Positions 1 to 64,000 of a DNA stretch of 64,000 nt are shown here, one piece after another. Numbering within the stretch: the first letter of the stretch is position 1; each line of letters begins with the position of its first letter. The notes below the pieces were generated by a model. It did no database searches, was not told the DNA's origin, and worked only from the letters and a program-made list of their open reading frames with translations. Source of the stretch: an uncultured bacterium. Its GTDB lineage: Bacteria > Omnitrophota > Omnitrophia > Omnitrophales > Aquincolibacteriaceae. The position numbers were made by a program, and so were the translations under genes. Location: assembly GCA_964482725.1 (NCBI GenBank), contig CAYZYT010000005.1, positions 24,133 to 88,132 of the forward strand. The letters run 5' to 3'.

Positions 1-574
1 TATGTTCGTTGATACTTTCGCTGAGTTCGAGCTTGCCCTTATTGATGCGAAAAAGGAACTGCGTCTTGTTCGTGTCATTAATGACAAGCTTCGGAAAAAC
101 GGGACGCCCCGATTGAAAATCATACACGCACGCATAGATCTTTTTAAAATATTTCCGGATACTGACGCCATCCAAAAGATCCTGAAGCCCGCTTGAGATG
201 ATGTAATGTTCCAAAGTGATCCCGGCCTCTGAAACTTCCGGGAGAGATCGGATGAACACGTCCAGCTGGTCGAAATAGCCCTCATTAACGCCGGGGTAAT
301 AAGGTACGTGTTTCGCGAATTCTTTCAGCTTTTTCTTGGTGAGAGGGCGCCTTTTAAAAATGGGGTCATCGATCAAAAGCTTCAAATAAGCGAGTGTTTT
401 TTCATAGCCTCTGCGGATCACCAACGACTGGGATCTTGCCCAGAATTTCTTCTTGTCGATCCCATACGCCCTAAAGATCGTTTCTTCCTGCATATTGCCG
501 GGCGAAAGCGTCCCGTCAAAATCATAGACGATCGCAATAATATTTTGCGCGGCTTTTTTGGATTTTTTCAGCAT
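1..574 (-). CDS. HAD-superfamily hydrolase, 3' end runs off the window
   Basis: Own translation of the minus strand from the ATG at 574..572 gives an uninterrupted frame to position 1. The N-terminus reads MLKKSKKAAQNIIAIVYDFDGTLS, the classic HAD motif I (DxDGT). The plus-strand ORFs 2..196 and 308..655 are shadows of this gene. Confidence 0.55.
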   Translation of the reverse strand, partial: MLKKSKKAAQNIIAIVYDFDGTLSPGNMQEETIFRAYGIDKKKFWARSQSLVIRRGYEKTLAYLKLLIDDPIFKRRPLTKKKLKEFAKHVPYYPGVNEGYFDQLDVFIRSLPEVSEAGITLEHYIISSGLQDLLDGVSIRKYFKKIYACVYDFQSGRPVFPKLVINDTNKTQFLFRINKGKLELSESINEH

Positions 575-709
575 TCAACATATCCTAATTTTATCAAATA
601 CGAAAGCCCTCACTCCCAAAACGACTGCGGGCCTGATCCGGAAGGCTCTTCATAGATCCTTCACGAATCAGACCCGCAATGTTAAAGCTAAAACTTAATT
701 CCCAAAATA

Positions 710-1072
710 TTACTTCGTCGGAGCTGCTTCCACCTTCAAACCAAGACTGCGGGCCCGCTCGACTTGAAGATACTGGGAAAGCGTCCGGATGTTCTGCGAG
801 AAGCTCTTCTTCTGCTCATCCGTCAGCTTTTCGTTCGCGCCGGGAAGCTGGATCTGACCGACCGGGAAAAGAAGCGCGGCTTCATTACTCGGCACAAGCA
901 CATCGATCCGGCCGTTCACATTATTCAGACGATAAACCACCCCTTCATAGCCAAAAAGAGAATAAGCTTCCGGAGGGCTCATGCGCTTGGAATTCTCGAT
1001 GCCTACTTTGACAACAAACGCGGACGTAACGATCGCAGCCGCAACGATCACAGCAATAATAATATTCTTCAT
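710..1072 (-). CDS. hypothetical small membrane-anchored protein
   Basis: 120-aa ORF with an N-terminal hydrophobic helix (IIIAVIVAAAIVTSAFVV). GC-rich third codon positions are consistent with a real gene. No recognisable family. Confidence 0.4.
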   Translation of the reverse strand: MKNIIIAVIVAAAIVTSAFVVKVGIENSKRMSPPEAYSLFGYEGVVYRLNNVNGRIDVLVPSNEAALLFPVGQIQLPGANEKLTDEQKKSFSQNIRTLSQYLQVERARSLGLKVEAAPTK

Positions 1073-1156
1073 CTACTTCCTCCTGGGTTTTCTTGATTCA
1101 GTTGCTTCTTCACTATTAACGACCTTTCTTCACATTCTTTAAACTCTAAAAACGCC

Positions 1157-1702
1157 TTATTTAAAATACCGTTCTCTGTAAAACTTGAGCTCTGCGATCG
1201 ATTCCCGGATATCGGACAACGCCCGGTGCGACTTCCCTTTCGTTTGTTCCTTATCCTTCGGATACCAGCGAGCAATAAGAGCCTTAAGAGAACTCACGTC
1301 CACATGTCGGTAATGAAGATACCCATCGATCTTTGGCATAAACTTCAGGAGGAACCTTCGATCATGATGCACAGAATTACCACAAAGGGGTGCTTTCTTG
1401 GGTTTGCAAAATTCCTGAATGATCTCCAAGGTCAACTGCTCCGCCTTTTTGACCGTCATGGTCGATACCTTCACCGCCTCGATAAGACCCGACTTGGCGT
1501 GATGAGCCTGATTCCATTCATCCATCCCCTTGAGAATGCTCGTGGGTTGATGAATCACAAGATCCGGGCCCTCCGCCAGGACATTCAAGTTTCCGTCAGT
1601 AATGATTGTGGCGATCTCAAGGATCTTTTCTTTTTCCGGATCAAGCCCCGTCATTTCCATGTCGATCCAGACCATGTTATTGCGATGGATCTTTTGGATC
1701 AT
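1157..1702 (-). CDS. orn: oligoribonuclease (DEDDh 3'-5' exonuclease)
   Basis: 181 aa, WIDMEMTGLD...HHDRRFL...H-x-ALSDIRESI, the typical Orn/DnaQ-like exonuclease motifs. Confidence 0.88.
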   Translation of the reverse strand: MIQKIHRNNMVWIDMEMTGLDPEKEKILEIATIITDGNLNVLAEGPDLVIHQPTSILKGMDEWNQAHHAKSGLIEAVKVSTMTVKKAEQLTLEIIQEFCKPKKAPLCGNSVHHDRRFLLKFMPKIDGYLHYRHVDVSSLKALIARWYPKDKEQTKGKSHRALSDIRESIAELKFYRERYFK

Positions 1703-1703
1703 G

Positions 1704-2261
1704 CTATCCCTTCTTTCTCATGTCCGCGAGGCGGAGATCTTGGTGAGCATAAAAAAATTCGTCGAATTGAGCTTCAAAAGCGACCTTGAGCGCCTCGCTG
1801 GCATGCATCATAAAATGAAAACCTGCGTTGAGGGCATCGACGTTACTATCGCCGGGTTTCACGATAGCCTCAAGCCCTAGCTTATGAAAAAGGTGCACCA
1901 GAACGCCCAAGACCGGCGATTGCTCCTTATCCGCATTCGAAGCATAAAGGCTCTCGCTAAAGCGCGTCGCTTCCTCAAGGGACTTCGGTGAGGCAAAAAG
2001 CTGCATCACTTCCTTAAAATAGAGATTTTTGAGATCCTTATCCTCGATCCGGTGATGCGCGCAACATCCGACCCAATAGACACATCCCAAAGCCAGCTTG
2101 GCAGGCACATACTCCCGGCAAAAAATGACAAGCGTGGAATTCTTTAGCTGGGGCTCCGCGGCGCAAAACTCACGATAAACGAGCTCATGGCTTTCCGTCT
2201 CTAAAACGAGATCGATCAGGGTCTTTGCGCATTTTTGAAGCGATTGTTTTTCAATCCCCAT
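1704..2261 (-). CDS. hypothetical protein with a CCAHH motif; start trimmed from track ORF 1704..2651
   Basis: The long N-terminal extension of the track ORF overlaps the divergent gene at 2362. The internal Met at 2261 (MGIEKQ...) gives a compact 186-aa protein ending 1 nt before orn. No confident family; a CCAHHRIEDKD motif suggests metal binding. Confidence 0.45.
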   Translation of the reverse strand: MGIEKQSLQKCAKTLIDLVLETESHELVYREFCAAEPQLKNSTLVIFCREYVPAKLALGCVYWVGCCAHHRIEDKDLKNLYFKEVMQLFASPKSLEEATRFSESLYASNADKEQSPVLGVLVHLFHKLGLEAIVKPGDSNVDALNAGFHFMMHASEALKVAFEAQFDEFFYAHQDLRLADMRKKG

Positions 2262-2361
2262 CGCTAGCAATCTCCAAGATTTAAGTGCGGGTATCCTATC
2301 AAGACCCGCGCTGACTTGCAAGACGCGAAATATTTTTCGCACTGTTAATTCGACGGGCTTT

Positions 2362-3282
2362 TTGCCGTTCTTATGGTATAAAGGACGTTCCATGGCCCGA
2401 CGAAAACTGTTCAAATTCAAGCTGACAAAAAAACATAAACGAGGGCTTATCCTGTTCGTTACGATAGCCCTTTGCACCGCAGGTATTTTTTGGATCCTGG
2501 CTCGTCCCGTTACCGTAAAAAAAGCGACCCACATTCGCACCCGTCTGACTTCCACGGCAACCGTCTCCGCCGCTAAAAGGCCCGTCAAAAAAACGCTCCG
2601 AAGATTCACCTCGCAGCCGAAGGTCGCGTTCGTCATTGACGATGTCGGCAACCATCTTCAAGATCGAGACCGGCTTGCGGCCTTGAGCGACAAAGTCACG
2701 TACGCCATTTTGCCGCTACTCCCCTATTCCCGTTATTTCGGTAATTTGAGCCGCACGACGGGAGCCGAGATCATCCTGCACCTTCCTCTCGACACGGTAC
2801 AAGATAAAATCCCGGGCCGAGGGCTCATTGTCGACACCATGAGCCCCGAAGACATACTCAACATGCTCTCGCGAGATCTGGATTCTGTTCCCAACCATGT
2901 CGGCGTTAACAATCACATGGGCTCCCGCGGCACCGCGAGCCACGATATGATGACCGTCATTCTCAAAGACCTCAAGAGTCGAGGGCTCTTTTTTCTGGAC
3001 AGCTACACGACCAAAGAGTCCGTAGTCCCCGCCGTAGCCCGGGAGATCAACCTGCCGATCCTCACCCGTGGCGTTTTTTTAGATAATGAAGATTCCAAAC
3101 CCGCCATCCTTGCCCAGCTCAAAGAGCTGCGACAAGTCGCCCGGGAGAAAGGCAATGCCATCGCGATCGGGCACTACCGCACGAAAACCCTTGAGGTTCT
3201 GGCAACCGAGATCCCCGCTATGGAGGACGAGGGATTCCAGATCATCAATCTGGAAGAAATGTTAATGGTCCAACAAGACTAG
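2362..3282 (+). CDS. divergent polysaccharide deacetylase family protein (YibQ-like)
   Basis: 306 aa with an N-terminal TM helix, then VAFVIDDVGN...NHMGS...IGH blocks typical of the divergent polysaccharide deacetylase fold. The start may be the downstream Met (MARRK). Confidence 0.65.
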   Translation: MPFLWYKGRSMARRKLFKFKLTKKHKRGLILFVTIALCTAGIFWILARPVTVKKATHIRTRLTSTATVSAAKRPVKKTLRRFTSQPKVAFVIDDVGNHLQDRDRLAALSDKVTYAILPLLPYSRYFGNLSRTTGAEIILHLPLDTVQDKIPGRGLIVDTMSPEDILNMLSRDLDSVPNHVGVNNHMGSRGTASHDMMTVILKDLKSRGLFFLDSYTTKESVVPAVAREINLPILTRGVFLDNEDSKPAILAQLKELRQVAREKGNAIAIGHYRTKTLEVLATEIPAMEDEGFQIINLEEMLMVQQD

Positions 3283-3315
3283 TTTCGTAGCCCCTCGGAT
3301 CAAAAAGTCTCCGAT

Positions 3316-4731
3316 TTAAACAACCCTCGCGCGAAAAGTCTCATGATGCAGCCCGGTAAATTCCATCCGGACAAATTGCCCCGAATAGTCCTGATCCGCT
3401 TCGAAAATCACACGCCGGTCTTGATCCATGCGTCCGATCTGCTCCTTGGGATTCTCCATGTTGCGTTTTTCCACAAAAACCACGAATGTTTTCCCGATGA
3501 ACGATCGGCCCTTCTCTTCCGTGATTTTCCTCTGAGTCATGATCAGCTCCTGATTTCGAGAAGCCTTCAGGTCGGACGGAACATCATCTGGAAGCTGGGC
3601 TGCGGGCGTTCCTGGCCGCACGGAATATTTGTAGATAAAAGCGCTATCGAACCGTATCTCCTCGAGCGCGCGTCGCGTCGCCCCTTGGTCTTCCTCTGTT
3701 TCCCCTGAGAATCCCACAATAATGTCGGTCGTGATCGAGATCTCCGGCACGAGCTCCCGCAACCGATCGATCTTCGCTTTATAGTCCGCGTAGGTGTGCA
3801 GTCGCTTCATGCGTTTCAGCAAACGGTCCGAACCGGACTGGAGCGGCAGATGGAACCGGCGGCCGATCTTCGGATTCCGCGCGATCACTTGAAAAAGCTC
3901 TTCCGTCGCATCCTGGGGATGCGACGTCGTGAATGAAATTCTCTCCAAGCCGTCTATCTTGCAGAGGATTTCCAACAATTCAGGGAAGAACGTATCCTGA
4001 ACCGCGGGGAACGGGCAAGGATCAACGGTTCGGCCACTCGTTGTCCGTTGTCCGTTGTCCGTCGATCCGCCGTTGTAGCTGTTGACATTTTGTCCCAGCA
4101 GCGTGATCCATTTCACTCCTGCAGCGACAAGACGCCGCGCCTCGCGCTCCACTTCTGCGGCCGGCATCGAAACTTCACTTCCCCGCGTCATCGGAACAAT
4201 GCAGAACGTGCATTCTTTATTACAGCCGGTCATGATCGGAAGCCACGCATGGAACCCGCTGTCGCGTTTGGTGGTTTCGCTATATTCGATCGAGATCCCG
4301 TCCTGTTTGATCCGGGCGATCTGCTTCCGAACTTCATAAACTTGACGGATCATCTCCGGAAGTTCCTTGATGTGACGCGTCCCAACCATCAGATCCAGGT
4401 ACGGAAATCGCTTAAAGAGCTTTTCCCGGTGTTCCTCAACCATACACCCCATGAGACCAATGACAAGTTGCGAACGCTCCCTCTTTTCAGCGCCAAGGAG
4501 CCCCAGGCGGCCCCAGACACGTTCCTCGGCATGGTCACGGACCGAACACGTGTTCATCAAGACGATATCCGCACCTTGCGAAATAGAAGGCCTTCCCGAG
4601 ATCAGCACACCATCCCCGGGCCCCTCGCCTTCCACGACGATTTCAAACCCAGCCTTTTCCAGAATCCCCGCCGCCACCTGGGAATCGTAAGAATTCATTT
4701 GGCAGCCAAAAGTTTTCAATAATATTTTCAT
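3316..4731 (-). CDS. miaB: tRNA-i6A37 methylthiotransferase MiaB (radical SAM MTTase with TRAM domain)
   Basis: FGCQMN N-terminal MTTase motif, CNKECTFC radical-SAM cysteine triad and a C-terminal TRAM domain. Contains a short low-complexity insert encoded by a 3x CGTTGTC repeat at 4039..4059. Confidence 0.88.
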   Translation of the reverse strand: MKILLKTFGCQMNSYDSQVAAGILEKAGFEIVVEGEGPGDGVLISGRPSISQGADIVLMNTCSVRDHAEERVWGRLGLLGAEKRERSQLVIGLMGCMVEEHREKLFKRFPYLDLMVGTRHIKELPEMIRQVYEVRKQIARIKQDGISIEYSETTKRDSGFHAWLPIMTGCNKECTFCIVPMTRGSEVSMPAAEVEREARRLVAAGVKWITLLGQNVNSYNGGSTDNGQRTTSGRTVDPCPFPAVQDTFFPELLEILCKIDGLERISFTTSHPQDATEELFQVIARNPKIGRRFHLPLQSGSDRLLKRMKRLHTYADYKAKIDRLRELVPEISITTDIIVGFSGETEEDQGATRRALEEIRFDSAFIYKYSVRPGTPAAQLPDDVPSDLKASRNQELIMTQRKITEEKGRSFIGKTFVVFVEKRNMENPKEQIGRMDQDRRVIFEADQDYSGQFVRMEFTGLHHETFRARVV

Positions 4732-4734
4732 TTT

Positions 4735-5634
4735 TTAATCCAGATAGGCCCCTGACCCTACAATAAATACATCACCACCGCATTTGACCTTTTTAACATA
4801 CGTATGTTTCTTGGAAGGGATCGTGGCCCCCGGTTTGGGCCAGAAATAATCGACCCACCCGGATCCCTGGGTCAAGGCCACCTGGATATAATCGCGAACG
4901 AGGGAATCTCCCTGGCTGTCTTTATAATCCAACAAATTCCTTCCTTCGATATTCGGAAACGCACCGTTCACGAGCTCTACGCCTTCGGGGCTATCCACAA
5001 AGACATAAGTGTCCATGAACATAAACGGCCCGGTTTTGTCCCTCAATTTCGGGAAAGCCGCCCGACCCTCCTTCTCGATCAATGCCGCCGCGGAGTCTAC
5101 CACCGCAACAATAAACCCCTTTTCCATCTTCATATTGTACAAACCGCTTCCAACAACATATTTCTTGCCTGACGGCGCAATCGCGAGCTTCACAAAAGAG
5201 CTCTTCCAGAGAGGAAAGAGGCTTCCCGGCTCGGGCCATTGATAATGGAACCACCCTTCCTTCGGATCTCCGTTTACAACATCAAAGAACCCTTGGATGA
5301 TGGGCTTACTATTAACATCCCTGAGTCCCGACTGATTTTTCCCCTCGAGAACAGGATCGGGATGCAAAACCGTATTCCCATCCATGTCGATAATAAAAAC
5401 ATAGAGATCCCCATGCCGCCATGGACTGCCTTCCTTTTTAAAATTGGGGAAAGCAGCTTCACCCTCCTTTTCAACAACCGCGGCCGCATCCTTCACGAGA
5501 GATACCAACGCCTGACCCGGGGCAACAACCGAACCCGCCAGTTCTTTAGAAACATTTGCCGCCTCGAGAGAAAAAACATTCGTTGCGGAAAAAGCCAGCA
5601 ACCCCGTAGCTAATAACAACGCGCGCATAGACAT
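4735..5634 (-). CDS. secreted tandem single-Cache (sCache-like) domain protein
   Basis: Two repeated blocks (YVFIIDMDGNTVLHPD...WFHYQWP.PG and YVFVDSPEGVELVNG...WVDYFWPKPG) typical of Cache ligand-binding domains. Signal peptide MSMRALLLATGLLAFSATNVFS. Start reassigned to ATG 5634 (or 5628), preceded by AGGAGG; the track ORF extends to 5793. Confidence 0.6.
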   Translation of the reverse strand: MSMRALLLATGLLAFSATNVFSLEAANVSKELAGSVVAPGQALVSLVKDAAAVVEKEGEAAFPNFKKEGSPWRHGDLYVFIIDMDGNTVLHPDPVLEGKNQSGLRDVNSKPIIQGFFDVVNGDPKEGWFHYQWPEPGSLFPLWKSSFVKLAIAPSGKKYVVGSGLYNMKMEKGFIVAVVDSAAALIEKEGRAAFPKLRDKTGPFMFMDTYVFVDSPEGVELVNGAFPNIEGRNLLDYKDSQGDSLVRDYIQVALTQGSGWVDYFWPKPGATIPSKKHTYVKKVKCGGDVFIVGSGAYLD

Positions 5635-5803
5635 CCTCCTTTTTGGACGACAGACGATTCCAAAGGCCGTGCGACAAGAAGCTCCTCTTACAGCAACACC
5701 AAAAATCCGACCTTTCCTGAAATTCACACCTGCACCTGACTGTCGCAGGTTTTCTATTAAATTCAAAGGTTTAAACAAAACTTTTTGCGGCAAAACAAAC
5801 GCT

Positions 5804-6580
5804 TTATTCTCGAACTAGAAAATCAGGAAACAGAGCTTTAAGATTTTGGCGAAGATCAGAGGAAATGCCTGCCATGGGGATGGCCTTCTCACGAAGTTCT
5901 TTATCAAAACAATGGTCGGGGTGGAACATTTGAAGAGCATAGCGTTTGCACCCCTTCTCTGCAAGTCCTCGGGCCATAGCCAGGACATCATCCTCCGAGA
6001 GAACCGCAGGATGGAACGTGGTGCGGAATTCGTAAGCCACGCCGCTTGCAAGGACCAACTCCACGCTTTGCCGAGCCTTATCACCACTCTCCGGAATCAG
6101 AGTCACCTTTTCGTAGAGATGAAACGGAGCTTTGATATCGAGGCCGACCCAGTTGCAAAACGGGAGAACTTGCTCGAGGCGCTCGGGAACCATACCTCCG
6201 GTGTGAAGACCGACCTCGAAACCCCTATCTTTGACCGCTTTTACCCAAGCTGGAAGATGATCATGAATCGTGGGTTCCCCACCCGAGAACACGATCCCGT
6301 CGAGGTGCCCCTTACGGGAATCCAGGAAATGCAGTATTTTTTCAAGCGGAATGGACTGTCCGGCAGGTAGGGGCCAAAACTCAGCGTTATAACAATAGCG
6401 ACATCGCCACGAACACCCCTGAAGATAAAAAACCCCGGCCAAGCGGCCGGGGAAATCTATCGTCGTAAAGGGCGTAATGCCCGCGACGCAAATGTCGCTT
6501 AGATCACTTGCAGCCACACCCGGCTTCTTTGGGTTCGGCGAAATATTTCCGCTCATAAAATTCGCCTTTTTTTCCAACAT
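5804..6580 (-). CDS. nrdG: anaerobic ribonucleoside-triphosphate reductase activating protein (radical SAM)
   Basis: CSWRCRYC (CxxxCxxC) followed by GGEPT, lying downstream of nrdD. The true start may be the GTG at 6517, which overlaps the stop of the small glycyl-radical ORF. Confidence 0.78.
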   Translation of the reverse strand: MLEKKANFMSGNISPNPKKPGVAASDLSDICVAGITPFTTIDFPGRLAGVFYLQGCSWRCRYCYNAEFWPLPAGQSIPLEKILHFLDSRKGHLDGIVFSGGEPTIHDHLPAWVKAVKDRGFEVGLHTGGMVPERLEQVLPFCNWVGLDIKAPFHLYEKVTLIPESGDKARQSVELVLASGVAYEFRTTFHPAVLSEDDVLAMARGLAEKGCKRYALQMFHPDHCFDKELREKAIPMAGISSDLRQNLKALFPDFLVRE

Positions 6581-6677
6581 TGAACCCGGCGACCGGGCGA
6601 TGGTACCCCATCACGCGCGTCCAAACTTCGCAGCGCGTCCGCTCTTCATCTTTTAAAACAATAGAGTCTTTTGTCAT
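6504..6677 (-). CDS. small ORF encoding a class III RNR glycyl-radical domain (RVxGY ... NxGKxxE..R)
   Basis: Own translation: MTKDSIVLKDEERTRCEVWTRVMGYHRPVAGFNVGKKGEFYERKYFAEPKEAGCGCK. It contains the RV(C/M)GY glycyl-radical signature and the NxGKKxE block that normally form the C-terminus of NrdD. A GGGGGA Shine-Dalgarno sits 4-5 nt upstream. Absent from the ORF track coordinates but open on the minus strand. Confidence 0.55.
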   Translation of the reverse strand: MTKDSIVLKDEERTRCEVWTRVMGYHRPVAGFNVGKKGEFYERKYFAEPKEAGCGCK

Positions 6678-6769
6678 TTGTTCCCCCGTTAGAGATAGGA
6701 GGCGCTTCTTTCAAAGCACTTCCGTTCATTTCAAAATCTTGACCCCAAAAACCTAAAATTTTCGTTCGT

Positions 6770-6810
6770 TTATGATTCAAAAACTAACCCCGCGCATCTC
6801 TAACGGGGCA
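6770..6810 (-). terminator. putative intrinsic terminator directly after the nrdD stop
   Basis: On the minus-strand RNA: CCCCG-uuagagaugcg-CGGGG followed by UUAGUUUUUG. Confidence 0.35.
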
Positions 6811-6814
6811 AGAT

Positions 6815-8878
6815 TTAAAGCTTCGCTTCGATCGTCGCCGTTGATTCGACTTCCTGAGCGTCGTGGTGGTGAACCGTTTTTTGATTGATAAGCTCTTGAT
6901 CGCATTTGGTACAAAATTCATGTTCGCCTGCAAGATAACCATGCGTCGGACAGATCGAGAAGGTCGGCGTGATGGTAATATAAGGGATCCGATAACCTTC
7001 CAGCGCCCGCTTGACGAGATTCTTGCAGGATTCCGCGCTCGACATGCGCTCGCCCATATAAAGATGCAGCACGGTCCCTCCGGTGTAGCGACGCTGTAAC
7101 TCCTCCTGGCGGCCCAGAGCCTCGAACGGATCATCCGTGAATCCCGCGGGAAGCTGGGAAGAATTCGTGTAATACGGACGCTCCACCGTGCCGGCATGAA
7201 GAATGTCTGGAAAACGCTTGATATCTTCTTTTGCAAACCGATAAGTCGCACCTTCCGCAGGTGTGGCCTCGAGATTATAAAGATGTCCGGTCTCCTCCTG
7301 GAACGCAACGATGCGCGCGCGGATATGATCCAGCATCTTAAGAGCAAACTCAAAACCCGCCTGGGTCGTGATGTTCTCGCTTCCACCCGTAAAGTTACGA
7401 ATGCATTCATTGATCCCATTAACACCGATCGTTGAGAAGTGATTGCGCAGGGTCCCGAGGTAACGCTTGGTATACGGGAAAAGCCCGGCATCCATGTGGC
7501 GTTGAATGATCTTACGCTTGAGCTCCAAGCTCGTCTTCGCGATCTGAAGGAGCGTGTCGATCCGGTTGAAGAACGCGCCCTCATCCCCTTTGGAGAGATA
7601 ACCGATCCGGGCACAGTTCAGGGTCACGACTCCGAGAGAACCGGTCTGCTCGGCAGACCCGAAAAGCCCATTCCCGCGCTTTAGAAGTTCACGCAGATCG
7701 AGTTGAAGGCGGCAGCACATGGAGCGGACATGGTTTGGCTTGAGGTCCGAATTAAGGAAGTTTTGGAAATACGGCAACCCATACTTGGCGGTCATTTCAA
7801 AAAGAGGGACGCAATTCGGATGGTTCCAGTCAAAATCCGGCGTAATGTTGTAAGTCGGGATCGGGAACGTAAAAACACGTCCCTTGGCATCACCACGCAT
7901 CATGACTTCGATATAGGCCTTGTTGATCATCGCCATTTCTTCTGAAAGGTCCCCATAGACGAAATCCACCTCTTTGCCGCCAATGATCGGATGCTCGTTA
8001 CGGAGGTCGTCAGGACAAACCCAGTCGAACGTTACGTTCGTGAAAGGCGTTTGCGTTCCCCATCGGGAGGGAACGTTCAAGTTATAAATGAACTCCTGAA
8101 TGCTCTGTTTGACGTCTTCGTAAGGAAGCTTGTCGATCCGGATAAAAGGTGCGAGGTAGGTATCGAACGAAGAGAACGCCTGAGCCCCCGCCCATTCGTT
8201 CTGAAGCGTGCCAAGGAAATTCACCATCTGCCCGACTGCGGAGCTCAGATGCTTCGGGGGCGCGGATTCCACCTTGTCCGGAACGCCGTTAAACCCTTCG
8301 CGGATCAAGGTCTTGAGGGACCAACCGGCACAATAGCCAGAAAGCATATCCAGGTCATGAATGTGCACATCACCATGACGATGCGCGTTCGCAACTTCCT
8401 CAGGGTACACATGAGAGAGCCAGTAATTTGCAAGCACCTTGCCGGAGATATTGAGGATCATACCGCCCAAAGAATACCCTTGATTGGCGTTCGCGTTCAC
8501 GCGCCAGTCCAGTTTATAAAGGTATTCATTGACCGAAGAGGTTACATCGACCACGGTCTTTTGATCCCGGCGCAATTTCTTGTGCTGTTCACGGTAGACG
8601 ATGTAAGCGCGGGCGGTCTTGAGATGGTTGGACGAGATCAGGACCTGCTCCACAATATCCTGGATCTTTTCGATATCGAGAAAGCCGGGAGAGTACCGGT
8701 TATCAATAACTTTTATAACTTCTAAGGTTAAGATCTGAGCTTCCGCACCGTCATATTCCCCCGTCGCCTGCCCCGCTTTGACGATCGCGTTGTAGATCTT
8801 GGTTCCGTCAAAAGGAACGATGGAACCGTCGCGCTTGCGGATGCTGGTGATCTTCTTGGAAAGGAACTGATGTGCCAT
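6815..8878 (-). CDS. nrdD: anaerobic (class III) ribonucleoside-triphosphate reductase catalytic subunit, lacking the C-terminal glycyl-radical motif
   Basis: 687 aa with an N-terminal ATP-cone (ITSIRKRDGSIVPFDGTKI), a large class III RNR core and a C-terminal Zn-ribbon-like CPTHGY...CTKCD. There is no RVCGY motif before the stop. Confidence 0.85.
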   Translation of the reverse strand: MAHQFLSKKITSIRKRDGSIVPFDGTKIYNAIVKAGQATGEYDGAEAQILTLEVIKVIDNRYSPGFLDIEKIQDIVEQVLISSNHLKTARAYIVYREQHKKLRRDQKTVVDVTSSVNEYLYKLDWRVNANANQGYSLGGMILNISGKVLANYWLSHVYPEEVANAHRHGDVHIHDLDMLSGYCAGWSLKTLIREGFNGVPDKVESAPPKHLSSAVGQMVNFLGTLQNEWAGAQAFSSFDTYLAPFIRIDKLPYEDVKQSIQEFIYNLNVPSRWGTQTPFTNVTFDWVCPDDLRNEHPIIGGKEVDFVYGDLSEEMAMINKAYIEVMMRGDAKGRVFTFPIPTYNITPDFDWNHPNCVPLFEMTAKYGLPYFQNFLNSDLKPNHVRSMCCRLQLDLRELLKRGNGLFGSAEQTGSLGVVTLNCARIGYLSKGDEGAFFNRIDTLLQIAKTSLELKRKIIQRHMDAGLFPYTKRYLGTLRNHFSTIGVNGINECIRNFTGGSENITTQAGFEFALKMLDHIRARIVAFQEETGHLYNLEATPAEGATYRFAKEDIKRFPDILHAGTVERPYYTNSSQLPAGFTDDPFEALGRQEELQRRYTGGTVLHLYMGERMSSAESCKNLVKRALEGYRIPYITITPTFSICPTHGYLAGEHEFCTKCDQELINQKTVHHHDAQEVESTATIEAKL

Positions 8879-8917
8879 GGTATCTCCTCTTTTCTCGCCT
8901 TATCTTTATCGGCGATC

Positions 8918-8966
8918 AGACAACATATTGTAGTTTTTTTTTAGGCAGCCACCACATCTAGTGCGG
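8918..8966 (-). promoter_or_regulatory. candidate tandem NrdR boxes upstream of nrdD
   Basis: Two imperfect palindromes, ACAACATATTGTAG and CCACATCTAGTG, with centres 32 bp apart, 40-90 bp upstream of the nrdD start. They resemble the 16-bp acaCwAtATaTwGtgt NrdR operator, which typically occurs as tandem boxes about 3 helical turns apart. Confidence 0.35.
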
Positions 8967-9238
8967 CAGACGAACAAACGCTTCAAAAGGCTCGATGTTA
9001 GATTTTTTTAGATTAGGTCAGAATTTTTGTTTTTTTGAATCTCTTTTGAAGAAGCAATTCTCAAGACAGCGAGAATAATATTCGCATCAGAAAAAAGTTT
9101 CAAGAAGAATTATGATTTTTTTTTGCGAGGATTTTGCGATGAAAATATTTTTCAAAAAAAAGCTTGTAAAATAAAAACTTGCGTGAAAACCACCGTCTAA
9201 AAATCGGCGAGGATCCCGCCCAAGGCGGAAAAAACCAC

Positions 9239-9952
9239 TCAGCAGAGTCCGGCCGCCTTGTCCCGGATCATCTCGATCAGGAGCTTCGCGATCTCCTCGA
9301 TCGGAACGCGGTCGGTGTTCCAGACGGCGTCATAAAGGAGCGGATCACGGATATCTTTATGGAAAAATGTTTTTACAAGCTCGGCCTTCGCCTTGTCTTT
9401 TTCCTCCACAGCCTCCCGCGCTTTTCTCGCATCGACCTGCAGCGCCCCCATCATGCGTTTCACGCGTGATTCCATGGTCGCCTCCAAGCGAACCTGAATC
9501 CCCAACGGCAGGTCGCGCGTCAAAAACGAGGAACCCCGCCCCACGAAGATCACTTTCCCGTGAAGCGCAAAGGCCCGGACAAGATGGAACATCTTTTTGA
9601 TCACGAGGTCCTGAGAGGAGCCGCCATAGATAAACTGGGAGATGATGTCTTCAGCGTGGGAATGATACTCTGTGCGTTGCAGCGAGTCGACCAGAGTCTT
9701 GAGCTTCGGATCTTGGGCGACCAGATGGCAAAGCTCCTGATTGCAAAGCTGCCACCCACGGAACAAGGGCTCAGCGTGAAGTTTTTGGATCTTTTCATCC
9801 AGGAGTGTGGCGAGAGCCTGCCCTCCGGCACCGGCCTGGCGCGAAATAGCAATAAAAGGAAAACAGCCCTTCTTAGGATCGAACTGAGGCCCCGCCTGAT
9901 CACGATAATGAAGACTGTCAATGAATGACGCCAGCTTATGGATCTCGCTCAT
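9239..9952 (-). CDS. cytidylate-kinase-like family protein (P-loop NTPase)
   Basis: 237 aa with FIAISRQAGAGGQALATLL, a P-loop-like N-terminus characteristic of the cytidylate-kinase-like family. Confidence 0.55.
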   Translation of the reverse strand: MSEIHKLASFIDSLHYRDQAGPQFDPKKGCFPFIAISRQAGAGGQALATLLDEKIQKLHAEPLFRGWQLCNQELCHLVAQDPKLKTLVDSLQRTEYHSHAEDIISQFIYGGSSQDLVIKKMFHLVRAFALHGKVIFVGRGSSFLTRDLPLGIQVRLEATMESRVKRMMGALQVDARKAREAVEEKDKAKAELVKTFFHKDIRDPLLYDAVWNTDRVPIEEIAKLLIEMIRDKAAGLC

Positions 9953-9978
9953 GGAGCCTCCCCGGATTTAGACTCTGT

Positions 9979-10057
9979 CATCCTGAGTCCCGCAGAGGAC
10001 GAAGGATCTCACTTTTACAGGAGATCCTTCCTTCGTCCTTCGGATTCTCTCAGGATG
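9979..10057. repeat. long imperfect inverted repeat (stem-loop) between the ACD stop and the cmk-like gene
   Basis: CATCCTGAG...GAGGACGAAGGATCTC / GAGATCCTTCCTTCGTCC...CTCAGGATG gives a roughly 30-bp imperfect stem. No downstream U-run. Confidence 0.5.
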
Positions 10058-10082
10058 AGCGAGACTGAAAATACCAGTCTCC

Positions 10083-12227
10083 TCATTTTAAAATAATACG
10101 AGCGTCAATGACCCCGGCACCCTTCCCCTCGCCATAAACCATGAGGGGATTGATATCGATTTCATCGATCTCGGGATGATCGCACGAAAGTTGGGAAAGC
10201 CTTTTCAGACAATCCGCGATCGCTTCAAGATCCGCCGGCGGCTCGCCGCGAACACCTTCCAAAAGCTTGAAGGCGCGAATATTCCGCAACATGTCATGAG
10301 CGCTAAGTTCACGGATCGGCGCCACACGAAAGGTCACGTCCTTGAGAGCTTCCACGTAAATACCACCCAGACCGAACATCAGGATCGGGCCAAAGTGAGG
10401 ATCGCGCTTCATCCCCAGGATCACTTCCCGGCCTTTGGGCGCCATACGCTGCATAAAAACACCATCGATCTTGGCCTTCAACCTTTCGCCGACCGCCATG
10501 ATATCCCGAAACGCATGTTGCACATCATCCGCGGTATTCAGATTGAGCCGCACCCCTCCCACATCGACCTTGTGGATGATCTGCTGGGAAACAACCTTCA
10601 TCACAACCGGAAAACCGATCTTCACAGCCTGCTCCCACGCATCCTCAGCCGTCCTGACGAATGCCCACGGGATCACCGGGAATTCATAGGCGCTAAAGAT
10701 CTCCATCGACTGATTGATCGGAAGGAATTTTTGTTTTTCTTTGATCGCATTATCAATGACCGCATCCGCAGACTGACGATCCACCTTATAATGCTTCACA
10801 CCCGTCCGTGACCTGTGGAGCCACTGCTGATACCTGTTCATGGCCGCGAGCGTCCTCGCCGAATCCTCGGGGAAGGAACAGTGCGGGATCATGTTCTCCT
10901 TGAGAACTTTCACGCCAGCTTCCACATCCGAATGCCCCATAAAGCAGGTTACGATGGTTTTGTCCGATTCCTTATCCACCGCCACGATCACCTTGGCCGT
11001 TGCTTCAGCCTCGGTCATGGCCTGAGGCGTTAAAAGCACCATCACACCGTCCACATTCGGATCGGCGATCACACAACGAAGGGCATGCTCGTAACGGTCA
11101 TGCTGCGCGTCCCCGATCACGTCGATGGGATTTGAAAAATTCGAGGTCGGCGGAAGTTTCTCTTTGAGCTTCGAGACCGTCGCCGGGCTCATCTCGGCCA
11201 TTTGAAGACCGAATTTCACACAAGCGTCGGTGGCCATGATCCCGGGACCGCCGGCATTCGTCACGATCGCCACACGGCTCCCCTTCATCAAAGGCTGATT
11301 CGCGAACACGATCGCAAGATCGAACATTTCCTGAGCCGATTCCATACGCATCACGCCCGACTGGGCGAATACCGCATCATAAACCTCATCGGCGCCCATC
11401 AGCGATCCGGTATGTGAACTTGCCGCCTTAGCGCCCTGCGCGGTACGGCCGGACTTGATCACAAGAATGGGTTTGGTCTTGGCGATCTCCCCGGTGATCT
11501 CACGAGCGAGCTCAATGAACTCCTGTCCTTTTCCGATATCTTCGAGGTACATCATAATGACATCGGTGTTGGGATCATCTTTTAAATACCGGAGAATCTC
11601 AAGCTCTGTCACATCCACCTTATTACCCAAACTCACAAACTTGGAAAAACCGACGTTCTCACCCCGGGCATAATCCAGCAACGCCGTCCCAAGCGCGCCA
11701 CTCTGGGAGATAAAAGCAATATTCCCGTTCTTCGGAATCGTCCCGGCAAAACTCGCGTTCAGGGCAAGGTTGGGATCATTGTTGATGAGCCCAAGACAGT
11801 TCGGGCCCAGTACGGCGATACCATAAGCGTCTGAGATCTGTTTGATCTCACGCTCAAGCCGCACGCCTTCTCCGCCGATTTCACGAAACCCCGCTGAAAT
11901 CACGATCGCGGCACGGGCTCCCTTTTTGGCACAGGCCTCAAGCTCCGCCGGCACCGCGGCTCCCGGGATAATGAAAATAGCCATGTCGATCGTTTCCGGA
12001 ATCTCGGCCACCGTCGGGATGCACTTCACGCCCAGAATATCCGAAGCCTTGGGATTGACCGGATAGATCTTCCCCTTGTAACCCGTTTGGAGCAGATTCT
12101 TGAGAATAGCGTAGCCCACGGCCTCGGTGCGCCTTGAAGCCCCCACCACCGCGATCACCTTGGGTTCAAAGAGAGCCTTCAGATCTTTTTTCTTGGGCGT
12201 CACAACAGTTCCTGTGCTCATGGTCAT
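10083..12227 (-). CDS. acetyl-CoA synthetase (ADP-forming), fused alpha/beta subunits
   Basis: 714 aa with an N-terminal CoA-binding fold (VIAVVGASRR...GYAILKNL...GKIYPVNPK), CoA-ligase/succinyl-CoA-synthetase-like flavodoxin domains and a C-terminal ATP-grasp. There is no GNAT tail. Confidence 0.82.
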   Translation of the reverse strand: MTMSTGTVVTPKKKDLKALFEPKVIAVVGASRRTEAVGYAILKNLLQTGYKGKIYPVNPKASDILGVKCIPTVAEIPETIDMAIFIIPGAAVPAELEACAKKGARAAIVISAGFREIGGEGVRLEREIKQISDAYGIAVLGPNCLGLINNDPNLALNASFAGTIPKNGNIAFISQSGALGTALLDYARGENVGFSKFVSLGNKVDVTELEILRYLKDDPNTDVIMMYLEDIGKGQEFIELAREITGEIAKTKPILVIKSGRTAQGAKAASSHTGSLMGADEVYDAVFAQSGVMRMESAQEMFDLAIVFANQPLMKGSRVAIVTNAGGPGIMATDACVKFGLQMAEMSPATVSKLKEKLPPTSNFSNPIDVIGDAQHDRYEHALRCVIADPNVDGVMVLLTPQAMTEAEATAKVIVAVDKESDKTIVTCFMGHSDVEAGVKVLKENMIPHCSFPEDSARTLAAMNRYQQWLHRSRTGVKHYKVDRQSADAVIDNAIKEKQKFLPINQSMEIFSAYEFPVIPWAFVRTAEDAWEQAVKIGFPVVMKVVSQQIIHKVDVGGVRLNLNTADDVQHAFRDIMAVGERLKAKIDGVFMQRMAPKGREVILGMKRDPHFGPILMFGLGGIYVEALKDVTFRVAPIRELSAHDMLRNIRAFKLLEGVRGEPPADLEAIADCLKRLSQLSCDHPEIDEIDINPLMVYGEGKGAGVIDARIILK

Positions 12228-12233
12228 CTCTCC

Positions 12234-15200
12234 TTAAGCTTTCGCCGGGTTAGGAGCTTCGATCGCGGGCTTTCCCTGGGCCAGATATTCGAAACGCTTC
12301 CAGCGGGCTTCAACATCCTTTTGCGCGATCTGGTAAAGTTTTTTGGCTTCCTCGGGATTACTCTTCATAATCATCTTGAACCGGTTTTCCATCATGAGAT
12401 ATTGCTCAAGCGGGATCGTCGGCGCCTTCGAGTCGATCACGAGAGGATTCTCCCCCTTCTCGGTACGACGAGGATCAAAACGGTAGAGGATCCATTGACC
12501 GGATGCGACGGCGGCCTTTTGGTCCTGTAGACCGTTGATCATATTGATGCCATGCGCGATGCAATGGCTGTAAGCAATGATGAGCGAAGGACCGTCATAC
12601 GACTCGGCTTCCTGGATCGCCTTGAGGGTTTGCTGGTCATTGGCCCCCATGGCGATCACCGCCACGTAAACGTTCCCGTAAGTCATGGCGATCATCCCGA
12701 GGTCCTTCTTACCGGCGGCTTTCCCGCCCATCGCGAATTTCGCGGTGGCGCCGCGCGGCGTGGATTTCGACGCCTGGCCGCCCGTATTGGAATAGACCTC
12801 CGTATCGAGGACGAAAACATTCACATTTTTCCCGGACGCAAGCACGTGGTCAAGACCGCCGTACCCGATATCGTAGGCCCATCCGTCACCCCCGAATATC
12901 CAGACGCTCTTTTTTACAAGCGTGTCCGCCAGGCTCAAAAGCTGCACGGCGTCGGCTTCCGCGCTAAGACCGGCCAGTTTCTTTTTAAGCGCCGCAACGC
13001 GTTCCCGTTGATCATAGATCTCCGCTTCGGTCTGTTGCGCCGAACTAAGGATCGATTGAACAAGATCCGCGCCCAGCTTATCCTGGAGCTTCACGAGAAG
13101 CTCGGAGGCATATTCTTTCTGTTTATCGATCGCCATCCGGAACCCGTAACCGAATTCCGCGTTATCTTCGAAAAGAGAATTCGACCAAGCGGGCCCACGG
13201 CCGTTACCATCCTTAGCCCAAGGCGTCGTCGGCAAATTACCGCCATAGATAGAAGAACAACCCGTCGCGTTCGAGATCACGGCGCGATCCCCGAAAAGCT
13301 GCGACACGATCTTCACATAAGGCGTCTCCCCGCAACCGGCACACGCACCTGAAAACTCGAAAAGCGGCCTCATCGCCTGCTGCTGGTTGATCATCCCGGT
13401 CTTCAATTTCCTGCGATCATACTCAGGGATATTAAGGAAGAACTCCCACTTCGGCGCTTCAATGCAGCGAAGCGGCATTTGCGGCTGCATATTGATGGCT
13501 TTTTTCTTGGGATCCGTTTTGCTCTTGGCGGGGCAAACATCGACGCAAAGCCCGCAACCCGTGCAGTCTTCAGGCGCAGGTTGAATCGTGAATTTCTGGC
13601 CCTTAAAATCCGGCATCTTCGCATCCGCCGACTTGAATCCCTCAGGGGCCTTCTCAAGACACTTCGGATCATAGACCTTCATACGGATCACGGCATGGGG
13701 ACACACAAAATTGCACTTGCCGCACTGGATACAAATATCCTGCTCCCAGACCGGGATCTCAAGCGCGATATTGCGCTTTTCATACTGAGTCGTGGCGGTC
13801 GGGAATGTCCCGTCCACCGGCATTGCGCTCACAGGGATCTCGTCCCCGCGGCCTTCAATGATCGCGCCAAGCACTTCCTTAACGAACGCCGGAGCGTTCG
13901 AAGTAACTGGGGCAAGCCTCTTGAGCTTGCTATTCGCAACCGCAGGAACTTTTACCTCATGAAGATGCGCAAGGGTCATGTCCACAGCATTGAGGTTCTG
14001 CTGAACCACGTCTTCGCCCTTTTTGCCGTAAGTCTTCTGAATGGATTTTTTGATCTGTTCAATCGCCTGCTCACGCGGCAGCACGCCCGAGATCGCAAAA
14101 AAGCAGACCTGCATGATCGTGTTGATCCTCATGCCCATACCGCTATCCGCCGCGACCTTGTAGGCATCGATCACATGAAACTTGAGTTTCTTTTCGAGGA
14201 TCTGTTTCTGAACTTCGACCGGAATATTCGGCCACACTTCTTCCGCGCTCCAGGGAGCGTTCAATAGGAACGTGCCGCCGGCCACGATATTGCGCAGCAT
14301 GTCATACTTTTCAAGGAAAACAGTCTGGTGGCATGCCACAAAATGAGCCTTACTAATCAGGTAAGGCGAGCGGATGGGCTCGGGACCGAAGCGAAGATGC
14401 GACACGGTGATCGCGCCGGACTTTTTGGAATCGTAAACGAAATACCCCTGCGCGTAATTTTCCGTGTTCTCGCCGATGATCTTGATGGAGTTCTTGTTCG
14501 CGCCAACCGTTCCGTCCGCACCGAGACCGTAGAAAAGTGCGCGCACGACCTTGTCGGATTCGATGGAATACTCCGGATCATAAGGAAGGCTGGTGTGGGT
14601 CACGTCATCATTAATGCCAATCGTAAAACCGTGTTTTGCTTTGCCAGAAGCAAAGAAATCAAACACGCCCTTGACCATGGCCGGGGTGAATTCTTTGGAG
14701 GAAAGACCGTAGCGGCCGCCATAGATCTTGGGCGCTTGATGGAACTTCGACCATCCATTCTGCGCAGCTTCCTGAAGCGCGCAAACGCAATCCAGATAAA
14801 GCGGCTCGCCGATCGCTCCCGGTTCTTTGGTCCGGTCCAGCACGATCAAGTTCTTGGTGGTTTGCGGGAGGAGGCCGACAAAACGCTTCACATCGAACGG
14901 ACGATAAAGAGAAACTTTGAGGCAGCCGACCTTCGCGCCTTTGGCGCTGAGCGCCTTCACGGTTTCCGCGGCCACCTCCTCACCCGAACCCATGATCACA
15001 ACGACTTGTTCCGCGTCTTTGGCCCCGGTGTATTCGAAAAGCTTGTAACTGCGGCCGGTCAGGCTCGCGAACTTGTCCATGGTTTGCTGAACGATATCGG
15101 GACATGCATCATAGAACTTATTGACCGTCTCCCGGCCCTGAAAATAAACGTCCGGGTTCTGCGCCGTACCGCGAAGCACGGGACTATCCGGCGAAAGCGC

Positions 15201-15857
15201 GCGGGCGCGATGCTCGAGGACCTTCGCCATGTTGATCATGCTGCGGATCTGATCGTCGGAAAGAAGGCTGATCTTTTGGACTTCGTGCGAAGTGCGGAAA
15301 CCGTCAAAGAAATGAAGGAAAGGAATGCGGGATTCAAGGCTCGCGACCTGTGAGATCAGCGCAAAATCCATGGCTTCCTGCACCGAATTGGAAGCCAGAA
15401 GCGCGTAGCCGGTCTGACGGACCGACATCACGTCCGAGTGATCGCCAAAAATCGAAAGTCCTTGGCACGCGAGCGAACGCGCGGAAACATGCATCGCCAT
15501 GGCGGTGAGTTCCCCGGCGATCTTGTACATGTTCGGGATCATGAGAAGAAGTCCTTGCGACGCCGTAAAGGTCGTGGTCAATGCCCCGCGCTGAAGCGCT
15601 CCATGCACCGCACCGGCGGCGCCGCCTTCGCTTTGCAGTTCGGCGACCGAAGGAACCGTTCCCCAGATATTCTTCTTTCCCTGGGAAGCCCATTCATCCG
15701 CCCATTCCCCCATGGTGGAAGACGGCGTGATCGGATAAATAGCGATACATTCATTAATGCGATACGCAACATGGGCAACGGCTTCGCCGGCATCCATGGT
15801 GACAAATTTTTTGCTTACGGATTTTGCTTCGGATTTTTCGAGAGCTTGTTCGGCCAT
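12234..15857 (-). CDS. por: pyruvate:ferredoxin (flavodoxin) oxidoreductase, single-polypeptide PFOR
   Basis: 1207 aa with two 4Fe-4S ferredoxin motifs (CIQCGKCNFVCP, CTGCGLCVDVCP) and a TPP-binding GDGWAYDIGYGGLDH block. It lies 6 nt upstream of the ACD gene. Confidence 0.9.
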   Translation of the reverse strand: MAEQALEKSEAKSVSKKFVTMDAGEAVAHVAYRINECIAIYPITPSSTMGEWADEWASQGKKNIWGTVPSVAELQSEGGAAGAVHGALQRGALTTTFTASQGLLLMIPNMYKIAGELTAMAMHVSARSLACQGLSIFGDHSDVMSVRQTGYALLASNSVQEAMDFALISQVASLESRIPFLHFFDGFRTSHEVQKISLLSDDQIRSMINMAKVLEHRARALSPDSPVLRGTAQNPDVYFQGRETVNKFYDACPDIVQQTMDKFASLTGRSYKLFEYTGAKDAEQVVVIMGSGEEVAAETVKALSAKGAKVGCLKVSLYRPFDVKRFVGLLPQTTKNLIVLDRTKEPGAIGEPLYLDCVCALQEAAQNGWSKFHQAPKIYGGRYGLSSKEFTPAMVKGVFDFFASGKAKHGFTIGINDDVTHTSLPYDPEYSIESDKVVRALFYGLGADGTVGANKNSIKIIGENTENYAQGYFVYDSKKSGAITVSHLRFGPEPIRSPYLISKAHFVACHQTVFLEKYDMLRNIVAGGTFLLNAPWSAEEVWPNIPVEVQKQILEKKLKFHVIDAYKVAADSGMGMRINTIMQVCFFAISGVLPREQAIEQIKKSIQKTYGKKGEDVVQQNLNAVDMTLAHLHEVKVPAVANSKLKRLAPVTSNAPAFVKEVLGAIIEGRGDEIPVSAMPVDGTFPTATTQYEKRNIALEIPVWEQDICIQCGKCNFVCPHAVIRMKVYDPKCLEKAPEGFKSADAKMPDFKGQKFTIQPAPEDCTGCGLCVDVCPAKSKTDPKKKAINMQPQMPLRCIEAPKWEFFLNIPEYDRRKLKTGMINQQQAMRPLFEFSGACAGCGETPYVKIVSQLFGDRAVISNATGCSSIYGGNLPTTPWAKDGNGRGPAWSNSLFEDNAEFGYGFRMAIDKQKEYASELLVKLQDKLGADLVQSILSSAQQTEAEIYDQRERVAALKKKLAGLSAEADAVQLLSLADTLVKKSVWIFGGDGWAYDIGYGGLDHVLASGKNVNVFVLDTEVYSNTGGQASKSTPRGATAKFAMGGKAAGKKDLGMIAMTYGNVYVAVIAMGANDQQTLKAIQEAESYDGPSLIIAYSHCIAHGINMINGLQDQKAAVASGQWILYRFDPRRTEKGENPLVIDSKAPTIPLEQYLMMENRFKMIMKSNPEEAKKLYQIAQKDVEARWKRFEYLAQGKPAIEAPNPAKA

Positions 15858-16113
15858 TTTATGATTCCTTTAGGTTCGAGGTTTATGATATCGATCCAAT
15901 GCAGGCAAAAATATGTCTGCGCAAAATACACGGATAGCTCCCTGCTGCGTGCTGCTTGTCCTCCGGATATTCCAAATATGAGGCATGGAACGGGGGAACT
16001 TCGAAAGGCTTTTCAAGTCGCGTGAGAGCGTGCGGATGGAGGCCATCAAGCTCTCGCAACTCGCGGACCGCATTGTATGATTTTGGAAAGCATTTTTCAA
16101 GCAATTATTGCCC

Positions 16114-16206
16114 GGAGGGAGGAAGGCGGATGGTGGATGGCGAAAAATCCTCGGGAAAGATAATGAAATGATCAAAACCAAAGCTCCCTCCTCCATCCGC
16201 CATCCC
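16114..16206. repeat. G-rich/C-rich hairpin repeat element, copy A
   Basis: GGAGGGAGGAAGGCGGATGGTGGATGGCG ... CTCCCTCCTCCATCCGCCATCCC. A second copy, about 80% similar, is at 46561..46635. Confidence 0.55.
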
Positions 16207-16266
16207 TTTTTAGTTCTTAAGCGCCCAAAACTTGAAATGCCCACCGATATCGCATAGTATGACGCC

Positions 16267-16662
16267 ATGTCCCACGACACGATCCGTCTTCTTCAATTCA
16301 TGGTCTGCAAAGACTTCGAGCCCGGTGAACAGGATTGCTACACGGCCAATCTCGTCCGGAGCAATCTCCATGTGCCGTCTTTTCCCTACCACTTCGAGAA
16401 ACTTTACGCCGTCACCTGTTGGCGCAAGGACAAGATGTTCCACAAAGAAGTGATCGAATATGAGACCGAGGACGGCCGCATCCTTAAGACACCGCCCATG
16501 GACATCGAGCCCGTCACCTCCAGCGTCCTCTTCCGCTGGCACAAGCACGCGTTCCCGCCGGACCTCGAGATCAAAGAAGACGGCCTGCTCCATATCCGCG
16601 TTATTCTGGACTGGAAAGTCAATTTTGAATCCTATCTCATGATCGAAAAAAGGCCGGCATAG
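16267..16662 (+). CDS. hypothetical protein
   Basis: 131-aa ORF with GC-rich codon third positions. Its stop overlaps the start of the downstream permease (TAGCATG). No family recognised. Confidence 0.4.
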   Translation: MSHDTIRLLQFMVCKDFEPGEQDCYTANLVRSNLHVPSFPYHFEKLYAVTCWRKDKMFHKEVIEYETEDGRILKTPPMDIEPVTSSVLFRWHKHAFPPDLEIKEDGLLHIRVILDWKVNFESYLMIEKRPA

Positions 16663-16663
16663 C

Positions 16664-17908
16664 ATGCCCCAGCACGAATGGCTGCCGGAGATCTGGACGA
16701 CGCTCCCTTTCATCGGACTTCTTCTCTCGATCGCGATCTTGCCGCTGGCCGCCCACAAATTTTGGCATCATTTAAAAAATCAGGCGCTCGTCGCCGCCCT
16801 CTTTTCACTTCCGGTCATTTATTTATGTCTTGTCCATAATCCCCATCTTCTTTTGACAGGATTGGAGCATTACTTGTCGTTCGTGATCCTGCTGGGTGCG
16901 CTTTTCATTGTTTCGGGAGGGATCTGCATCACCGGAGATCTCGTCAGCACCCCGATCGCAAACACCGGCATGCTGGCATTAGGCGCCGTCCTTGCGAACT
17001 TCATCGGAACGACCGGTGCCAGCATGGTCCTGATTCGCCCGCTACTCTTCGCGAACAATTATCGGAAACACCACATCCACATCCCGATTTTTTTTATCAT
17101 GATCGTCAGCAATATCGGCGGCCTGCTGACGCCGCTCGGTGATCCGCCGCTTTTCCTGGGTTTCCTGCTCGGCGTTCCTTTTTTCTGGACCTTGAAGCTT
17201 TTCCCGTTCTGGATACTTGCAGTGGGAGTCCTTCTGGCGGTCTTTTTTGTGATCGATCACAGGGCTTTTGATCATGAGACCAAACGGCTACAGCGCGAGG
17301 CGAGGTCGGACGCTCCGATCCACATCAAAGGCCTCCGGAATCTCGGCTGTCTTGGAATGATCATCGCAGCAACGATCTGGATCCCCCAGCCCTACCGGGA
17401 AATGCTCATGATCCTTGCGGCAATCCTCTCTCTGAAGATCACGCCTAAGACCTACCACCAGGCTAACGGATTTAATTTTGATCCGATTCTCGAAGTCGCG
17501 ATCCTTTTCCTTGGCATCTTCATCACGATGGAACCCGCACTTGAGATCCTCTACCTGCGCGGCGCGGAAATGGGCATCACGGTTCCCTGGCAATTCTTTT
17601 GGGCCACAGGAGGCTTTTCATCTTTCCTCGATAATGCGCCAACCTATCTGACGTTCGTGGCGCTTGGGCAGGGATTAAAATTAGCGGGACCTCATCTTAA
17701 TCTTCCGGAGGCAATTCTCATCGCGGTCAGCGTTGGCTCGGTATTCTTCGGCGCCATGACCTATATCGGGAACGCCCCGAATTTCATGGTGCGGTCGATT
17801 GCGCAGCATCGCGGCTGGAAAATGCCGAGCTTCTTCGGATATATGGCGTGGTCAGGGGCGATCCTTCTGCCCCTGTTCTTGCTCATCACCGTCATCTTTT
17901 TCAGATAA
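16664..17908 (+). CDS. NhaD/ArsB-type (ion transporter superfamily) permease
   Basis: 414 aa, polytopic, with the duplicated architecture and GxxxP-rich helices characteristic of NhaD/ArsB/CitMHS-type permeases. Confidence 0.65.
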   Translation: MPQHEWLPEIWTTLPFIGLLLSIAILPLAAHKFWHHLKNQALVAALFSLPVIYLCLVHNPHLLLTGLEHYLSFVILLGALFIVSGGICITGDLVSTPIANTGMLALGAVLANFIGTTGASMVLIRPLLFANNYRKHHIHIPIFFIMIVSNIGGLLTPLGDPPLFLGFLLGVPFFWTLKLFPFWILAVGVLLAVFFVIDHRAFDHETKRLQREARSDAPIHIKGLRNLGCLGMIIAATIWIPQPYREMLMILAAILSLKITPKTYHQANGFNFDPILEVAILFLGIFITMEPALEILYLRGAEMGITVPWQFFWATGGFSSFLDNAPTYLTFVALGQGLKLAGPHLNLPEAILIAVSVGSVFFGAMTYIGNAPNFMVRSIAQHRGWKMPSFFGYMAWSGAILLPLFLLITVIFFR

Positions 17909-17924
17909 CCGCTCAAAGACAACG

Positions 17925-20900
17925 TTATGCTGCCTGATCGACCGATTGACGAGCCGTATACTCCTCCACAAGTCTTTCTAAATTGAAGACCAGTCCTTTG
18001 GAACTAAATCCGATAAAGGCCGGTATCCCAAACTGCTCCAAATAACCGCGGATCAGCGCCGGCTTCGCAAGAATTTTGTTTTGAGTCTCCTTCTCGAGCG
18101 TCGCGAAACGCAGGATCGCTATTCGAACCGCGGTTAATGCCAACTCCCGCAACCGGGGATCCGCGATCCTGCCGACCTCCGCAAGAATGGAGTAAATACC
18201 GAGATTGTCCATGCCTCGATCCTGGGTCCAGAAAGAAACGACCAGATCGCTACTCGACCGGACCGCACGACTCACCGCATTCTTATTTCGTAACGACATC
18301 ACGGAAGCCACCTTGTCCCAGGCTCGCCCAAAAGGCTTCTCGCCGGGACCACTATAAACCATCAGTCGTGAGGGTTTTAGCATCTTAATCATCTCGAGGA
18401 CCTCCTCAGCGATCCCATCACCAGGACGGTCCATCAAGAGAACGAATGACGGTTCCTTACCGTTCATGACGAGCCCTGCGGCCACAACATCAAGCATAGC
18501 CTGATCTCGTGCGATCTTAGCATTGTTCAGCTGTGATGCATTGTCTGCCAATCTGTCAAAGCTCAAGGATTCTTCGTTGAACACTGCACGGCTCCGGATC
18601 CGCGATGCGAACTCCGTCGTGTCCCCAAATTCCCCAAGGAGTTCTTGAAGCCTCTGATCAAGGGCCGGAGAACGAATATAAGAGACAACCTTTTGAAGAG
18701 TCGTGTATTGATCCAATTCTTTCCCGAATTGAACGATCCTTGTCTCGATCAGTTTCTCCATCTTTGCCTGTTGCGTGACCGCACGCACGCGTAACTCAGC
18801 CCGATATTTTTCCACCGACCCGGCGCTCTGAATTCCATGGGCCACATTTCCGGGATTCACCTCCAATAATCCTCCAAGTTTCACGCGCAACTCAGCCCGC
18901 ACCTTCGCGCTCGCCGGTTCTACAGGACGGCTGTCGCCCACGTATTTGATCGCGGAGGCAATGTCGGTCACGATCAACCGGATCGTTCCGTCCGGATCGA
19001 GCTTGAGCATGACATTCTCGCTACTCTCCAACGTGATCCCGGTAACAGCATATTCCTCCGCATTAATTTTTATCGGGCTTGTCATAATCTCATTTGACTG
19101 CCCCGCAAGCATCGTCTTGATCGAACCCAACACTTTACGATCCGGCGCGGCGATCGCGTTGCAAACCAATCGAAGATCTCCCGCCTGCGGGACTTTATCT
19201 AAATTCCCCGCGACAAGATCTCTCAACCATATCCCATCGATCAAAGGGCTTCTCGATAAACGTTTCCCCTCCATTTCATACACATCGAGGATAGGATTCA
19301 CTTCGATCACAACTTTATGATCCACACCCCCGATCTGAACCGAGCCGATCTCTTTCTGATCGAGCTTCGTTTTGACAGCCGAAGTCACCGCTTGGTAGAA
19401 CTCAAGGAGTTTGAGACTGATATCGCGATAGATCTTGTAGGCGGCATCCTCAACCTGATAAACCTCGCTATCGGCTCCCTGCCCTAAAGAAGGCTTCGTC
19501 CTCACAGTCTCCGCGGAAAGCCTCCGGTTTTCTTGACGCTTTTCAGCCGCCGGGGGCGCTTGTTGTTCCGGAAACGACTGCTTCATTTGATCCACGAATT
19601 GGCGATAGGCCGACATCAGCGGAGCCTCTTGGATCCAATCTCCATTTTCAAGCAACGGGATCAAAGTCTTGTCCAGGATGGCGTGAGTCTTTGCGACTTC
19701 TGAATCAGAAAGGTTATATTTCTTACCCAGTTCACTCCGCAATGTTTTTTCTCTCTCAGGGAATGCTTTCTCGAACGCATGTTGCGCAAAAAAGTACCGC
19801 ATGGCATAACTCGCAGCCCGGATCAGGGTGCTCGGAGCCGAAGTTCCGGGGTCTGCAAGATCTTGGCTATTCTTCAAATAAGCCTCTGCGGAGCGAATTA
19901 AGGGCTGCGGCTGCCCTAGTTGGAATGAAACCACTTCATGATCTTGAAGAGCCCTCACAAGCCTCTCGATCGCCATGAATTCTTTCATCCTCTTCACAAC
20001 CCCTTCATCGGGAACATCCGATTGCTTCACCAACTCAACACGGAGGATATGACTTATCTCATGCTGGAGACGCCACAGGTTGACCGCGTCGCTTTCTTTG
20101 CGCCAATCATCACGCAAAACAATAATAAAACCTTCTGGGTCAAGCGTCACTCCCGGCGTCCAGGCATCCACGCCAGTTGCGACCTCCTCCGGGCGATTTT
20201 TACCGGCAAGGAAACGTTCTAGGGTCAGGTTCACCATCCAGTTGTCCTCCTTAACCCTCAACATTTGAGTCTGATTTCCATCCCGCACAAAATACACCGT
20301 CGTCTGCGGAGGCAGGGCCCGGAGCATTCGCTGGATCTCATCATCCATGAAAAGCTTGTCGATCGCTTGTTTGTCCGGCGCCGATAAAGCGTAAGAGATC
20401 TTGGGCTCCGCCCGCAATTCTGCTCGCGTCGCCCGTTGCGTCTCCAACCTAGCGGCAGACCGCGCCAAGGGCTCGCTCCAGCGGATGCAAATCTCCCGAA
20501 GGAAAATTTCGAACTTTTCGATCTGTTTTTTATCTTGGATCTTAATACTCATGCCCAAGATACCCTTCACCGCTTTTCCCAAATCGAGGTAATGTTGAAG
20601 CCGTTGCCCCCTGACTCCCGGAAGCTCCCCATCTTCACTCAAATGGTCCACAAAGAATTTTAATCGCTCTATCGGATCTTTGATGGAGGCAGGGATAACA
20701 AACCCGCTTACGGATTCTAATCTCGGACCTTTCCCTGTCGTGTAAAGTTTAAGTTCCTCATCCAACTGCAAAAGATTCATCGATTCTAATTTCTTCGCAT
20801 AATCCGGATCCTGACCAATGATTCTTTTGCTTTCAGCCCCGGTCCTGGGATCGACGGCCCAAAGATCCTGAGGAACCGTGCTATCCTTTTGCTGGTTGTG

Positions 20901-23900
20901 GAGCGAAATCATAATCTCATCGAACGTCTGTTTTTTCGAGTTCCTGATCTGTCCATACCTCGCGGCAATACTCCGACCCTCCGAGCGCGCGACACGGGCC
21001 TCCGCCCCTCCCGGAACGGGTTGCCGGTCATAGGCCCAGCCACGAGCCTTGATCCTATCGATGCCGATTCCCTGTTTTCCCCAGCTATCGTGGGCGTACC
21101 CCAAATCCAAAGAAGAGGCTTGATCCTTCACCGCCAGATCGTACGTCCGGAACTCGATCGCTTTCGATTTGGAGCCGTCAAGTTTCACGTAGAGGAAAAC
21201 CGGCATATCGAGGTTCAGCTGATTTCCATGCTCCAGAGCATTTTTAAGCAATTCCTGGACAACATACCGGCCATCCCCGTTTAAGGTAAGCCCGGCATCG
21301 TCAAACTCCTGCCCGATCCGGATGAGAACCGGCAACAGTTCCTTAAATCTCTTATTTTTTCCGGACAAACCCTGGGTCTTAAGCCGAAGAACGCTCCCGG
21401 CGCGAACGGCATCCGCAAAAGCACCGGCAGGGATCAGCGCCGGGTTCGCAAGGTCAAATTCTTGGAAGGCTTTAGACCCCGTTCGCTCCCGGATCGCCGC
21501 CGTCAGGTCGGCGCGGCCTCGAGATACCGTTACATTCATCCGGTTCTCGGAACGGAGCATCATCCGCGCATTTCTGACTTTGGCATCAACACCGGAGTCG
21601 AGCTGCCCCGCCTTACTCTCCGGTGAATCCCAGATCGCCCGGTTCCTCTTGATGAATTTCTTGGCCGAACCCTTGGAGATCAACCCCTCGGACTTAGCCA
21701 AGTTAATCCAGCAATCCTGCAAGTCGCCATAAGCTTTCCAATACGCCTTTTCGGCGGTGTTATAGGCAGCCACGCTCTCCGCCGGCAATTTCGCTCCGGA
21801 GAGCGACTGGGCGATCACTTCTTCGGCCTGGAGCACAAGTACGCTTTTCTTCGCCTCAAGTTCTTCGCTCTTGGCCTGTTCCCCCCGGAAACCCTCGATC
21901 ATTATCCGTTCCAGGCTACGTTGATTCTTGTCCTTCAGGCCGGAACGCTCTTCTTCCAGGATCATACTCCGGAGCTTTGGCCCTATCTCATTCACAAAGA
22001 CAGAATAATTCTCCTTCAAATCGTTCAATAACGGCGCCAGAACATAATCCAGTTGCAATTCGAGCACGAAAGCAGCCATTTTCGATTGACTGACCGTCTT
22101 TCCATCCTGAATGTCACGCGCAACCTCATCCTGGATCATCGGGATCTGCAATTCGCTCGATTGATAGGCTTTCGATGCATTGGCAAGAAGTGAGTCATAG
22201 ATCGCGTGAGAGGCCCCGCGTAAGTGAGCTATAAATGCGTCCGGGGCTTGCGCCCGAATTTGAGCGAGCAGGTCCGCAAACGGGAGTTCCCTTTCCCACA
22301 TGTTCGCACCCCTCACCCGAAGCCACGATGTCAGTTGGTCATACCACTCCGTGCGAAGCCCCGCGCCGGATTCCTGAACACCCTGAAGAACATAGCCCGG
22401 ATTTCCGCGCCACGGAATGTCTCCCAAAGATTGACGGTCCTTCCAAACCTCGAACGGGACCCTCTCAAACCGGAAACTGAAGACCGGATAACGCGCCCGC
22501 ATCGTATCGATCACTTTCAAAATCAGCGGTGTCGTCATCGGATTCTGCCGCATTTCCTCGAACGCCTCAGGGGTCTCATGGTAGTTTTGGTAAGCCTCAT
22601 AGAGCTTCTTGAGATCGGAACGCTGCAGAAGAGCTTCCACTGTCGGGACTTTCGATTCCCCGGCGGTGATTTCATGGGCATTCACATAATCGAGCAGTCC
22701 ATCCGGAGAAAGCACGAATTCCTGGATATAAATAAATTCCGGAAGACTTGCTTTCCCGCGCGCATAGCGCCGGTACGCCTGATCGATATCTTTCAACGGT
22801 GCGAGAGCATTTTTTTCCGAATCATGAAGTACATAGCCAATGTACGTCTGCGAAACCTCGATGATCTGTGTTACTTTATACAGCACTGAGCGCCACATCT
22901 TGGCGGAGACATACGCAGCCGTTCCTCCGACCCCGAGAGCCAGTGTTACCGCAGCGAGCACGCCCAACATGACACCCTTGAGACTCACCTTCCGGATCTC
23001 CGATCGAAGGACTTCGGGTTGGACGGCAGAAACGTCACCTTTAAACTGGAGCAACGGAACAGCTGCCGCGGTTTTAATGGCATCTGCAAATTCTCCGACC
23101 GGTTCATGAGAGAATCCGCCCGTATCATGGACCATCGCAAAGAAGATCCATGGAGCGATCTTCCCGAGGAGCCGGCCCAACCGCCCTTTCTGGATCGCAG
23201 ATACGGTCTCAAGAAGATGGGCTGTTTCATGAGCCAGAAGATTGCTCCGCTTGTTGATATAACCCTTCTCATCGATGCCCGAGTGGCGAAGCTCCTGCAC
23301 AACGTCTTTGTTTAGAATGAAAACATTCCCGATCAGAAGCCCCGCAGCCCCCATCCAGCCCGGCCAGAAAACAACACGTTTGATCCCGAACGGTTTCGCG
23401 AACTGCAACACCTCATCCACCAGCCTCTTTTCATCATCGGTCTTTGGTTTTGTCTGAAGGACCCTCTTAAAAACAAAAATAAGCGGAAGCGCCCACACCC
23501 CAAGCTTCGTCAATCCGATCCAGAATTCACGCTGAAACTCCCCCTGCAAAACGCTTTGAGCCGCTCCGACCGCTACACCGATAGCACTTCCCGATACATT
23601 CCAGAGGATAATGACGAGAACGCCTAAAAGGATACTCACCGCAAGTCCCGCCCACGTAACTGACCGGTTACTACTCAAAATCTCTTGAATGTGGGGCAGA
23701 TTCGAGACTTCCGATACAGACTTCCCGGTCAGTCGTGACTTGATGCGCTCCAAAAAGGTATAAACGCTCGAGCCCAGAAGGGCCGCACGCGACACAGCCC
23801 TCATCTGCCCGGCCAAGCTTTCTTGAGTGTTGGGTTCATTCGGTGACGGAACGCGCAGGAGCGATACAAACTTCACCATGTCTTCTGTACGTTTGACAGA

Positions 23901-26900
23901 ATCGAGATCACTTGTTCCCGCATCACCGGAAAAGAGTTCCAGATCGTTGACGGAGACCCGCCCATAACGACCCCGGTTAATCTGATTCGCCGCATGCACG
24001 ATCGTATAAGCCTTCTGGAAAACAAGAATACCCAAGAACCTCAGCAATGCGGCAACGCGATACTGGAACATCAGATTGCGCATGATCTGCCCATTCCGAT
24101 TGTCCGTCAGCCAATCATGGGGAAATCCGTGAAAAACAAATTGCGGTTCATCCTTTGACGCGGGGATCAAAAGGGTCTTTCGCGCGAGGGCTTTGTAGAA
24201 TTCGATCGCAACATAGCGCTGGATCCACGGCAGATAGATATCTTCACGCTTGAAAGCCCCGCGCCCTTCCACCTGAGGGAGCGGGATCCGAATGACAAGA
24301 TTCAACTGTTTGATCAGATATCGCAAAGATGGCGGGATCAGCGCCACATAGCGACTGCTTTCATCGAGCGAAGCGACGCGAAGACCCGCGTTGTCAACCA
24401 CCTGCCTCACAGTCGCAGGAACACTGAGGATCCCGAACTTGCCTTGCACCCGATCCGACGGCTCCGTGGCATACGGATCGCGCCACTCGGTCTCACTCAG
24501 CGTCTCGCTCGCAAGGGCAAGCGGCGTTCTCGCGGCTTCTCCGTTCCTGAAATAGATCTGAAATTGTTCGTCTACCGCCAGACCCGTAAAAATCAGCCAG
24601 TTCCTCCGGCTAATGCGTTGCGCAAGCTCGGGAATGGTATTGCGAACATTCTTGATACGGCGGGTCATGACCCCGTCTTTTTTCATAACTTCATTCACTG
24701 GCCGCAGATCGGTGATCTTTCGAAACTTCACGAGGCTGATGTCCGTCACTTCACCGGAATCGCTTCGCTCAATTTTGATCTCGAAATAGTAAGCCTTCCC
24801 CCCCCTTCGGGTGAGGATCTCAACACGGTCCGCATCTTGGTAAAGCGGCCCTTTTCCGCCCGAACCATACATCCCCGTGAGAGCCCGGAGCAGGTCATCC
24901 GCTTTCGTCGATTTTTCGATCACAAGCGCCAATGGATCCTCCGCCCCGCCGGAGTCATCCAGTGTCTGTTCGACGAATTCCGATTCGCCGTCTTCGCCTT
25001 TCTGGATGTAGAAATCCACTTCGAGCTCACCCCGGGAAAGCCCCATGGTCTTCATCGCATCCTTGGAATTCTGCGCGATCTCCCGCACCGCAGCCCCGCT
25101 CTCGTGACGATCGACTGCAAGTCGGTTGCTGGTCTCCAGTTTTTCATCCCGCTTGGGAAGTTTCCCGGAGGCGATCACATCTCGCGTTTCTTCCGGAGTT
25201 ATGACCTTCCGGCCCTTTTGTTCACGGACCGCATCGGCCTGCGTGATCTGGGAGATCCCGATCTTTTGGCCTTCCGGAATAAAATCTTCACCCGCAGGAA
25301 CAAAACGCTCCGCAACACGGACCGGATCCAACCGAGCGCTCAGAAACTCCAGATACGACACCGCATCCCCCAGCGCAAATTTCGGATCGTGAGGATTATC
25401 CCAATAAGCCTGAAACTGTTCCTCCGAAAGATCGGCGAGGCTGCTCAGCATTCTTGTCTTATATTGAGGATGAGACTCGAGCCTCGCGAGTTGCTCCATC
25501 AGGATCGTATTTGCTTCACGGCTGCGAGCGCTTAATCGGGAAAGATACGTCACAATTCGCATCGCTTGATCCGGAGCCAAACGCTCCCCTTGCTCCCCTC
25601 CCGAACGGATCAGGGCCTGAAGTTTGGAGAAGTTATTCTGATCCCTCTGCCATTCTTCTTTGACCGACCATCCCATGCCGAGACCATTGAAAAGATCGGG
25701 AGTAACCTCCGGCAATGAAATATCTCGGGAGTCAGACGCAAGCTCAAAAAGACCGCGGAACAGGTTGGCAAGGTAGCTACGCCCCGTCTCATATTTCTGC
25801 ATCGCGATCTGAGCTTCGTCTGAGGCAAGAAACTGCGCCAATCCATTCTTTAGCAGCTCAAGCCTTGCTGCAAAACGAACGAAAGGCATTTCCTCACTCT
25901 CGTAATCCGCAGATTCCCCGGCCCTCGTAACAAGGAATTTTTGACGGACCGCATTCTCTTCCGCTTCATAGATCCCGGTTATGAGGGGCTGCAGCACCGC
26001 CGCGACATCTGCCCGGTATCTTTGCGGGACCGTGTCCCAATACCCCTGAGTCCATGCTTTCCGGAAATCTCCGGACAGTCGATCTCGCAATGCAGGAGCG
26101 CTCTCGCGTCCCTTGATAAATGTTCCCGCCCAGACCTGATCACGTTCGTCTCTGGCAGGTTTTGCCTCCGGAGTCGCCGGCCCAGCCTCCGCAATGAGCT
26201 TTTGAAGATCCGCATAGGACAAAGGTGCCCCGAGAGGGACTTGGCTCTCCGACCCTTTTGGAAATTTAAACAATAACTGTAATCCGTTGTCGGAAAAACC
26301 AACAAACGCACCGTAAATGTCCGTTTGCTTATCCATCAATGTCTGATGAACGGCATAGGAATCTCCCCCCCCTCGTTTTCTGGAGATGATAAAAAAACTG
26401 TGCCCATCGTAGTAGCCCCGAACACCGGATGAATACTCAAAGACCCCCTGTGGCAATGCTTCCAGCCGTCCCATCAACTCCGGAGTCATCAGGGCTTCAC
26501 TCCATTCACGACCCCAAACAAAACCCCCAGGAATCTCGGAAGGCGCCGTCGCGCGAAACTGGGGCCGGCGATTCTCCTCCTTCAAGATCCGGTCTTTTTC
26601 AGAAAGTTCTCTCAGAGCGGGCTGGGCCGCCGCGGCCGCGGCCTCCTTGACCGCGACTTCACCTCCGTGGGCTTCAAAATCCCAGGTTTGATCACTTTTA
26701 GGTGTGATCTTGATCGAGACGCCCCACGCCGGTAAAACTTCGGGAGAGGATTCATATTGAAATCCTTGAAGGTACAGCACGGTGAAGTATTTTCCGTCTG
26801 TGGCGATCTTGTGCATTCCCCCTGCCGCCACCGGCATGCCTTGGCTCAACTGATCTTCTTTGAAACGCGTAAGGGTGAACTCCCCCGCATTTTCCGAAAT

Positions 26901-29900
26901 GCAGAAAACAGCTCCTTTCCATTTAACCAACACGGACCCATCCTTGGAAATCTGACTTTTCAATCCTGTCTCTGAGACGGCCTTCCACTCCGTATCCCCC
27001 TGAACCACACTTTTGAATTTTTCGCTTTCTTTCAAGAGAGCGGCGGCAAGACGAGCTTCCCTTTCCCGGCGAGCAGCAAGCTTTGCTTCACGAGAGGGCA
27101 CCACTTCCTCCTCCGGAAGAGCCGGCACCGAAGAAACCGCCGGCGCAAGATTTTCCTCTACCGCGGCTTCTTTCTTTGCCTCAACGGGTTTCCCCTGAGA
27201 AAAATCCAGAGGGACATAGCGAGTGGCTTGAAAATCCGTATCCGCGAAGATCAAATACCGGCCGTCAAAGTCAATCAACCGCATCCCCTCCGGCACACGA
27301 ATATCAATCTCCCGCACCTCCTGCCCCGTGAGCAAGTAGGCTTTCCCCATATCGGGGACGACGTAGACTTTACCGCCCGCGGATGAAAATTCCTTGAAAT
27401 AGCCCGAACGCGTCTCCACGCTATCTTCGCCCTTGATTTTTATGGCATCCACGGAGGCAAAACTACCATCCGCATCGATATGGAGTTTCTTAGCAGCCCT
27501 ATCAAGGAAAAGCATGCTTGTATGGTGCATGTTGTATCTAAAAATACTGTTGGTCTGCGGATCCAAAACAACTTGGTCGAATTTATTTTCAGCGTTGGGG
27601 ACGTGCACAAGAAAATAGTCGCTTTCGGCAATATATTTGGCTGGAAGCTCGGTGTCCGGAGAAACCCCGAGCTGATCCGCGAGGTTTTTTGACAATTGAA
27701 TTCTCTGCGTTTCAAAGTTCCAGTCGACGTCACCTTCATAATGCGCAAACGCGCCAGCGTGCGATTCGAAAGTACCCCCGACCAGATGATGCTCCTGAGA
27801 CAAGTTTTTAGACACAAGCACTTTATGAAAAGCTCGTCCTTTACCCGCGGCCATATTGAGCACGGTCATCCGGCCGCCTCTGATATCTCGCTGCGCTTCC
27901 TCCGGGCCGACGCGTCTGTAGCTCTCTTCCCTATCGCCTCGGTAAAAAACAGATATCACTTTCCCGTTGGCATCTTTGGCCGCGATCAATGACGTGGGAA
28001 GGTTTTCTTCGACAAGAGGAACATCATGTATCTCGCTATTGTCCGGCATGATGAGGACGCCCCTTCTCGCCTTCGAAGGAATCAACCGGTTGTACCATTT
28101 CGGATTTCTAGGCTTCAAATGGATCACGTTCCCGATTTCTCTTATCTCCACCCCTTCGCCTTCATCGCGCCATAATTCGAGTCTCGTTTCATTTTCCTGC
28201 GTTTCATTTTCCTGCGTTTCTATATTAGTAATGGCAGCACCCACCTTATTCTTCCAACCTGTCTGCGGCACAGCCACCACATAGCGATTGAGGCGAGATT
28301 TAAGAAATCGAAAGGTCACGGGATCACCGCTTTCCCAAACGGTTTTTCCGGTTCGTGAATCGAAAACCTTGTAAATATCACCGGCTTTCCCAGCCCCTTT
28401 GACTTTGTTTGATATAAACCGGTTATCCGGGGAAAACTCGACGTCACCCTCAAAATCTTCAAGGACCGTTTCGGCCTTGATCTGATCCCCTTCCCGCGTC
28501 AGGGCAAAGACCTTGACAAAATAACGGCCAAACACATCCGCCTGAAATGTCATAGCATGAAATTCTTTTCCGTTTACTTTGTCCTTTCTCAAGAATCGGG
28601 AGCCTGTGATTCTCATGCTGGATGAAACTGGCGTACTGAATTTGTTCAAGCCCAGCGTTGAAAAAGGCATCCTCTTCCCAGTACTAAGATCCATGAGCTC
28701 CAAGGGCGCATTGCCGGAGGACAGGGAGATAAATTCCTGCAGAGCGTCCTGCGGTATGACCCCCATCGCGGAAGGTTGGGCTTGGGTTGCCCCAGCCTGA
28801 ACCGGAACACCCTCCGATTTCTTGGCCGGAGCCTGAGAAACAGGCGCGGCAGGTTTCGAGAAGTCTGAAGGCATCGTCACCAGGAACTTCGCCGCTTGAA
28901 CAGAATCAAGAAGTTGCTGTTCGGCCACCGCCATAGGCTCGAGTTGTTCTTTTTGAGAAACGTGTTGGATCTCGAGATGCGGTTTAGGTTTTGTGATCTC
29001 GTAGTCCGTCACAACTTGTTTGGAGGTAAGGATATTGACCGCTTCAAGAAGGCTCGTGAATTCATATTCTTCCTCGGGAGCTCTCCAGCTCATTAAAGCC
29101 AACTCCAAGAGCCGACGGGTCGCAGGCACATCCGGCAAAGCAATCATCTCCTCGGTTTCAAAAAAGGGAAGATCTTCTGCCGCGAGGATCGCTTTCCTCG
29201 TCATCCGGTAGTCGCGGATCGCCTTAAGCGATTCATCCGTGAACGGCACGATCACGAGCGCTTTCCCGCCGAAGCTCAACCGGACCTTCTTGCCGTCCAA
29301 TACGACACGTGAGGGCAACGGCTCGCCTCCGATCTGTTGGAGGCTCACCACACCGCCCCAGTCGAATAGCGCGGGATCCAGATAAAGAACCGGACGCTCA
29401 CGTCCCTCCTTGTCTCGAGGAACCTGCACTTTCGCGAACGCGCGGTCATGCGGCAAGAAGACATATCCTTTCGAAATCAACTCCTCCCGCAGAGCCGACA
29501 TCGCGTTCTTGGCATAAAGGCGAAGGTCATTAACCGTGGTCGCATAGCCGGGGTTCCCCTGCACAAGCGCTTCCAACCCCACAATGATCGTATTCACGTA
29601 CCGGATCTTCTCTTCCGGTGTCAGCGGATGCTTCGGATCCGTGATGGAGCTGATCAGATACTCAATCGCAGATTTAAACTTCGATTTCCCCTGGAGGTTC
29701 GTCGGTAGCCGCGGCTTATCCCAGGAATCAGGAATGGGGACTGAGGTGCTCAGCTCGATCATGACGCCGGTGTCCGCGGTCGCAGTAGGCTCGAGATCCT
29801 CGGGGACCCGGACCGTGGCCACCGCTCTGCCATTTCTGAGAAACGAGATTTCACCCCGAGGGCGCTTTTCGTCTCCCACCAGTTTAATGGGTACGGTTTT

Positions 29901-32900
29901 AGAGCTTTTTTGAGATTGCCTCGGAACAAACATGAACGCTATGTTGCGTCCGTTCATTCCTTCCCCGTTATCCAAAACCGAGATCGAATGACCGTTGGAA
30001 CGGATCAAAACATCTTTGCCCCGCGCCGCTTCGCGGGAATATCCGCTCGGCCCCGCGGGAACGATCTCGCGTTTGCTTTTAAACCCGTTCACTTCATCGG
30101 GTTTGTTATTGCCATACTGGGTCTGGATCGTCATTCCGGGGACATAGCAAAAGACCCGGTGGATCTCGTTCATCAGCTTTGCCTGAGCCTCTTCCGATAT
30201 CTTCTCGCCGGTCGTGACTCGGACGAGCGTCCCCTTTTTGAGATCGACTCCCGTCTCTCGCGTCGCCATATCCGCACGGATCTTCCGGACCTGGATATAA
30301 CTCTGTCCCTTCGTATCTTGCAAAATAGTCAGTTTGTAAACATTTCCACTTTCTTGGGCCGTGTAAACATCCACGCGATCGCGCCCCGTCCCTTTGAGCC
30401 ATGCGAGGATCTGCTTCACCCCTTTGCCGAATTGGCCCAGGCCGGCGCCCAATGCGTCCAGACTGTTAGCCACCGCTTCGATCAGACCCTGGGTCGGAGC
30501 ATTAGGATTTTGACCATCGATCGCTTTATCCTGGAACCGGGGATCCTCGTAGGTTCCGTTCAGGATCGTATCCAGATCGGCTGCCGTTTGCCCCCGATCA
30601 AGGAGCGCCTCAAGGATCCTGTCATAATCTTCTTTATCGCGGTCCTCCGGCTTCTCAGCGCGGCTGGCGGTAATACCAAAGTGAGCCAGGAGATCCTGCT
30701 TTTCGCTTGGCGTGAAATTCTTCTCGGAGAGACGCGTCATCGCTGCAACATAGTGATCCATATCCGGGCCGTTAAATCCTTCCCGGTCGTTGCGATAGTC
30801 CGTGGCCGCTTGCCTTGTCTTCACTTCCTTAGACGCCGGCCGTCCCTTTTCACTTCGAGCAAGAGTCCGATCCGAAACCCAATTCCAAAACTGACCCCAG
30901 TCGGGCATCGTAATGGATCTCACCTCGGCACGAACGAGGGGGGCTTCCCCCAATCCCTGGCCTCGGACATCGGAACGTTGCATCAGCTCCGGAGGATGGA
31001 TCCTATCGCGATTGCGAAGCGCCGATTCGACCGCCTCACGCGGCACCACCGTGCTGTCCAAGGATATCTGTTCACCCGTCGCAACATGCGCACAGACCAG
31101 CTTAACGGCCTTCATAAGATCTTCGACAGCGGACTCGAGGATCGGCCAGGTCACATCCGTAGACGAAGCGTTGCCCTTTGCGATCGCGGAATGAAGTTTT
31201 TCGATCTTGATTTCAAGGTCAGAAAGTTTGCTCTCAAGGAGATACGCGTCGAAAGCCTCTCCGACCGCTTCCTGAACCAACTCGGCCGGAACGCGCCGCG
31301 ACAGGTCCTCCTCATAGCCCTTTTCGTAAGATTTCATTTTGGAAGTTGCAATGATCTGCGTCCCGCCATAGGGCGCGATAAAAAACGGTCCTTTTTTATC
31401 CCCCATGAATGCTTCCAGGAAATTCCACATGGCGACCACATCGGTACGCATGATTTCCAGTTTCTGCAATTCAGTGACTGAATTCTGCTTCGGGGCGGAG
31501 GTTGGGTGCCACCAAGAGGCATCGACCTCACCAAGGAGTGACATCAATCGGGAATTCAACTCGTGTCGCAATCCCCGTGAAACCATGTGCCGGACCTCGT
31601 CAAGCGTGAGCGATCTCCCATTAACTTTACCGTTTACAATCTCCATGTGGGATATCGTCTCATCCGATGTTACCGGGGATATGATCCGGCCCTCAGAACG
31701 GCTTTGAACACCTAAGTCCTTCGCGAGCTTGCCGTGAGCCTCTACCAGAAATTTTTTCGTTAGCATCCATTCTTTAGGCCATGTTTTTGTGGAATCAAAA
31801 CCCGGAAATTTCGCGAACGGAATATGGACATACACCTCCGTCCCCTTATCCAGATACGCGACAAGAAGTCCTTGGGCTCCATTGTTGCGTCTGCCCGTCA
31901 CATAATTCACGACGTTCTCAAAATCGAACACCGCTCCCGCCTTGGTGACCCGGAGCCCTCCCTGGACCGCGGGCACTTGCGACAGGACAACATCGTATGA
32001 ATTCTTGCGCGACGGATCCCCGTTGTTCTGATTAATTTTCCCGTTGATCTCAAAGTTCTTCTTCATAATTGTGTCGTTGCCCATCACCAGCCGCAATTCG
32101 GAGCGAGGGGCAATCCCGGAGCGGGTTTCGGCGCGTCCCTCCGGAATAACTGCGGATGAAACAATCTTGTCACCCCGTTTGAGCGCTGCCTTCAAATACA
32201 AAGGGGTATAGGTTACTTCCGAGAGAACAATTCCTGGATCTTTAACTGTAAAGTCGTTATACGAAGCAGTCTCTGTTCCGAGCATATTTTGAACCGCAAA
32301 ATCCATCGTCGCAGCATCGGCAAAGATCAAATCCCTGCGTCCTGCCGAATCTGGCCGTTTACTGACCCAAGCATTCGGCGCCATCGGTTTTCCATCCTTA
32401 TCGAATGGAGGCTTAAAACCATATTCCGTCACCAGCTTATCAATCACCGCGGGGATCACCATATTCGGATCGGTTCGATTTGCGTTGGGATAGAGCGCGA
32501 AAAATGCATCCAAAAGCTGCCTCATTAACCCGCGAGGCAAAGAGGAATTGATTATGCATCCACGAATCGCCAGATTTCCTTCCGTCGGGATCCCATACAC
32601 CATCAGATCCGGCATCCTGCTTTCGGGCACGCGAACAAGACTCAACCCCTGACTTCCCTTCGGCAAAGTTTTTGAAACATAAAAAGGATGCTTTGTCCCG
32701 TCAGGCAGCCCAAAAACAACCACTTCCAGATTCCCCTCACGGCCGCCTTTAACCGTTCCATAGGGGTTTTTAATATCTAACGCCTCTACCGCAGACGCTG
32801 CTTGTTCCTCAGCTTTCGAACTGGCGCGTTCCTCGGAAACGACGGCCACCGCTGGTTTTTCCATCACCTCAACCGGCACAACTTCCTTCGGTTCCGGCAG

Positions 32901-35114
32901 CAACGCTGGTGTTTTCATAGAAACAATCGGCCCACTAAACCCATTGGACCGATCAAGAATTTGCGCAAAATTTATAAACGACGGCTTGGTCTGGCCGGCG
33001 CGGTCAAGAAGAGCAGAGACGGACTGAGCGTTGAGATCTTTTTTTGTGATAAGTTGTTTGAGGCCATCGGTAAATACGTTGAGTTGGAATTCAAAGGTTT
33101 TCCAGAGGCGCTCGAGGGAATCTGCTTTGAACTTCTCGAGTTCTTTTCGGACAATATCGAGAATCTCATCCTTGCTGCGCTTGGGGCCCATGGCGGTTGC
33201 CGCTTCGGGCATGCTTTGGAGGACCTCATCAATGTACGGCAGGAATTTTCCGGCGTCGGTAATGCGCCCTTCCTTGGCAAGTTCACGGATCACATTGTCG
33301 CGCCAGACCTTCAAGGTCCTCACGCGATCCGGAATGGGAAGAGCCTCGACCAAGGCCTTTGCAGCATGGCGCATCAGCGCGTCAAAGTAGGTCGTCTTGA
33401 GATAGTCCTTGAACGAAACATCGCCTTTCATGACCTTGGCATAATTCTGACTTCCCGTCAGGGAGGCGATCTTGGGAGTCACGACCGCGTAAGAAACGCC
33501 TTTTTCTTTCAGAATGCGCTCAAGACCCTTGGTGTGGAACCCCCCGGCGACAACGGCGATGGTCTTTTGCTTCGCATCCTTCATCATCGCGTCGATCTTT
33601 GTCATGAACGCCTGGTCACGTTCCAGAGCCGCCTGATAAAATTCCAGCGCAGGCGCGAGGTTCTGCTTAAACGCAGGGTCCGATATCAGACCGAGGTATG
33701 CGTCCGGATCTTTTTGATATTCCGCAAGGGCCTCATGCGTCAGCTCGAGCGTGATCATTTCTTTCAGGAGGAAAAGCTTTTCGTATTGATCCGCGATTTC
33801 ACGCTGAGCCGGAGTCTTGATAAGACTAGCTTCCACTTCGGGAAGAAAACGCTGGAGCTCGTCATAAAGGCGGCTCCCTTTGATCTCGGAAAGAAGCTCC
33901 GCATGCCCGAGGAGCTTTTTGAGGGCCGGAGTCAACTTCACGTTCTTCCCATTTTCGCGTCCCACTTCGACAAGATATTGGAGCATCTGACCGGCGGTGA
34001 TCTGCCCGGTCATAAAAGCCTGATAGCGATTGTAAAAGTTCATCTCGACCTTCACGCCGAGACCCCTCAAATACTTCATCTTGAACTCATCCGCGATCTG
34101 GCGAACCAAAGGCACGAGAGCCTCCTGCTTGCCCGATTTTTCATAGCCGATCGATTCGATCAGACCGGGCAACTCCTGATAACCCGTAGCCTGGGTCGCG
34201 TCATTCTGACCTCTGTGCTTTCTTGCGAAAGCAAGATCAGAGGGAGGAATCTCGGCTTGAGATCCTTCGGCCTTTCCGGCCTCAGTCTGACGGGCAGTAA
34301 AAAGCCCCTTGAAATTCGAGAGGTAGACCAGAAGATCGAGAAGTGAGGCGCGTTCGGTAAGAAAATTCTCACGGGCTTCTTGAAATTCGTTCAGTTTCGG
34401 ATCATAGGCCTTGGCGCGATCGCTATCGAGCTTCCGCTTGAATTCATTCCATCGCTCAAGAAGCGCCGCTTTTTTCTCTTGGGCACGAAGATAAGCAAAA
34501 TAATTTCGCTCATACAAACTCCAATCCTCCATCCCTCGGAAATCGGTGGCCTCTTCTTGCAGTACCGCCGCCATCTCGGGGCCGGAGAGCTCAGCTCGGT
34601 TTTCATAGCCCGCGAGGATCTTGCGTTTCACGATGGAATCTGGAAATGTCCTGAGCAGCGTAGGCTCAAGCCGACCTTTGCCGCCCTCGAGCGCTGCAAG
34701 GCGGACACCGTAGGCTTTTCCAAGATGGCCGAGGATCTTCGAAATGTTTTCCTGGGCATCGATCACAGCATGAGCGTCTTGGATGAGCACGACGAACCGG
34801 CTTTCGCCGGTTCGAGACTGGAGACCCGAGACCGGAGACTGAAGACTCTTATTCTTGGAATTCTTTTGATTTGTTGAGTCGATAGTCTGTGGTCTGTAGT
34901 CTGTTGTCTGCGAAAGTGAAACTTTCGCTATGGTTCCCATCTCCACCGGGATCGAAAGTTTGTCAATCGACAAAACAGACGATGCAATCACATCTGCCGT
35001 GGCAGCGTTCGCAGGCGTGGTCCAGGTGACACTCGTTGCGGTGAAGACAAACGCCACAACAAGCGCCGTGAACCTCATGCCTCGACTGTGATTTTGATCA
35101 CTTCTTATACTCAT
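17925..35114 (-). CDS. giant 5729-aa secreted/membrane multidomain protein: conserved N-terminal module, at least 3 GHKL-type ATPase-like modules, internal HExxH membrane domain
   Basis: Single uninterrupted ORF in the track. Sec-type signal peptide (positive n-region, hydrophobic core, ANA-A cleavage site). Domain landmarks were located by back-translating motifs to the DNA; see the sub-features below. Confidence 0.85.
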   Translation of the reverse strand: MSIRSDQNHSRGMRFTALVVAFVFTATSVTWTTPANAATADVIASSVLSIDKLSIPVEMGTIAKVSLSQTTDYRPQTIDSTNQKNSKNKSLQSPVSGLQSRTGESRFVVLIQDAHAVIDAQENISKILGHLGKAYGVRLAALEGGKGRLEPTLLRTFPDSIVKRKILAGYENRAELSGPEMAAVLQEEATDFRGMEDWSLYERNYFAYLRAQEKKAALLERWNEFKRKLDSDRAKAYDPKLNEFQEARENFLTERASLLDLLVYLSNFKGLFTARQTEAGKAEGSQAEIPPSDLAFARKHRGQNDATQATGYQELPGLIESIGYEKSGKQEALVPLVRQIADEFKMKYLRGLGVKVEMNFYNRYQAFMTGQITAGQMLQYLVEVGRENGKNVKLTPALKKLLGHAELLSEIKGSRLYDELQRFLPEVEASLIKTPAQREIADQYEKLFLLKEMITLELTHEALAEYQKDPDAYLGLISDPAFKQNLAPALEFYQAALERDQAFMTKIDAMMKDAKQKTIAVVAGGFHTKGLERILKEKGVSYAVVTPKIASLTGSQNYAKVMKGDVSFKDYLKTTYFDALMRHAAKALVEALPIPDRVRTLKVWRDNVIRELAKEGRITDAGKFLPYIDEVLQSMPEAATAMGPKRSKDEILDIVRKELEKFKADSLERLWKTFEFQLNVFTDGLKQLITKKDLNAQSVSALLDRAGQTKPSFINFAQILDRSNGFSGPIVSMKTPALLPEPKEVVPVEVMEKPAVAVVSEERASSKAEEQAASAVEALDIKNPYGTVKGGREGNLEVVVFGLPDGTKHPFYVSKTLPKGSQGLSLVRVPESRMPDLMVYGIPTEGNLAIRGCIINSSLPRGLMRQLLDAFFALYPNANRTDPNMVIPAVIDKLVTEYGFKPPFDKDGKPMAPNAWVSKRPDSAGRRDLIFADAATMDFAVQNMLGTETASYNDFTVKDPGIVLSEVTYTPLYLKAALKRGDKIVSSAVIPEGRAETRSGIAPRSELRLVMGNDTIMKKNFEINGKINQNNGDPSRKNSYDVVLSQVPAVQGGLRVTKAGAVFDFENVVNYVTGRRNNGAQGLLVAYLDKGTEVYVHIPFAKFPGFDSTKTWPKEWMLTKKFLVEAHGKLAKDLGVQSRSEGRIISPVTSDETISHMEIVNGKVNGRSLTLDEVRHMVSRGLRHELNSRLMSLLGEVDASWWHPTSAPKQNSVTELQKLEIMRTDVVAMWNFLEAFMGDKKGPFFIAPYGGTQIIATSKMKSYEKGYEEDLSRRVPAELVQEAVGEAFDAYLLESKLSDLEIKIEKLHSAIAKGNASSTDVTWPILESAVEDLMKAVKLVCAHVATGEQISLDSTVVPREAVESALRNRDRIHPPELMQRSDVRGQGLGEAPLVRAEVRSITMPDWGQFWNWVSDRTLARSEKGRPASKEVKTRQAATDYRNDREGFNGPDMDHYVAAMTRLSEKNFTPSEKQDLLAHFGITASRAEKPEDRDKEDYDRILEALLDRGQTAADLDTILNGTYEDPRFQDKAIDGQNPNAPTQGLIEAVANSLDALGAGLGQFGKGVKQILAWLKGTGRDRVDVYTAQESGNVYKLTILQDTKGQSYIQVRKIRADMATRETGVDLKKGTLVRVTTGEKISEEAQAKLMNEIHRVFCYVPGMTIQTQYGNNKPDEVNGFKSKREIVPAGPSGYSREAARGKDVLIRSNGHSISVLDNGEGMNGRNIAFMFVPRQSQKSSKTVPIKLVGDEKRPRGEISFLRNGRAVATVRVPEDLEPTATADTGVMIELSTSVPIPDSWDKPRLPTNLQGKSKFKSAIEYLISSITDPKHPLTPEEKIRYVNTIIVGLEALVQGNPGYATTVNDLRLYAKNAMSALREELISKGYVFLPHDRAFAKVQVPRDKEGRERPVLYLDPALFDWGGVVSLQQIGGEPLPSRVVLDGKKVRLSFGGKALVIVPFTDESLKAIRDYRMTRKAILAAEDLPFFETEEMIALPDVPATRRLLELALMSWRAPEEEYEFTSLLEAVNILTSKQVVTDYEITKPKPHLEIQHVSQKEQLEPMAVAEQQLLDSVQAAKFLVTMPSDFSKPAAPVSQAPAKKSEGVPVQAGATQAQPSAMGVIPQDALQEFISLSSGNAPLELMDLSTGKRMPFSTLGLNKFSTPVSSSMRITGSRFLRKDKVNGKEFHAMTFQADVFGRYFVKVFALTREGDQIKAETVLEDFEGDVEFSPDNRFISNKVKGAGKAGDIYKVFDSRTGKTVWESGDPVTFRFLKSRLNRYVVAVPQTGWKNKVGAAITNIETQENETQENETRLELWRDEGEGVEIREIGNVIHLKPRNPKWYNRLIPSKARRGVLIMPDNSEIHDVPLVEENLPTSLIAAKDANGKVISVFYRGDREESYRRVGPEEAQRDIRGGRMTVLNMAAGKGRAFHKVLVSKNLSQEHHLVGGTFESHAGAFAHYEGDVDWNFETQRIQLSKNLADQLGVSPDTELPAKYIAESDYFLVHVPNAENKFDQVVLDPQTNSIFRYNMHHTSMLFLDRAAKKLHIDADGSFASVDAIKIKGEDSVETRSGYFKEFSSAGGKVYVVPDMGKAYLLTGQEVREIDIRVPEGMRLIDFDGRYLIFADTDFQATRYVPLDFSQGKPVEAKKEAAVEENLAPAVSSVPALPEEEVVPSREAKLAARREREARLAAALLKESEKFKSVVQGDTEWKAVSETGLKSQISKDGSVLVKWKGAVFCISENAGEFTLTRFKEDQLSQGMPVAAGGMHKIATDGKYFTVLYLQGFQYESSPEVLPAWGVSIKITPKSDQTWDFEAHGGEVAVKEAAAAAAQPALRELSEKDRILKEENRRPQFRATAPSEIPGGFVWGREWSEALMTPELMGRLEALPQGVFEYSSGVRGYYDGHSFFIISRKRGGGDSYAVHQTLMDKQTDIYGAFVGFSDNGLQLLFKFPKGSESQVPLGAPLSYADLQKLIAEAGPATPEAKPARDERDQVWAGTFIKGRESAPALRDRLSGDFRKAWTQGYWDTVPQRYRADVAAVLQPLITGIYEAEENAVRQKFLVTRAGESADYESEEMPFVRFAARLELLKNGLAQFLASDEAQIAMQKYETGRSYLANLFRGLFELASDSRDISLPEVTPDLFNGLGMGWSVKEEWQRDQNNFSKLQALIRSGGEQGERLAPDQAMRIVTYLSRLSARSREANTILMEQLARLESHPQYKTRMLSSLADLSEEQFQAYWDNPHDPKFALGDAVSYLEFLSARLDPVRVAERFVPAGEDFIPEGQKIGISQITQADAVREQKGRKVITPEETRDVIASGKLPKRDEKLETSNRLAVDRHESGAAVREIAQNSKDAMKTMGLSRGELEVDFYIQKGEDGESEFVEQTLDDSGGAEDPLALVIEKSTKADDLLRALTGMYGSGGKGPLYQDADRVEILTRRGGKAYYFEIKIERSDSGEVTDISLVKFRKITDLRPVNEVMKKDGVMTRRIKNVRNTIPELAQRISRRNWLIFTGLAVDEQFQIYFRNGEAARTPLALASETLSETEWRDPYATEPSDRVQGKFGILSVPATVRQVVDNAGLRVASLDESSRYVALIPPSLRYLIKQLNLVIRIPLPQVEGRGAFKREDIYLPWIQRYVAIEFYKALARKTLLIPASKDEPQFVFHGFPHDWLTDNRNGQIMRNLMFQYRVAALLRFLGILVFQKAYTIVHAANQINRGRYGRVSVNDLELFSGDAGTSDLDSVKRTEDMVKFVSLLRVPSPNEPNTQESLAGQMRAVSRAALLGSSVYTFLERIKSRLTGKSVSEVSNLPHIQEILSSNRSVTWAGLAVSILLGVLVIILWNVSGSAIGVAVGAAQSVLQGEFQREFWIGLTKLGVWALPLIFVFKRVLQTKPKTDDEKRLVDEVLQFAKPFGIKRVVFWPGWMGAAGLLIGNVFILNKDVVQELRHSGIDEKGYINKRSNLLAHETAHLLETVSAIQKGRLGRLLGKIAPWIFFAMVHDTGGFSHEPVGEFADAIKTAAAVPLLQFKGDVSAVQPEVLRSEIRKVSLKGVMLGVLAAVTLALGVGGTAAYVSAKMWRSVLYKVTQIIEVSQTYIGYVLHDSEKNALAPLKDIDQAYRRYARGKASLPEFIYIQEFVLSPDGLLDYVNAHEITAGESKVPTVEALLQRSDLKKLYEAYQNYHETPEAFEEMRQNPMTTPLILKVIDTMRARYPVFSFRFERVPFEVWKDRQSLGDIPWRGNPGYVLQGVQESGAGLRTEWYDQLTSWLRVRGANMWERELPFADLLAQIRAQAPDAFIAHLRGASHAIYDSLLANASKAYQSSELQIPMIQDEVARDIQDGKTVSQSKMAAFVLELQLDYVLAPLLNDLKENYSVFVNEIGPKLRSMILEEERSGLKDKNQRSLERIMIEGFRGEQAKSEELEAKKSVLVLQAEEVIAQSLSGAKLPAESVAAYNTAEKAYWKAYGDLQDCWINLAKSEGLISKGSAKKFIKRNRAIWDSPESKAGQLDSGVDAKVRNARMMLRSENRMNVTVSRGRADLTAAIRERTGSKAFQEFDLANPALIPAGAFADAVRAGSVLRLKTQGLSGKNKRFKELLPVLIRIGQEFDDAGLTLNGDGRYVVQELLKNALEHGNQLNLDMPVFLYVKLDGSKSKAIEFRTYDLAVKDQASSLDLGYAHDSWGKQGIGIDRIKARGWAYDRQPVPGGAEARVARSEGRSIAARYGQIRNSKKQTFDEIMISLHNQQKDSTVPQDLWAVDPRTGAESKRIIGQDPDYAKKLESMNLLQLDEELKLYTTGKGPRLESVSGFVIPASIKDPIERLKFFVDHLSEDGELPGVRGQRLQHYLDLGKAVKGILGMSIKIQDKKQIEKFEIFLREICIRWSEPLARSAARLETQRATRAELRAEPKISYALSAPDKQAIDKLFMDDEIQRMLRALPPQTTVYFVRDGNQTQMLRVKEDNWMVNLTLERFLAGKNRPEEVATGVDAWTPGVTLDPEGFIIVLRDDWRKESDAVNLWRLQHEISHILRVELVKQSDVPDEGVVKRMKEFMAIERLVRALQDHEVVSFQLGQPQPLIRSAEAYLKNSQDLADPGTSAPSTLIRAASYAMRYFFAQHAFEKAFPEREKTLRSELGKKYNLSDSEVAKTHAILDKTLIPLLENGDWIQEAPLMSAYRQFVDQMKQSFPEQQAPPAAEKRQENRRLSAETVRTKPSLGQGADSEVYQVEDAAYKIYRDISLKLLEFYQAVTSAVKTKLDQKEIGSVQIGGVDHKVVIEVNPILDVYEMEGKRLSRSPLIDGIWLRDLVAGNLDKVPQAGDLRLVCNAIAAPDRKVLGSIKTMLAGQSNEIMTSPIKINAEEYAVTGITLESSENVMLKLDPDGTIRLIVTDIASAIKYVGDSRPVEPASAKVRAELRVKLGGLLEVNPGNVAHGIQSAGSVEKYRAELRVRAVTQQAKMEKLIETRIVQFGKELDQYTTLQKVVSYIRSPALDQRLQELLGEFGDTTEFASRIRSRAVFNEESLSFDRLADNASQLNNAKIARDQAMLDVVAAGLVMNGKEPSFVLLMDRPGDGIAEEVLEMIKMLKPSRLMVYSGPGEKPFGRAWDKVASVMSLRNKNAVSRAVRSSSDLVVSFWTQDRGMDNLGIYSILAEVGRIADPRLRELALTAVRIAILRFATLEKETQNKILAKPALIRGYLEQFGIPAFIGFSSKGLVFNLERLVEEYTARQSVDQAA
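20900..21270 (-). other. giant protein 1: GHKL (histidine-kinase/anti-sigma-type) ATPase module 3
   Basis: N-box VVQELLKNALEHGN (21209..21270) and downstream G2-like GKQGIGIDRIKARG. Confidence 0.5.
22890..23690 (-). other. giant protein 1: multi-pass membrane segment carrying HExxH (LLAHETAHLLE)
   Basis: Hydrophobic helices run from VTWAGLAVSILLGVLVIILW (23641..23685) to MLGVLAAVTLALGVGGTAAYV (22895..22985). The HETAH motif is at about 23183..23240. Confidence 0.5.
24700..25110 (-). other. giant protein 1: GHKL-like ATPase module 2
   Basis: AVREIAQNSKDAMKTMG (around 25060..25110), with downstream DDSGGA and GSGGKG glycine-rich boxes. Confidence 0.4.
29850..30500 (-). other. giant protein 1: GHKL/Hsp90-like ATPase module 1
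   Basis: N-box LIEAVANSLDALGAG (30421..30500) and G1-box ISVLDNGEGMNGRNI (29913..29980). Confidence 0.55.
33400..35114 (-). other. giant protein 1: N-terminal module shared with giant protein 2 (VVLIQDAH ... VVAGGFHTKG ... GVSYAVVTPKI); tentatively TraB/GumN/TIKI-like
   Basis: Motifs map to 34765..34800 (LIQDAH) and 33510..33560 (AGGFH). Giant protein 2 has IVLIQDAH / LVYGGFHANS / GISYVVISPRI at equivalent positions. Confidence 0.5.
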
Positions 35115-35292
35115 ATTTTATGTGCCTTCTTTCATTCAAAAAGTTGCCACCTAGTTCTATCCTAAACACGACCTAACTCATTCAACCGTCCAATATTCCA
35201 TTCAATTTACTCCAGGTTCTTTCTCTACTAAAAATATGCCATCCATTCATAGTTATTACAAGGATTTAAGAGCATTTATTTGATACATTTTG

Positions 35293-35337
35293 GCTATATT
35301 TTGCTATAGGAAGCTATAATTGCTATACATTGCTATG
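35293..35337. promoter_or_regulatory. helically phased GCTAT(A/G) array in the AT-rich region upstream of giant gene 1
   Basis: GCTATA at 35293, 35303, 35313 and 35322, and GCTATG at 35332 (spacing 10, 10, 9, 10 bp). The array lies 180-225 bp upstream of the ATG at 35114. Confidence 0.3.
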
Positions 35338-35561
35338 CAGCAAAAGTGAAAGTCGTGGCCTTACAGAAAACGAGGGCGCTACTGAATTTGGGGCAGGTAT
35401 TTTAAAAGGAGCTCAAACTGACTTATTTTTTTCGCAAGACGCGGACAAAAGTAACGACCACCATAATGAGGATCACAGACCAGCTCAACGACATAAAGAT
35501 CCATCCAGAAAGTTTCACGGGGCTTTACCCTCTCTACAAACAGGCGGCATTTGCGGGGTCA

Positions 35562-37133
35562 TTAGGGCACCCGATGCTGAATGACGTGCTTCCTCTGCCA
35601 GGCAATGCGCACCAGCAGTATCATAAGGGCACCCGCGCCCACCAGCAGGAACCGGGCAAACCAAATGTAGGGATAGTTCTCTTTCAAAACGCCCTTCATC
35701 ATCAGAACATTCCAGCCGTCCTGATACATCCAGAATCCAAGTAAAACGACAAGGTAAGTCAGGGTCACATATTTCATGATCGGCAGTATCCATTTCGGAA
35801 GCTTGATATCCGAGCCGGACATGATCTCCTTCCAAGCATTCTCGGCCCCAAAAACCCATATAAAGAGGATGAGCTCAATGATCGCGAAAACGACAAGCCC
35901 GACCGTGCCGATCCAAAAATCAATCTCGTTCAGAAAACCGTACTTCAGAAAAAAGATCACGGGGAGCGTAAAAAAGAATGTCATCCCCCCGACGATCAGC
36001 GCCGTGGCCTTGCGCGACAGCTTGAACTCCTCCTGAAAAAACGCCATGAGAGGCTGAGCCAGCGCGACCGAGGAAGTGATCCCGGCCAGAAAAAGCAGAA
36101 AGAACCAGATCGTTCCGAATAAAGGGCCGAACGCCATTTTCTGGAAGATAAGCGGCAAGGCAAAAAACCCGAGGTCAAAGGCTCCTCCAGCGGCGATCTG
36201 CTGGGTTTGAGCCAAACCGAAGAACGCGACGACCACAGGGATCGCGATCGACCCTCCCAGGATCACCTCGCAAAACTCGTTGGTCGAACACGTTGCCAAA
36301 CCCGAAAGAACAACGTCGTCTTTTTCTTTCAAATAGCTCGCATAGGTTTGGATCGCCCCCACGCCGATACTCAAGGTAAAAAAGACCTGCCCTGTCGCGG
36401 CAAGCCAGACCTTGCTTTGCTTGAGGATACTAAAATCCGGATTCCAGATGAAACCAAAACCGTTCAAGATGTTGCGCTCCGGAAAATTCGGGTCGGGCGT
36501 TCCGATGCACAGGACCTTAATGACAAGGATGATCCCACAAAGGCAGATCAGCGGCATGGCGACCTTGGCCAGCAACTCGATCCCTTTGGTGACCCCTCGG
36601 GAGATGATCCCCATCACGCAAAAATGCGTGATGCAGAAAAAAAGAAAAGCCGTCCAGATATTTGCAAAATAGAAATTAGAGGTCTTCCCCTGATAGGCGC
36701 CTAAAAAATCGACCATCCCCCGATAATCGGGCACCGCAAGATATTTCCCCGTGAACGAGAAGACGCTGTAGGCAAGCGTCCAAGAGACAATATAGTTGTA
36801 ATAGACCACGAGAATGAACGGCAACGCGAGCCCGAGCGCGCCAACATACTTCGCCAGCGGATGCTTCCAGAGATAATGAAACATCCCGGGGGTCGTCCCA
36901 TGCCCATATTTACCCCCGAAGCGGCCGATCCCCCATTCGATCCATACCAGCGGAATACCCAGCACGATCAGTGCGACGAAATAAGGGATCATGAACGCAC
37001 CGCCCCCGTTGCTAGCACACTGAACGGGAAAGCGGAGAAAATTACCAAGGCCCACGGCATTCGCGGCCATGGCGAGGATGAGACCCATCCGGGTCCCCCA
37101 TCGTTCCCGAGGTTTGGGGAGATGTTGGTTCAT
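35562..37133 (-). CDS. sodium-dependent transporter, neurotransmitter:sodium symporter (NSS/SNF) family
   Basis: MGLILAMAANAVGLGNFLRFP N-terminal NSS signature and a 12-TM layout. Confidence 0.85.
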   Translation of the reverse strand: MNQHLPKPRERWGTRMGLILAMAANAVGLGNFLRFPVQCASNGGGAFMIPYFVALIVLGIPLVWIEWGIGRFGGKYGHGTTPGMFHYLWKHPLAKYVGALGLALPFILVVYYNYIVSWTLAYSVFSFTGKYLAVPDYRGMVDFLGAYQGKTSNFYFANIWTAFLFFCITHFCVMGIISRGVTKGIELLAKVAMPLICLCGIILVIKVLCIGTPDPNFPERNILNGFGFIWNPDFSILKQSKVWLAATGQVFFTLSIGVGAIQTYASYLKEKDDVVLSGLATCSTNEFCEVILGGSIAIPVVVAFFGLAQTQQIAAGGAFDLGFFALPLIFQKMAFGPLFGTIWFFLLFLAGITSSVALAQPLMAFFQEEFKLSRKATALIVGGMTFFFTLPVIFFLKYGFLNEIDFWIGTVGLVVFAIIELILFIWVFGAENAWKEIMSGSDIKLPKWILPIMKYVTLTYLVVLLGFWMYQDGWNVLMMKGVLKENYPYIWFARFLLVGAGALMILLVRIAWQRKHVIQHRVP

Positions 37134-37207
37134 ATCGAGAGTCTGAGGGAGTGAAGAAATTCAAACACAACGAAAGCTCTAAAAAACATCTTGAGAACTA
37201 CCCGCGC

Positions 37208-37420
37208 CTACCGAACCTTCCGCACATGATATTTATTTTTGATGTTCGACTCAAAAAACCGGCCGTGGGAGGGGGCCGTCAGAAATTCCTGATAGACGGT
37301 CTCGGGGACATTCTCATACTGGTAGATCGAACCGACAATAAACTCCACCTGAAGCATATTACGTTTATGCTCATACCCAATCCATTCAATCTCCCGCGAT
37401 AAGACCATGTTATTAATCAT
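37208..37420 (-). CDS. KTSC-domain protein (start trimmed to MINNMV...)
   Basis: The 70-aa core (IEWIGYEHKRNMLQVEFIVGSIYQYENVPETVYQEFLTAPSHGRFFESNIKNKY) matches the KTSC-domain pattern. AAGGGGGA lies upstream of the ATG at 37420. Confidence 0.5.
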   Translation of the reverse strand: MINNMVLSREIEWIGYEHKRNMLQVEFIVGSIYQYENVPETVYQEFLTAPSHGRFFESNIKNKYHVRKVR

Positions 37421-37692
37421 TGTGTCCCCCTTTGTTGCTAGTATTAACGGACAAAATGAAAAGAATCTTGAATTTTTTCCGCATTTTTTCATAAAATTTT
37501 TCAAGATACACCCCTCCCCTTGCATAAAAATCTGAAACATTGCCAAAATTCAAATTCTGTAAACTCAAAACCGGGCTTAGACCCTTGGGATGTCGGGTTT
37601 GAGATGGGTTTCGAACTTCGAGTTTCGACATTCGCATTTTAAAAGTCCGCACACCCCTCGCCTTGAAATAAAGACGACCGACATACCGGCCT

Positions 37693-37908
37693 TCAGGAAT
37701 TCGGGTGTCTTCGAGGATTTTCAAGCAAAACGCGTATCTCTGCATCAAGCGCTCCGAATTCTTTGGCGATCGAAATGAAATCGGCGCAGTCTTCGTACCG
37801 CTCCGAGATCAATGCCTCTCTGAGATAGATCAGCGCGGTCAGCTTCACAGGATCCCGAGCTCTCAGCCTGTACCTCACTATGCCGATCGTGCTTATTGTC
37901 GGGTTCAT
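37693..37908 (-). CDS. hypothetical 71-aa protein
   Basis: GGAGGAG-N5-ATG at 37908. No family recognised. Confidence 0.3.
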   Translation of the reverse strand: MNPTISTIGIVRYRLRARDPVKLTALIYLREALISERYEDCADFISIAKEFGALDAEIRVLLENPRRHPNS

Positions 37909-38035
37909 GTTCACTCCTCCTCTTGTTTTTTGGTTTTTGTTCACTGCTCTTGCTTCTATATGATGCCGGGGACATCCATCCGCCACACAATGCGGCGGAT
38001 TCGTCCTGCTCTTCCTTGAGTACGGGCTGCGCAGG

Positions 38036-38079
38036 CGAAAAAAAAAGCCCATGACCGCTATTGCGATCATGGGCTTTTG
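38036..38079. terminator. bidirectional intrinsic terminator-like hairpin
   Basis: AAAAAAAA-GCCCATGA-ccgctattgcg-ATCATGGGC-TTTTG: a perfect 8-9 bp GC-containing stem flanked by an A-run and a T-run. Confidence 0.5.
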
Positions 38080-38409
38080 AATGATTCCGTTTTATTCTAC
38101 TACCGACCTACGCTAGATCCTCCCGAGCGTCCCTCAAAAGCCCACGGCCACAAACCGCATGGCGACCCTTCGTGGACAGAAACCACGCCTGCGCCATGAC
38201 GATTGTCATGGGATATTTCGCTAAGCTATGGATCTGATTGAGGTTCCGCTTTTTCATAATTTTCCTTTGTTTGAATCTACAAAGCGAATGTAACAGATTT
38301 CAGGGATTTGTCAATCCTTCGACGCCTCCGCCAGGGAGACGGAGATTGCTCAGACTTGACCCTGAGCGTTTTTTGTCGAAGGGGTCAATCGCTCCCAATG
38401 TGAGCTCCT

Positions 38410-39222
38410 TTAATAGGCCCTGATCCGACGTTTGAATTCGTTCCAGGGAAAAAATTTTCCGGGGCATTCCGTCGCAGCGCCAGGCACATCGCGATGCCCG
38501 ACAACGTTCTGATCGGGAATGTTATAAAAGCTCTGAAGGGTCACAACCAAAAAAACCAACGAGTCATACATCTTATCGGGAAGACCCGTCTCGCTATAAT
38601 TGCCCACGACACATATCCCGATCGCTTTCTTGTTCCAATCCCCCTGCTTGGTATGCGCCCCATCCGATTGCTTCAGCCAGCGAGGACCGACTTCGATCTG
38701 CCCCATCGCCTTTCCGCGGGTGCCGTTATCGATCAGAAAATCATATCCCATTCCGTTATCCCATCCTCGCTGAAGATGAAGTTGGTCGATTTTGAAGGCG
38801 CTGCCTTGGTCGGTTGCCGTGTGATGGATCACGACATGCGTCCACCTCGTGGTCGGATAAAGCGGGATGTTTGCCCGAGGGCCCCGCGTATTCGGGATCA
38901 AAAGCTTCATCCCCTTTTTGAGCTGCGTCTTGCTCGTTAAATGATTGACGCGCATGATCGTTGCCATATCCACACTGTAGATCGTTGAGATGCGCCAGAG
39001 AGTCTCGTAGGGTCCAACTTCATGATAGATGTCGTGCAGAGCTCCCGACGGAGCCGGAAGCACCGTCGTGATGGCAGAGACCGGTCGCGGAGACAGATAC
39101 GTCGTCGTACGACTCGGAGAGGATGAAGCGCAGCCAGAAAGAAAGCTCGCACCTGCTAAAAGGACGATCACCGCCCAGGCTGGCATGCTCGGAGATCTGC
39201 TTGCGGCTATTTGTGGAAACAC
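38410..39222 (-). CDS. N-acetylmuramoyl-L-alanine amidase (amidase_2/PGRP fold) with LysM domain, secreted
   Basis: Signal peptide, LysM (YHEVGPYETLWRISTIYSVDMATIMRVNHL...GMKLLIP), then amidase_2 blocks (VVIHHTAT..., GYDFLID, GHRDV...ECPG). Confidence 0.82.
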   Translation of the reverse strand: MFPQIAASRSPSMPAWAVIVLLAGASFLSGCASSSPSRTTTYLSPRPVSAITTVLPAPSGALHDIYHEVGPYETLWRISTIYSVDMATIMRVNHLTSKTQLKKGMKLLIPNTRGPRANIPLYPTTRWTHVVIHHTATDQGSAFKIDQLHLQRGWDNGMGYDFLIDNGTRGKAMGQIEVGPRWLKQSDGAHTKQGDWNKKAIGICVVGNYSETGLPDKMYDSLVFLVVTLQSFYNIPDQNVVGHRDVPGAATECPGKFFPWNEFKRRIRAY

Positions 39223-39283
39223 TTATGAGACCTTCATAGCTATTTATTTACGCCCAAAAACCCCTGAGCTTGAGCCTGATTTT

Positions 39284-42157
39284 TTAGCCGCGTGTCTTCA
39301 AAAAAGCGGCTATCTTCTTTTGAAAAGAGCTGAATCCCGTCGCGAGGTTTGCTCCAAGATCGACCGCAAGGATTGGAAGGCCTTTACTGGAGATCGCCTC
39401 ATAATCCCCCATCGCCTGGGCCCGCTTGAGCTGGCTGAACCCATAGACCTCGCCCGGGATTTTCACATCTTTCAAGTCCTTCACAAAAAACTCAACAAAG
39501 ATACCTTGCTTCGGTCCGCCTTTGTAAAGCTGGCCGATCGAATGCAGATACCGCGGTCCAAAGCCGGAGAGTACCGGGACTTTCAATCCGGAGGCCATCG
39601 ATTTCTGTAACCCCTGGAGAGATTTCTTTGTGACGGATGAGCGGTCCACATACGCCAGAAGTGACACAAAACCGTTCTTGGGAAGTTGAGAGAAAAAAGC
39701 CCCCAGTATTTTCTTATCGCCTGGGGTGAGTGACGCGCCTTTAGCGAGCAGGAGTTTCCCAGGCTTCGGCAGAGCTTTTTTCTTTTTCACATCCTCTAAA
39801 AGCCGGCTGGTGATGTTCTTGGATTCTGTCACGTTCGGCTCGTCGAAGGGATTGACCTTGAGTACCACGCTCGCAAAACTCGTCGCGACTTCCCAGCGCA
39901 GAAACTCCCCTCCCACATTCGATCCATCACTCCACACAAAATCCAGGACCGGAAATCCCTTAGCCTTCAGTCCCTTGATCCGGGCCGCCCAAAGTTTTTC
40001 ATTTTGACCTTTGAGACGCAGCATCACGAATACGCGATCGCTGCCATACCGATCCAGGCTTAGCGGCATTTCATTCGCGACCGGCGTAATACCCTTGCCG
40101 TCTTTTCCCGTGCTCTCGGCGATCAATTGTTCGGCCCAATCCGCGAAAGACGCCAGCTCCGGAGAGGTCCAGAAAGTCAGTTTGTCTTTTCCCTTGAGGG
40201 CCAATGCCCCTAAGAGGATCCCCAACGCGATCCCCTCGTTCTTGGAAATATCTTTCGTCGCCCGCATGGCATCGAGAAAACGCTGGGCATCGTCAAGGAC
40301 TTGCCGCACGTCGATCCCCAAAAGCGCGGCCGGCACAAGTCCGAAGAATGACAGCGCGGAATAACGGCCGCCAATATCCTGCGGGTTCAGAAAAAGTCCC
40401 CCGAAGGACTTGCTGCGTCCCAGAGTTTCCAGAGGAGAGCCATGGTCGGTGATGATCACGAATCGCTCCGCCGCTTTATTTTCATCGTTCTTGTAGAACT
40501 TTTTCACACGATCAAAGAAATACTGATATTGCGAGCGCGTCTCGATCGTGGAACCGGACTTGCTCCCGACGAGGAACATCGTGGAAGGATAGCGAACGAT
40601 CTTTTCGACTTTAAGGATACTGGCCGGGTCCGTGGTATCGAGAAGATGGAACCGGATCCCTTGGAGCGCCCCCTTCACCTTATGAGCGGGCTTCTTGAGA
40701 ATGAGAGACAACACTTCCGCCGCGAGGCTGGATCCGCCCATACCCAGGAGGACAATATCGCGGACCTTTCCTTTGAAAAGTTTTTCCTGCAATTGATCGA
40801 TCTCGTAAAGCTTGCCGGTGATCTTCTCGCAGTTGTCCACCCAACCGAGACGATTGAGGATCACTTTTTGGTGAGCCGCGTCATTCGACCAAAGCGTCGG
40901 ATCCTTCGCAAGCCAGCGGGCATGGATATCTTTTTTCGCGAGCTGCGCGAACGTATCAGCCACGTTTTTTTCAAGGCTTGCCGGTAAGGAACAATTCACT
41001 TTGACGGGTGAGGCCATTTGGGAGTCTCTTTTCTTTTCCAAGGTTGTCATGAGGGATTCAAAAGAATTCACGAACGATTTCACACCGTCCTTCTGCAGAC
41101 GATCGCAGACGGCATGAATATCAATGCCAAAGCTTTTGAGGCCTGTGATCGCTGCCTCGGCCTCCGGGATATTCTCCTCCACAGTCCCCGGGCGGATCTC
41201 GCCATGCGCCAAGACTGCTTCCCAGGTATTTTGGGGGAGTGTATTCACGGTATTTTTTCCGACCAAGGTTTCCACATAAATCAGATCCGAATAAGCGGCG
41301 TTTTTGCAACTCGTGCTGGCCCAAAGAGGTTTCTGGACACAGGCGCCTTGACTTTTCAGTGCCTGAAAGCGAGAGGAACCGAAAAGGTCCTTGAAAGCCT
41401 GATAGACCTTCTTGGAGTTCGCGATCGCGGCTTTCCCCTTAAGATCATTCAGAAGCATCCGCTTGGCTGCATCCCCCTCAGTCGCAAGCTTGGCATCAAG
41501 CTGTTTATCGATGTCCGTATCGATCCTGCTGACAAAAACACTTGCCACCGAATGGACCTTAGAAAGATCGCCACTTTTTTTTGCAAAGATCTCAAGCCCG
41601 TCCAAATAGGCGCCGGCGACATCCCTGTAATTCTTTTGGGAGAAAATAAGCGTCACATTGACATTGATCCCCTCACCGATGAGACGGCGGACGGCAGCAA
41701 CACCTTGTTCCGTCGCCGGCACTTTGATCATCACGTTCGGACGGTTCACGAGACGAAAAAGCCGCCTTGCCTCCTCGACTGTCGCTTCCTCGTTGAAAGC
41801 GAGATTCGGAAGGACTTCGAGGCTCACGAAGCCATGTTCGCCGCCGGTCTTTTTGAATACGGGAAGGAAAAGATCGCAAGCCTCACGAATGTCGCTGATG
41901 GTCAGGGCATCATAGATCTCGACCGTGCTCGCCCCGCGCTTCAGAAGTTTCTGTATGTCCTGCTCATAACCTTCGCCCTGGCTGATCGCCTGCTGAAAAA
42001 TAGAGGGATTGGAAGTCACGCCGAGAAGACCGCTATCTTCGATGTAGGCCTGAAGCGTTCCGGATCTCAAAAGCTTTCGGCTGATGGTATCCAGCCACGG
42101 GCCCTGCCCGGCCTTATAGAGTTCAACGCTCGGCAAATTCGTCATGACTGTTTCCAT
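39284..42157 (-). CDS. tal-pgi: bifunctional transaldolase / glucose-6-phosphate isomerase fusion
   Basis: N-terminal transaldolase motifs (GVTSNPSIF, MIKVPAT, INVNVTLIFS) and C-terminal PGI motifs (GMGGSSLAAEV, VGSKSGSTIETR). Confidence 0.82.
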   Translation of the reverse strand: METVMTNLPSVELYKAGQGPWLDTISRKLLRSGTLQAYIEDSGLLGVTSNPSIFQQAISQGEGYEQDIQKLLKRGASTVEIYDALTISDIREACDLFLPVFKKTGGEHGFVSLEVLPNLAFNEEATVEEARRLFRLVNRPNVMIKVPATEQGVAAVRRLIGEGINVNVTLIFSQKNYRDVAGAYLDGLEIFAKKSGDLSKVHSVASVFVSRIDTDIDKQLDAKLATEGDAAKRMLLNDLKGKAAIANSKKVYQAFKDLFGSSRFQALKSQGACVQKPLWASTSCKNAAYSDLIYVETLVGKNTVNTLPQNTWEAVLAHGEIRPGTVEENIPEAEAAITGLKSFGIDIHAVCDRLQKDGVKSFVNSFESLMTTLEKKRDSQMASPVKVNCSLPASLEKNVADTFAQLAKKDIHARWLAKDPTLWSNDAAHQKVILNRLGWVDNCEKITGKLYEIDQLQEKLFKGKVRDIVLLGMGGSSLAAEVLSLILKKPAHKVKGALQGIRFHLLDTTDPASILKVEKIVRYPSTMFLVGSKSGSTIETRSQYQYFFDRVKKFYKNDENKAAERFVIITDHGSPLETLGRSKSFGGLFLNPQDIGGRYSALSFFGLVPAALLGIDVRQVLDDAQRFLDAMRATKDISKNEGIALGILLGALALKGKDKLTFWTSPELASFADWAEQLIAESTGKDGKGITPVANEMPLSLDRYGSDRVFVMLRLKGQNEKLWAARIKGLKAKGFPVLDFVWSDGSNVGGEFLRWEVATSFASVVLKVNPFDEPNVTESKNITSRLLEDVKKKKALPKPGKLLLAKGASLTPGDKKILGAFFSQLPKNGFVSLLAYVDRSSVTKKSLQGLQKSMASGLKVPVLSGFGPRYLHSIGQLYKGGPKQGIFVEFFVKDLKDVKIPGEVYGFSQLKRAQAMGDYEAISSKGLPILAVDLGANLATGFSSFQKKIAAFLKTRG

Positions 42158-42256
42158 GGTTCCCTTTCTAAATATTTATGAGATTTTCAAGAACTTCGGA
42201 GGGGTTAAAAAACGCGAAAGTATAGCATAGCGGGCCTGCCCGGTTCAATGGAGCTT

Positions 42257-43369
42257 TCACCCAAATTTGAGATCGGGTCTCGATCCCGGATCAAACCGGT
42301 CCAGCGCCTGACGGATCCTGGCGATCAGCTCCCGGACCCCTTGTTTTTGGGTGGCCGAAATGAGAACCGCCTCCGGAAAAACATCCTGGATCCTGGCCTT
42401 CTCAGGATCCCCCAAAAGATCCGTCTTGTTGAGAGCAAGAAGCCTCGGCCTTGCCTCGGCACCCAACTCTTTTAAGACCTCGTCCACCACACGCTTATGC
42501 TGTACGGCATGTTCGCTCGCGGCATCAACCACGAGCAAGATCAGATCCGCATCAAGCACCTCTTCTAAGGTCGCGTGGAACGCCTTCACAAGCCCGTGCG
42601 GTAGATTGCGAATGAATCCCACGGTATCAGAGAAAAGAATCCCCGGACCTCGGCCGTCCTCATAGATCCGCGTCTTGGGATCGAGCGTGGCAAACAGCTT
42701 ATCTTCAACATACGCGTCCGCACCGGTCAACGCATTCAAAAGAGTGGATTTTCCGGCATTCGTGTATCCAACGATTGCAACCTGCCGAAGACCTTTTTGA
42801 CGGCGGCCTTTACGGATCTGCGAGCGATGCGTCCTCAACTTCTCTAGCTGTTCTTTGATAGACTCAATGCGCCTCTGGATCTTGCGGCGGTCCACCTCCT
42901 TCATTTGTTCACCGGGCCCGCGAGTCCCGATCCCGCCTCCGAGACGCGATAGAACCACACCCAACCCCAGAAGTCGCGGCAATAGATATTGCATCTGCGC
43001 AAGCTCGACCTGGAGTTTCCCGTCGCTTGAGACCGCGCGCCGCGCAAAAATATCCAGGATGAGCCCGGTCCGGTCCACAACCCGGACACCGCATTCCGTC
43101 TCGAGATTCCGCGCCTGGACCGGCGTGAGATCCACGCTGAAGATAAGCACTTTGGCTCCGGTTTTTGCGATCTCCTCGCGGATCTCTTGGATCTTCCCCC
43201 CGCGAATGTAGTGACTCGCACTCGGATGCGGGATGCTCGCCGTGAGGCTCGCAACCACGATCCCCTGCGCCGATTCGGTAAGCTCCGTCATTTCCTCAAG
43301 CACCTCCCGAAGATCCGGAAGATCGCGGGCACCGGTTTTAATAATGACAAGGCAGACTTTATCGCGCAT
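42257..43369 (-). CDS. hflX: GTPase HflX
   Basis: HflX N-domain plus G domain (GYTNAGKSTLLNALTG, DTVGF, NKTD). Start trimmed to MRDKV at 43369; the track ORF extends to 43417. Confidence 0.88.
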   Translation of the reverse strand: MRDKVCLVIIKTGARDLPDLREVLEEMTELTESAQGIVVASLTASIPHPSASHYIRGGKIQEIREEIAKTGAKVLIFSVDLTPVQARNLETECGVRVVDRTGLILDIFARRAVSSDGKLQVELAQMQYLLPRLLGLGVVLSRLGGGIGTRGPGEQMKEVDRRKIQRRIESIKEQLEKLRTHRSQIRKGRRQKGLRQVAIVGYTNAGKSTLLNALTGADAYVEDKLFATLDPKTRIYEDGRGPGILFSDTVGFIRNLPHGLVKAFHATLEEVLDADLILLVVDAASEHAVQHKRVVDEVLKELGAEARPRLLALNKTDLLGDPEKARIQDVFPEAVLISATQKQGVRELIARIRQALDRFDPGSRPDLKFG

Positions 43370-43384
43370 GGAAATCCAGGATGC

Positions 43385-43520
43385 AAGAAGCAGAGAGACA
43401 GAGAGGCATAGAAGCAAAGAAATACAGAAAAGGCTTGTCAGTCATTGCTTCTCTGCCTCTCTGTTTCTTGTTCCCCGTTTCGTGCCTCTTATTTTTTCTA
43501 TGCATCTATGCCTCTTACTT
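43385..43520. repeat. cluster of purine-rich GAGGCA/GAAGCAAAGAA repeats in both orientations (imperfect 25-bp inverted repeat)
   Basis: CAAGAAGCAGAGAGACAGAGAGGCATAGAAGCAAAGAAA, then its inverted partner TGCTTCTCTGCCTCTCTGTTTCTTG, then two further TGCCTCTT copies. The same motif family flanks ogt at 47045..47600. Confidence 0.5.
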
Positions 43521-44480
43521 CTTATTTTTCAGAAAGTTAGCTAAGATAAAATCAGAAACGCCCGCTAACGCGGCCGTTTCCGGCCACCAGACCCAACGAA
43601 TGTCCTTCTCGCGTTTAAACCAGGTCCATTGTCGTTTGGCAAAGTGACGCGTCGTTTGCTTGATCCGGTCTTTCACCTCCGAGGTGGCTTTCGGGTGAAG
43701 CATTTTTAGACCCTCCAGAACCTCTTTATAACCGACGCCTTGAAGCGCGGTTTTTGAAAGCTTCTTCCTCGCGAGTTGTTTTACTTCGCGCACAAGCCCT
43801 TTGCGGAACATCGCCTCCACACGCCGGTTGATCTTCTGGTAAAGCGCGTCACGATCCCGGTGAATACCGATCACCATGGGTCTGTAACCCAGCTCACGCA
43901 GACCCGGTGTTTTCGGAGCTGAATCGGAGGCCTTCCTCCCCGACACAAGATAGATCTCCAAGGCTCGTACGATACGCCTCTGGTTATGCGGTCCAATAGA
44001 CTTTGCCCTTAAGGGATCCACCTTAAGAAGACGTCTATAGAGGGCCGGCAAGCCCTTTGCCAGGGCCTCCCGCTCGAGTTCCCGCCGTATAGTGGCATGC
44101 GTGCCCGGTAGAGGAGAAAGCCCCTCCAAGAGGGCTCTAACGTAAAATCCGGTCCCCCCGGCTACGATGGGGACTTTGCCCCTTCGGACGATATCCTTGA
44201 TGGTCTTGAGGGCAAACTGGCGGTAGGCAAAAACCGAGAAAGTCTTCGTGGGAGGGATTAGATCGATCCCATGGTGCGGGATACCACCGCGTTCTTTCTG
44301 TGTGGGTTTCGCGGTCCCGACGTCCATTCCCTTATAGATCAGCATGGAGTCGGCGGACACGACCTCGCCGTCGAGCTTTTTTGCAAGCGCAACCGCAAGC
44401 GCCGACTTCCCTGAGGCGGTAGGACCAACCATGAAAAGAACCAAAGACGGTGTCAAAGTGTCAAAGTGTCTGTGTGTCAA
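43515..44480 (-). CDS. miaA: tRNA dimethylallyltransferase
   Basis: GPTASGKS P-loop plus the DSMLIYKGMDVGTAKP block. The first roughly 10 codons overlap the inverted repeat of the upstream four-helix-bundle element. Confidence 0.88.
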   Translation of the reverse strand: MTHRHFDTLTPSLVLFMVGPTASGKSALAVALAKKLDGEVVSADSMLIYKGMDVGTAKPTQKERGGIPHHGIDLIPPTKTFSVFAYRQFALKTIKDIVRRGKVPIVAGGTGFYVRALLEGLSPLPGTHATIRRELEREALAKGLPALYRRLLKVDPLRAKSIGPHNQRRIVRALEIYLVSGRKASDSAPKTPGLRELGYRPMVIGIHRDRDALYQKINRRVEAMFRKGLVREVKQLARKKLSKTALQGVGYKEVLEGLKMLHPKATSEVKDRIKQTTRHFAKRQWTWFKREKDIRWVWWPETAALAGVSDFILANFLKNKK

Positions 44481-44842
44481 AGCTTTGAACGAACTCCGCG
44501 AATAAACGCCGTCAAGAGAAAACCTAATTCGCGCCGGTTTTTCTCAAGGGCTTCATAATCCATAGGGCTCAGATGCGTCAGATCTCTCGAAAACTCCAGC
44601 AAATACTCCGACTCTACTAAAGATCGGTTAGCTATATTAAGAAAATTCAAAAAATCTTTCTTACTGACACTGGCCTGACCTTCAACGATATTCAACGCAA
44701 CAGAAAGTGCCGCTCGCCGCAGCTGGGAGGTGATTCCGTACAACTCTTCGCGAGGGAACCTATTTGTAACCTTGTAGACCGCTAATGCATATTGATTTGC
44801 TTTGTCCCATACCTGGAGTTTTTTATAACCCTTGTCACTCAT
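44477..44842 (-). CDS. four-helix-bundle protein (23S rRNA intervening-sequence-type protein family)
   Basis: 121 aa with LQVWDKANQYALAVYKVTNRFPREELYGITSQLRRAALSVALNIVEG, the family signature. Its stop overlaps the miaA start (ATGA). It is flanked by inverted GGTGTCAAAGT-containing repeats at 44459..44494 and 44843..44880. Confidence 0.75.
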   Translation of the reverse strand: MSDKGYKKLQVWDKANQYALAVYKVTNRFPREELYGITSQLRRAALSVALNIVEGQASVSKKDFLNFLNIANRSLVESEYLLEFSRDLTHLSPMDYEALEKNRRELGFLLTAFIRGVRSKL

Positions 44843-44884
44843 ACTTTGACACCTTGATACTCTGATACTGTGACACGTTTTTTA

Positions 44885-46546
44885 TCACATCGATTCGGGT
44901 TGGGAGATACCGAGAAGCTCAAGGCCATTACGGAGAACGATGCGGGTGGCATCGGCCAAAAGAAGCCGTGCCTTGGTCAATTCTTTATCCTCGGTGACCA
45001 CACGGTGATGACTGTAGAACTTGTGAAAGTAGGCAGCCACTTGACGCAGGTAATCTGCAAGGCGATAGGGCTCCGTCGAGCGACTTGCCTGAATGAGATA
45101 CTCGGAAAATTGAGAAAGACAACCGATCAGCTCGGATTCTTCCGGGGACGCAAGCAGTTTAAGATCTACTTTTGCGGTAATATCCTGCTCGGCGTATTTC
45201 GACAGGCTGGCGATACGGGCATGGGCATATTGAAGATAATAGACGGGATTTTCCTGCGACTTTTCTTTCGCAAGATCAAGATCAAAATCCAGATGACTTT
45301 CCTGGCGTCGCATCACAAAGAAAAACCGCGCCGCGTCCACCCCGACCTCCTGATAAAGCTCCCGAAGCGTCACGAATTCCCCGGCACGCGTGGACATCCG
45401 CACCGGCTGTCCTTTCCTGAAAAGCGTGGTCAGCTGAACGATCCCGATATGAATGGCTTCCGGCGGATAGCCCAGCACCTGACAAGCGGCCTTGAGACGC
45501 GGGATATACCCGTGATGGTCCGGCCCCCAGAAATTGACAAGCATGTTGTAACCGCGCTCATATTTGGAAAGATGGTATGCAATATCCGGCGCCAGATAGG
45601 TGTATTCCCCCGTAGACTTTTTGACCACCCGGTCCTTGTCATCGCCAAGATCCGTCGAGCGGAACCAAAGCGCGCCTTCACTTTCATAAAGATAGCCCTT
45701 TTCTTTCAGGACCCCGAGCGCGTGCTCCACCTCATTTTTCGCATAGAGCGTCTTTTCGCTGAAGAAATGATCGAAATGAACCCGCATATTGGCGAGATCC
45801 TCTTCGATCGTGCCCATCAGATATTTCACCGCGTAAAGCCCGCAGTAGGCGACCGCCTTTTCTTCGAGATCTTTAAGAAGTGAATCTTTCTTTTCTTTTT
45901 CGATAATGTCGCGGGCGATCTCGCGAACATAATCCCCCTGATAACCCTCCTCCGGGAACGGCATTTCGATCCCCAAAAGTTCGTTATAACGAACCCAAAC
46001 ACTCTGGGCGAGCATTCGCATCTGCCGGCCGGCATCGTTCAGGTAATATTCGGAATGCACGGTGTGGCCCGTGAACTTGAGGATCCTCGCGAGACAATCA
46101 CCCACCGCGGCCTGGCGGCCGTGCGCGATCGTCAAGGGTCCCGTGGGGTTTGCGCTCACGAACTCCAGGATCGTTTTCTTCCCTTTTCCAAATTCCGAAC
46201 GGCCGTAATGCTGATCCTGTTTGTGGATCTCGAGGAGCACAGCACCGAGGTCTTCTTTCCGGAGATAGAAGTTGATGAATCCTCCCCCCGCCAACTCAGT
46301 TTTTTCCACGGGAGAATCCTTAGCGGGCATTTGCTCCAGAAGACTCAAAAGCCCGGCGGCGATCTCGGAAGGTTTCTGGCGTGTCACCTTGGCAAGTTTG
46401 AACGCCACATTACAGGAAAGGTCCCCGTGCTGGCTGTCTTTAGGAGGATGGAGATCGTAGCTGAAATTGTCTGGCAATATTGCACCCTGAGCGACGCAAT
46501 AGTCACGAAGAATGGACTGTAGGATCGTTTCTATGGATTTTTTCAT
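44885..46546 (-). CDS. argS: arginine--tRNA ligase
   Basis: 553 aa with the class I HIGH-type region, an anticodon-binding DALR-like C-terminus and overall ArgS layout. Confidence 0.9.
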   Translation of the reverse strand: MKKSIETILQSILRDYCVAQGAILPDNFSYDLHPPKDSQHGDLSCNVAFKLAKVTRQKPSEIAAGLLSLLEQMPAKDSPVEKTELAGGGFINFYLRKEDLGAVLLEIHKQDQHYGRSEFGKGKKTILEFVSANPTGPLTIAHGRQAAVGDCLARILKFTGHTVHSEYYLNDAGRQMRMLAQSVWVRYNELLGIEMPFPEEGYQGDYVREIARDIIEKEKKDSLLKDLEEKAVAYCGLYAVKYLMGTIEEDLANMRVHFDHFFSEKTLYAKNEVEHALGVLKEKGYLYESEGALWFRSTDLGDDKDRVVKKSTGEYTYLAPDIAYHLSKYERGYNMLVNFWGPDHHGYIPRLKAACQVLGYPPEAIHIGIVQLTTLFRKGQPVRMSTRAGEFVTLRELYQEVGVDAARFFFVMRRQESHLDFDLDLAKEKSQENPVYYLQYAHARIASLSKYAEQDITAKVDLKLLASPEESELIGCLSQFSEYLIQASRSTEPYRLADYLRQVAAYFHKFYSHHRVVTEDKELTKARLLLADATRIVLRNGLELLGISQPESM

Positions 46547-46560
46547 CGGACAATTTCAGT

Positions 46561-46635
46561 GGATGGAGGATAGCGGATGGAGGATGGCGTCAAACCGCAT
46601 GCTTTTGTTTTACGCCTTCCGCCATCCACCCTCCG
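46561..46635. repeat. G-rich/C-rich hairpin repeat element, copy B (15 bp upstream of the argS start codon)
   Basis: GGATGGAGGATAGCGGATGGAGGATGGCG ... CGCCTTCCGCCATCCACCCTCC. Same orientation as copy A relative to the minus-strand genes. Confidence 0.55.
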
Positions 46636-46646
46636 ATATACGTTTT

Positions 46647-46979
46647 TTAAATTTTTTTCGCTTCTCCCCAAAGCCGCTCGAGGCCGTAGAATTCGCGGGT
46701 TTCATGGTAGAAAATATGCGCGATCACCGACCCAAAATCAAGCAACACCCACTTACCCTCGGTCAGACCCTCGACATGAAAGGCCGGCATCTTCTTCTGC
46801 TTCATATCGTCCATCAGATGCATCGCGATGGACTTCACATGCCGGTCGCTATTCCCATGACAGATCAGGAAATAATGCGCGATGCTGCAATGTTTGGAGA
46901 TGTCAAGAAGCACCGGGTCTTCGGCCTTCTTATCTTCCACAAGCGTTCGTAATAATTCGGCGATCTTTTTAGGTTGCAC
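46647..46979 (-). CDS. rsfS: ribosomal silencing factor RsfS (Iojap family)
   Basis: HYFLICHGNSDRHVKSIA...FHVEGL...WVLLDFGSVIAHIF. Start reassigned to the GTG at 46979, preceded by AAGGTGA; the track ORF extends to 47030. Confidence 0.78.
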   Translation of the reverse strand: MQPKKIAELLRTLVEDKKAEDPVLLDISKHCSIAHYFLICHGNSDRHVKSIAMHLMDDMKQKKMPAFHVEGLTEGKWVLLDFGSVIAHIFYHETREFYGLERLWGEAKKI

Positions 46980-47088
46980 TGTTAACTCACCTTTTCGTAA
47001 GGAGCCTCGACGCAAGAAGCATGGAGGCAAGATTAAAAATTCAACGAATTATAGAGGCAAAGAGGCATGGAAGCAAAGAAAAACGGAC

Positions 47089-47556
47089 CTACAAGAGACC
47101 TTCCCCTCTTAACAAATACAACTTCCATTCGGTTCCGCGAGAGTATTTCCCGACATCACCACTCGCTTTAACAACTCGATGACAGGGCACAAAGACAGGC
47201 ACTCGATTGTTCTTCATTGCATTGCCAACGGCACGCCCCGCATCTTTGAATCCGCTTCTTCGAGCGAGCTCGGAATAGCTCACGAGACTGCGTCCGACAC
47301 GGCTGAGCGCCTCATAGACCTTTCTCTGAAACGGCGTCAAGACGCTTGAGTCTATCTTGACACATTCTAGCGGGATCCCGGGATCACGAAAGTAACGGCT
47401 CAACATTTTTCCGGCATTCCTAAGGAATGGCGTCACCCGACGAGGCAACCGGCTGGGAATGGAGAATTGCTCTGGAAAATGAACGGCTGAGAGACCGTGC
47501 GAATTCGCTTCCAATAAAAAAACTCCCGCGTTTGTTTTTACGAATAGTTTTTCCAT
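47089..47556 (-). CDS. ogt: methylated-DNA--protein-cysteine methyltransferase
   Basis: VPCHRVV active-site PCHR motif and a helix-turn-helix upstream (YSELARRSG). Confidence 0.85.
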   Translation of the reverse strand: MEKLFVKTNAGVFLLEANSHGLSAVHFPEQFSIPSRLPRRVTPFLRNAGKMLSRYFRDPGIPLECVKIDSSVLTPFQRKVYEALSRVGRSLVSYSELARRSGFKDAGRAVGNAMKNNRVPVFVPCHRVVKASGDVGKYSRGTEWKLYLLRGEGLL

Positions 47557-47605
47557 CGGTCCAGATCTCTGCTTCTTTGCTTCCCTGCCCCTTGCATCTT
47601 GAATT

Positions 47606-49258
47606 CTATCCCTGAAACCGATTCGTGATCGGCATGCGACGACCGAACCACGCTTTTTCGGTCACGCGCAAAATAGGAGGTGTTTGTCGGCGCTTGTATT
47701 CGTTATGGTCGACCTTGCGAATCACATCGGTCACGACGTCTGCGGAAACTTTCTTTCTGAGCTTGCGGATCATTTCATCGCTGCTCATGTTTTTTTCAAT
47801 ATAAAGGCAGAGCACCTCATCCAGAATGTCATAGGACGGCAACGAATCCTGATCTTTCTGATTCGGGCGAAGTTCTGCGGAGGGAGCCTTGGTGAGAGTA
47901 GGCTCCGGGATCACTTTCGTGATCGTATTCCGGTAGCGCGCAAGCCGGTAGACGTCGGTCTTATAAACGTCCCCGATCACCGCCAGTCCGCCCGCCATAT
48001 CCCCATAAAGCGTGCAATATCCCATCGCCAGTTCGGATTTATTCCCGGTCGTAAGGACCAAGCGTCCCTCATCATTCGAAAGGAACATCAACTCCAACCC
48101 GCGCAACCGGGCCTGGAGATTTTCCATGGCCAGCGTCGGTCCTGTTTTTTTTGCATCTCGTCTCTTGTCTCTTGTGTCTTTATTCAGGAATGTCTCGTAC
48201 ATCCCCTTGATCGGCCGCGTCTCGAACTCAATGCCAAGATTTTTTGCCAGAGCCTCGGAATCTTTCCAGCTCCCCTGGGACGAGAACGGCCCGGGCATCG
48301 TCACACCCTTGACGGCCTCTTGACCCAAAGCATCCACCGCGATCACGGCCACAAGTGCCGAATCGATCCCGCCGCTCAAACCGATCACGGCTTTCTTGAA
48401 CCCGTTCTTCCGGAAATAATCCCGCACGCCCATCACAAGCGCCCGGTACGTTTCATCGACCTCGTCACACTTATGCGCTAGGACAATTTTCTCTTTAAGA
48501 AAGAAAAGGCCTTCCTCGAACGCAGGCGCTCGAAAAAGGATCTGCCCTTTCGCATCCACAAAGGTGCTCTGACCGTCAAAAAGAAGATCGTCCTGCCCCC
48601 CCACCTGGTTCACGTAAAGAATCGGAAAACCATATCGACGAGCGTGACCTTTGAGGAGTTGCTCACGAGCGAAAGACACATCGCGATAATAGGGCGAAGC
48701 GGAAATGTTGAGAATAAAATCGGCTTTCTTTTTCGCGAGTGCGGCAAGAGGCTTCACTTCGTAGCGCTCATCCCAGATATCTTCGCAAATCGTCAGACCG
48801 ATCTTATGGCCTTTAAACGAAATCACCTTCGTTTCGCAACCCGGCCGAAAGAAAATCTCCTCCAGAAACACATCGTAGGTGGGCAGCAATTGTTTGTGAT
48901 AGACGGTGCGGACCTTGCCTTTTTCGATCCAGGCCAAAGCATTGTGCGTATTCGCTGTGCTTCGATTTCCATGGATCTTGCAAGGAGCGATAAAGCCCAC
49001 AACCGCCGCTATCTTTTTACTGCGCGTAGCCGCCGCAATTTGATCGAGACACTTCATCCCTTCAGCCAGAAATTGCTTTTTATTGGCAAGATCCCAGACG
49101 GGATAGCCGCAAAGAGCGGCCTCGGGAAAAACGATCAGATCGGCGCCTTGCCGCTCCGCCAGATCGAGCCAACGCAGGATCCTCGCCGTATTACCGGCAT
49201 AATCGCCCACGGTGGGATTCATCTGCGCGATGGCGATCTTCAAGGGGATTTTCTTCAT
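47606..49258 (-). CDS. nadE: glutamine-dependent NAD+ synthetase
   Basis: N-terminal nitrilase/CN-hydrolase domain and a C-terminal NAD synthetase domain (GLSGGIDSALVA PP-loop SGGxDS). Confidence 0.9.
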   Translation of the reverse strand: MKKIPLKIAIAQMNPTVGDYAGNTARILRWLDLAERQGADLIVFPEAALCGYPVWDLANKKQFLAEGMKCLDQIAAATRSKKIAAVVGFIAPCKIHGNRSTANTHNALAWIEKGKVRTVYHKQLLPTYDVFLEEIFFRPGCETKVISFKGHKIGLTICEDIWDERYEVKPLAALAKKKADFILNISASPYYRDVSFAREQLLKGHARRYGFPILYVNQVGGQDDLLFDGQSTFVDAKGQILFRAPAFEEGLFFLKEKIVLAHKCDEVDETYRALVMGVRDYFRKNGFKKAVIGLSGGIDSALVAVIAVDALGQEAVKGVTMPGPFSSQGSWKDSEALAKNLGIEFETRPIKGMYETFLNKDTRDKRRDAKKTGPTLAMENLQARLRGLELMFLSNDEGRLVLTTGNKSELAMGYCTLYGDMAGGLAVIGDVYKTDVYRLARYRNTITKVIPEPTLTKAPSAELRPNQKDQDSLPSYDILDEVLCLYIEKNMSSDEMIRKLRKKVSADVVTDVIRKVDHNEYKRRQTPPILRVTEKAWFGRRMPITNRFQG

Positions 49259-49341
49259 AGGACGGAATTATATCACGCGCAACGGAAAATCAACTGGGAA
49301 TGATACCCTGGATCGTTCCCCGAAGGAAGTGGGGTGAAAGA

Positions 49342-52300
49342 TCACGCTGCGGTGGCAAAAACAAGATTATTGTCGTAACTTCGCTGGAGGGCATTGACCA
49401 AATTCTCGGCAACCCTCCAAAAACCATCCGAATCCTTATTCACCCCCACAAAACGGGCCGTTTCCCCGCCGCCAAGGGCCCAAAGAAGCGCAACCGCCAG
49501 AGACCCGCTTTTCTGACCCTGAGTTTTAAAGAAAGAAACCCTCTTTCTCAGGCGCTGGACCAGTTCCGTGGAGGGAAGGATCTTCTTTGAAAGATGAATA
49601 CTCGGCGCATTCGGCCGGTCAAAGCGGCTCTGAGCTCCCGCCAAGTCTTGACCGGTCCTCGTCACGCGATCAAGCTTCAAAAGAGCCCCGAGCTCTTTAT
49701 CCTGCACCTGCCCGCGCTCATTATAAACCACCACATGAAGCGCTTTATTCGATAGCGCCACGATCAAGTATTCCTGTTTCTGAGCCAGAGAAAGATTCTG
49801 AAAATCTTCCGCATCCACAAATACCGTCGCCGGCTGAACGCCCATACGAACATTCCTCACCATCCGGTCGCCGAGATCCCCCGATATCACCCTCTCAGAA
49901 ACCACCGCTACCCGAGGCTGAAGACTTGCGATAAATGATTCAGACCCCATCTTTTGAGTAGTGGCTTGCAACCTCTTTTGGGCAACATCTTCCCCTTTCG
50001 AATCCCGCACCTCGGAGCGGTCCGCGGGTAATGCCTTGAGATAATTCTCAACGTCACTCAGGATCTTACGATAATCTTCCCGGGCGATCACCTCCGGACG
50101 CTGGGACAGGGCCTCACGGAACTCACGCGTAAGTACGCCTAATTCCCGAGCTTCCTCAGTACTTCCCCTTTCGATCACAAAATCCGCCTGTTCCCGGGTG
50201 GGATCCACAAAAGATTTCTCACCCGCCGCCACATTATCCCAAAGCGCCAGAGTCCGGAATGGATCGCTGAACTTTCTGACCTCAACATCCCGGAAAAGTC
50301 TCCGCATGAACCGGATCTGCCACGGCGTGTCGAGAAAGATCTTCAAAACCGGCACGTCAGGCCCTAAGGCAGACATCACTCTCGGATGCAGTGAATGAAG
50401 TCCTTCCACCCCAATAATGTCGCGACCTCCCAACTGAGAGGTCCTGGCAGGCTCCGCAACGCCAAAAGTACTGGCTGGGATCACCGCCGTACCGTCCCTA
50501 TTCAGCTTTCGGATCGTTTCCGTCATCACGGGAAGATTGTAAGCATCGATATGATCAAAATCAGGCTTGCCGTTTCGAAGAGGACATTCATCCTCCGGCT
50601 TAAAATAGCGATCTTCGGGGACCCATTCAATCTTCCGACCCTGCCCCGCCATCAGACGATTGAACTCATCGAGCATCCATGTTTTTCCGGTAGCGGAAGG
50701 TCCCCCCACAAGCAGAACCGCTCTCGCCGGCAACTGTCGAAGTCTTTCAGAAACAACTCCGCTCAGAACGTCCCAAGTCCCACGGCCCCTTTTCTCGGCC
50801 AGATCTTTCCTGACTTGTGTTTCCATCTGATCGACAATCCCGGAGATGGTCTGGTCGGAGCCGTTTACGATCACGACCGCGTCCGATGGCTGGCGAAGCG
50901 GGGCAAAGGTGCGCCGGCGATCGAGATCATCGCGCTGCTGTATCTTGGCCATAACATCCTCGATCGAAACAGCCTGGGAACCTTCTTTCGCCCGGAACTG
51001 TTCCGCGCGGCGCCTGGCCCGCACTTCGACGGGAGAATCCAAATAAAATTTGGTACCCGTGGCATCCGGGAATACTTCGGTACCCATCTGTCGGCCATCC
51101 ACGACGGCATTATATTTCTCACCGGTCTCGCGGATCTTTTGAAGGACAAATATCTGAACGGCTTTATATTGCGAGACTTCCGCCACCACGCGCGTCACTT
51201 CCTGAGAACGGATCACATCCGTCACGCTCGCGCGGTCCAGAAGAACCTGCAAATCGCTCCCTTTCGCATCGAGAGATACGCTCGTCTTTTCAAGAACCGC
51301 CGTCACGGCAGCTTCGTTCAGCGGATCGATCCCTTCCCGGATCATTTTGTAGGCGATGGCTCTAAAAATGACGCCCGAGTCCACGTACAGGTATCCGAGG
51401 CGCCGCGCCAATTCCAGCCCGGCGGTTCCCTTCCCCGATCCTGACGGCCCGTCTATGGTCACCACAACGGTGCTCAGCGGATTCATTTTAAGAGCGAGCG
51501 TTTTCCCGGCCTCGCGCACGTCCGAACGGTTTTGAGCGCGCACCGCAGGACGGGAGCTAACAAACTTTTGAATCTCGGCCACATCCTTCGCCGGGGCGTT
51601 ACTCACGCCGATATAGACGTCGAACTTCCCGTTCGGAACCTTTCTCATCTGCTCTATTTTCCGGTCGATCCACACACCGGGCACCCACTTGGGGAGTACG
51701 GTCCGCTTCTTGAAAAACTGCCTGTATTCTTGTTTGGCGAGATCTTGAACCGTTTTCGAAAGCAGGAATTCCTTGATTCCCTCCAGGGAAAATCTCACAA
51801 AGACATCTTTATTGTCCTCGATCTCCACCGACGGCATGCTATGGGGGCCGTTTTTCATGAATGCCACGATCGCCCGGTTGACATAGCCATCATCCATTTC
51901 TCCAAAATAGACAATATTACGGATCTTCTTGTACTTCGGGTTCTCGACCAGGACACGCATGTGCGGGTATTTTGCCGAATCCAACCCCCCGATCACTTGT
52001 TGATAAAGTTTGCGGAGGCTTAAAAAGAACTTGAACTCGAAAACCGTATTTTTACTCACGGCGTCCCATTCCTTCCCCGAGGAATCCCGGACAAATTCAT
52101 GGATCGCCCGGATCACGCCCACGTTGATCTTTTTCAGGGACTTACTCCGTTTGATGACCTCCCGGTAAACCCCGGAGATCTCCCCCGCCAGGCCCACCAT
52201 CTTGTCGCGAGGATTTCTCGGCCCCAGCATCGCCTCGACCATATCCGCGACCGACTCGAAGACAGCGGCATGAACCACCTTCGCCCCAGGACCGTTGAAG

Positions 52301-55300
52301 GCAAGCAGCTCACGGATCTTTTTTTCTAATGCCGCGAAGGAGAACTTCCATTCCCGGAATATCGAGATCACGGCCAGAGCGTCATTGAGCTCAGCCGCAC
52401 TGAGCTCGATCTTCGGCCGCTTGGCCGGACGGGCCGCATCGTCCGGTTTGCCGGTCCGATCGTTTCTAAGAACAAACTGACGGAGCTCCCGGCTCAAGGA
52501 CTTCTGACCTTTCAGGTAGGGCTCAAACGACTCCTGGACCTTACGGATCGTGTTGAGAACGGACTGCCTTTGTTCAGGGGCCGCCGTCGCCCCGTCGCCG
52601 AGGATCCTCGCCCCGTCTCTCCGGTAGAACCATCCCAGAAAATCCACCAAAAAATATCCGGGAAGTATATCGATCTCTGCGTCCGTCAAGCCTTGTTTGC
52701 CCGCGGTCCTCTGATAAACCGACAAGGCCCGGAGGAGATACTGCTCCAAATGATCCGTCACATAACCCTGCCGTGGATGCCCTGTCCGGAAAACAACCGA
52801 TGTAAAATCTTCCATTCTGTGACCGAATCGGACATCTTCCCAATCGGTAATTGCGCGTATCCTCCCGGCAGCATCAAAAAAGCAATTGGCGATATTCATA
52901 TCGGAGTTAATAGGCTTTTTCGGAATTTTCTTCGAGAGCGCCCAAACCCCGGGGAAAACATCATCCAAAACCGAGAGGATCGTCCGCGCCTCATCCGGAG
53001 CATAGGCTTGAAGAATACGCTCGCGTCCGTTCGTCCGGCTTTCCTCCATTTGCTCATAATTCCGGCTGCGGGTCCACCGGCCAAGCCCCGCCCAACGTTC
53101 CTCGGACACGTCCAGGGTGGCTGCATGGCTCGAGGCAAGCCATCGAACCACTTCATCGAGCATGGGGGGGGAAGCCTCTTCCCGGTATACATTTTTCAAT
53201 CCCTCGATCCAATTCTCGACCACAAAATATTCTTTGAGATGCGTCGACTGATTAGAAATGCTGAAAATGAGATTAGCGGGTTCACTCATTCCAAAACGAA
53301 AAAGCGCCGGAATAGGGATCCCCTTACGCATATTCCGGTGGATGATATCCGCGATAAACAGGCTCTCCCGTTCTTCGTTCGCCGAACTCAACCGGGAAAG
53401 CTTCTTCAGACAAAATAGCCCCTGTTCCGTTTTAAGGATCGGGATATCTCTTCCGTCATGCCTCTTGAACCGAACGGATTTTAGTGCACCAAGCCCGTAT
53501 TCCGTGAACAGCCGGGCGACATCCTCGTCCGTCCACCCCGCGAAGGCCTCCCTCGCCCTGGGAATTCCAAGAAGCGCGGACGGACTCACCTCCGTCTTGT
53601 CCCCCGGACCTCCACGCATCTCGGAGCGAACCACAAGCGAGTCCCGAGTAGTACTTGAATCAACAGAATTCAAGTGCATCTCGGAGCGAGCCTCACGCGA
53701 GTCCCGAGAAGTCTTTGGCGCAACAGGCGTCAAAGGCATCTCGGAGCGAGCAACGGTGATGAAAATTGCGGCGGTGCGCAGGTAGCGGCCTTGTGAGGAA
53801 GGTAAGGCATAGTCACCATTCGCCCATATCTTTGCATTGCCTCCATGGTCAAGAAGCATCGCTTGACTAAGGCCATATTTCGAGGCTAATGCCGCGCTTT
53901 CAACCAACGTGGAACCCTTACGACCGGATTTCCCCGAGATCCCAAGAACCACAAGTTCCCCGCCGGGAGTCAAGCCCATAAGGGTCCGCGGATATATCCC
54001 CGGTTTGAAAAATATTTTTATCTTCCCTTCCTCGAATTTGAACTGCCCTCGCTCCGTAATTTCACCGTCATTTTCGAGATACCCGCTATCCTTCAACGCC
54101 TTTCGGAGAACGGCTTCCGGAACCGCAACCTCCGTGGTCACTCGATCCGTTCCCTCTTTGAAGCTGAGAGCAACGGTCAGATCCATCCGCACCGGACTTT
54201 TCCAGGCGTTCTGGGCCAACGCATAACCGTTCCGGGACATTTGAGAAACATCAAAATAGATTTCTTCCTTGGAAGCCAACTTCCCCGTTGATGAATCGGG
54301 AAGGTCTCTGGCCAGGATTTTGGGTAAGGTATAAACATGCCGCAGATCTTGAAATTGGGGAATGATCGATTCGATGTCTTCCCGCGGATGACCTCTTCCG
54401 TCCAGTAAGAACTGTCCGAAGGTCGCGTAGTCGATATCTTTTTGAATCTCCCCCCCATTCGCGAAAGCATGGATCGTTCCGTTATTTCCGGCCCGGTAAG
54501 AAACATCCTCCATCAAAAACGTCCCGTTCTTCCGGAGGATCAACGAAGAATACGGATGAGCCCGGATATCCTCGCCGACCGGATAAAAGAGCTTCCCGTG
54601 TGCGAAGGTCACGAATCCTTGATTGGCGAATAAACTCGAATTGTCCACGGCAGCCACCACGGTCTGAGACGGATGGCTTGCTTCAAAACGCCGGATCATC
54701 GCGTCATCCGTTTCGATCTTTTCATGGACTGCGGCATTATCGGTTATCAAAGAACCATCGGCCTCGCGAAAAAAAGCGGTTTCCGTGTTCCGGTCAATGC
54801 CGAATCTTCCCTGAAGTTCCTCCTGGATGGCCACATGAACGCCCCTGCCTGAGGATGGCGAAATTCGAAAGGAAACCACTTCCGAAGACCCCGCCTGAAA
54901 TTGAACCGTCTCTTTTGCGACGGGGAGATACCTCACCTCGGAGCGCCGGCTCGAAGCAGTTAACGCCGTTTTTACTTCTGAGCTCAGAGACTTTTCTCCG
55001 TTAAAGTACGGCGCAAATTGCTTTTGAATTTCCTTGATCGCCCGGAGGATCATCGTCCTCTGGTTCGGGGTCGCTTCTCTTCCTTGCCCCGTCACTCCCT
55101 TCAGATCTTTCACATAAAACCAGCCCAGAAAATCCACGAGAAAGAACCCGGGAAGGCTGTCGATCTCTTCATCCGTCAGCCGCCGGTCTCCCGCGGCCTC
55201 CTGGTAGGCTTGCAGGATTTGGATCAGATCCCGCTCCAGATGTCCGACCACATAACCTTGGCGAGGTCGTCCGGTGCGAAAAAGGATCGAGGTGAAATCT

Positions 55301-58300
55301 TCGATCCGGTAACCCAACCTCGAAGCTTCCCAATCCGTGATCTCGCGGATCTTTCCGTCAGCGTCAAAAAAACAGTTCGCGAAATTAAAATCGGAGCTGA
55401 TGGGCTTGAGCGGAAGTTTCCGGAGCAACGAGGAAACCTTGGGAAGGGCCTGGTCCAAGACGGACAATATCGTCTCGCTATCTTCTTCCGAATAAAATCG
55501 TTTGATCTGCTCCCGGTCCTCGACGCGGCCCCGCTCCATATCCCGGAGCTGCCATTCACGGGTCCACCGCTCCAGCCCCTTCCAATCCGAATCGGTCACA
55601 TCCTCCGTCGCGGCGTGGATCCGATACAGCCATCGAGCGGCCTCTTGCAACATTTCGGGCGTCGCCTCTTCGCGATGGACGCTTGGGTATTCCGTGATCC
55701 ATCTTTCAACCATAAAGTATTCTTGGGTGTGCAACTCGGTGTCCGTGATCCTGAAGAATAAATTTTCGCGCTTTTCCTCTCCAAGACGATAAAGCGCCGG
55801 AATGGGGGTTCCCTTCTGTTTATTCCGATGAACCGTATCCGCGATAAAAAGCATCTGCCTTTCCCTGTCGATCGGATCGAAAGTCGTGATCTTTTTGAGG
55901 CCAAAGAACCCACGAGTCGTTTCAAGAATGGGAATACTTTTATCATTATGCGCTCTCAATTGAACCGCCTTTAGCTCACCGAGCCCGTATTCTTTAAAAA
56001 GCCTCGCGATGTCCTCATCCGCCCATCCCTGGAAGGCTTCCCTCGCCCCGGGAATTCCAAGAAGCACGGACTGACTCACTTCCGTCTTGTCCCCCGGACT
56101 TTTGGCGGCAGCCTCGCGCAGCGGGTATTCATTCATAGAAAGGTTGTGATGGGCGAAAATATTCATCGAATGGACTAGCTGTAATTTCTCTGCGCGTATC
56201 CTTCCAAAAGTATCCTCCCGATGCCTTTTCACCCATTCAAGAAGCTGCGCTCTTTCGTCACGCGTCAATTCCCTGATAGGAGAATAAAGCGTGATCACTC
56301 GCCGTTCCGGCGTTTTTCCGTCAAAAAGGATCGTCTCGGCCTGTATCCGGCCGTCCTCGGGATCCACCGTGACTCCCTGAACCCAAATATCAAAAGGTTC
56401 CCTTGCCTTGGCCATTTGTCCGGTTTTCTCCTGAGCATCTTGGATCTTTTCATCTGAGAAAGGTTGCTTCTGTAGGTGGAATGTCTCCAAAGTAAGGTGG
56501 TAGGCCTCGCGCGGAAAAATAAAGAATTTCTGGGCGAAGGGTTGTTTTGAAAATTCATCGGTAAGTCGGATCAACCCGCGTACGGTCTCATGACCTTCTT
56601 CGGGGTACACAGCAGCGGACAAACTGTAAAGAACCGCTGGGACACCTTCCCGGTTGGCGACACGCTCCCAGAGATTGATCTTCAGCCCCGGAACTTTTCT
56701 GAATTCAACGTATCTGGAATAGGACTCTTCCGTATAAAGTCGTCCCGCGGCTATCGCCTGCTCGGCCTTCAGGAAAGACGGCTCAAAAACAGTCCGCCGC
56801 GCCTCATCCAGGATCGTTTGTTCTTCCGGTGTCCTTACCTCGGAGCGGACTATCGGGTCGGATGGATCGGGCCTCGCATCATCATAAAGGGAACGCACAT
56901 CGGCCCAAAATTCCTTGCCGTCCCATTTGAACGGCATTCCGTAAATAACGAACCGCTGATCCTTCGTCAGTGCCGGCGGCATCTGTGCCTTGACCGCTGC
57001 CAGATCACAAATGTCGGGGATCTGATCTATGGCCGCTTCGATCTTTTTGTTGATGACGTCGGCCGCATACCAAAATTCGACAGGGTATTTTCTCAGGCGG
57101 AGATTACTGTTAAAGACCGCTTCCCCGCCTGGCGCAAGCAGTGAGATCTGGCCCAGGAGCCGCAACCATTTAGCCCATCGCTTGTAGGCATCATCCCCCT
57201 TAGCAAGTCGCGTCGAAACCATCATCAGCGAATTCAGGATATCGATCGAATCGCGCCACTGTCCGCGAAGCTTCTCTTCTTCCGCCCCAAAAATCGCCCC
57301 GATAGTCTTATTAAGATCTGAAACCTCTTCCGGGGTCAGGTCCTGATCCGAATTCATGGAGGATTTCGCCAGCTTTTCAAACCGGTACTGGTCATAATTC
57401 CGGAGAGACCGGTCCCGCGCTTCCGAATCGAGCCACGTCACCACCGTCGCGAGCCTTGCCGGGTAATACACCATACTGTCCGGAAGCACACTCGCCGCAT
57501 CCGCGATATTGTGCAGCAACAACTTCTCAAAACCTTTTTCATCAAGCCCTTCCTTGAATTTTGTGTAACGCAACTCTCCGAGATACAGCGATCCTGCACT
57601 CATGTGGCGTCGGATAAGCGAAGAAACAGCCCGAGCCCTCTGCGAAGACATGAGAAGATCGCTCTGGAAGAAAGATTCTGCATAATCCGCCCCGCTTGCC
57701 TCATGCCCCACATCCGCGTTGCCAAAGATGTATCCAAAATCATGGGCTTTGATCTCAAGCCACATTTCCGTTTTTTCATCCAGCGTTAATGCATCATAAA
57801 CGGACTTCACCCGTCCAAGATCTTTCCGGTACCCATCCTTATCAGGTGAGGTGGTTCCGTGCTTTAAGCGGTTGAGAAAGTAATCAAAATTGCCGGTGGT
57901 AAGGGCGCGAAAGAAACGTTCAACACGTATCATGTGCCGTGCTTTCTCGGGATTAGCTTCCAACGGTTTCTCTTCATTTCCCTCTTTGATCTTCCGGAAC
58001 GGTTCGCTGGCCGAAAGATCGAATTTCTCAACCTCGAGATCCGGAAGGTAAGTATTAACGATCTTCATCGTCGCATCGCTGACAGGCTCCGGGCCCTTAA
58101 GCCCTGAAAGGGCCTCAAGGATCTCATCGATAGTGATCTTGACATAATCCTTCTGGCCCGCCGACTTCGTCTGAGAGCGTTCCGCTTCCGCCTCGGCAAG
58201 ATAGCCTTCTAACATTTTTGCTACATCCCGCGCCTCGGAGCGAACGGACAGAAGACCTGCGCCTTGCGCCTCCCGAGAAACATTTTCCACTTCAGCCGCA

Positions 58301-61300
58301 TCCGATTCCGGAGAAACCATGTCGTTATAAACATCAGAAAGCACTACGCTGGCTTGCTGAGCGGTTATGGGCAAAAGCAGAGCAGGCGATTTTTCAGTCA
58401 CTGAATGTTCTTGAACCGCTTTTAAAAAAGAAGAACCGATAGCTTTCAGATTGGCCGAAAAAGCAAAACGCTCTTCGGCTGATTTTCTGGCCATCGCCCC
58501 CATTTGATCCCTCTCCGCCTCATCACCCGCAAGTTGACCGATCCTCCGCGCCAGATCCCGGTAATTTCCACGAGGAATCACAAAACCGGTGACACCCTCG
58601 ACCAAAGTTTCAGGCAGCCCTCCTCCGTCAGAAACGATGGCAGGAACACCGCTGGCCTGCGCCTCCACCGGGACGAGACCGAAGGGTTCAGCTCCCAACG
58701 TGGGATAGACCACAAGATACGATGCGTCATACCAGCGCCTCATTTGTTCGACTGACTGGCCTCCCACAAAAAGGACTTCCACCTTGAGGCTCTTCGCAAG
58801 ATCCTGCAGCTTGGCAAGATCATTTTGCAATGGATTGTGCTCGGGCCCCAAAACAACAAAAGACAATTGAGAGCTCCGTGCGGGATCCTGTCTCAATAGT
58901 TCTGCGGCAGCACGGAGGGTAACCTCCTGGCCCTTGCGGGGCTCGATACGGCTCGGGTGAAGGATGATTTTCTTGCCCGAAAGGCCATACTGCTTACGAA
59001 GCGCCTCAACAGACATACGATCTTCGGCATTCCGTTCTTGAAGAAAATAGCTCATGTCAGAAATAGGATATAGGCGCTCTACTTTTTCACTGCCAAGGTC
59101 TGAAAAAATCTTCTGAAAGGCATTACTGCATGTCACCGCCGCATCCGAGTTCCTTACCAAATAGGCAACCCCTTCCGTAATGGCGCCGCCATGGAAAAAG
59201 TAATGAGAAGGGATCCGTAACTGGTGAGAAAATGAAAGGGCGGTTTTCAAAAGGATAAACTGCGCTTTTGAGCTATTCAGAGCGATCAGATCGATCGGCA
59301 TCCGTCTCTGGATCTCAGCGAGAAGCCTTTCCAAATGGATGCTTACTTCCCCGTCCGTGAGAGGAATGTTGTCAGGACTCCTTTTAGGAATCCCATGGAG
59401 CACAAGGCGGTTCCCGCTTTTGGGGGCCTCAAACAATGTTTCCGATGGCTCTGTCCCCGCACCCAGGTACAGAAGCTCGAACGTAAATCCTTTTTCTGTT
59501 CTCAAGAGCGTCTTGATCAAATTCTGCTGGTAAGTCTGTATCCCACCTATTTTAAGCTGCTGAGGACTGATGGAAAGTACATGCCGCACGCCCTTCGCAC
59601 CAAGCTCACCTCCGGGCAAAGACGGAACGGTCCCCTCGTTCAATTCACGGAAGAAACGCGCCCAGTTTTCCTTCAAAAGCGCCTCACGTTGCTTTTCCGA
59701 CAGGACCGATTTATCAGAAACAGTTGGTGACCCAGCTGCCAATAGTCGCATCTCGGAGCGAGCTTCAAGCGAGTCCCGAGTAGTACTTGAATCAACAGGA
59801 TTCAAGGGCATCTCGGAGCGAGCCTCACGCGAGTCCCGAGAAGTACTTGAATCAACAGAATTCAAATGCATCTCGGAGCGGACAGAAGAAGTAGCAGTCG
59901 GTGCCGTTGCAGGTTCCGCTAAAACCTCTGTCGGAAAATTCGTGATTTTATAAAGAGCGTAGGGCTTCCCTTCAAAGAGAAAGGATTCAACGAGAGCGCC
60001 CTGCAGCGGGTACGCTTTGGGCTCATCTTTGCGGGATTTCGGCCAGGGCTTATAATTAAAACGTTTCACGGCAGGGGGCACTTTCTCAGCCTGCAGTGCA
60101 ATAAAGAAACCTTTTTTTGCTTTAAACAAATAAGATTCCTCATTGCGAGCCCAGGCAATCGGCCGAAAGCTCTCCAATCCGACCAGCAGGGGTTCTCCCT
60201 GAACATGCAAGCGTGCAAGCCTGCTACCTTTCAGAAGGGCTGCGATGTGTTCTCCATCCGAACCCGTCAGGAGGTTGCCAAGGACCCCCCAAAGAGAGAC
60301 TTGAAATATCATAAGCGAAACACCCGGGAAAAAACCCAGATACCACAAAATGAAGGATACGCAAGCAACGCTAAGTTCCATCAAAGGACCCGATACAGCA
60401 ATCCAAATACGTTGGATGGGGAGAAGTCTAAAATCGTCAGGCGAGTACGTGGTAACAAATCCCGGAAAAAGGCTATAAACAATATCCTGGACAGTCGCTT
60501 GCCCGTCAGCCTTCCCTCTTTTTTGAATTATCTTCGCCGAGATAAAATGACCTGCCTCATGCGCCGCTACTGCGCTAATGGCAATCAAGGCAAAAACAAA
60601 TCCCAAAAAAGGCATGTCGATCACGAATGCGCCATAAATACTCTTATAAGATTCAATCCGTTTTTTGACCGCACGACTTGGCTGTCTCGAAAGAAAAGGG
60701 CTGTACTCGGAAATGAACAATTCGCGGATAACAAAAGCTAGACTGAATGCGGTGAACATCACTATTCCGGGCATGCGATCGAGAACAAAAAAAGCCCCTG
60801 TCACGGAAAGAACAGCACGGAGAAGGTTGAGTCTCCGGTTAAAGGTTGCCACCTTTTTCCAGTCGAACACGCCGTGTCGCTTAAGATAAGATTCGTACTG
60901 ACTGACAAAAAAATGGATCGCATCCGAAAATATTTTATTACTGAAAACCACAAGACCCCAGGCAAGCCCGAATAGTACCGTCACAAAACCAAAACCGATA
61001 ACCCTTTGCCCAAACTTCATCGGGTTAACAAAATAGTCACGCAGAGCTTTTCCGATCGGCACGCGCTTTGCAGCCTGCGTGACGCTCTCCCCCCCGGAGG
61101 CATTTCGAACCACCGGCTGGGCTTGAGAAGGCAATGAAAATACTGGATCGGGTACCGGAAGGCGCCGGATCGAGAAATTGTCCGCAAGGTGGACCAGCTC
61201 CGCTTTCTCCGCACGGAACAAGCCCATCACCCGATCGCGATTCCGGATAACCCAGCTTTGCACCTGGCTTGTCTCATCCGCCGTCAAGGGCTCGAGGGGC

Positions 61301-63669
61301 GTCATCAGTGTCATGGCCTGAATGCGGGGCGCCCAGCGCCACGAAGAAAATGCGTGAACGCGGATCCTGCCGGTTTCTTCATCGATCGCGACCCCTGCCA
61401 CGTCAATATCAAAGGGCTGCTTATCCTTGAGAAATGCCTCCGTCTCTTCCCGTCCCGTTGTCACTTCCGAATCGCTAAAAGGCGTTTTCCGGGAATTACG
61501 GACGGGCCATAAGGTGAGATGGATCGCCTCTGAAGGAGTCCTGAAAAATTTCGAGGCCGCGAAAGGCAACTCTCTGTAGAAATCATCCTGGAGGCGGGTC
61601 ATCTCCCTGCTGACAGCTCCAGCATGATCCGGAGCAACCAGCAAGGACAAGCTGTAGAAAGGCGCCAGTGTCCCGTCGGATGCAAAAAACCGTTCGCGGG
61701 CACTCACCCCCCACTGGCCCGGAATTGAAAGCGCTTCTTCCGTATAAGAAAAACCAAGACCTTTTTCGAACGCTTCATCAAAAGCCTTCCCCCTCAGTTC
61801 CGAACGAGGTTTTACGATCCCGCCTTCTACAGACTCCGGCTGAACTTGATCGCCTGGGTTAAGGCCGGCAAGCCGGCGCTCGATCAGTTGCGGGTCTGAA
61901 ATATTTCCCATGGCCTCGACGGATGAAGTGATGGCGCGAAGCGTCGATTGAGCGGAAGCATCCTCGCCCGCAACGGCGGCCGAATAGAAAATGCTGGGAG
62001 GTTTATTGGCATGGGCCGCGAGAAACGGCGTTTCGAAGGTCCGATGGCCTTCCGTCATGAGCTGCTTATAGAAATCTTGGTGTCTTTTGTTCGCGGAAGT
62101 AATCCTGGGAGAAATGACAACATAGGAGATCCCTTTCTCCCGCAACATTTCTTTAATACTGTTGGCGTGGAAGCCGCCGTACACCAGCACTGCTGGTGCG
62201 GGACTCGGGGAACGGCTAACGGTGAACGATTGAGACTTTTCGTTCTGCGCTATGCTTTCCACGTCCCCCTTCGTAATTTCGTTTCCCGTTCCCCGTTCCA
62301 CGTTTCCCGCTTCTATGTATTTATCCATCGCTCCCGAGATCGTGCCATCCCGCTGCAGGGCAACTTCGTAGAACCGGACCGCCTCCTGGATATGGCGCTC
62401 CCATTCTCTGGACAAAACCAGGGGTCGGCGCGTCAGCGACACAATAAAATCTGCCAATCTCCGTGTGTCCAACCGACGCAGCGTCGTTTGGACCGCTTCA
62501 TATTCCGCCTGGGTCAGTTCGATCCGGTTAAGCCTCTTGAGAAGGCCCAGCCCCTGATAATAAGTGAATATTTCCCGATCTCTTTCATTTTGAAGTAAGG
62601 CCACCGAGACATTCTTTTCCAACCGCGTGATCTCTTCAAAGACCCCTTTGAAATCCAGGGCATTCAGCTGCTGGTTCAATTTCGGGTCATGAGTCGTCTC
62701 GGCCATGAGAAGCATAGAAATGGCAGGATATTCTTTAGCGAAATCCCAAGCAGAGCGCGATTCAGGGCTTTTCAAATAAAACGCCTGAAGCTCTTTTAAA
62801 TAATTAAGCAGGGGCAGCTTCCCTTCCGAAAAAAGCTTCCTCGCTTTCATCCAGGTCTTTAGGTCTTTGGGAAAGTATTGATTCGCAAGCGTGGTGATCT
62901 GGCCCCAAAGTTCCGCGAGATCTTCTTCGATGTCTTTGCGGCTCTGGGAGGAATCCTGATAGCATTTGATGTTCTCACCGTAGAGCTTGAGATCCTCAAC
63001 GCCGATCAACTCAAAATCCTTCGGGATGACCTGAGACTTGAGACTTGAGACTAGAGACTTGCCGTCAAAACTTTGGTCTTTTTTACTAGAGTCTCCGGTC
63101 TCTGGTCTCTGGTCTAATCGGCTTCGCCGATTAATATGCGCATACTCCGCGCCGCCGATGCGGAGCTGGTCCATCATAAAATACGAGACCTTTTCCTTGG
63201 TCGCGGGATCTTTGATAAATCCAAAGAACTTGTCGGTGGGAACCGGGCCTTCGTAGCCTTCTTCAAAGACGGTCCGGACGCCGTCCCGCTCCACCAGAAG
63301 CCGGATGATCTTGGCAATATTCACCTGCGCTTCGAGCGAGTCGTGGGCGTCTTGGATGAGCACGATCCTTTGATCGTGCCGGGAAATGGCTAACGATGAA
63401 CGGTTAACGATTTCGTTATTACGTTCCCCATTCCCCGTTCCACGTTCCCCGCGGTAGACTTCGTCTACCGAACCAAGTTCTTTCGGAATAGAAAAGGAAG
63501 CGGGAGCAACGGGTTCGATAACTTTGGAAGATTGACCGGCAATGGCCTGGGGGGCATAGCGGGAGACATCAAAAAGGACAAAAGCCAGGATGACAAAAAT
63601 CGCCGTAGCCTTTCGAAATAAAAGGCCCCTTTGACAGGTTTTACAAGACGATTCCGCATCGTAAAACAT
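49342..63669 (-). CDS. giant 4775-aa membrane multidomain protein fusing phosphoesterase, kinase, glycosyltransferase and glycosidase domains behind a conserved N-terminal module
   Basis: Single uninterrupted ORF in the track. N-terminal hydrophobic anchor or signal. Domain landmarks were located by back-translating motifs to the DNA; see the sub-features below. Confidence 0.85.
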   Translation of the reverse strand: MFYDAESSCKTCQRGLLFRKATAIFVILAFVLFDVSRYAPQAIAGQSSKVIEPVAPASFSIPKELGSVDEVYRGERGTGNGERNNEIVNRSSLAISRHDQRIVLIQDAHDSLEAQVNIAKIIRLLVERDGVRTVFEEGYEGPVPTDKFFGFIKDPATKEKVSYFMMDQLRIGGAEYAHINRRSRLDQRPETGDSSKKDQSFDGKSLVSSLKSQVIPKDFELIGVEDLKLYGENIKCYQDSSQSRKDIEEDLAELWGQITTLANQYFPKDLKTWMKARKLFSEGKLPLLNYLKELQAFYLKSPESRSAWDFAKEYPAISMLLMAETTHDPKLNQQLNALDFKGVFEEITRLEKNVSVALLQNERDREIFTYYQGLGLLKRLNRIELTQAEYEAVQTTLRRLDTRRLADFIVSLTRRPLVLSREWERHIQEAVRFYEVALQRDGTISGAMDKYIEAGNVERGTGNEITKGDVESIAQNEKSQSFTVSRSPSPAPAVLVYGGFHANSIKEMLREKGISYVVISPRITSANKRHQDFYKQLMTEGHRTFETPFLAAHANKPPSIFYSAAVAGEDASAQSTLRAITSSVEAMGNISDPQLIERRLAGLNPGDQVQPESVEGGIVKPRSELRGKAFDEAFEKGLGFSYTEEALSIPGQWGVSARERFFASDGTLAPFYSLSLLVAPDHAGAVSREMTRLQDDFYRELPFAASKFFRTPSEAIHLTLWPVRNSRKTPFSDSEVTTGREETEAFLKDKQPFDIDVAGVAIDEETGRIRVHAFSSWRWAPRIQAMTLMTPLEPLTADETSQVQSWVIRNRDRVMGLFRAEKAELVHLADNFSIRRLPVPDPVFSLPSQAQPVVRNASGGESVTQAAKRVPIGKALRDYFVNPMKFGQRVIGFGFVTVLFGLAWGLVVFSNKIFSDAIHFFVSQYESYLKRHGVFDWKKVATFNRRLNLLRAVLSVTGAFFVLDRMPGIVMFTAFSLAFVIRELFISEYSPFLSRQPSRAVKKRIESYKSIYGAFVIDMPFLGFVFALIAISAVAAHEAGHFISAKIIQKRGKADGQATVQDIVYSLFPGFVTTYSPDDFRLLPIQRIWIAVSGPLMELSVACVSFILWYLGFFPGVSLMIFQVSLWGVLGNLLTGSDGEHIAALLKGSRLARLHVQGEPLLVGLESFRPIAWARNEESYLFKAKKGFFIALQAEKVPPAVKRFNYKPWPKSRKDEPKAYPLQGALVESFLFEGKPYALYKITNFPTEVLAEPATAPTATSSVRSEMHLNSVDSSTSRDSREARSEMPLNPVDSSTTRDSLEARSEMRLLAAGSPTVSDKSVLSEKQREALLKENWARFFRELNEGTVPSLPGGELGAKGVRHVLSISPQQLKIGGIQTYQQNLIKTLLRTEKGFTFELLYLGAGTEPSETLFEAPKSGNRLVLHGIPKRSPDNIPLTDGEVSIHLERLLAEIQRRMPIDLIALNSSKAQFILLKTALSFSHQLRIPSHYFFHGGAITEGVAYLVRNSDAAVTCSNAFQKIFSDLGSEKVERLYPISDMSYFLQERNAEDRMSVEALRKQYGLSGKKIILHPSRIEPRKGQEVTLRAAAELLRQDPARSSQLSFVVLGPEHNPLQNDLAKLQDLAKSLKVEVLFVGGQSVEQMRRWYDASYLVVYPTLGAEPFGLVPVEAQASGVPAIVSDGGGLPETLVEGVTGFVIPRGNYRDLARRIGQLAGDEAERDQMGAMARKSAEERFAFSANLKAIGSSFLKAVQEHSVTEKSPALLLPITAQQASVVLSDVYNDMVSPESDAAEVENVSREAQGAGLLSVRSEARDVAKMLEGYLAEAEAERSQTKSAGQKDYVKITIDEILEALSGLKGPEPVSDATMKIVNTYLPDLEVEKFDLSASEPFRKIKEGNEEKPLEANPEKARHMIRVERFFRALTTGNFDYFLNRLKHGTTSPDKDGYRKDLGRVKSVYDALTLDEKTEMWLEIKAHDFGYIFGNADVGHEASGADYAESFFQSDLLMSSQRARAVSSLIRRHMSAGSLYLGELRYTKFKEGLDEKGFEKLLLHNIADAASVLPDSMVYYPARLATVVTWLDSEARDRSLRNYDQYRFEKLAKSSMNSDQDLTPEEVSDLNKTIGAIFGAEEEKLRGQWRDSIDILNSLMMVSTRLAKGDDAYKRWAKWLRLLGQISLLAPGGEAVFNSNLRLRKYPVEFWYAADVINKKIEAAIDQIPDICDLAAVKAQMPPALTKDQRFVIYGMPFKWDGKEFWADVRSLYDDARPDPSDPIVRSEVRTPEEQTILDEARRTVFEPSFLKAEQAIAAGRLYTEESYSRYVEFRKVPGLKINLWERVANREGVPAVLYSLSAAVYPEEGHETVRGLIRLTDEFSKQPFAQKFFIFPREAYHLTLETFHLQKQPFSDEKIQDAQEKTGQMAKAREPFDIWVQGVTVDPEDGRIQAETILFDGKTPERRVITLYSPIRELTRDERAQLLEWVKRHREDTFGRIRAEKLQLVHSMNIFAHHNLSMNEYPLREAAAKSPGDKTEVSQSVLLGIPGAREAFQGWADEDIARLFKEYGLGELKAVQLRAHNDKSIPILETTRGFFGLKKITTFDPIDRERQMLFIADTVHRNKQKGTPIPALYRLGEEKRENLFFRITDTELHTQEYFMVERWITEYPSVHREEATPEMLQEAARWLYRIHAATEDVTDSDWKGLERWTREWQLRDMERGRVEDREQIKRFYSEEDSETILSVLDQALPKVSSLLRKLPLKPISSDFNFANCFFDADGKIREITDWEASRLGYRIEDFTSILFRTGRPRQGYVVGHLERDLIQILQAYQEAAGDRRLTDEEIDSLPGFFLVDFLGWFYVKDLKGVTGQGREATPNQRTMILRAIKEIQKQFAPYFNGEKSLSSEVKTALTASSRRSEVRYLPVAKETVQFQAGSSEVVSFRISPSSGRGVHVAIQEELQGRFGIDRNTETAFFREADGSLITDNAAVHEKIETDDAMIRRFEASHPSQTVVAAVDNSSLFANQGFVTFAHGKLFYPVGEDIRAHPYSSLILRKNGTFLMEDVSYRAGNNGTIHAFANGGEIQKDIDYATFGQFLLDGRGHPREDIESIIPQFQDLRHVYTLPKILARDLPDSSTGKLASKEEIYFDVSQMSRNGYALAQNAWKSPVRMDLTVALSFKEGTDRVTTEVAVPEAVLRKALKDSGYLENDGEITERGQFKFEEGKIKIFFKPGIYPRTLMGLTPGGELVVLGISGKSGRKGSTLVESAALASKYGLSQAMLLDHGGNAKIWANGDYALPSSQGRYLRTAAIFITVARSEMPLTPVAPKTSRDSREARSEMHLNSVDSSTTRDSLVVRSEMRGGPGDKTEVSPSALLGIPRAREAFAGWTDEDVARLFTEYGLGALKSVRFKRHDGRDIPILKTEQGLFCLKKLSRLSSANEERESLFIADIIHRNMRKGIPIPALFRFGMSEPANLIFSISNQSTHLKEYFVVENWIEGLKNVYREEASPPMLDEVVRWLASSHAATLDVSEERWAGLGRWTRSRNYEQMEESRTNGRERILQAYAPDEARTILSVLDDVFPGVWALSKKIPKKPINSDMNIANCFFDAAGRIRAITDWEDVRFGHRMEDFTSVVFRTGHPRQGYVTDHLEQYLLRALSVYQRTAGKQGLTDAEIDILPGYFLVDFLGWFYRRDGARILGDGATAAPEQRQSVLNTIRKVQESFEPYLKGQKSLSRELRQFVLRNDRTGKPDDAARPAKRPKIELSAAELNDALAVISIFREWKFSFAALEKKIRELLAFNGPGAKVVHAAVFESVADMVEAMLGPRNPRDKMVGLAGEISGVYREVIKRSKSLKKINVGVIRAIHEFVRDSSGKEWDAVSKNTVFEFKFFLSLRKLYQQVIGGLDSAKYPHMRVLVENPKYKKIRNIVYFGEMDDGYVNRAIVAFMKNGPHSMPSVEIEDNKDVFVRFSLEGIKEFLLSKTVQDLAKQEYRQFFKKRTVLPKWVPGVWIDRKIEQMRKVPNGKFDVYIGVSNAPAKDVAEIQKFVSSRPAVRAQNRSDVREAGKTLALKMNPLSTVVVTIDGPSGSGKGTAGLELARRLGYLYVDSGVIFRAIAYKMIREGIDPLNEAAVTAVLEKTSVSLDAKGSDLQVLLDRASVTDVIRSQEVTRVVAEVSQYKAVQIFVLQKIRETGEKYNAVVDGRQMGTEVFPDATGTKFYLDSPVEVRARRRAEQFRAKEGSQAVSIEDVMAKIQQRDDLDRRRTFAPLRQPSDAVVIVNGSDQTISGIVDQMETQVRKDLAEKRGRGTWDVLSGVVSERLRQLPARAVLLVGGPSATGKTWMLDEFNRLMAGQGRKIEWVPEDRYFKPEDECPLRNGKPDFDHIDAYNLPVMTETIRKLNRDGTAVIPASTFGVAEPARTSQLGGRDIIGVEGLHSLHPRVMSALGPDVPVLKIFLDTPWQIRFMRRLFRDVEVRKFSDPFRTLALWDNVAAGEKSFVDPTREQADFVIERGSTEEARELGVLTREFREALSQRPEVIAREDYRKILSDVENYLKALPADRSEVRDSKGEDVAQKRLQATTQKMGSESFIASLQPRVAVVSERVISGDLGDRMVRNVRMGVQPATVFVDAEDFQNLSLAQKQEYLIVALSNKALHVVVYNERGQVQDKELGALLKLDRVTRTGQDLAGAQSRFDRPNAPSIHLSKKILPSTELVQRLRKRVSFFKTQGQKSGSLAVALLWALGGGETARFVGVNKDSDGFWRVAENLVNALQRSYDNNLVFATAA
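50175..50745 (-). other. giant protein 2: uridine-kinase / phosphoribulokinase-family domain
   Basis: VLLVGGPSATGKTW P-loop at 50690..50730; IGVEGLHSL..., FLDTPWQIRFMRRLFRDVEVR and ADFVIERG (50175..50192) line up with Udk blocks. Confidence 0.6.
50830..51480 (-). other. giant protein 2: cytidylate kinase domain
   Basis: VVVTIDGPSGSGKGTAG at 51425..51470, then YLDSG, VVDGRQ and the lid region. A complete Cmk-like unit. Confidence 0.65.
52450..53590 (-). other. giant protein 2: APH/CotS-like kinase-fold module, copy 2 (paralogous to copy 1)
   Basis: SDMNIANCFFDAAGRIRAITDWEDVRFG at 52800..52925, ending ILPGYFLVDFLGWFY. Roughly 50% identical to copy 1 over about 360 aa. Confidence 0.5.
53600..53770. 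repeat. 63-bp tandem coding repeats (2.5 copies; 21-aa unit RSEMxLNxVDSSTxRDS(R/L)EA), cluster 2
   Basis: CATCTCGGAGCGAGCCTCACGCGAGTCCCGAGAAGT... repeated. More than 90% identical to cluster 1 at 59745..59890 over about 110 nt. Confidence 0.75.
53780..54850 (-). other. giant protein 2: phosphodiester-glycosidase-like domain
   Basis: RTLMGLTPGGELVVLGISGKSGRKGSTLVESAALASKYGLSQAMLLDHGGNAKIW at 53815..53990, the characteristic C-terminal block of this family. Confidence 0.5.
55000..56090 (-). other. giant protein 2: APH/CotS-like kinase-fold module, copy 1
   Basis: SDFNFANCFFDADGKIREITDWEASRLG (Brenner-type D..N, then the DWE/DFE motif) at about 55290..55400. Ends with LPGFFLVDFLGWFY. Confidence 0.5.
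56130..56810 (-). other. giant protein 2: 2H phosphoesterase domain, copy 2 (both HxT motifs present: GHETV and YHLTL)
   Basis: GHETVRGL at 56572..56600 and AYHLTLETF at 56465..56525. Confidence 0.55.
57480..57790 (-). other. giant protein 2: HD-type phosphohydrolase-like domain
   Basis: LEIKAHDFGYIFGNADVGHE ... LLLHNIADAASV gives an H..HD..H..D arrangement. Confidence 0.35.
58400..59600 (-). other. giant protein 2: GT4-family glycosyltransferase domain
   Basis: EPFGLVPVEAQASGVPAIVSDGGGLPE (58621..58700) with an upstream Rossmann half starting at VRHVLSIS (59570..59620). Confidence 0.6.
59745..59890. repeat. 63-bp tandem coding repeats, cluster 1
   Basis: Same unit as cluster 2, in direct orientation and about 6 kb away within the same ORF. 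Confidence 0.75.
60250..61020 (-). other. giant protein 2: multi-pass membrane segment with HEAGH (M50/site-2-protease-like)
   Basis: Helices from MKFGQRVIGFGFVTVLFGL (60981..61020), through AISAVAAHEAGHFISAK (60530..60585), to VLGNLLTGSDG (60250..60300). Confidence 0.45.
61290..61800 (-). other. giant protein 2: 2H phosphoesterase-like domain, copy 1 (first HxT motif degenerate, second intact as HLTL)
   Basis: EAIHLTLWPV at 61495..61525; the upstream position reads DHAG instead of HxT/S. Confidence 0.4.
62000..63669 (-). other. giant protein 2: N-terminal module shared with giant protein 1
   Basis: IVLIQDAH at 63335..63375 and LVYGGFHANSIKEMLREKGISYVVISPRI at 62105..62200. A 19-nt stretch GCGTCTTGGATGAGCACGA is identical in both giant genes (63343..63361 and 34761..34779). 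Confidence 0.5.
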
Positions 63670-63870
63670 ACTTTTTAAAACCTCTTAGTTTTAGATTTCC
63701 TCAATACACGAGGATACTAAAAATGTAACACCTCATGCGCGATTGTCAATGAGGCGTGGGGTAAAAGTCTCTCCTGATTTCGGGGAACGAGAACCTAGGG
63801 GACAGACAATCAATGGACGCCCTCCCCTGTGTGAAGGTTAAAGTTTACGAAGAACTTCATTACAGCCCGA

Positions 63871-64000
63871 GGAACAAAGATTTCCACTACGCTGATTGCA
63901 CTTGCGCCCAACGCGCAAGTACTACACCGTGTGGAACAAAGATTTCCACTACGCTGATTGCCCGATGGCCTGAGCGGCCTCGATCGCAGCGCCAAGCATC
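63871..64000. CRISPR. candidate CRISPR array start: two identical 29-bp direct repeats, one 33-bp spacer and part of a second, truncated by the window end
   Basis: GGAACAAAGATTTCCACTACGCTGATTGC at 63871..63899 and again at 63933..63961. Spacer 1 (63900..63932) is not related to spacer 2. An AT-rich leader-like region lies upstream at 63670..63870. Confidence 0.35.

What the first reader, a model, noticed from the sequence alone, without database searches (positions are those of the whole stretch)
6504..6817. Class III RNR appears split: nrdD ends after its Zn-ribbon, and the glycyl-radical domain is a separate 57-codon ORF behind a terminator-like hairpin
The 687-aa NrdD has the ATP-cone, core and CPTHGY..CTKCD ribbon but no RVxGY motif. 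About 137 nt downstream, in another frame, a small ORF encodes TRVMGYHRPVAGFNVGKKGEFYERKYF. This is the canonical glycyl-radical signature and NxGKK block that normally end NrdD. The small ORF has its own GGGGGA ribosome-binding site, and its stop overlaps a GTG that would start nrdG. It is either a genuine two-piece NrdD with a stand-alone glycyl-radical subunit, analogous in idea to spare-part radical domains of pyruvate formate-lyase, or a disrupted gene. Nothing in the sequence flags a simple frameshift: the original stop is followed by a second in-frame stop.
Basis: seen in the sequence. Interest (0 to 1): 0.65.

Follow-up and report, generated by a model that had tools for sequence, protein, structure and literature searches.

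The report
Two-piece anaerobic ribonucleotide reductase, radical on mini-subunit
The oxygen-sensitive enzyme that makes DNA building blocks is here encoded as a large catalytic protein plus a separate 57-residue protein carrying the radical glycine, and this split is conserved in hundreds of bacterial species, is copied on its own by some phages, and was not described in any paper I could search.

Summary
On the minus strand, nrdD (6815..8878, 687 aa) ends after its zinc ribbon and has no RVxGY motif. A 57-codon ORF (6504..6677) encodes the missing glycyl-radical loop. nrdG follows.

- All 84 related loci examined have the same three-gene layout. All three relative reading frames occur, the spacer runs from -13 to 287 nt, 72 of 84 have a ribosome-binding site, and synonymous changes far outnumber amino-acid changes.
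- All 120 closest NrdD homologues also lack the radical domain.
- More distant relatives are fused, with the same sequence across the junction. The break therefore lies in a variable linker.

Two details need correcting. The 137-nt spacer with its "terminator-like hairpin" is a lineage-specific insertion of a multicopy palindromic repeat. The GTG overlapping the small ORF's stop is out of frame for nrdG.

Temperate phages carry the small gene alone, next to lysis and integrase genes.

No paper found describes a split NrdD. Reviews from 2021 and 2026 say that spare-part radical proteins are known only for pyruvate formate-lyase.

Verdict: a new variant of a known enzyme, of real interest to specialists.

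The parts
6815..8878 (-). nrdD large subunit (687 aa): ATP-cone, catalytic barrel, zinc ribbon and a 27-residue tail. It has no glycyl-radical loop.
   Evidence: Pfam NRDD E 1e-175 over profile positions 2-529 of 562, plus ATP-cone. NF006126 scores 1131 bits against a cut-off of 548. No R[VI]xGY motif.
8576..8845 (-). ATP-cone (residues 12-101), the allosteric activity site.
   Evidence: Pfam PF03477, E 1.5e-22.
7712..7717 (-). Cys388-Cys389 within SMCCRL. I take this to be the finger-loop cysteines that would receive the radical.
   Evidence: Invariant in the alignment of 10 concatenated sequences. It resembles the SCCR finger-loop motif of T. maritima NrdD (PMC4493059). The functional role is inferred.
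6902..6952 (-). Zinc-ribbon motif CPTHGYLAGEHEFCTKC (residues 643-659).
   Evidence: The pattern CxxHx6HxxCxxC is present in 61 of 77 related large subunits. T. maritima NrdD binds zinc with CxxxHx6CxxC (PMC4493059).
6818..6898 (-). C-terminal tail of the large subunit (DQELINQKTVHHHDAQEVESTATIEAKL). It replaces the short linker seen in fused relatives.
   Evidence: The tail is 8-35 residues long in the 120 close homologues. Fused relatives read CPxCG, then 2-20 residues, then CEVW.
6678..6814 (-). 137-nt spacer between nrdD and the small ORF.
   Evidence: Sister Omnitrophota have 10-21 nt here.
6684..6808 (.). 125-nt palindromic repeat element with 13-nt perfect terminal inverted repeats (CCCCGTTAGAGAT at 6796..6808 and at 6684..6696). 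It was inserted between the nrdD stop and the small ORF's ribosome-binding site.
   Evidence: The fold is -49.9 kcal/mol with z = -3.3. The arms were located. At least 120 metagenome contigs carry the same pair of arms 85-115 nt apart. The element is absent from L009, L010 and L011. There is no Rfam match.
6778..6808 (-). Local hairpin CCCCG(N11)CGGGG followed by TTAGTTTTTG.
   Evidence: Read from the sequence. The terminator scan did not call it because the loop is longer than 8 nt. It competes with the long-range stem found.
6682..6687 (-). GGGGGA ribosome-binding site of the small ORF, partly inside the right arm of the repeat.
   Evidence: Sister genomes have AGGAGG at the same place.
6504..6677 (-). 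Small subunit (57 aa): the stand-alone glycyl-radical loop of NrdD.
   Evidence: Pfam NRDD profile positions 532-562 of 562, E 2e-7. More than 5000 homologues were found, and the best 120 are all 52-100 aa. 22 columns are invariant in 20 diverse sequences. dN/dS is roughly 0 to 0.08.
6603..6617 (-). RVMGY motif. Gly24 (6606..6608) is the predicted radical site.
   Evidence: Invariant. It aligns with the end of the NRDD profile. The radical role is inferred from T4 Gly580 and E. coli Gly681, which is established knowledge.
6630..6632 (-). Cys16 of the small subunit (CEVW). It is invariant, and its function is unknown.
   Evidence: Present in 81 of 81 genome loci as CE[VI]. It is also kept in fused relatives, 2-20 residues after CxxC.
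5804..6556 (-). nrdG activase (radical SAM). The start is uncertain: ATG 6556 is likeliest, and 6580, 6577 and 6517 are also in frame.
   Evidence: TIGR02495 NrdG2 scores 181 bits against a cut-off of 131. The gene caller on L007 chose the equivalent of 6556.

Best explanation
This is a functional class III (anaerobic) ribonucleotide reductase built from two polypeptides encoded in one operon, nrdD-(small ORF)-nrdG.

- The 687-aa large subunit provides the ATP-cone, the catalytic barrel with its finger-loop cysteines, and a complete zinc ribbon.
- The 57-aa small subunit provides the loop that carries the radical glycine (Gly24 in RVMGY).
- The gene is divided in the variable linker that, in fused relatives, joins the zinc ribbon to the radical loop.

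Inferred mechanism:
1. NrdG abstracts a hydrogen atom from Gly24 of the small protein.
2. The loop inserts into the barrel of the large subunit.
3. The glycyl radical generates the thiyl radical on the finger loop, as in single-chain NrdD.

Because oxygen cleaves the chain at the radical glycine, the split means that only a 6.5-kDa peptide is lost and has to be replaced, rather than an 80-kDa enzyme. Phages that carry the small gene alone fit a subunit that acts in trans and can be exchanged.

Shown: two separate, conserved and selected genes; the domain content of each; conserved synteny with nrdG.
Inferred: physical assembly, activation in trans, and the repair-economy rationale.

In this genome a palindromic repeat was inserted between the two genes. 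Its long stem may tie translation of the small ORF to termination of nrdD (speculative).
For: 1. The domain content is complementary. The large chain covers NRDD profile positions 2-529 and the small chain covers 532-562 of 562.
2. 84 of 84 loci with both motifs are split. Frame offsets are 0, 1 and 2 in 16, 25 and 43 loci. Spacers run from -13 to 287 nt. TGA, TAA and TAG stops all occur. 72 of 84 have a Shine-Dalgarno-like motif, and 81 of 84 have a CX3CX2C radical-SAM gene downstream.
3. Gene callers on Turicimonas muris, Chitinilyticum aquatile and a second Omnitrophota genome give nrdD (665-687 aa), a small ORF (57-61 aa) and a radical-SAM gene.
4. Purifying selection: against L008 there are 9 synonymous and 0 non-synonymous differences, and against L009 there are 11 and 0. 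The median pN/pS over 3081 pairs is 0.19.
5. All 120 best NrdD homologues (about 74-100% identical, including Rhodospirillum rubrum, Sulfurimicrobium lacus and Endoriftia) have the ribbon but no radical motif.
6. 149 of the best 150 cluster representatives at 50% identity are 53-117 aa. 433 clusters reach E<=1e-10.
7. Fused relatives (Halorhodospira, Riflebacteria, Microbacterium, Streptomyces) are 54-71% identical across the junction and show a linker of 2-20 residues.
8. In IMG/VR contigs the small gene stands alone next to endolysin, spanin and integrase genes. Only 2 of 47 non-redundant loci have NrdD among the two called genes on either side.
Against: - There is no direct evidence here for expression, assembly or activity.
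- The AlphaFold model of the concatenated chains was not confident for the radical loop (pLDDT below 50 for residues 709-744, mean 72). Docking is therefore not supported by a model.
- The small protein alone gives no hit to solved NrdD chains by sequence. The domain assignment rests on the Pfam and NCBIfam profiles and on the fused relatives.
- The 80 genome loci were chosen as the best matches to a split-type query, so they cannot give the ratio of split to fused forms across the whole family.
- Only 64 kb of this genome is visible, so a second, single-chain NrdD elsewhere cannot be excluded.
- The local hairpin with a T-run after nrdD could reduce transcription of the small ORF and nrdG in this lineage.
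Confidence: 0.85

Rival explanations
1. The gene is disrupted, or the split is a sequencing or assembly error: a frameshift or nonsense mutation cut off the end of a normal nrdD.
For: A single MAG-derived window cannot by itself exclude an indel. The exact small-ORF sequence was on record from only one short contig.
Against: The same split occurs in 84 of 84 independent assemblies, with all three frame offsets and different spacers. The small ORF has its own ATG and ribosome-binding site. Synonymous differences number 9-11 against 0 non-synonymous in close relatives. In the window a stop lies in the small ORF's frame inside the spacer, and two in-frame stops end nrdD.
Confidence: 0.01
2. One polypeptide is still made, by programmed frameshifting, ribosomal bypassing, an intron or a split intein that joins the two pieces.
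For: T4 nrdD contains a group I intron, and inteins occur in this family: P0210 (1012 aa) carries PF14528. The window spacer is strongly structured, with z = -3.3.
Against: The spacer is not conserved. It ranges from -13 to 287 nt and is 10-21 nt in sister genomes. The structured part is a multicopy repeat found in many unrelated contexts. There is no Rfam intron match. All frame offsets occur, and 72 of 84 loci have a ribosome-binding site plus ATG. The 27-residue tail and 15-residue head are far too short for split-intein halves.
Confidence: 0.02
3. The small protein is only an optional spare part or a regulator, and the working enzyme is a different, single-chain NrdD elsewhere in the genome.
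For: Only 64 kb of the genome is visible. Phages carry the small gene without nrdD, which shows it can be useful apart from its neighbour.
Against: The adjacent large subunit has no radical loop at all, yet it is highly conserved: 74-100% identity across phyla with an intact ATP-cone, finger loop and ribbon. It always sits with the small ORF and nrdG. A large subunit without a partner would not be maintained.
Confidence: 0.05
4. The large subunit has become independent of a glycyl radical, for instance by taking the radical directly from NrdG or from another cofactor, and the small ORF is a conserved remnant with another role.
For: None directly. T. maritima NrdD shows unusual finger-loop geometry, so class III mechanisms do vary (PMC4493059).
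Against: RVMGYHRP and FNxGK are invariant in the small protein, exactly as in fused enzymes. A remnant would not keep the radical motif under such selection.
Confidence: 0.02

Closest known systems
Single-chain class III RNR NrdD with activase NrdG (phage T4, E. coli, Thermotoga maritima, Prevotella copri)
   Same: It has the same catalytic core, ATP-cone, zinc ribbon placed just before the radical loop, RVxGY radical motif, NxGK block and adjacent radical-SAM activase. Fused members of the same NCBIfam family (NF006126) read straight through the junction.
   Different: The radical loop is on a separate 49-97-aa polypeptide with its own start codon. The large chain ends in an extra 8-35-residue tail, and the small chain has an extra N-terminal segment (LxDEERxxC).
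GrcA/YfiD of E. coli and Y06I of phage T4 (autonomous glycyl radical cofactors for pyruvate formate-lyase)
   Same: It is a small stand-alone protein carrying a glycyl-radical loop that would work in trans with a large barrel enzyme, and a phage-borne version exists. This is the same idea of replacing only the oxygen-damaged part (PMC8683613, PMC13450708).
   Different: The small protein is homologous to the NrdD C-terminus, not to the PFL radical domain; it gives no Pfam Gly_radical hit. The partner has no radical loop of its own, so the small protein is obligate and not a rescue device. It is encoded inside the operon, between the enzyme and its activase.
Split class II RNR NrdJa/NrdJb of Pseudomonas aeruginosa
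   Same: An RNR catalytic chain is encoded as two adjacent genes, with the C-terminal zinc or cysteine module affected (PMC4520616, PMC9669993).
   Different: That enzyme belongs to a different class, is B12-dependent and has no glycyl radical. [quoted passage not shown]
Class I RNR (NrdA/NrdB)
   Same: The stable radical is stored on a separate, smaller subunit that must dock on the catalytic subunit.
   Different: NrdB is an unrelated metalloprotein with a tyrosyl or metal radical and long-range radical transfer. Here the radical loop itself would enter the barrel.

Membership tests
Class III ribonucleotide reductase (NrdD/NrdG) | NrdD catalytic core above the curated family threshold | tested here: met
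   NF006126 scores 1131 bits against a cut-off of 548, TIGR02487 scores 479 against 326, and Pfam NRDD has E 1e-175.
Class III ribonucleotide reductase (NrdD/NrdG) | Glycyl-radical motif (RVxGY) at the C-terminus of the same polypeptide | tested here: not met
   The 687-aa chain has no R[VI]xGY motif. The motif is on the separate 57-aa ORF. This is the variant feature.
Class III ribonucleotide reductase (NrdD/NrdG) | Zinc ribbon immediately before the radical loop | tested here: met
   CPTHGYLAGEHEFCTKC. The pattern CxxHx6HxxCxxC occurs in 61 of 77 relatives. Metal binding itself was not tested.
Class III ribonucleotide reductase (NrdD/NrdG) | Dedicated radical-SAM activase encoded alongside | tested here: met
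   TIGR02495 NrdG2 scores 181 bits against a cut-off of 131. A CX3CX2C gene lies downstream in 81 of 84 loci.
Class III ribonucleotide reductase (NrdD/NrdG) | Oxygen-sensitive glycyl radical and NTP reduction | not testable with these tools
   This needs EPR and enzyme assays.
GrcA/YfiD autonomous glycyl radical cofactors | Small stand-alone protein consisting essentially of a glycyl-radical loop | tested here: met
   It is 57 aa. The best 120 homologues are 52-100 aa.
GrcA/YfiD autonomous glycyl radical cofactors | Homology to the PFL-type radical domain (Pfam Gly_radical) | tested here: not met
   Pfam NRDD is the only match at E<=0.01. The NCBIfam hits are all NrdD families.
GrcA/YfiD autonomous glycyl radical cofactors | The partner enzyme has its own radical domain, and the small protein replaces it after oxygen cleavage | tested here: not met
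   The partner lacks the domain entirely, here and in 120 of 120 close homologues.
Intron- or intein-interrupted nrdD (as in phage T4) | Conserved self-splicing intervening sequence between the two coding parts | tested here: not met
   There is no Rfam match in 6300..7100 overlapping the spacer. The spacer is 10-21 nt in sister genomes and -13 to 287 nt overall.
MITE/REPIN-like palindromic repeat (for the spacer insert) | Terminal inverted repeats and many copies in different contexts | tested here: met
   The arms are 13-nt perfect inverted repeats. At least 120 metagenome contigs carry the pair, 83 copies of 111-137 nt were extracted, and some contigs hold two or tandem copies.
MITE/REPIN-like palindromic repeat (for the spacer insert) | Target-site duplication or an associated transposase (RAYT) | tested here: inconclusive
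   The flanks often extend the palindrome (TTTA..TAAA, TTGA..TCAA), but no clear duplication was seen. No transposase was searched for.

The most novel reading that the evidence does not exclude
The small protein may be a free, exchangeable radical cofactor. In this reading NrdG activates it off the enzyme, it docks into an otherwise complete large subunit, it is discarded after oxygen cleavage and it is replaced by a fresh copy. That would be a built-in spare-part system for class III RNR. Temperate phages of Sutterellaceae and other bacteria carry the small gene alone. This suggests they supply extra copies to keep host dNTP synthesis running under fluctuating oxygen, the class III counterpart of T4 Y06I.
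Probability: 0.4. Interest if true: 0.85.

Novelty: new variant of a known kind. Interest (0 to 1): 0.72.

Why it matters
Glycyl radical enzymes pose a long-standing mechanistic problem. The radical glycine is buried in the barrel, yet the activase has to reach it, and oxygen destroys the whole enzyme by cutting the chain at that glycine.

A natural class III RNR whose radical loop is a separate peptide of about 60 residues gives a ready-made system for studying three steps apart from each other: activation, docking and radical hand-over. It also allows a direct test of whether replacing a cheap subunit is a repair strategy.

Reviews from 2021 and 2026 state that spare-part proteins are known only for pyruvate formate-lyase, and that it is open whether other glycyl radical enzymes have them (PMC8683613, PMC13450708). 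A 2015 paper called the class II NrdJa/b the only split RNR in a free-living organism (PMC4520616).

The split form occurs in cultured, tractable bacteria (Rhodospirillum rubrum, Castellaniella, Janthinobacterium, Vogesella, Turicimonas muris), so experiments are feasible.

There is a practical consequence too. The small gene may be missed or named generically by annotation, so these organisms can look as if they had a defective nrdD.

Tried and rejected
- **Small ORF against solved structures.** A sequence search of the single protein and a profile search of 20 homologues found no NrdD hit. The motif is too short, so the assignment rests on Pfam, NCBIfam and the fused relatives.
- **AlphaFold2 on the concatenated large and small chains.** The alignment was block-wise: 20 large, 18 small and 13 fused fragments. 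The radical loop and the finger loop came out below pLDDT 50, so nothing can be said about docking.
- **P0201 (748 aa) as a possible natural fusion.** It is a large subunit with an internal duplication and no radical loop.
- **P0369 (988 aa, 10 matched stretches).** These are repeats containing 'GRCEVWTR' and no other resemblance to the radical loop, so I take it as a chance hit on a short motif.
- **C-terminal cysteine pair (GCGCK) as a general redox shuttle.** It is present in only 11 of 81 small subunits and 7 of 77 large-subunit tails. It is lineage-specific and not part of the core design.
- **Integron attC site as an explanation of the spacer repeat.** Rejected by eye: the GTT...AAC arms are in the opposite order to attC boxes.
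- **NrdR-box consensus search.** Allowing 3 mismatches it found nothing, although two palindromes that look like NrdR boxes are visible by eye upstream of nrdD.
- **GenBank phages.** tblastn with a phage-type small protein found no match.
- **Literature.** Eight searches and eleven papers gave no description of a split NrdD.


Full report
**What is in the window**

The genes are on the minus strand. nrdD runs from 8878 to 6815 and encodes 687 aa. It matches the Pfam ATP-cone (residues 12-101) and Pfam NRDD over profile positions 2-529 of 562. It also matches NCBIfam NF006126 with 1131 bits against a cut-off of 548. The protein contains the zinc-ribbon sequence CPTHGYLAGEHEFCTKC, then a 27-residue tail and a TAA stop. 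It has no R[VI]xGY motif, and a second in-frame stop follows five codons later.

After a gap of exactly 137 nt, in another frame, a 57-codon ORF (6677..6504) encodes MTKDSIVLKDEERTRCEVWTRVMGYHRPVAGFNVGKKGEFYERKYFAEPKEAGCGCK. This matches positions 532-562 of 562 of the same Pfam profile, which is the part missing from the large protein (E 2e-7, above the Pfam cut-off).

nrdG follows (TIGR02495, 181 bits against a cut-off of 131).

Two details are not. The GTG that overlaps the small ORF's TGA is out of frame for nrdG. The in-frame candidates are ATG 6580, TTG 6577, ATG 6556 and GTG 6517. The "terminator-like hairpin" is discussed in the section on the spacer.

**Is the split real?**

The 57-aa protein has more than 5000 homologues. 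The best 120 are all stand-alone proteins of 52-100 aa. They come from Omnitrophota and from cultured Proteobacteria such as Turicimonas muris, Chitinilyticum aquatile, Aquabacterium and Janthinobacterium.

The 120 best homologues of the large protein are about 74-100% identical. They include Rhodospirillum rubrum, Sulfurimicrobium lacus and Endoriftia persephone. All of them end 8-35 residues after the zinc ribbon and none has the radical motif.

Gene calls on three unrelated contigs give the same order: nrdD, small ORF, radical-SAM gene.

I scanned one genome per species with the small-protein alignment. In the 80 best loci plus those fetched earlier, I located the end of the large gene and the small ORF in 84 loci.
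- All 84 are split.
- The small ORF is in frame offset 0, 1 or 2 relative to nrdD in 16, 25 and 43 loci.
- The spacer ranges from -13 to 287 nt, with a median of about 31.
- The nrdD stop is TGA, TAA or TAG.
- 72 of 84 have a Shine-Dalgarno-like motif before the ATG.
- 81 of 84 have a CX3CX2C gene downstream.

A sequencing error, a recent pseudogene or a conserved recoding signal cannot produce this pattern.

The small ORF is under strong purifying selection. Over 37 ungapped codons, the window differs from L008 by 9 synonymous and 0 non-synonymous changes, and from L009 by 11 and 0. The median pN/pS over 3081 pairs is 0.19, with synonymous sites near saturation.

In the library of 50%-identity cluster representatives, 433 clusters match at E<=1e-10. 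Of the best 150, 149 are 53-117 aa long.

**Where the gene is divided**

I searched with a chimeric query: the end of the large protein joined to the core of the small one. It found C-terminal fragments of fused relatives from Halorhodospira, Riflebacteria, Microbacterium, Streptomyces and Propionibacteriaceae. These are 54-71% identical across the junction.

They read ...TPTFSICPxHGYLxGEHxxCPxC(G/D), then 2 to 20 residues, then CEVWTRVMGYHRPVxSFNIGKKGE... The break is therefore in a linker of variable length between the zinc ribbon and the radical loop.

The ribbon is complete in the large subunit. The pattern CxxHx6HxxCxxC occurs in 61 of 77 relatives. T. maritima NrdD binds zinc with CxxxHx6CxxC (PMC4493059).

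Split forms have two extra pieces. One is a tail on the large chain, typically D-x-E-L-I-A-x-K. The other is an acidic N-terminal segment on the small chain, L-x-D-E-E-R. These may hold the two chains together, but that is an inference.

Cys16 of the small chain (CEVW) is invariant in split and fused forms. Its role is unknown.

**How it most likely works**

By homology with single-chain NrdD, three steps are expected.
1. NrdG makes a radical on Gly24 of the small protein.
2. The loop enters the barrel of the large subunit.
3. The radical passes to the finger-loop cysteines, which I take to be SMCCRL, residues 386-391.

This is established knowledge for T4 and E. coli NrdD, and it is inferred here.

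In single-chain glycyl radical enzymes the radical domain must leave the barrel to meet the activase, and oxygen cuts the chain at the glycine. With the loop on its own peptide, activation needs no such movement, and oxygen damage costs only a 6.5-kDa protein.

I tried to model the assembly with AlphaFold2 on the concatenated chains. The radical loop and the finger loop came out below pLDDT 50, so the model neither supports nor contradicts docking.

**Phages carry the small gene alone**

The same alignment found 283 stretches in IMG/VR contigs. The best 80 are all small stand-alone ORFs, and only 5 have an nrdD end within 1.2 kb upstream.

In 47 non-redundant loci I scanned the two called genes on either side. 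They include endolysin (11), integrase (10), spanins, head-tail adaptor, tail tube and capsid proteins. NrdD appears in only 2 loci.

In L110 the order is holin, lysozyme, spanin-like ORF, DUF1643, small radical protein, integrase.

The exact proteins are on record as Parasutterella WP_157645833.1 (57 aa, seen on 752 contigs) and as proteins of uncultured Caudoviricetes and Siphoviridae. They fall in PHROG 4132, annotated 'unknown function'. No deposited GenBank phage matched.

Sutterellaceae hosts (Sutterella, Turicimonas) have the split operon. I did not check Parasutterella itself.

This parallels phage T4 Y06I, the phage copy of the PFL spare part. It argues that the small subunit works in trans and may be limiting.

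**The spacer in this window**

The 137-nt gap folds into a long stem (-49.9 kcal/mol, z = -3.3). The stem is formed by 13-nt perfect inverted repeats, CCCCGTTAGAGAT at 6796..6808 and at 6684..6696.

The sister Omnitrophota L009, L010 and L011 lack this stretch. They read TAA-AGGAGG-N5-ATG.

At least 120 metagenome contigs carry the same pair of arms 85-115 nt apart. I extracted 83 copies of 111-137 nt. Their interiors are variable, and some contigs hold two or tandem copies. There is no Rfam match.

The insert is therefore one copy of a multicopy palindromic repeat of the MITE or REPIN kind. It landed between the nrdD stop and the small ORF's ribosome-binding site, and it now supplies the GGGGGA.

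The left arm starts 7 nt after the nrdD stop, and the right arm overlaps the ribosome-binding site. A ribosome terminating on nrdD could therefore open the stem and free the site. This is speculation.

**Comparison with what is known**

I found no paper that describes a split NrdD.
- Crona et al. [quoted passage not shown]
- Andorfer et al. 2021 state that only YfiD and Y06I have been validated as spare parts (PMC8683613).

Databases do hold both pieces. NCBI names the small one 'anaerobic ribonucleoside-triphosphate reductase'. The sequences are therefore public but, as far as I could find, not interpreted.

The literature search covers open-access papers only, so a description in a subscription journal cannot be excluded.

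**Verdict**

This is a genuine, widespread, two-subunit class III RNR with the radical loop in trans: a new variant of a known enzyme. It is not a member of the GrcA family, although it may work in a similar way.

Noticed in passing
L088-L167 (IMG/VR contigs), e.g. L110 3474-3647, L094 3489-3674: Temperate-phage contigs carry the NrdD-type glycyl-radical mini-protein on its own, usually between the lysis genes and the integrase, with no nrdD nearby. The records include Parasutterella WP_157645833.1 and uncultured Caudoviricetes. The proteins fall in PHROG 4132, annotated 'unknown function'.
   Followed up: partly
L094 1234-3488 (also L088): In one phage group the stand-alone radical mini-protein lies directly downstream of two radical-SAM/SPASM genes of the peptide-maturase type. 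They are not NrdG-like, and all NCBIfam hits are far below the cut-offs. The reason for the association is unexplained.
   Followed up: partly
window 6684..6808; L168-L247: There is a family of 111-137-nt palindromic repeats with 13-nt perfect terminal inverted repeats (CCCCGTTAGAGAT) and variable interiors. It is present in at least 120 metagenome contigs, many from Hainich groundwater, and some contigs hold two or tandem copies. It matches no Rfam family. Only one copy lies in this 64-kb window.
   Followed up: partly
window 8919..8964 (minus strand, upstream of nrdD): Two imperfect palindromes, GCACTAGATGTGGTGG and ACTACAATATGTTGTC, lie about 30 nt apart centre to centre, just upstream of the nrdD ribosome-binding site. 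By eye they resemble tandem NrdR boxes. A consensus search allowing 3 mismatches did not pick them up.
   Followed up: no
window 6504..6521 (small ORF C-terminus GCGCK); large-subunit tails in L003, L039, L063, L085: Cysteine pairs occur at the very C-terminus of the small subunit in Omnitrophota and Sutterellaceae, and on the large-subunit tail in some Proteobacteria (..QCCD, ..CCGA). They recall the redox-shuttle tails of class I and II RNRs. They are present in only 11 of 81 small subunits and 7 of 77 large-subunit tails.
   Followed up: partly
window 6504..6677 versus public records: The identical large subunit is on record from an NCBI contig of 161 kb. The exact small-ORF sequence was found only on one 4-kb Logan contig. 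The small gene may not have been called in the deposited genome, so annotation may sometimes miss it.
   Followed up: no
window 6433..6452 (minus strand, inside nrdG): A strong terminator-like site (CCCCGGCCGCTTGGCCGGGG followed by TTTTTT) lies inside the 5' part of the nrdG coding region. Weak sRNA-family matches, all below their gathering scores, overlap it. It is probably just the GC-rich hairpin.
   Followed up: no
P0241 (Halorhodospira abdelmalekii, partial): This fused relative has a 20-residue linker (DDQLRAAGHSEPLPEEKRTRCEVW) that resembles the split tail plus the head of the small subunit. It could be a re-fusion or an intermediate on the way to the split.
   Followed up: no

Follow-up and report, generated by a model that had tools for sequence, protein, structure and literature searches.

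Heptameric tandem repeats have been known from cyanobacteria since 1990 and from Xanthomonas since 2015, and to our knowledge no function or mechanism has been established for them. The cyanobacterial STRR (short tandemly repeated repetitive) heptanucleotide families were reportedly described by Mazel and colleagues in 1990, and the Rickettsia palindromic elements (RPE) are said to have been described by Ogata and colleagues in 2000. Rehm et al. (2015, PMC4692102) reported GGGAATC heptamer repeats from Xanthomonas, 70-75 of them arranged as convergent inverted pairs. Other hairpin-forming elements come with a protein: REPINs and REP elements are mobilised by RAYT transposases (Bertels & Rainey 2011, PMC3116915), and 23S rRNA intervening sequences (IVS) can contain an ORF, e.g. 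the Coxiella IVS with S23p; RNase III cleaves IVS stems, and these elements are considered selfish (PMC4990558).

Here, we analysed a 64-kb stretch of DNA from an uncultured member of the Omnitrophota (hereafter the window) together with orthologous metagenome loci, individual ones of which carry our L numbers. ArgS matches at 91% identity came from uncultured Omnitrophota MAGs only. An initial annotation of the window had described two hairpins with a G-rich and a C-rich arm, and had read them either as a small mobile family or as a shared cis-regulatory RNA structure. As a whole this observation is real and was confirmed in part: a dispersed multi-copy hairpin family held up, a shared regulator did not. 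Both copies are present where they had been placed:

16114..16206, no strand assigned: copy A, GGAnGGn heptad-repeat hairpin (sequence, Tandem Repeats Finder, fold, arm duplex)
46561..46635, no strand assigned: copy B, GGAnGGn heptad-repeat hairpin (sequence, Tandem Repeats Finder, fold, spacer analysis)

It is rather probable, in our assessment, that A and B are members of a dispersed, lineage-wide class of palindromic heptamer repeats, selfish or neutral and not tied to the neighbouring genes. Directly observed are the architecture of the class, its enrichment, its families of unit flavours, its turnover at fixed slots, its in-frame copies and the position of copy A relative to conserved promoter-like boxes. 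An arm consists of about four heptamers (sometimes octamers), the 5' arm being purine/A-rich and the 3' arm its complement, and the loops are unconserved: the shortest measure 10 nt, others exceed 40 nt, and some enclose an entire small gene. About 10 unit flavours recur. Like copy B, some follow directly on a stop codon and separate co-transcribed genes; others, like copy A, separate two divergent promoters, or extend variable protein loops in frame. They settle wherever the compact genome tolerates extra DNA.

In copies A and B alike, a GGAnGGn purine-rich arm faces a complementary CCnTCC-type arm, and the arms are built from about four tandem heptamers with a 14-nt super-period. The 5' arm of copy A (16114-16142: GGAGGGA GGAAGGC GGATGGT GGATGGC G) is separated by a loop of about 41 nt from the 3' arm (16184-16206); that of copy B (46561-46591), with the heptamers GGATGGA GGATAGC GGATGGA GGATGGC, is followed by a loop of about 20 nt and a 3' arm at 46610-46635. 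Tandem Repeats Finder reported periods of 7 and 14 at 16113-16142 (A) and 46561-46589 (B), and both copies thus contain at least three tandem copies of a 7-nt unit, as is characteristic of STRR- and Xanthomonas-type repeats. Three consecutive GGAnGGn units (with at most one mismatch) occur four times in the window, exactly in the four arms of A and B, and not once in 20 shuffles. Arm identity, put at about 80% in the initial annotation, is 25/29 (86%) for the 5' arms and 17/23 (74%) for the 3' arms, while loops and flanks are unrelated, leaving the heptamer unit as the only shared sequence. The common orientation of the two copies, which had also been pointed out, proved uninformative: A aligns with the reverse complement of B (20/23) about as well as with B itself, and because of this match, the palindromic symmetry and the unrelated loops, the orientation of A relative to B is not assignable. 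Similarly, the G-rich arm does come first on the mRNA, but it would do so on either strand for any palindrome with one purine and one pyrimidine arm. Neither copy is bordered by a direct (target-site) duplication (ttgccc/GGAGGG...CATCCC/ttttta for A; ttcagt/GGATGG...CCCTCC/gatata for B).

Structure prediction folded each copy as a hairpin, copy A at -33.8 kcal/mol on the plus and -39.1 kcal/mol on the minus strand (arm duplex, -34.4 kcal/mol) and copy B at -36.2 and -38.2 kcal/mol, respectively. Relative to shuffled sequences, copy B reached z-scores of -3.6 (plus) and -4.4 (minus), with 0 of 200 shuffles equally stable. The scores of copy A, -1.1 (plus) and -2.1 (minus), are marginal because G-rich/C-rich shuffles also fold well and because its loop is long.

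The spacer that holds copy A separates the divergently oriented por (12234-15857, minus strand) and a 131-aa ORF (16267-16662, plus strand), and the element is 257 nt from the por ATG at 15857; the distances originally given for the two copies hold. The spacer contains two promoter-like sites:

16072..16100, minus strand: por promoter-like site TTGAAA-17-TACAAT (scan, 10 of 12 matches; conserved hexamers)
16232..16260, plus strand: promoter-like site TTGAAA-17-TAGTAT (scan; conserved in more than 15 metagenome loci)

More than 15 metagenome loci retain the TTGAAA and TACAAT hexamers of the por site in the orthologous spacer, and the plus-strand site ends 6 nt short of the ATG of the 131-aa ORF, the transcript of which is probably leaderless. 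From these consensus predictions, the por transcript would begin near 16065-16069, downstream of copy A. Copy A is situated between the -35 boxes of the two conserved divergent sites and is thus predicted to be outside both transcripts. Its assignment to the 5' region of por is therefore correct as physical proximity, but the element is upstream of the predicted por promoter. The initial annotation had itself named transcripts starting downstream of the element as an argument against its proposal, and for por this is what is found, by prediction only.

The slot occupied by copy A (slot A) is variable among relatives. Across more than 20 metagenome loci it holds a GGGACTC, GTACGGC, GGATGnn, GGGAACG, GCGCAAC or GAGCCAC hairpin, or none; the two flanking promoter-like boxes stay conserved while the hairpin flavour changes, and DNA identity of the flanking genes is 86-91%. 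In L045, which shares both the flavour and similar immediate flanks with the window, the arms are roughly half identical by eye to those of copy A, each hairpin being self-complementary, and the loops are unrelated.

Copy B is located at the rsfS-argS junction (slot B), which involves the following features:

46647..46970, minus strand: rsfS (PF02410), upstream of copy B on the mRNA (Pfam, sequence)
44885..46546, minus strand: argS, downstream of copy B
47048..47075, minus strand: putative rsfS promoter TTGCTT-17-TATAAT, proposed from conservation of the TATAAT

The hairpin fills 77 of the 100 nt between the rsfS stop codon and the argS ATG (46546), beginning 10 nt after the former and ending 14 nt before the latter, and the final 14 nt contain no Shine-Dalgarno (SD)-like sequence. 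A TATAAT box is conserved about 60-70 nt ahead of the rsfS start in about 20 loci, and a scan found no promoter-like site between rsfS and argS; copy B is thus probably part of an rsfS-argS transcript. Gene order in the region, nadE-ogt-rsfS-argS-(IVP)-miaA-hflX-tal/pgi, is conserved. In all 17 loci whose ArgS is at least 83% identical, slot B contains a hairpin of at least 17 bp, in spacers of 55-125 nt that fold at -24.6 to -54.4 kcal/mol. Six flavours are represented: GGATGGC, in the window only, and GGGAACG, GTACGGC, GGGACTC, GCGCAAC and CAGACTA in relatives. L012 has a 39-nt unstructured spacer without a hairpin, and in distant relatives the rsfS-argS spacer shrinks to 0-10 nt. On an ArgS neighbour-joining tree the slot-B flavours are scattered, a pattern that could stem partly from homologous recombination between species instead of from new insertions.

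The turnover at both slots bears on the proposal that A and B are a cis-regulatory RNA common to por and argS, in which GGAGG tracts mimic or sequester SD sequences. The 5' arms do contain GGAGG and GGAGGG, and argS, whose ATG follows so closely on copy B, lacks an SD of its own. Against this, the GGAGG tracts are base-paired in the predicted fold and lie 60-80 nt from the ATG, the predicted por start lies downstream of copy A, and the orthologous slots hold units that are not SD-like (GCGCAAC, GTACGGC, GGGACTC, GGGAACG, CAGACTA) or no hairpin at all. SD-like sequence is not conserved at the orthologous position of either slot, and the whole window gave 0 Rfam matches at the gathering threshold. 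The proposal fails because SD-likeness is peculiar to one flavour, and we consider it extremely unlikely.

A G-quadruplex/i-motif role, with the G-rich arm acting as a G4 that modulates transcription or translation, meets the same difficulty. GGAnGGn arms hold 8 GG runs, and the closest published analogues (GGGAATC, GGGGAYT) form G4 in vitro (PMC4692102); however, GG runs permit only two-tetrad G4s, which would compete with a perfectly matched C-rich partner arm, and most flavours found at the same slots (GCGCAAC, GTACGGC, CAGACTA, GTGTCAAA) are without G runs. G4 formation fails as a general explanation for the reason given for the SD proposal and is very unlikely. An intrinsic terminator was likewise rejected, as the stems of A and B measure 20-30 bp and have no sense-strand U tract, and a scan detected no terminator-like site at either copy. 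A riboswitch was rejected on its defining features.

Contrary to the possibility that only two copies exist, the same architecture recurs in the window in at least nine additional hairpins or arrays, built from other heptamer or octamer units, including GGGAACG, GAGACYG, GAGGCAAA and GTGTCAAA, several of them in frame within ORFs. The following were located, none with an assigned strand:

3999..4065: GGGAACG/CGTTGTC element, in frame in a MiaB/RimO-like radical-SAM ORF (3316-4731, minus strand)
34809..34912: GAGACYG element, in frame near the N-terminus of giant ORF 17925-35114
43391..43468: octamer element (GAGGCAnA) at the miaA-hflX junction
44445..44484: GTGTCAAA-octamer arm, pairing with 44843-44879 (duplex, -38 kcal/mol)
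44843..44879: partner arm of the pair bracketing the IVP ORF (duplex, sequence)
47040..47095: GAGGCAAA-octamer arm (also listed under GAGGCAnA), pairing with 47560-47600 (duplex, -36 to -55 kcal/mol)
47560..47600: partner arm of the pair bracketing ogt (duplex, sequence)
48153..48180: solo AAGAGAC heptamer array inside nadE, in a loop that has other flavours in relatives
62191..62313: GGGAACG element, in-frame insertion in giant ORF 49342-63669
63023..63118: GAGACTT/GGTCTC (GAGACYG) element, 34-aa in-frame insertion in giant ORF 49342-63669
63376..63452: GGGAACG element in giant ORF 49342-63669

Five unit flavours occur in the window. By our own tally about half of its elements are intergenic, and the intergenic fraction of the sequence is small. 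Bulges and G-U pairs hid most elements from an ungapped inverted-repeat scan, and an unfiltered Lfold scan was too noisy. The element at 3999-4065 falls within the radical-SAM domain of the MiaB-like enzyme. Compared with its paralogue 17925-35114, giant ORF 49342-63669 has two hairpins inserted in frame. The element at 63376-63452 occupies the position where the paralogue has its GAGACYG element. Immediately ahead of a conserved VLIQDAH motif, each of the two ORFs has a hairpin, the flavours being different. Among the paired arms, those at 44445-44484 and 44843-44879 bracket a whole 121-aa ORF of the 23S_rRNA_IVP/bAvd-like type (44477-44842; Pfam PF05635; IVP), and those at 47040-47095 and 47560-47600 pair across ogt (47089-47556).

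Heptad periodicity is strongly enriched in the related DNA. Period-7 arrays numbered 40 in 588 kb of Omnitrophota loci, where any other period between 5 and 12 gave at most 6. Non-Omnitrophota loci (113 kb) contained none, and shuffled sequence about 1. In 784 kb of related DNA, 78 strong arrays fell into 10 unit clusters, 69 of them into only five. With about 1,200 canonical heptamers possible by our estimate, the flavours therefore constitute a small recurring repertoire. Moreover, same-flavour copies share higher-order patterns across slots and genomes (GGGACTC-GnnnCTC-GGGACT; GAGTACG-GCGTACG), which points to copying rather than independent birth.

The flavour of copies A and B was also traced to other positions: the ogt-rsfS junction (L002), downstream of a transporter gene (L010), inside nadE (L018) and the por slot of L045 and L066. 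These GGATGG-flavour members show no fixed relation to start codons, at odds with the positional link that had been suspected from A and B. At the argS-miaA junction, six genomes have an ATGTGA stop/start overlap, four a TAGGGnn hairpin and one an AAACCCG hairpin, the junction holding three hairpin flavours, and in the remaining genomes small selfish-type genes are present. Compensatory A-T to G-C changes distinguish the argS-miaA hairpins of L017 and L020. Within coding sequence, the NadE loop between MYETFL and LAMENLQAR carries solo arrays or full hairpins of differing flavours in at least 12 genomes. Flavour, unit composition and presence thus differ slot by slot among species, and we conclude that the elements are copied, replaced or lost at the DNA level independently of the neighbouring gene. 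The presence of a slot-B hairpin in every close relative, together with compensatory stem changes, also fits purifying selection on structure.

Selection on structure is central to the reading in which the stem after a stop codon is a selected RNA element that protects against 3' exonucleases, provides an RNase III site or insulates cistrons. Only structure would matter here, so that sequence would be free to drift or be swapped. The hairpins start 0-10 nt after stop codons at most nadE-ogt-rsfS-argS-miaA-hflX junctions, slot B is occupied in 17/17 close relatives with compensatory changes in the stems, stems of 20-35 bp have the length of RNase III substrates, and such arms bracket the 23S-IVS-type ORF. 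Furthermore, the sense strand is the stabler one in 24 operon hairpins versus 12 (mean 2.5 kcal/mol; Wilcoxon p = 0.01), with 104 G-U pairs on the sense strand versus 73, a bias that hints at constraint on the RNA but is modest and comes from a test set with some doubtful items. On the other hand, slot A, between divergent -35 boxes and predicted to be untranscribed, turns over like slot B; solo arms and full hairpins occur in frame within essential genes, positions at which cleavage would do damage; in 3 of 4 in-frame hairpins of the window (3996, 34806 and 63019) the stabler strand is the antisense one; and many orthologous junctions are empty. We regard a selected RNA element as unlikely though conceivable; a role at the RNA level at cistron boundaries is possible and weakly supported.

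For the dispersed heptamer-repeat class, the closest comparison is with repeats of the same unit length. As in the cyanobacterial STRR families, several heptamer families are present per genome, dispersed, mostly intergenic and without an explained function; STRR arrays are mainly direct, whereas in Omnitrophota hairpins with a matched partner arm are the rule, and units and taxon differ. The class resembles RPE in that palindromes of about 100 nt lie between genes and also in frame in coding genes, where they are translated as extra loops. RPE families are, however, defined by conserved full-length sequence and not by tandem heptamers, so the likeness is one of behaviour, and insertion into an ORF in frame and without disruption applies to the sister elements, not to A or B. 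With the Xanthomonas GGGAATC repeats the Omnitrophota elements share tandem intergenic heptamers and inverted pairs able to form stem-loops, as well as gene neighbours that stay the same in related species while length and sequence vary extensively, function being unexplained (PMC4692102). In common with STRR- and Xanthomonas-type repeats are thus several dispersed unit families, a conserved location with variable length and sequence, and inverted pairs forming stem-loops. Xanthomonas, a member of a different phylum, has one dominant unit as against about 10 flavours here, and flavour swapping at slots, in-frame copies in ORFs and arms bracketing genes are not reported for its repeats in PMC4692102. 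The coexistence of many flavours, their replacement at fixed slots, in-frame copies and arms that bracket whole small genes are new here; our literature search found no account of heptamer or palindromic repeats in Omnitrophota.

The initial suggestion of a small mobile REP/MITE-like family came close, given the presence/absence and replacement at orthologous slots, but the elements fall outside the formal definition of either class, since there is no conserved head motif, target-site duplication or conserved interior and some copies are inside genes. REPINs are similar in being many-copy hairpin doublets, with several families per genome, that occupy intergenic positions in compact genomes and serve as targets for further insertions (PMC3116915). 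Unlike REPINs, the Omnitrophota arms are internally periodic, the copies are far less uniform and some are inside genes. A hairpin doublet in many copies is present, but a conserved GTAG-like head of the kind recognised by RAYT was not found, a comparison of elements revealed no common terminal motif across flavours, and the extragenic-only location of REP/REPIN elements is contradicted by in-frame copies in the giant ORFs, NadE and the MiaB-like ORF. A MITE was rejected because of the missing target-site duplication and the unrelated loops of A and B and of A and L045. With regard to mobility in general, no transposase-like family, RAYT included, was detected among the 20 window proteins scanned, in a search space limited to the 64 kb and locus fragments. 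There is neither a target-site duplication nor a conserved terminus, and same-flavour copies lack the near-identity that recent transposition would predict.

The repeat class may have spread through copying or gene conversion directed at existing hairpins or replacing them; in L032 a small hairpin is nested within the 3' arm of another. The 7-nt periodicity could be generated by replication slippage, and the complementarity of the arms might be kept by template switching within the hairpin or by selection. Between coupled genes a palindrome would be tolerated because the stem closes the spacer, bringing the rsfS stop codon to within about 25 nt of the argS start. Once transcribed, the 25-bp stem of copy B might, as a side effect, block 3' exonucleases or be a site for RNase III.

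The arms around whole genes raise a further question, namely whether the hairpins without an ORF are non-autonomous derivatives of hairpin elements carrying the PF05635 (23S-rRNA-IVS/bAvd-like) protein, which would drive hairpin-targeted copy-and-replace. In this case a small four-helix protein and a polymerase of the host or the element would swap flavours at fixed slots, and copy-and-replace would also seed in-frame insertions in host and phage genes. As in 23S IVS, a PF05635 ORF sits in the loop of a long stem (window 44445-44879), but the location is the argS/miaA mRNA spacer and not rRNA, and the arms are octamer arrays styled like those of the ORF-less hairpins. Octamer arms bracket the IVP ORF exactly in the window and in L018. 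GAGGCAAA arms bracket an IVP-ogt cassette in L005 and L012, and in the window they surround ogt alone; within this group the ogt alleles share 70% identity, compared with about 42% to the others. We consider a derivation from IVP-carrying elements improbable; if true, it would supply a mechanism for the spread of IVS/IVP and explain the nature of heptameric STRR-type repeats.

A general bracketing of ogt by matching arms was considered and rejected: matching arms are found around ogt in the window and L001 and around IVP-ogt in L005 and L012, and the pattern is not general beyond these. The idea that arms are shaped to be stop-free in all six frames was dropped as well, the depletion being weak (232 stops versus 254-265 expected; 23/104 stop-free arms versus about 12 expected in the six-frame test).

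In annotation, the elements lengthen ORFs, displace apparent start codons and resemble SD or regulatory motifs, and should therefore be masked by annotators of Omnitrophota. The lineage also offers a natural experiment, with conserved gene order, dozens of genomes and fixed slots at which the hairpin is rebuilt from different 7-mers, to which in-frame copies in housekeeping enzymes, giant proteins and a phage-like terminase add. Whether the elements are selfish or functional, and which process generates them, can be tested in existing metagenomes and metatranscriptomes. Scans of IMG/VR with two flavour patterns recovered contigs dense in heptamer hairpins of multiple flavours, one of which, with 65% GC, carries four in-frame arrays in an ORF that is terminase-like by eye; the phenomenon therefore reaches beyond the Omnitrophota clade.

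In the window, inverted arms built of GTGTCAAA octamers precisely enclose the PF05635 ORF located between argS and miaA, with an arm duplex of -38 kcal/mol.

44445-44879 (including arms), between argS and miaA: PF05635 (23S rRNA intervening-sequence protein/bAvd-like) ORF, 121 aa

The start of miaA probably falls inside the 3' arm of this pair. The same arm-bracketed arrangement of the PF05635 ORF was found in the compared metagenome locus L018, and in another, L011, the 3' arm alone is kept, beside a different inserted gene. The argS-miaA junction is an insertion hot spot (L002, 11662-12110; L004, 1802-2227; L011, 11698-12140). The small genes at this junction in L002, L004 and L011 looked GIY-YIG-like and DUF559-like by eye. 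A different palindrome, CCCTCTCCC…GGGAGAGGG…GGGTGAGGG, flanks these genes; L002 also carries it within its NadE loop, in frame.

Arms of the GAGGCAAA-octamer type are found around ogt (window 47040-47600), and in the metagenome loci L005 (8505-9500) and L012 (8605-9580) arms of this type enclose a pair formed by a PF05635 ORF and ogt. The ogt genes of the window, L005 and L012 are 70% identical to one another but only about 42% identical to those of other relatives, and the flanking nadE and rsfS genes retain 75-93% identity; the ogt region thus resembles a replaceable cassette. In the spacer between rsfS and argS of locus L032 (approximately 9880-10000), a GGGACTC hairpin has a small unrelated palindrome of about 40 nt, TCCGCCA…TGGCGGA, nested in its 3' arm; this palindrome is also present in the ogt-rsfS spacer of L005.

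Heptamer hairpins of several repeat-unit families are dense in viral-classed contigs of higher-GC organisms (L095, L088/L090, L092 and L094), and therefore the element class extends outside this Omnitrophota clade. The IMG/VR contig L095 (1-7832, GC 0.65) carries 15 heptamer arrays in 7.8 kb, four of them in frame within an ORF (147-1946) that appeared terminase-like by eye.

The leader predicted for por (about 210 nt; window 15858-16069, minus strand) is conserved in 15 loci and comprises two conserved helices, AAGUCG…CGACUU, which encloses a variable hairpin, and GUUCCAG…UGGAA…CCGGAGGAC. The leader has no match in Rfam; it can be put forward as a candidate cis-regulatory RNA of pyruvate:ferredoxin oxidoreductase, although such closely similar sequences offer limited covariation. 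Beside por, a 131-aa ORF without a Pfam family (promoter/start region, window 16232-16269) shows conservation across more than 30 metagenome loci. In all relatives 6 nt separate its -10 box from the ATG that follows, and its mRNA is therefore probably leaderless.

At the end of the window (63861-64000), a CRISPR-like feature was observed with a 28-nt direct repeat, CAATCAGCGTAGTGGAAATCTTTGTTCC (minus strand), and a 34-nt spacer; two repeats fall within the window, beyond whose end the array continues. Two giant ORFs are also encoded.

17925-35114: giant ORF 1, 5,729 aa
49342-63669: giant ORF 2, 4,775 aa

These are distant paralogues with 25% identity at the N-terminus, and the second contains 60-nt tandem repeats at 53616-53751 and 59748-59880.

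What the first reader, a model, noticed from the sequence alone, without database searches (positions are those of the whole stretch)
33400..35114. The two giant proteins are paralogous at their N-termini, sharing a roughly 560-aa module and an identical 19-nt DNA stretch
Both giants start with an anchor or signal and then share VVLIQDAH / IVLIQDAH, a long helical region, and AVVAGGFHTKG..GVSYAVVTPKI / LVYGGFHANS..GISYVVISPRI. The second copy is at 62000..63669. The DNA around the LIQDAH codons is identical for 19 nt (34761..34779 versus 63343..63361). The two His-containing motifs, hydrophobic-x-x-D-A-H and G-G-F-H, resemble the paired GTxH / GxxH motifs of the TraB/GumN/TIKI/erythromycin-esterase superfamily. 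The second halves of the two giants differ completely, GHKL modules in one and phosphotransfer enzymes in the other. This suggests a family of modular giant proteins built on a common surface-exposed head.
Basis: seen in the sequence. Interest (0 to 1): 0.75.

Follow-up and report, generated by a model that had tools for sequence, protein, structure and literature searches.

The report
Shared TIKI-like head of giant proteins
This head opens thousands of modular multi-enzyme giant proteins, so it offers a handle on how these puzzling proteins are built and perhaps cut up.

Summary
G1 (17925..35114, minus strand, 5729 aa) and G2 (49342..63669, minus strand, 4775 aa) share a colinear N-terminal module at about 25% identity. 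BLASTP gives E 1e-12 and 1e-9. A family HMM built without either protein hits G2 at E 4.5e-66. The 19-nt identity exists, but at 34774..34792 and 63347..63365. It is five identical codons in the most conserved motif, not evidence of recent exchange.

The "family of modular giants" is real and large. There are 9,844 cluster representatives, the head is N-terminal in all 150 best hits, the named sources are nearly all Omnitrophota, and genomes carry several copies.

New here:
- Many members, G1 included, also share a C-terminal tail.
- A syntenic orthologue of G1 is only 1,580 aa.
- Modules are separated by an R-[SA]-E-x-R motif, 14-fold enriched, which is a candidate processing site.

Surface exposure, catalysis and the GHKL claim for G1 remain unproven.

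The parts
17925..35114 (-). G1, giant ORF of 5729 aa: head, about 4,670 aa of unannotatable cargo, then the conserved tail
   Evidence: ORF list and translation. No Pfam, NCBIfam or PDB-sequence match anywhere.
35001..35114 (-). G1 aa 1-38: basic n-region, a hydrophobic stretch and TPANA|A. Signal-peptide-like or signal-anchor N-terminus.
   Evidence: Sequence. AF2 predicts helix 11-29. 103 of 145 family heads have a hydrophobic 15-mer starting near residue 11.
32949..35111 (-). G1 head domain (aa 2-722) as delimited by the family HMM
   Evidence: HMM built without G1 or G2: E 4.8e-264, aa 2-722.
34770..34778 (-). G1 D113-A114-H115, the first His motif, at the end of strand 107-113
   Evidence: A114 and H115 are invariant and D113 is 95% conserved in 145 heads. 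Strand from the AF2 model.
34686..34688 (-). G1 E143, at the end of strand 139-142 and 28 residues after H115
   Evidence: Invariant in 145 heads. The spacing equals Bcr135 H85-E113 and RRSP H3902-E3930.
34527..34529 (-). G1 E196 of the G-x-E-D-W-x-L-Y motif after strand 191-194
   Evidence: E196 and Y201 are invariant and G194 is 99% conserved.
33570..34523 (-). G1 aa 198-515: all-helical insertion between the N- and C-terminal halves of the alpha/beta core
   Evidence: AF2 secondary structure. Contains conserved Q365, G413, E419 and E457.
33615..33620 (-). G1 R499-D500 in the helix that precedes the last motif, 28 residues before H527
   Evidence: R499 is invariant and D500 is 97% conserved. 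RRSP R4001 is essential and lies 29 residues before H4030.
33534..33545 (-). G1 G524-G525-F526-H527, the second His motif (GxxH), at the end of strand 518-524
   Evidence: G524, G525 and H527 are invariant. Weak TraB_PrgY_gumN match covers it.
17928..18932 (-). G1 aa 5395-5729: conserved C-terminal tail domain ending ...QAA-COOH
49342..63669 (-). G2, giant ORF of 4775 aa: head, M50-like TM block, GT4, duplicated APH kinases, NAGPA, cytidylate kinase, uridine kinase. No tail domain.
   Evidence: Identical to database protein P0137, from an NCBI contig of 161,004 bp.
62050..63633 (-). G2 head domain (aa 13-540), a divergent member with two G2-specific low-complexity insertions
   Evidence: HMM without G1 or G2: E 4.5e-66 in three colinear pieces. 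Alignment.
63343..63351 (-). G2 D107-A108-H109
63259..63261 (-). G2 E137, 28 residues after H109
62167..62178 (-). G2 G498-G499-F500-H501
34774..34792 (-). Copy 1 of the 19-nt identical word (corrected coordinates)
63347..63365 (-). Copy 2 of the 19-nt identical word (corrected coordinates)
61792..61806 (-). G2 RSELR at aa 622, the first module-boundary motif after the head. The others are at aa 1304, 1810, 2275, 2909, 3348, 4048 and 4551 (nt 59746-59760, 58228-58242, 56833-56847, 54931-54945, 53614-53628, 51514-51528, 50005-50019).
   Evidence: All eight lie between Pfam domains. They flank the internal duplications.
18885..18899 (-). G1 RAELR at aa 5406, the motif at the start of the tail. 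The others are at aa 994, 1004, 1139, 1380, 1395, 4037, 4521, 4710, 4897 and 5438.
   Evidence: In 27 of 38 tails a motif lies within -10..+13 residues of the tail start.

Best explanation
**What it is (shown).** The two N-termini are anciently diverged copies (about 25% identity) of one domain. This domain is the constant 'head' of a very large, essentially Omnitrophota-specific family of modular proteins of 1 to about 8 kaa.

**Anatomy of the head (shown).**
- A signal-peptide-like N-terminus and a short conserved strand (I-P-x-E-x-G).
- An alpha/beta core of the TIKI/TraB/ChaN/erythromycin-esterase type.
- The core carries five conserved residue groups in this order: Q-D-A-H at the end of beta1, E 28 residues later at the end of beta2, G-x-E at the end of beta3, an R-D helix, and G-G-F-H 28 residues after the Arg at the end of the next strand.
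- A helical insertion of about 300 residues splits the core where Ere enzymes carry their lid.

**Likely function (inferred).**
- The head is a hydrolase, a peptidase or an esterase. It would use the His-Glu water-activating pair proposed for the superfamily.
- It is placed outside the cytoplasmic membrane by its signal sequence. This is the topology of TIKI1/2 and PrgY.

**Architecture behind the head (shown).**
- Variable enzyme cargo follows the head. Cargo units are separated by a short R-[SA]-E-x-R motif.
- In many members, G1 included, the cargo is closed by a conserved tail of about 340 aa.
- Cargo is gained, lost and duplicated between the constant ends. The syntenic orthologue of G1 in a related genome is only 1,580 aa.

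**Not shown.** Catalysis, the substrate and the location of the head.
For: **Homology of the two heads.** BLASTP E 1e-12 and 1e-9, colinear. An independent HMM hits G2 at E 4.5e-66.

**Family size and position of the head.**
- 9,844 representatives at E<=1e-3 and 6,691 at E<=1e-30.
- In the 150 listed hits the head lies at the N-terminus: the best-matched stretch begins at residue 80 or earlier, except in a few fragments and in P0139, whose best-scoring stretch is its second.
- Lengths range up to 7,722 aa.

**Taxonomy and copy number.**
- 433 confirmed loci in GTDB species genomes. Most of the 80 kept are labelled Omnitrophota/Omnitrophica; the rest are labelled 'uncultured bacterium', except L053 (Planctomycetales).
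- Up to 6 loci fall in one genome.

**Fold.**
- The AF2 model has pLDDT 76 and pTM 0.67.
- As a contrast, the tail domain run the same way gives a heterogeneous mix of Rossmann, HAD, CARF and E1 hits at similar Z.

**Motifs.**
- A114, H115, E143, E196, Y201, Y493, R499, G524, G525, H527 and P547 are invariant in 145 heads that are 19-79% identical to G1.
- The TIKI superfamily is defined by a parallel beta-sheet core plus 2His/2Glu at strand ends. Examples are Bcr135 H85-E113 and RRSP E3900-x-H3902, E3930, R4001 and H4030 (PMC6254334).
- Here the equivalents are D113-x-H115, +28 to E143, and R499 +28 to H527.

**Sub-threshold sequence signals, all in one superfamily.**
- Of 26 insert-deleted cores, 7 hit ChaN PF04187, 3 hit TraB PF01963, 2 hit Erythro_esteras PF05139 and 2 hit DUF5694.
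- Of 19 full heads, 4 hit TraB.

**Head-cargo-tail architecture.**
- The tail sits at the C-terminus of 41 head-bearing proteins (exactly at it in 35), with cargo lengths from 55 aa upwards.
- P0014 (1,580 aa) has a head 47% identical and a tail 33% identical to G1. It sits between the LysM-amidase/Tal-PGI genes and the CitMHS/PFOR genes, exactly as G1 does.

**Motif at module boundaries.**
Against: - No statistically significant sequence or profile link to any TIKI-superfamily family. The best Pfam score is 15.5 bits against a cut-off of 26.8. hhalign against an E. coli YbaP (TraB) profile gives probability <=5%. A PDB profile search finds nothing relevant.
- Foldseek finds no match at E<=0.001.
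- The model rests on only 19 sequences.
- I could not obtain a residue-level superposition, so the equivalence of catalytic residues rests on motif order, spacing and strand position.
- The first motif is D-A-H rather than G-T-x-H or E-x-H.
- ChaN and PMT show that members of this fold can be non-enzymatic.
- Export of the head is inferred from hydropathy only. With the four TM candidates I detect, it would also put ATP-dependent cargo outside the cell, which is awkward.
Confidence: 0.7

Rival explanations
1. The head has the TIKI-type fold but is not an enzyme. It would be a binding or anchoring module, such as a ChaN-like cofactor/haem binder or an inactive scaffold like the PMT C2 domain, that tethers or organises the giant protein at the membrane.
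Against: H115, E143, R499 and H527 are strictly invariant and D113 is 95% conserved over 145 sequences down to 19% identity. They have the same spacing as proven catalytic residues. That pattern is typical of an active site or a metal site rather than a scaffold. PMT, the inactive member, has lost these residues.
Confidence: 0.17
2. The resemblance to TIKI/TraB/Ere is only a generic three-layer alpha/beta similarity. The head would then be an unrelated family of unknown fold class.
Confidence: 0.1
3. The two heads are similar because of recent duplication or gene conversion between the two giant genes, as hinted by the 19-nt identity.
For: The 19-nt exact word is the longest shared by the two genes and is longer than any of 300 codon shuffles. 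Five identical codons have P of about 0.009.
Against: Protein identity is only about 25%, with large indels. G1's head is 72-74% identical to heads in other genomes, while G2's nearest listed relatives are also only 23-28% identical over the head. No second long shared word exists. The word lies on the family's most conserved peptide.
Confidence: 0.03

Closest known systems
TIKI superfamily sensu Sanchez-Pulido & Ponting: TIKI1/2, TraB/PrgY/GumN (PF01963), ChaN (PF04187), erythromycin esterases EreA/B/C and Bcr135/136 (PF05139), RRSP, PMT, HopBA1
   Same: The head shares these features:
- A parallel beta-sheet core flanked by helices.
- His at the end of beta1, Glu 28 residues later at the end of beta2, and an Arg helix about 28 residues before a GxxH at the end of a later strand.
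- A helical elaboration between the two halves, as in Ere enzymes.

As in TIKI1/2 and PrgY (my own knowledge of those proteins), the domain follows a signal sequence and precedes TM segments.
   Different: - No family model reaches threshold.
- The first motif is Q-D-A-H instead of G-T-x-H or G-E-x-x-H.
- The helical insertion is about 300 aa, and there is a further conserved extension of about 150 aa (W604-R605-D606).
- The head is always the N-terminal module of multi-thousand-residue multi-enzyme proteins.
RRSP effector of MARTX toxins (Vibrio vulnificus)
   Different: In MARTX toxins the TIKI-fold unit is one cargo effector. Processing is done by a separate cysteine protease domain (my own knowledge). 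Here the TIKI-like unit is the invariant N-terminal module, and the cargo is metabolic enzymes.
Omnitrophota giant proteins: Archaeovorins, Dockerin-type and 'multi-enzyme metabolic cluster' proteins (West-Roberts 2023; Nielsen & Lui 2026; Seymour 2023)
   Same: - Same phylum.
- Signal peptide plus TM architecture.
- Many unrelated enzyme domains tiled in one polypeptide. GT1, methyltransferases, kinases and NUDIX are among the recurrent cargo.
- The same open question of post-translational cleavage.
   Different: - Those studies treat proteins of >=10-30 kaa. [quoted passage not shown]
- Neither paper mentions TraB, TIKI, GumN or erythromycin esterase, and Nielsen & Lui mention no motif or cleavage at all. 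West-Roberts state that cleavage points are unknown.
- The proteins here are 1-8 kaa.
Viral and other polyproteins with a cis-acting protease and short recurrent cleavage motifs
   Same: A constant protease-like domain plus a short, strongly over-represented peptide (R-[SA]-E-x-R) placed at domain-sized intervals, with a median of 318 aa, between modules.
   Different: Cleavage is not shown here. Embedded HExxH modules (G2 aa 1037, M50-like; G1 aa 3962 and 5018) are alternative proteases.

Membership tests
TIKI superfamily (fold level) | [quoted passage not shown] The closest solved structures are superfamily members. | tested here: met
TIKI superfamily (active site) | 2His/2Glu catalytic set at strand ends: E-x-H, Glu about 28 residues later, and a second His in GxxH. 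An Arg precedes the second His. | tested here: met
   H115, E143, R499 and H527 are invariant in 145 heads. The first acidic residue is D113 (95%) instead of Glu. Spacings of 28 and 28 compare with 28 and 29 in Bcr135 and RRSP. Spatial clustering in the model could not be checked.
TIKI superfamily (sequence level) | A significant profile match to at least one member family | tested here: not met
   The best scores are TraB at 15.5 bits (cut-off 26.8), ChaN at E 0.0028 and Ere at E 0.0043, all below threshold. hhalign against the YbaP family gives probability <=5%. PDB profile searches are negative.
TraB/PrgY/GumN (PF01963) | G-T/S-x-H first motif and G-x-x-H second motif. Score above the Pfam gathering threshold. 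| tested here: not met
   The first motif is Q-D-A-H in 95% or more of members. The second motif, G-G-F-H, fits. The score is below threshold.
ChaN / Cofac_haem_bdg (PF04187) | Score above the gathering threshold; haem binding | tested here: not met
   7 of 26 cores hit it, with a best E of 0.0028, below the 27.7-bit cut-off. Haem binding is not testable here.
Erythromycin esterase (PF05139) | Score above the gathering threshold; macrolide esterase activity | tested here: not met
TIKI superfamily (function) | Hydrolysis of a peptide or ester bond that depends on the His-Glu pair | not testable with these tools
   Needs biochemistry.
Omnitrophota 'multi-enzyme' giant proteins (Nielsen & Lui 2026) | One polypeptide tiled by many distinct enzyme families, with a signal peptide and/or TM helices | tested here: met
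   G2 carries GT1, two APH units, NAGPA, cytidylate kinase, PRK and an M50-like block, plus an N-terminal hydrophobic segment and TM candidates. G1 has no annotatable domains.
Omnitrophota 'multi-enzyme' giant proteins (Nielsen & Lui 2026) | Length >= 10,000 aa, the catalogue's cut-off | tested here: not met
   G1 is 5,729 aa and G2 is 4,775 aa. The longest of the 150 best head-bearing hits is 7,722 aa.

The most novel reading that the evidence does not exclude
The head is the cis-acting processing peptidase of a bacterial polyprotein system. After export or insertion, the TIKI-like head, using H115, E143 and H527, would cut its own polypeptide at the R-[SA]-E-x-R boundaries. This would release or rearrange the enzyme modules that lie between the constant head and tail. 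Omnitrophota would then use thousands of self-processing polyproteins as a way to co-express and co-localise enzyme sets. The motif would give the missing cleavage points for the phylum's giant proteins.
Probability: 0.15. Interest if true: 0.9.

Novelty: new variant of a known kind. Interest (0 to 1): 0.66.

Why it matters
Giant proteins are the signature oddity of Omnitrophota. The literature I could read says three things about them:
- Their N-terminal regions mostly lack identifiable domains.
- Their cleavage points are unknown.
- Whether they act as one chain or are cut up is an open question.

This work supplies three concrete handles:
- A single conserved head with an invariant hydrolase-like site, found in about 10,000 cluster representatives.
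- A conserved tail that shows the cargo is inserted between two constant ends. One orthologous locus holds a 1,580-aa protein in one genome and a 5,729-aa protein in another.
- A short motif that marks module boundaries.

Together these make the processing question testable. The tests are peptide assays with the head, and non-tryptic metaproteomics looking for termini at the motif. The motif also gives a rational way to chop such proteins into units for structure prediction.

The head would also add a very large, highly diverged family to the TIKI/TraB/Ere superfamily.

Tried and rejected
- **Profile against PDB sequences.** Tried with the full head and with an insert-deleted core. Both returned only helical-repeat noise (CTPR/TPR designs, NLRP4F).
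- **Foldseek against PDB**. No match at E<=0.001. The long helical insertion dominates the alignment.
- **afdb50 library.** Unavailable.
- **hhalign of head profiles against an E. coli YbaP (TraB) family profile**. I tried the full head, the N half, the C half and the concatenated core. Probability was <=5%. The only local alignment pairs the head's L-E-G-G with YbaP's E-L-E-G-A. The YbaP alignment was shallow (Neff 2.3) because my third homologue search returned only enterobacterial orthologues of 59% identity or more.
- **Tail domain in G2.** Not found. HMM E is 0.05 at non-terminal positions and hhalign probability is 0.2%. G2 does end in ...TAA like the tails.
- **Third head or second tail elsewhere in the window.** A six-frame HMM scan found none.
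- **DNA-level meaning of the 19-mer and of the RSExR motif.** Rejected, because codons vary between sites and between genomes.
- **GHKL modules in G1.** Not detectable with Pfam, NCBIfam or PDB sequence searches.
- **Exact-sequence look-up of G2's contig**. It failed, although the protein is in the collection.
- **'Head-only' proteins such as P0006 (700 aa).** Not accepted as standalone, because the gene lies 113 nt from a contig end.

Full report
**1. What is in the window.**

The minus strand carries two very long ORFs:
- G1 at 17925..35114, 5729 aa.
- G2 at 49342..63669, 4775 aa.

They lie among ordinary housekeeping genes: PFOR, a CitMHS transporter, an SNF symporter, a LysM-amidase, transaldolase-PGI, HflX, MiaA, ArgRS and NadE. 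GC content is an even 0.50-0.55. The best named relatives of G1's N-terminus are hypothetical proteins of Candidatus Omnitrophota MAGs. G2 is identical to a database protein from a 161-kb NCBI contig.

**2. Checking the observation.**

The quoted peptides are present.

The similarity of the two N-termini is real:
- BLASTP of the first 800 residues gives two colinear HSPs at E 1e-12 and 1e-9, about 25% identity.
- They remain the only significant similarity when the whole proteins are compared.
- One worry was that my first profile contained G2 itself. I therefore built an HMM from 143 other heads. It hits G2 at E 4.5e-66 over aa 13-540 and G1 at E 4.8e-264 over aa 2-722.
- The shared module is about 540 aa in G2. 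G1 and most relatives carry a further conserved extension of about 150 aa that G2 lacks.

The 19-nt identity is real but the coordinates need correcting:
- It lies at 34774..34792 and 63347..63365.
- It is five identical codons for V-L-I-Q-D plus flanking bases. From the genes' own codon usage this has P of about 0.009.
- It sits on the family's most conserved peptide, which other genomes encode with varied codons.
- I see no sign of recent exchange. G1's head is 72-74% identical to heads in other genomes but only 25% identical to G2's.

**3. The family.**

A profile search of 1.84 billion cluster representatives found 9,844 proteins at E<=1e-3 and 6,691 at E<=1e-30. Among the 150 listed:
- The head lies at the N-terminus. 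The best-matched stretch begins at residue 80 or earlier in all but a few fragments and P0139, whose best-scoring stretch is its second.
- The proteins are long, with a median near 2.7 kaa and a maximum of 7.7 kaa.

A pattern scan of one genome per GTDB species confirmed 433 loci. Most of the 80 loci kept are labelled Omnitrophota or Omnitrophica. The rest are labelled only 'uncultured bacterium', apart from one labelled Planctomycetales. Up to six loci occur in one genome.

**4. What the head is.**

Direct sequence searches are almost blank:
- Pfam gives only a 13-15 bit TraB_PrgY_gumN match.
- NCBIfam gives one sub-threshold, irrelevant hit (E 0.06) and PDB sequences give only chance-level matches.

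The structure prediction points to the TIKI superfamily:
- An AF2 model of G1 aa 1-600 has pLDDT 76 and pTM 0.67. It shows a small parallel-sheet alpha/beta core (strands 107-113, 139-142, 191-194, 518-524, 541-547) interrupted by an all-helical block at aa 198-515.
- These are exactly the proteins listed as TIKI-superfamily structures in the RRSP structure paper (PMC6254334).
- The tail domain, also a generic alpha/beta fold, gives a mixed list of Rossmann, HAD, CARF and E1 folds at similar Z when run the same way. The concentration of one superfamily among the head's hits is therefore informative.

The conserved residues fit the superfamily's active site:
- Over 145 heads (19-79% identical to G1) the invariant residues are A114, H115, E143, E196, Y201, Y493, R499, G524, G525, H527 and P547. 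Q112 and D113 are 95-96% conserved.
- They sit at strand ends in the model.
- They reproduce the superfamily's 2His/2Glu arrangement. D-x-H matches E3900-x-H3902 of RRSP. The Glu lies exactly 28 residues after the His, as in Bcr135 H85-E113 and RRSP H3902-E3930. The Arg lies 28 residues before the second His, compared with 29 for RRSP R4001-H4030.

Removing the helical insertion from 26 diverse heads and scanning each against Pfam gives weak hits. These fall on ChaN (7), TraB (3), Erythro_esteras (2) and DUF5694 (2).

Against this, several tests are negative:
- Nothing passes a curated threshold.
- hhalign against a (shallow) YbaP family profile is negative.
- Foldseek is negative.
- I could not inspect a residue-level superposition.

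My reading is that this is a new, highly diverged family of the TIKI/TraB/ChaN/Ere superfamily. Fold and motif evidence support this; sequence statistics do not.

**5. Location.**

The N-terminus has a basic n-region and a hydrophobic stretch. G1 also has an A-x-A-like site (TPANA|A). 103 of 145 heads have such a hydrophobic segment starting near residue 11. By the positive-inside rule the head would be extracytoplasmic. TIKI1/2 and PrgY have this topology (my own knowledge).

This is an inference only. My crude hydropathy scan finds four further TM candidates in each protein, at G1 aa 3681-4066 and G2 aa 890-1108. It cannot decide on which side the ATP-dependent cargo lies.

**6. The rest of the architecture.** This goes beyond the finding but bears on it.

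(a) *A conserved tail.*
- G1's last 335 residues form a conserved domain. A full-length match lies within 9 residues of the C-terminus in 41 head-bearing proteins, and exactly at it in 35 (E 1e-44 to 1e-98).
- The distance between head and tail ranges from 55 aa (P0103, 964 aa) to more than 6,000 aa.
- Tails end in x-A-A-COOH. G2 lacks the tail domain but also ends ...TAA.

(b) *A short orthologue at the same locus.* P0014 is a 1,580-aa protein made of head, NUDIX and tail. Its head is 47% identical and its tail 33% identical to G1. It lies between LysM-amidase/Tal-PGI on one side and CitMHS/PFOR on the other, the same neighbourhood as G1. At one orthologous locus the cargo therefore differs by about 4,000 residues.

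(c) *A module-boundary motif, R-[SA]-[ED]-x-R (Glu in 98% of sites).*
- It occurs 11 times in G1 and 8 times in G2. Shuffles give a mean of 0.5-0.7 and a maximum of 4.
- It occurs 748 times in 506,811 family residues, against 53 expected.
- It does not occur at all in 6,991 residues of the window's housekeeping proteins.
- It is nearly excluded from heads: 7 sites in 95,914 residues.
- Sites are spaced at a median of 318 aa.
- A site lies within -10..+13 residues of the tail start in 27 of 38 tails.
- It is flanked by small residues upstream and acidic residues downstream.
- It is encoded by varied codons.
- In G2 all eight sites fall between Pfam domains. They also bound the internal duplications. 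The APH unit 2525-2908 ends one residue before RSEVR at 2909, and its copy 3355-3738 starts three residues after RSEMR at 3348-3352. Unit 624-885 starts inside RSELR at 622, and its copy starts ten residues after RSEVR at 2275.

**7. Mechanism.**

*Shown:*
- The heads are homologous.
- The fold class and an invariant active-site-like set of residues.
- A constant head, and often a constant tail, with variable cargo between.
- A boundary motif between cargo modules.

*Inferred, at about 0.5 given the fold:* the head is an active hydrolase that uses the His-Glu pair proposed for Ere and TIKI enzymes.

*Speculative, at about 0.15:* the head cuts its own chain at the boundary motif, making these proteins self-processing polyproteins.
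- Alternative proteases exist in cis: an M50-like HEAGH block in G2 (aa 1037) and HExxH peptides in G1 (aa 3962 and 5018).
- The motif could instead be a structural linker or a docking site.

**8. Relation to the literature.**

Three papers on Omnitrophota giant proteins were checked: Seymour 2023, West-Roberts 2023 and Nielsen & Lui 2026.
- They describe SP+TM multi-enzyme giants and raise the cleavage question.
- West-Roberts report N-terminal regions without identifiable domains, apart from C39/S8 peptidases.
- They state that cleavage points are unknown.
- In the two papers whose text I searched (West-Roberts, Nielsen & Lui), TraB, TIKI, GumN and erythromycin esterase are not mentioned.
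- A full-text search for Omnitrophota together with TIKI, TraB, ChaN or Ere listed no such paper among its ten top-ranked results.

The giants themselves are known. The shared TIKI-like head, the head-cargo-tail frame and the boundary motif appear to be undescribed in the library I could search.

**9. Verdict.**

- TIKI membership holds at the fold and motif level only.
- Surface exposure is inferred, not shown.
- GHKL modules in G1 are unverified.

Novelty: a new variant of a known kind. Interest: 0.66.

Noticed in passing
G2 aa 622, 1304, 1810, 2275, 2909, 3348, 4048, 4551 (nt 61792-61806 ... 50005-50019); G1 aa 994, 1004, 1139, 1380, 1395, 4037, 4521, 4710, 4897, 5406, 5438 (nt 32121-32135 ... 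18789-18803): The pentapeptide R-[SA]-E-x-R is about 14-fold over-represented in the family (748 observed against 53 expected). It is nearly absent from heads and absent from the window's housekeeping proteins. Sites are spaced about 318 aa apart and lie at module boundaries and at the start of the tail. It is a candidate processing or linker motif.
   Followed up: yes
window 17928..18932 (-), G1 aa 5395-5729: A conserved C-terminal tail domain of about 340 aa. A full-length match lies within 9 residues of the C-terminus of 41 head-bearing proteins and ends x-A-A-COOH. G2 lacks the domain but also ends ...FATAA. The fold is a generic Rossmann-like alpha/beta and its function is unknown.
   Followed up: yes
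G1 locus (window 12234..42157) compared with the contigs carrying P0014: Conserved synteny: Tal-PGI, LysM-amidase..., head-tail gene, CitMHS, small ORF, PFOR. The head-tail gene is 1,580 aa (NUDIX cargo) in the other genome and 5,729 aa here.
   Followed up: partly
window 59740..59946 and 53593..53775 (-), G2 aa 1242-1310 and 3299-3359: Two copies (50-67% identical) of a linker cassette. Each is made of about 20-aa tandem units: RSEM[HP]LN[SP]VDSSTxRDS[LR]EA and variants such as RSEMPLTPVAPKTSRDSREA. Each cassette ends in RSEMR, just before a new module.
   Followed up: partly
window 61015..61800 vs 55969..56805, and 54946..56097 vs 52456..53607 (-): Internal duplications in G2. Aa 624-885 matches 2289-2567 (33% identical). 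The APH-kinase unit 2525-2908 matches 3355-3738 (55% identical). Both pairs are bounded by the RSExR motif.
   Followed up: partly
window 17925..35114 (-), whole G1: 5,729 residues with no Pfam hit (E<=0.01), no NCBIfam hit (E<=0.1) and no PDB-sequence hit (E<=0.1).
   Followed up: partly
G2 aa 1037 (nt 60547-60561); G1 aa 3962 (nt 23217-23231) and aa 5018 (nt 20049-20063): HExxH metalloprotease-type peptides. The G2 one lies in a weak Peptidase_M50 match among TM segments. The G1 one at aa 3962 lies between TM candidates. These are possible cis-acting proteases that rival the head as the processing enzyme.
   Followed up: no
L082 / L083: In another Omnitrophota contig a 7,467-aa gene (methyltransferase, Peptidase_M48, ABC1) is followed 100 nt later by a second head-bearing gene in the same orientation. 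This suggests that head genes can sit in tandem. The apparent 700-aa 'head-only' product ends 113 nt from the contig end and may be truncated.
   Followed up: no
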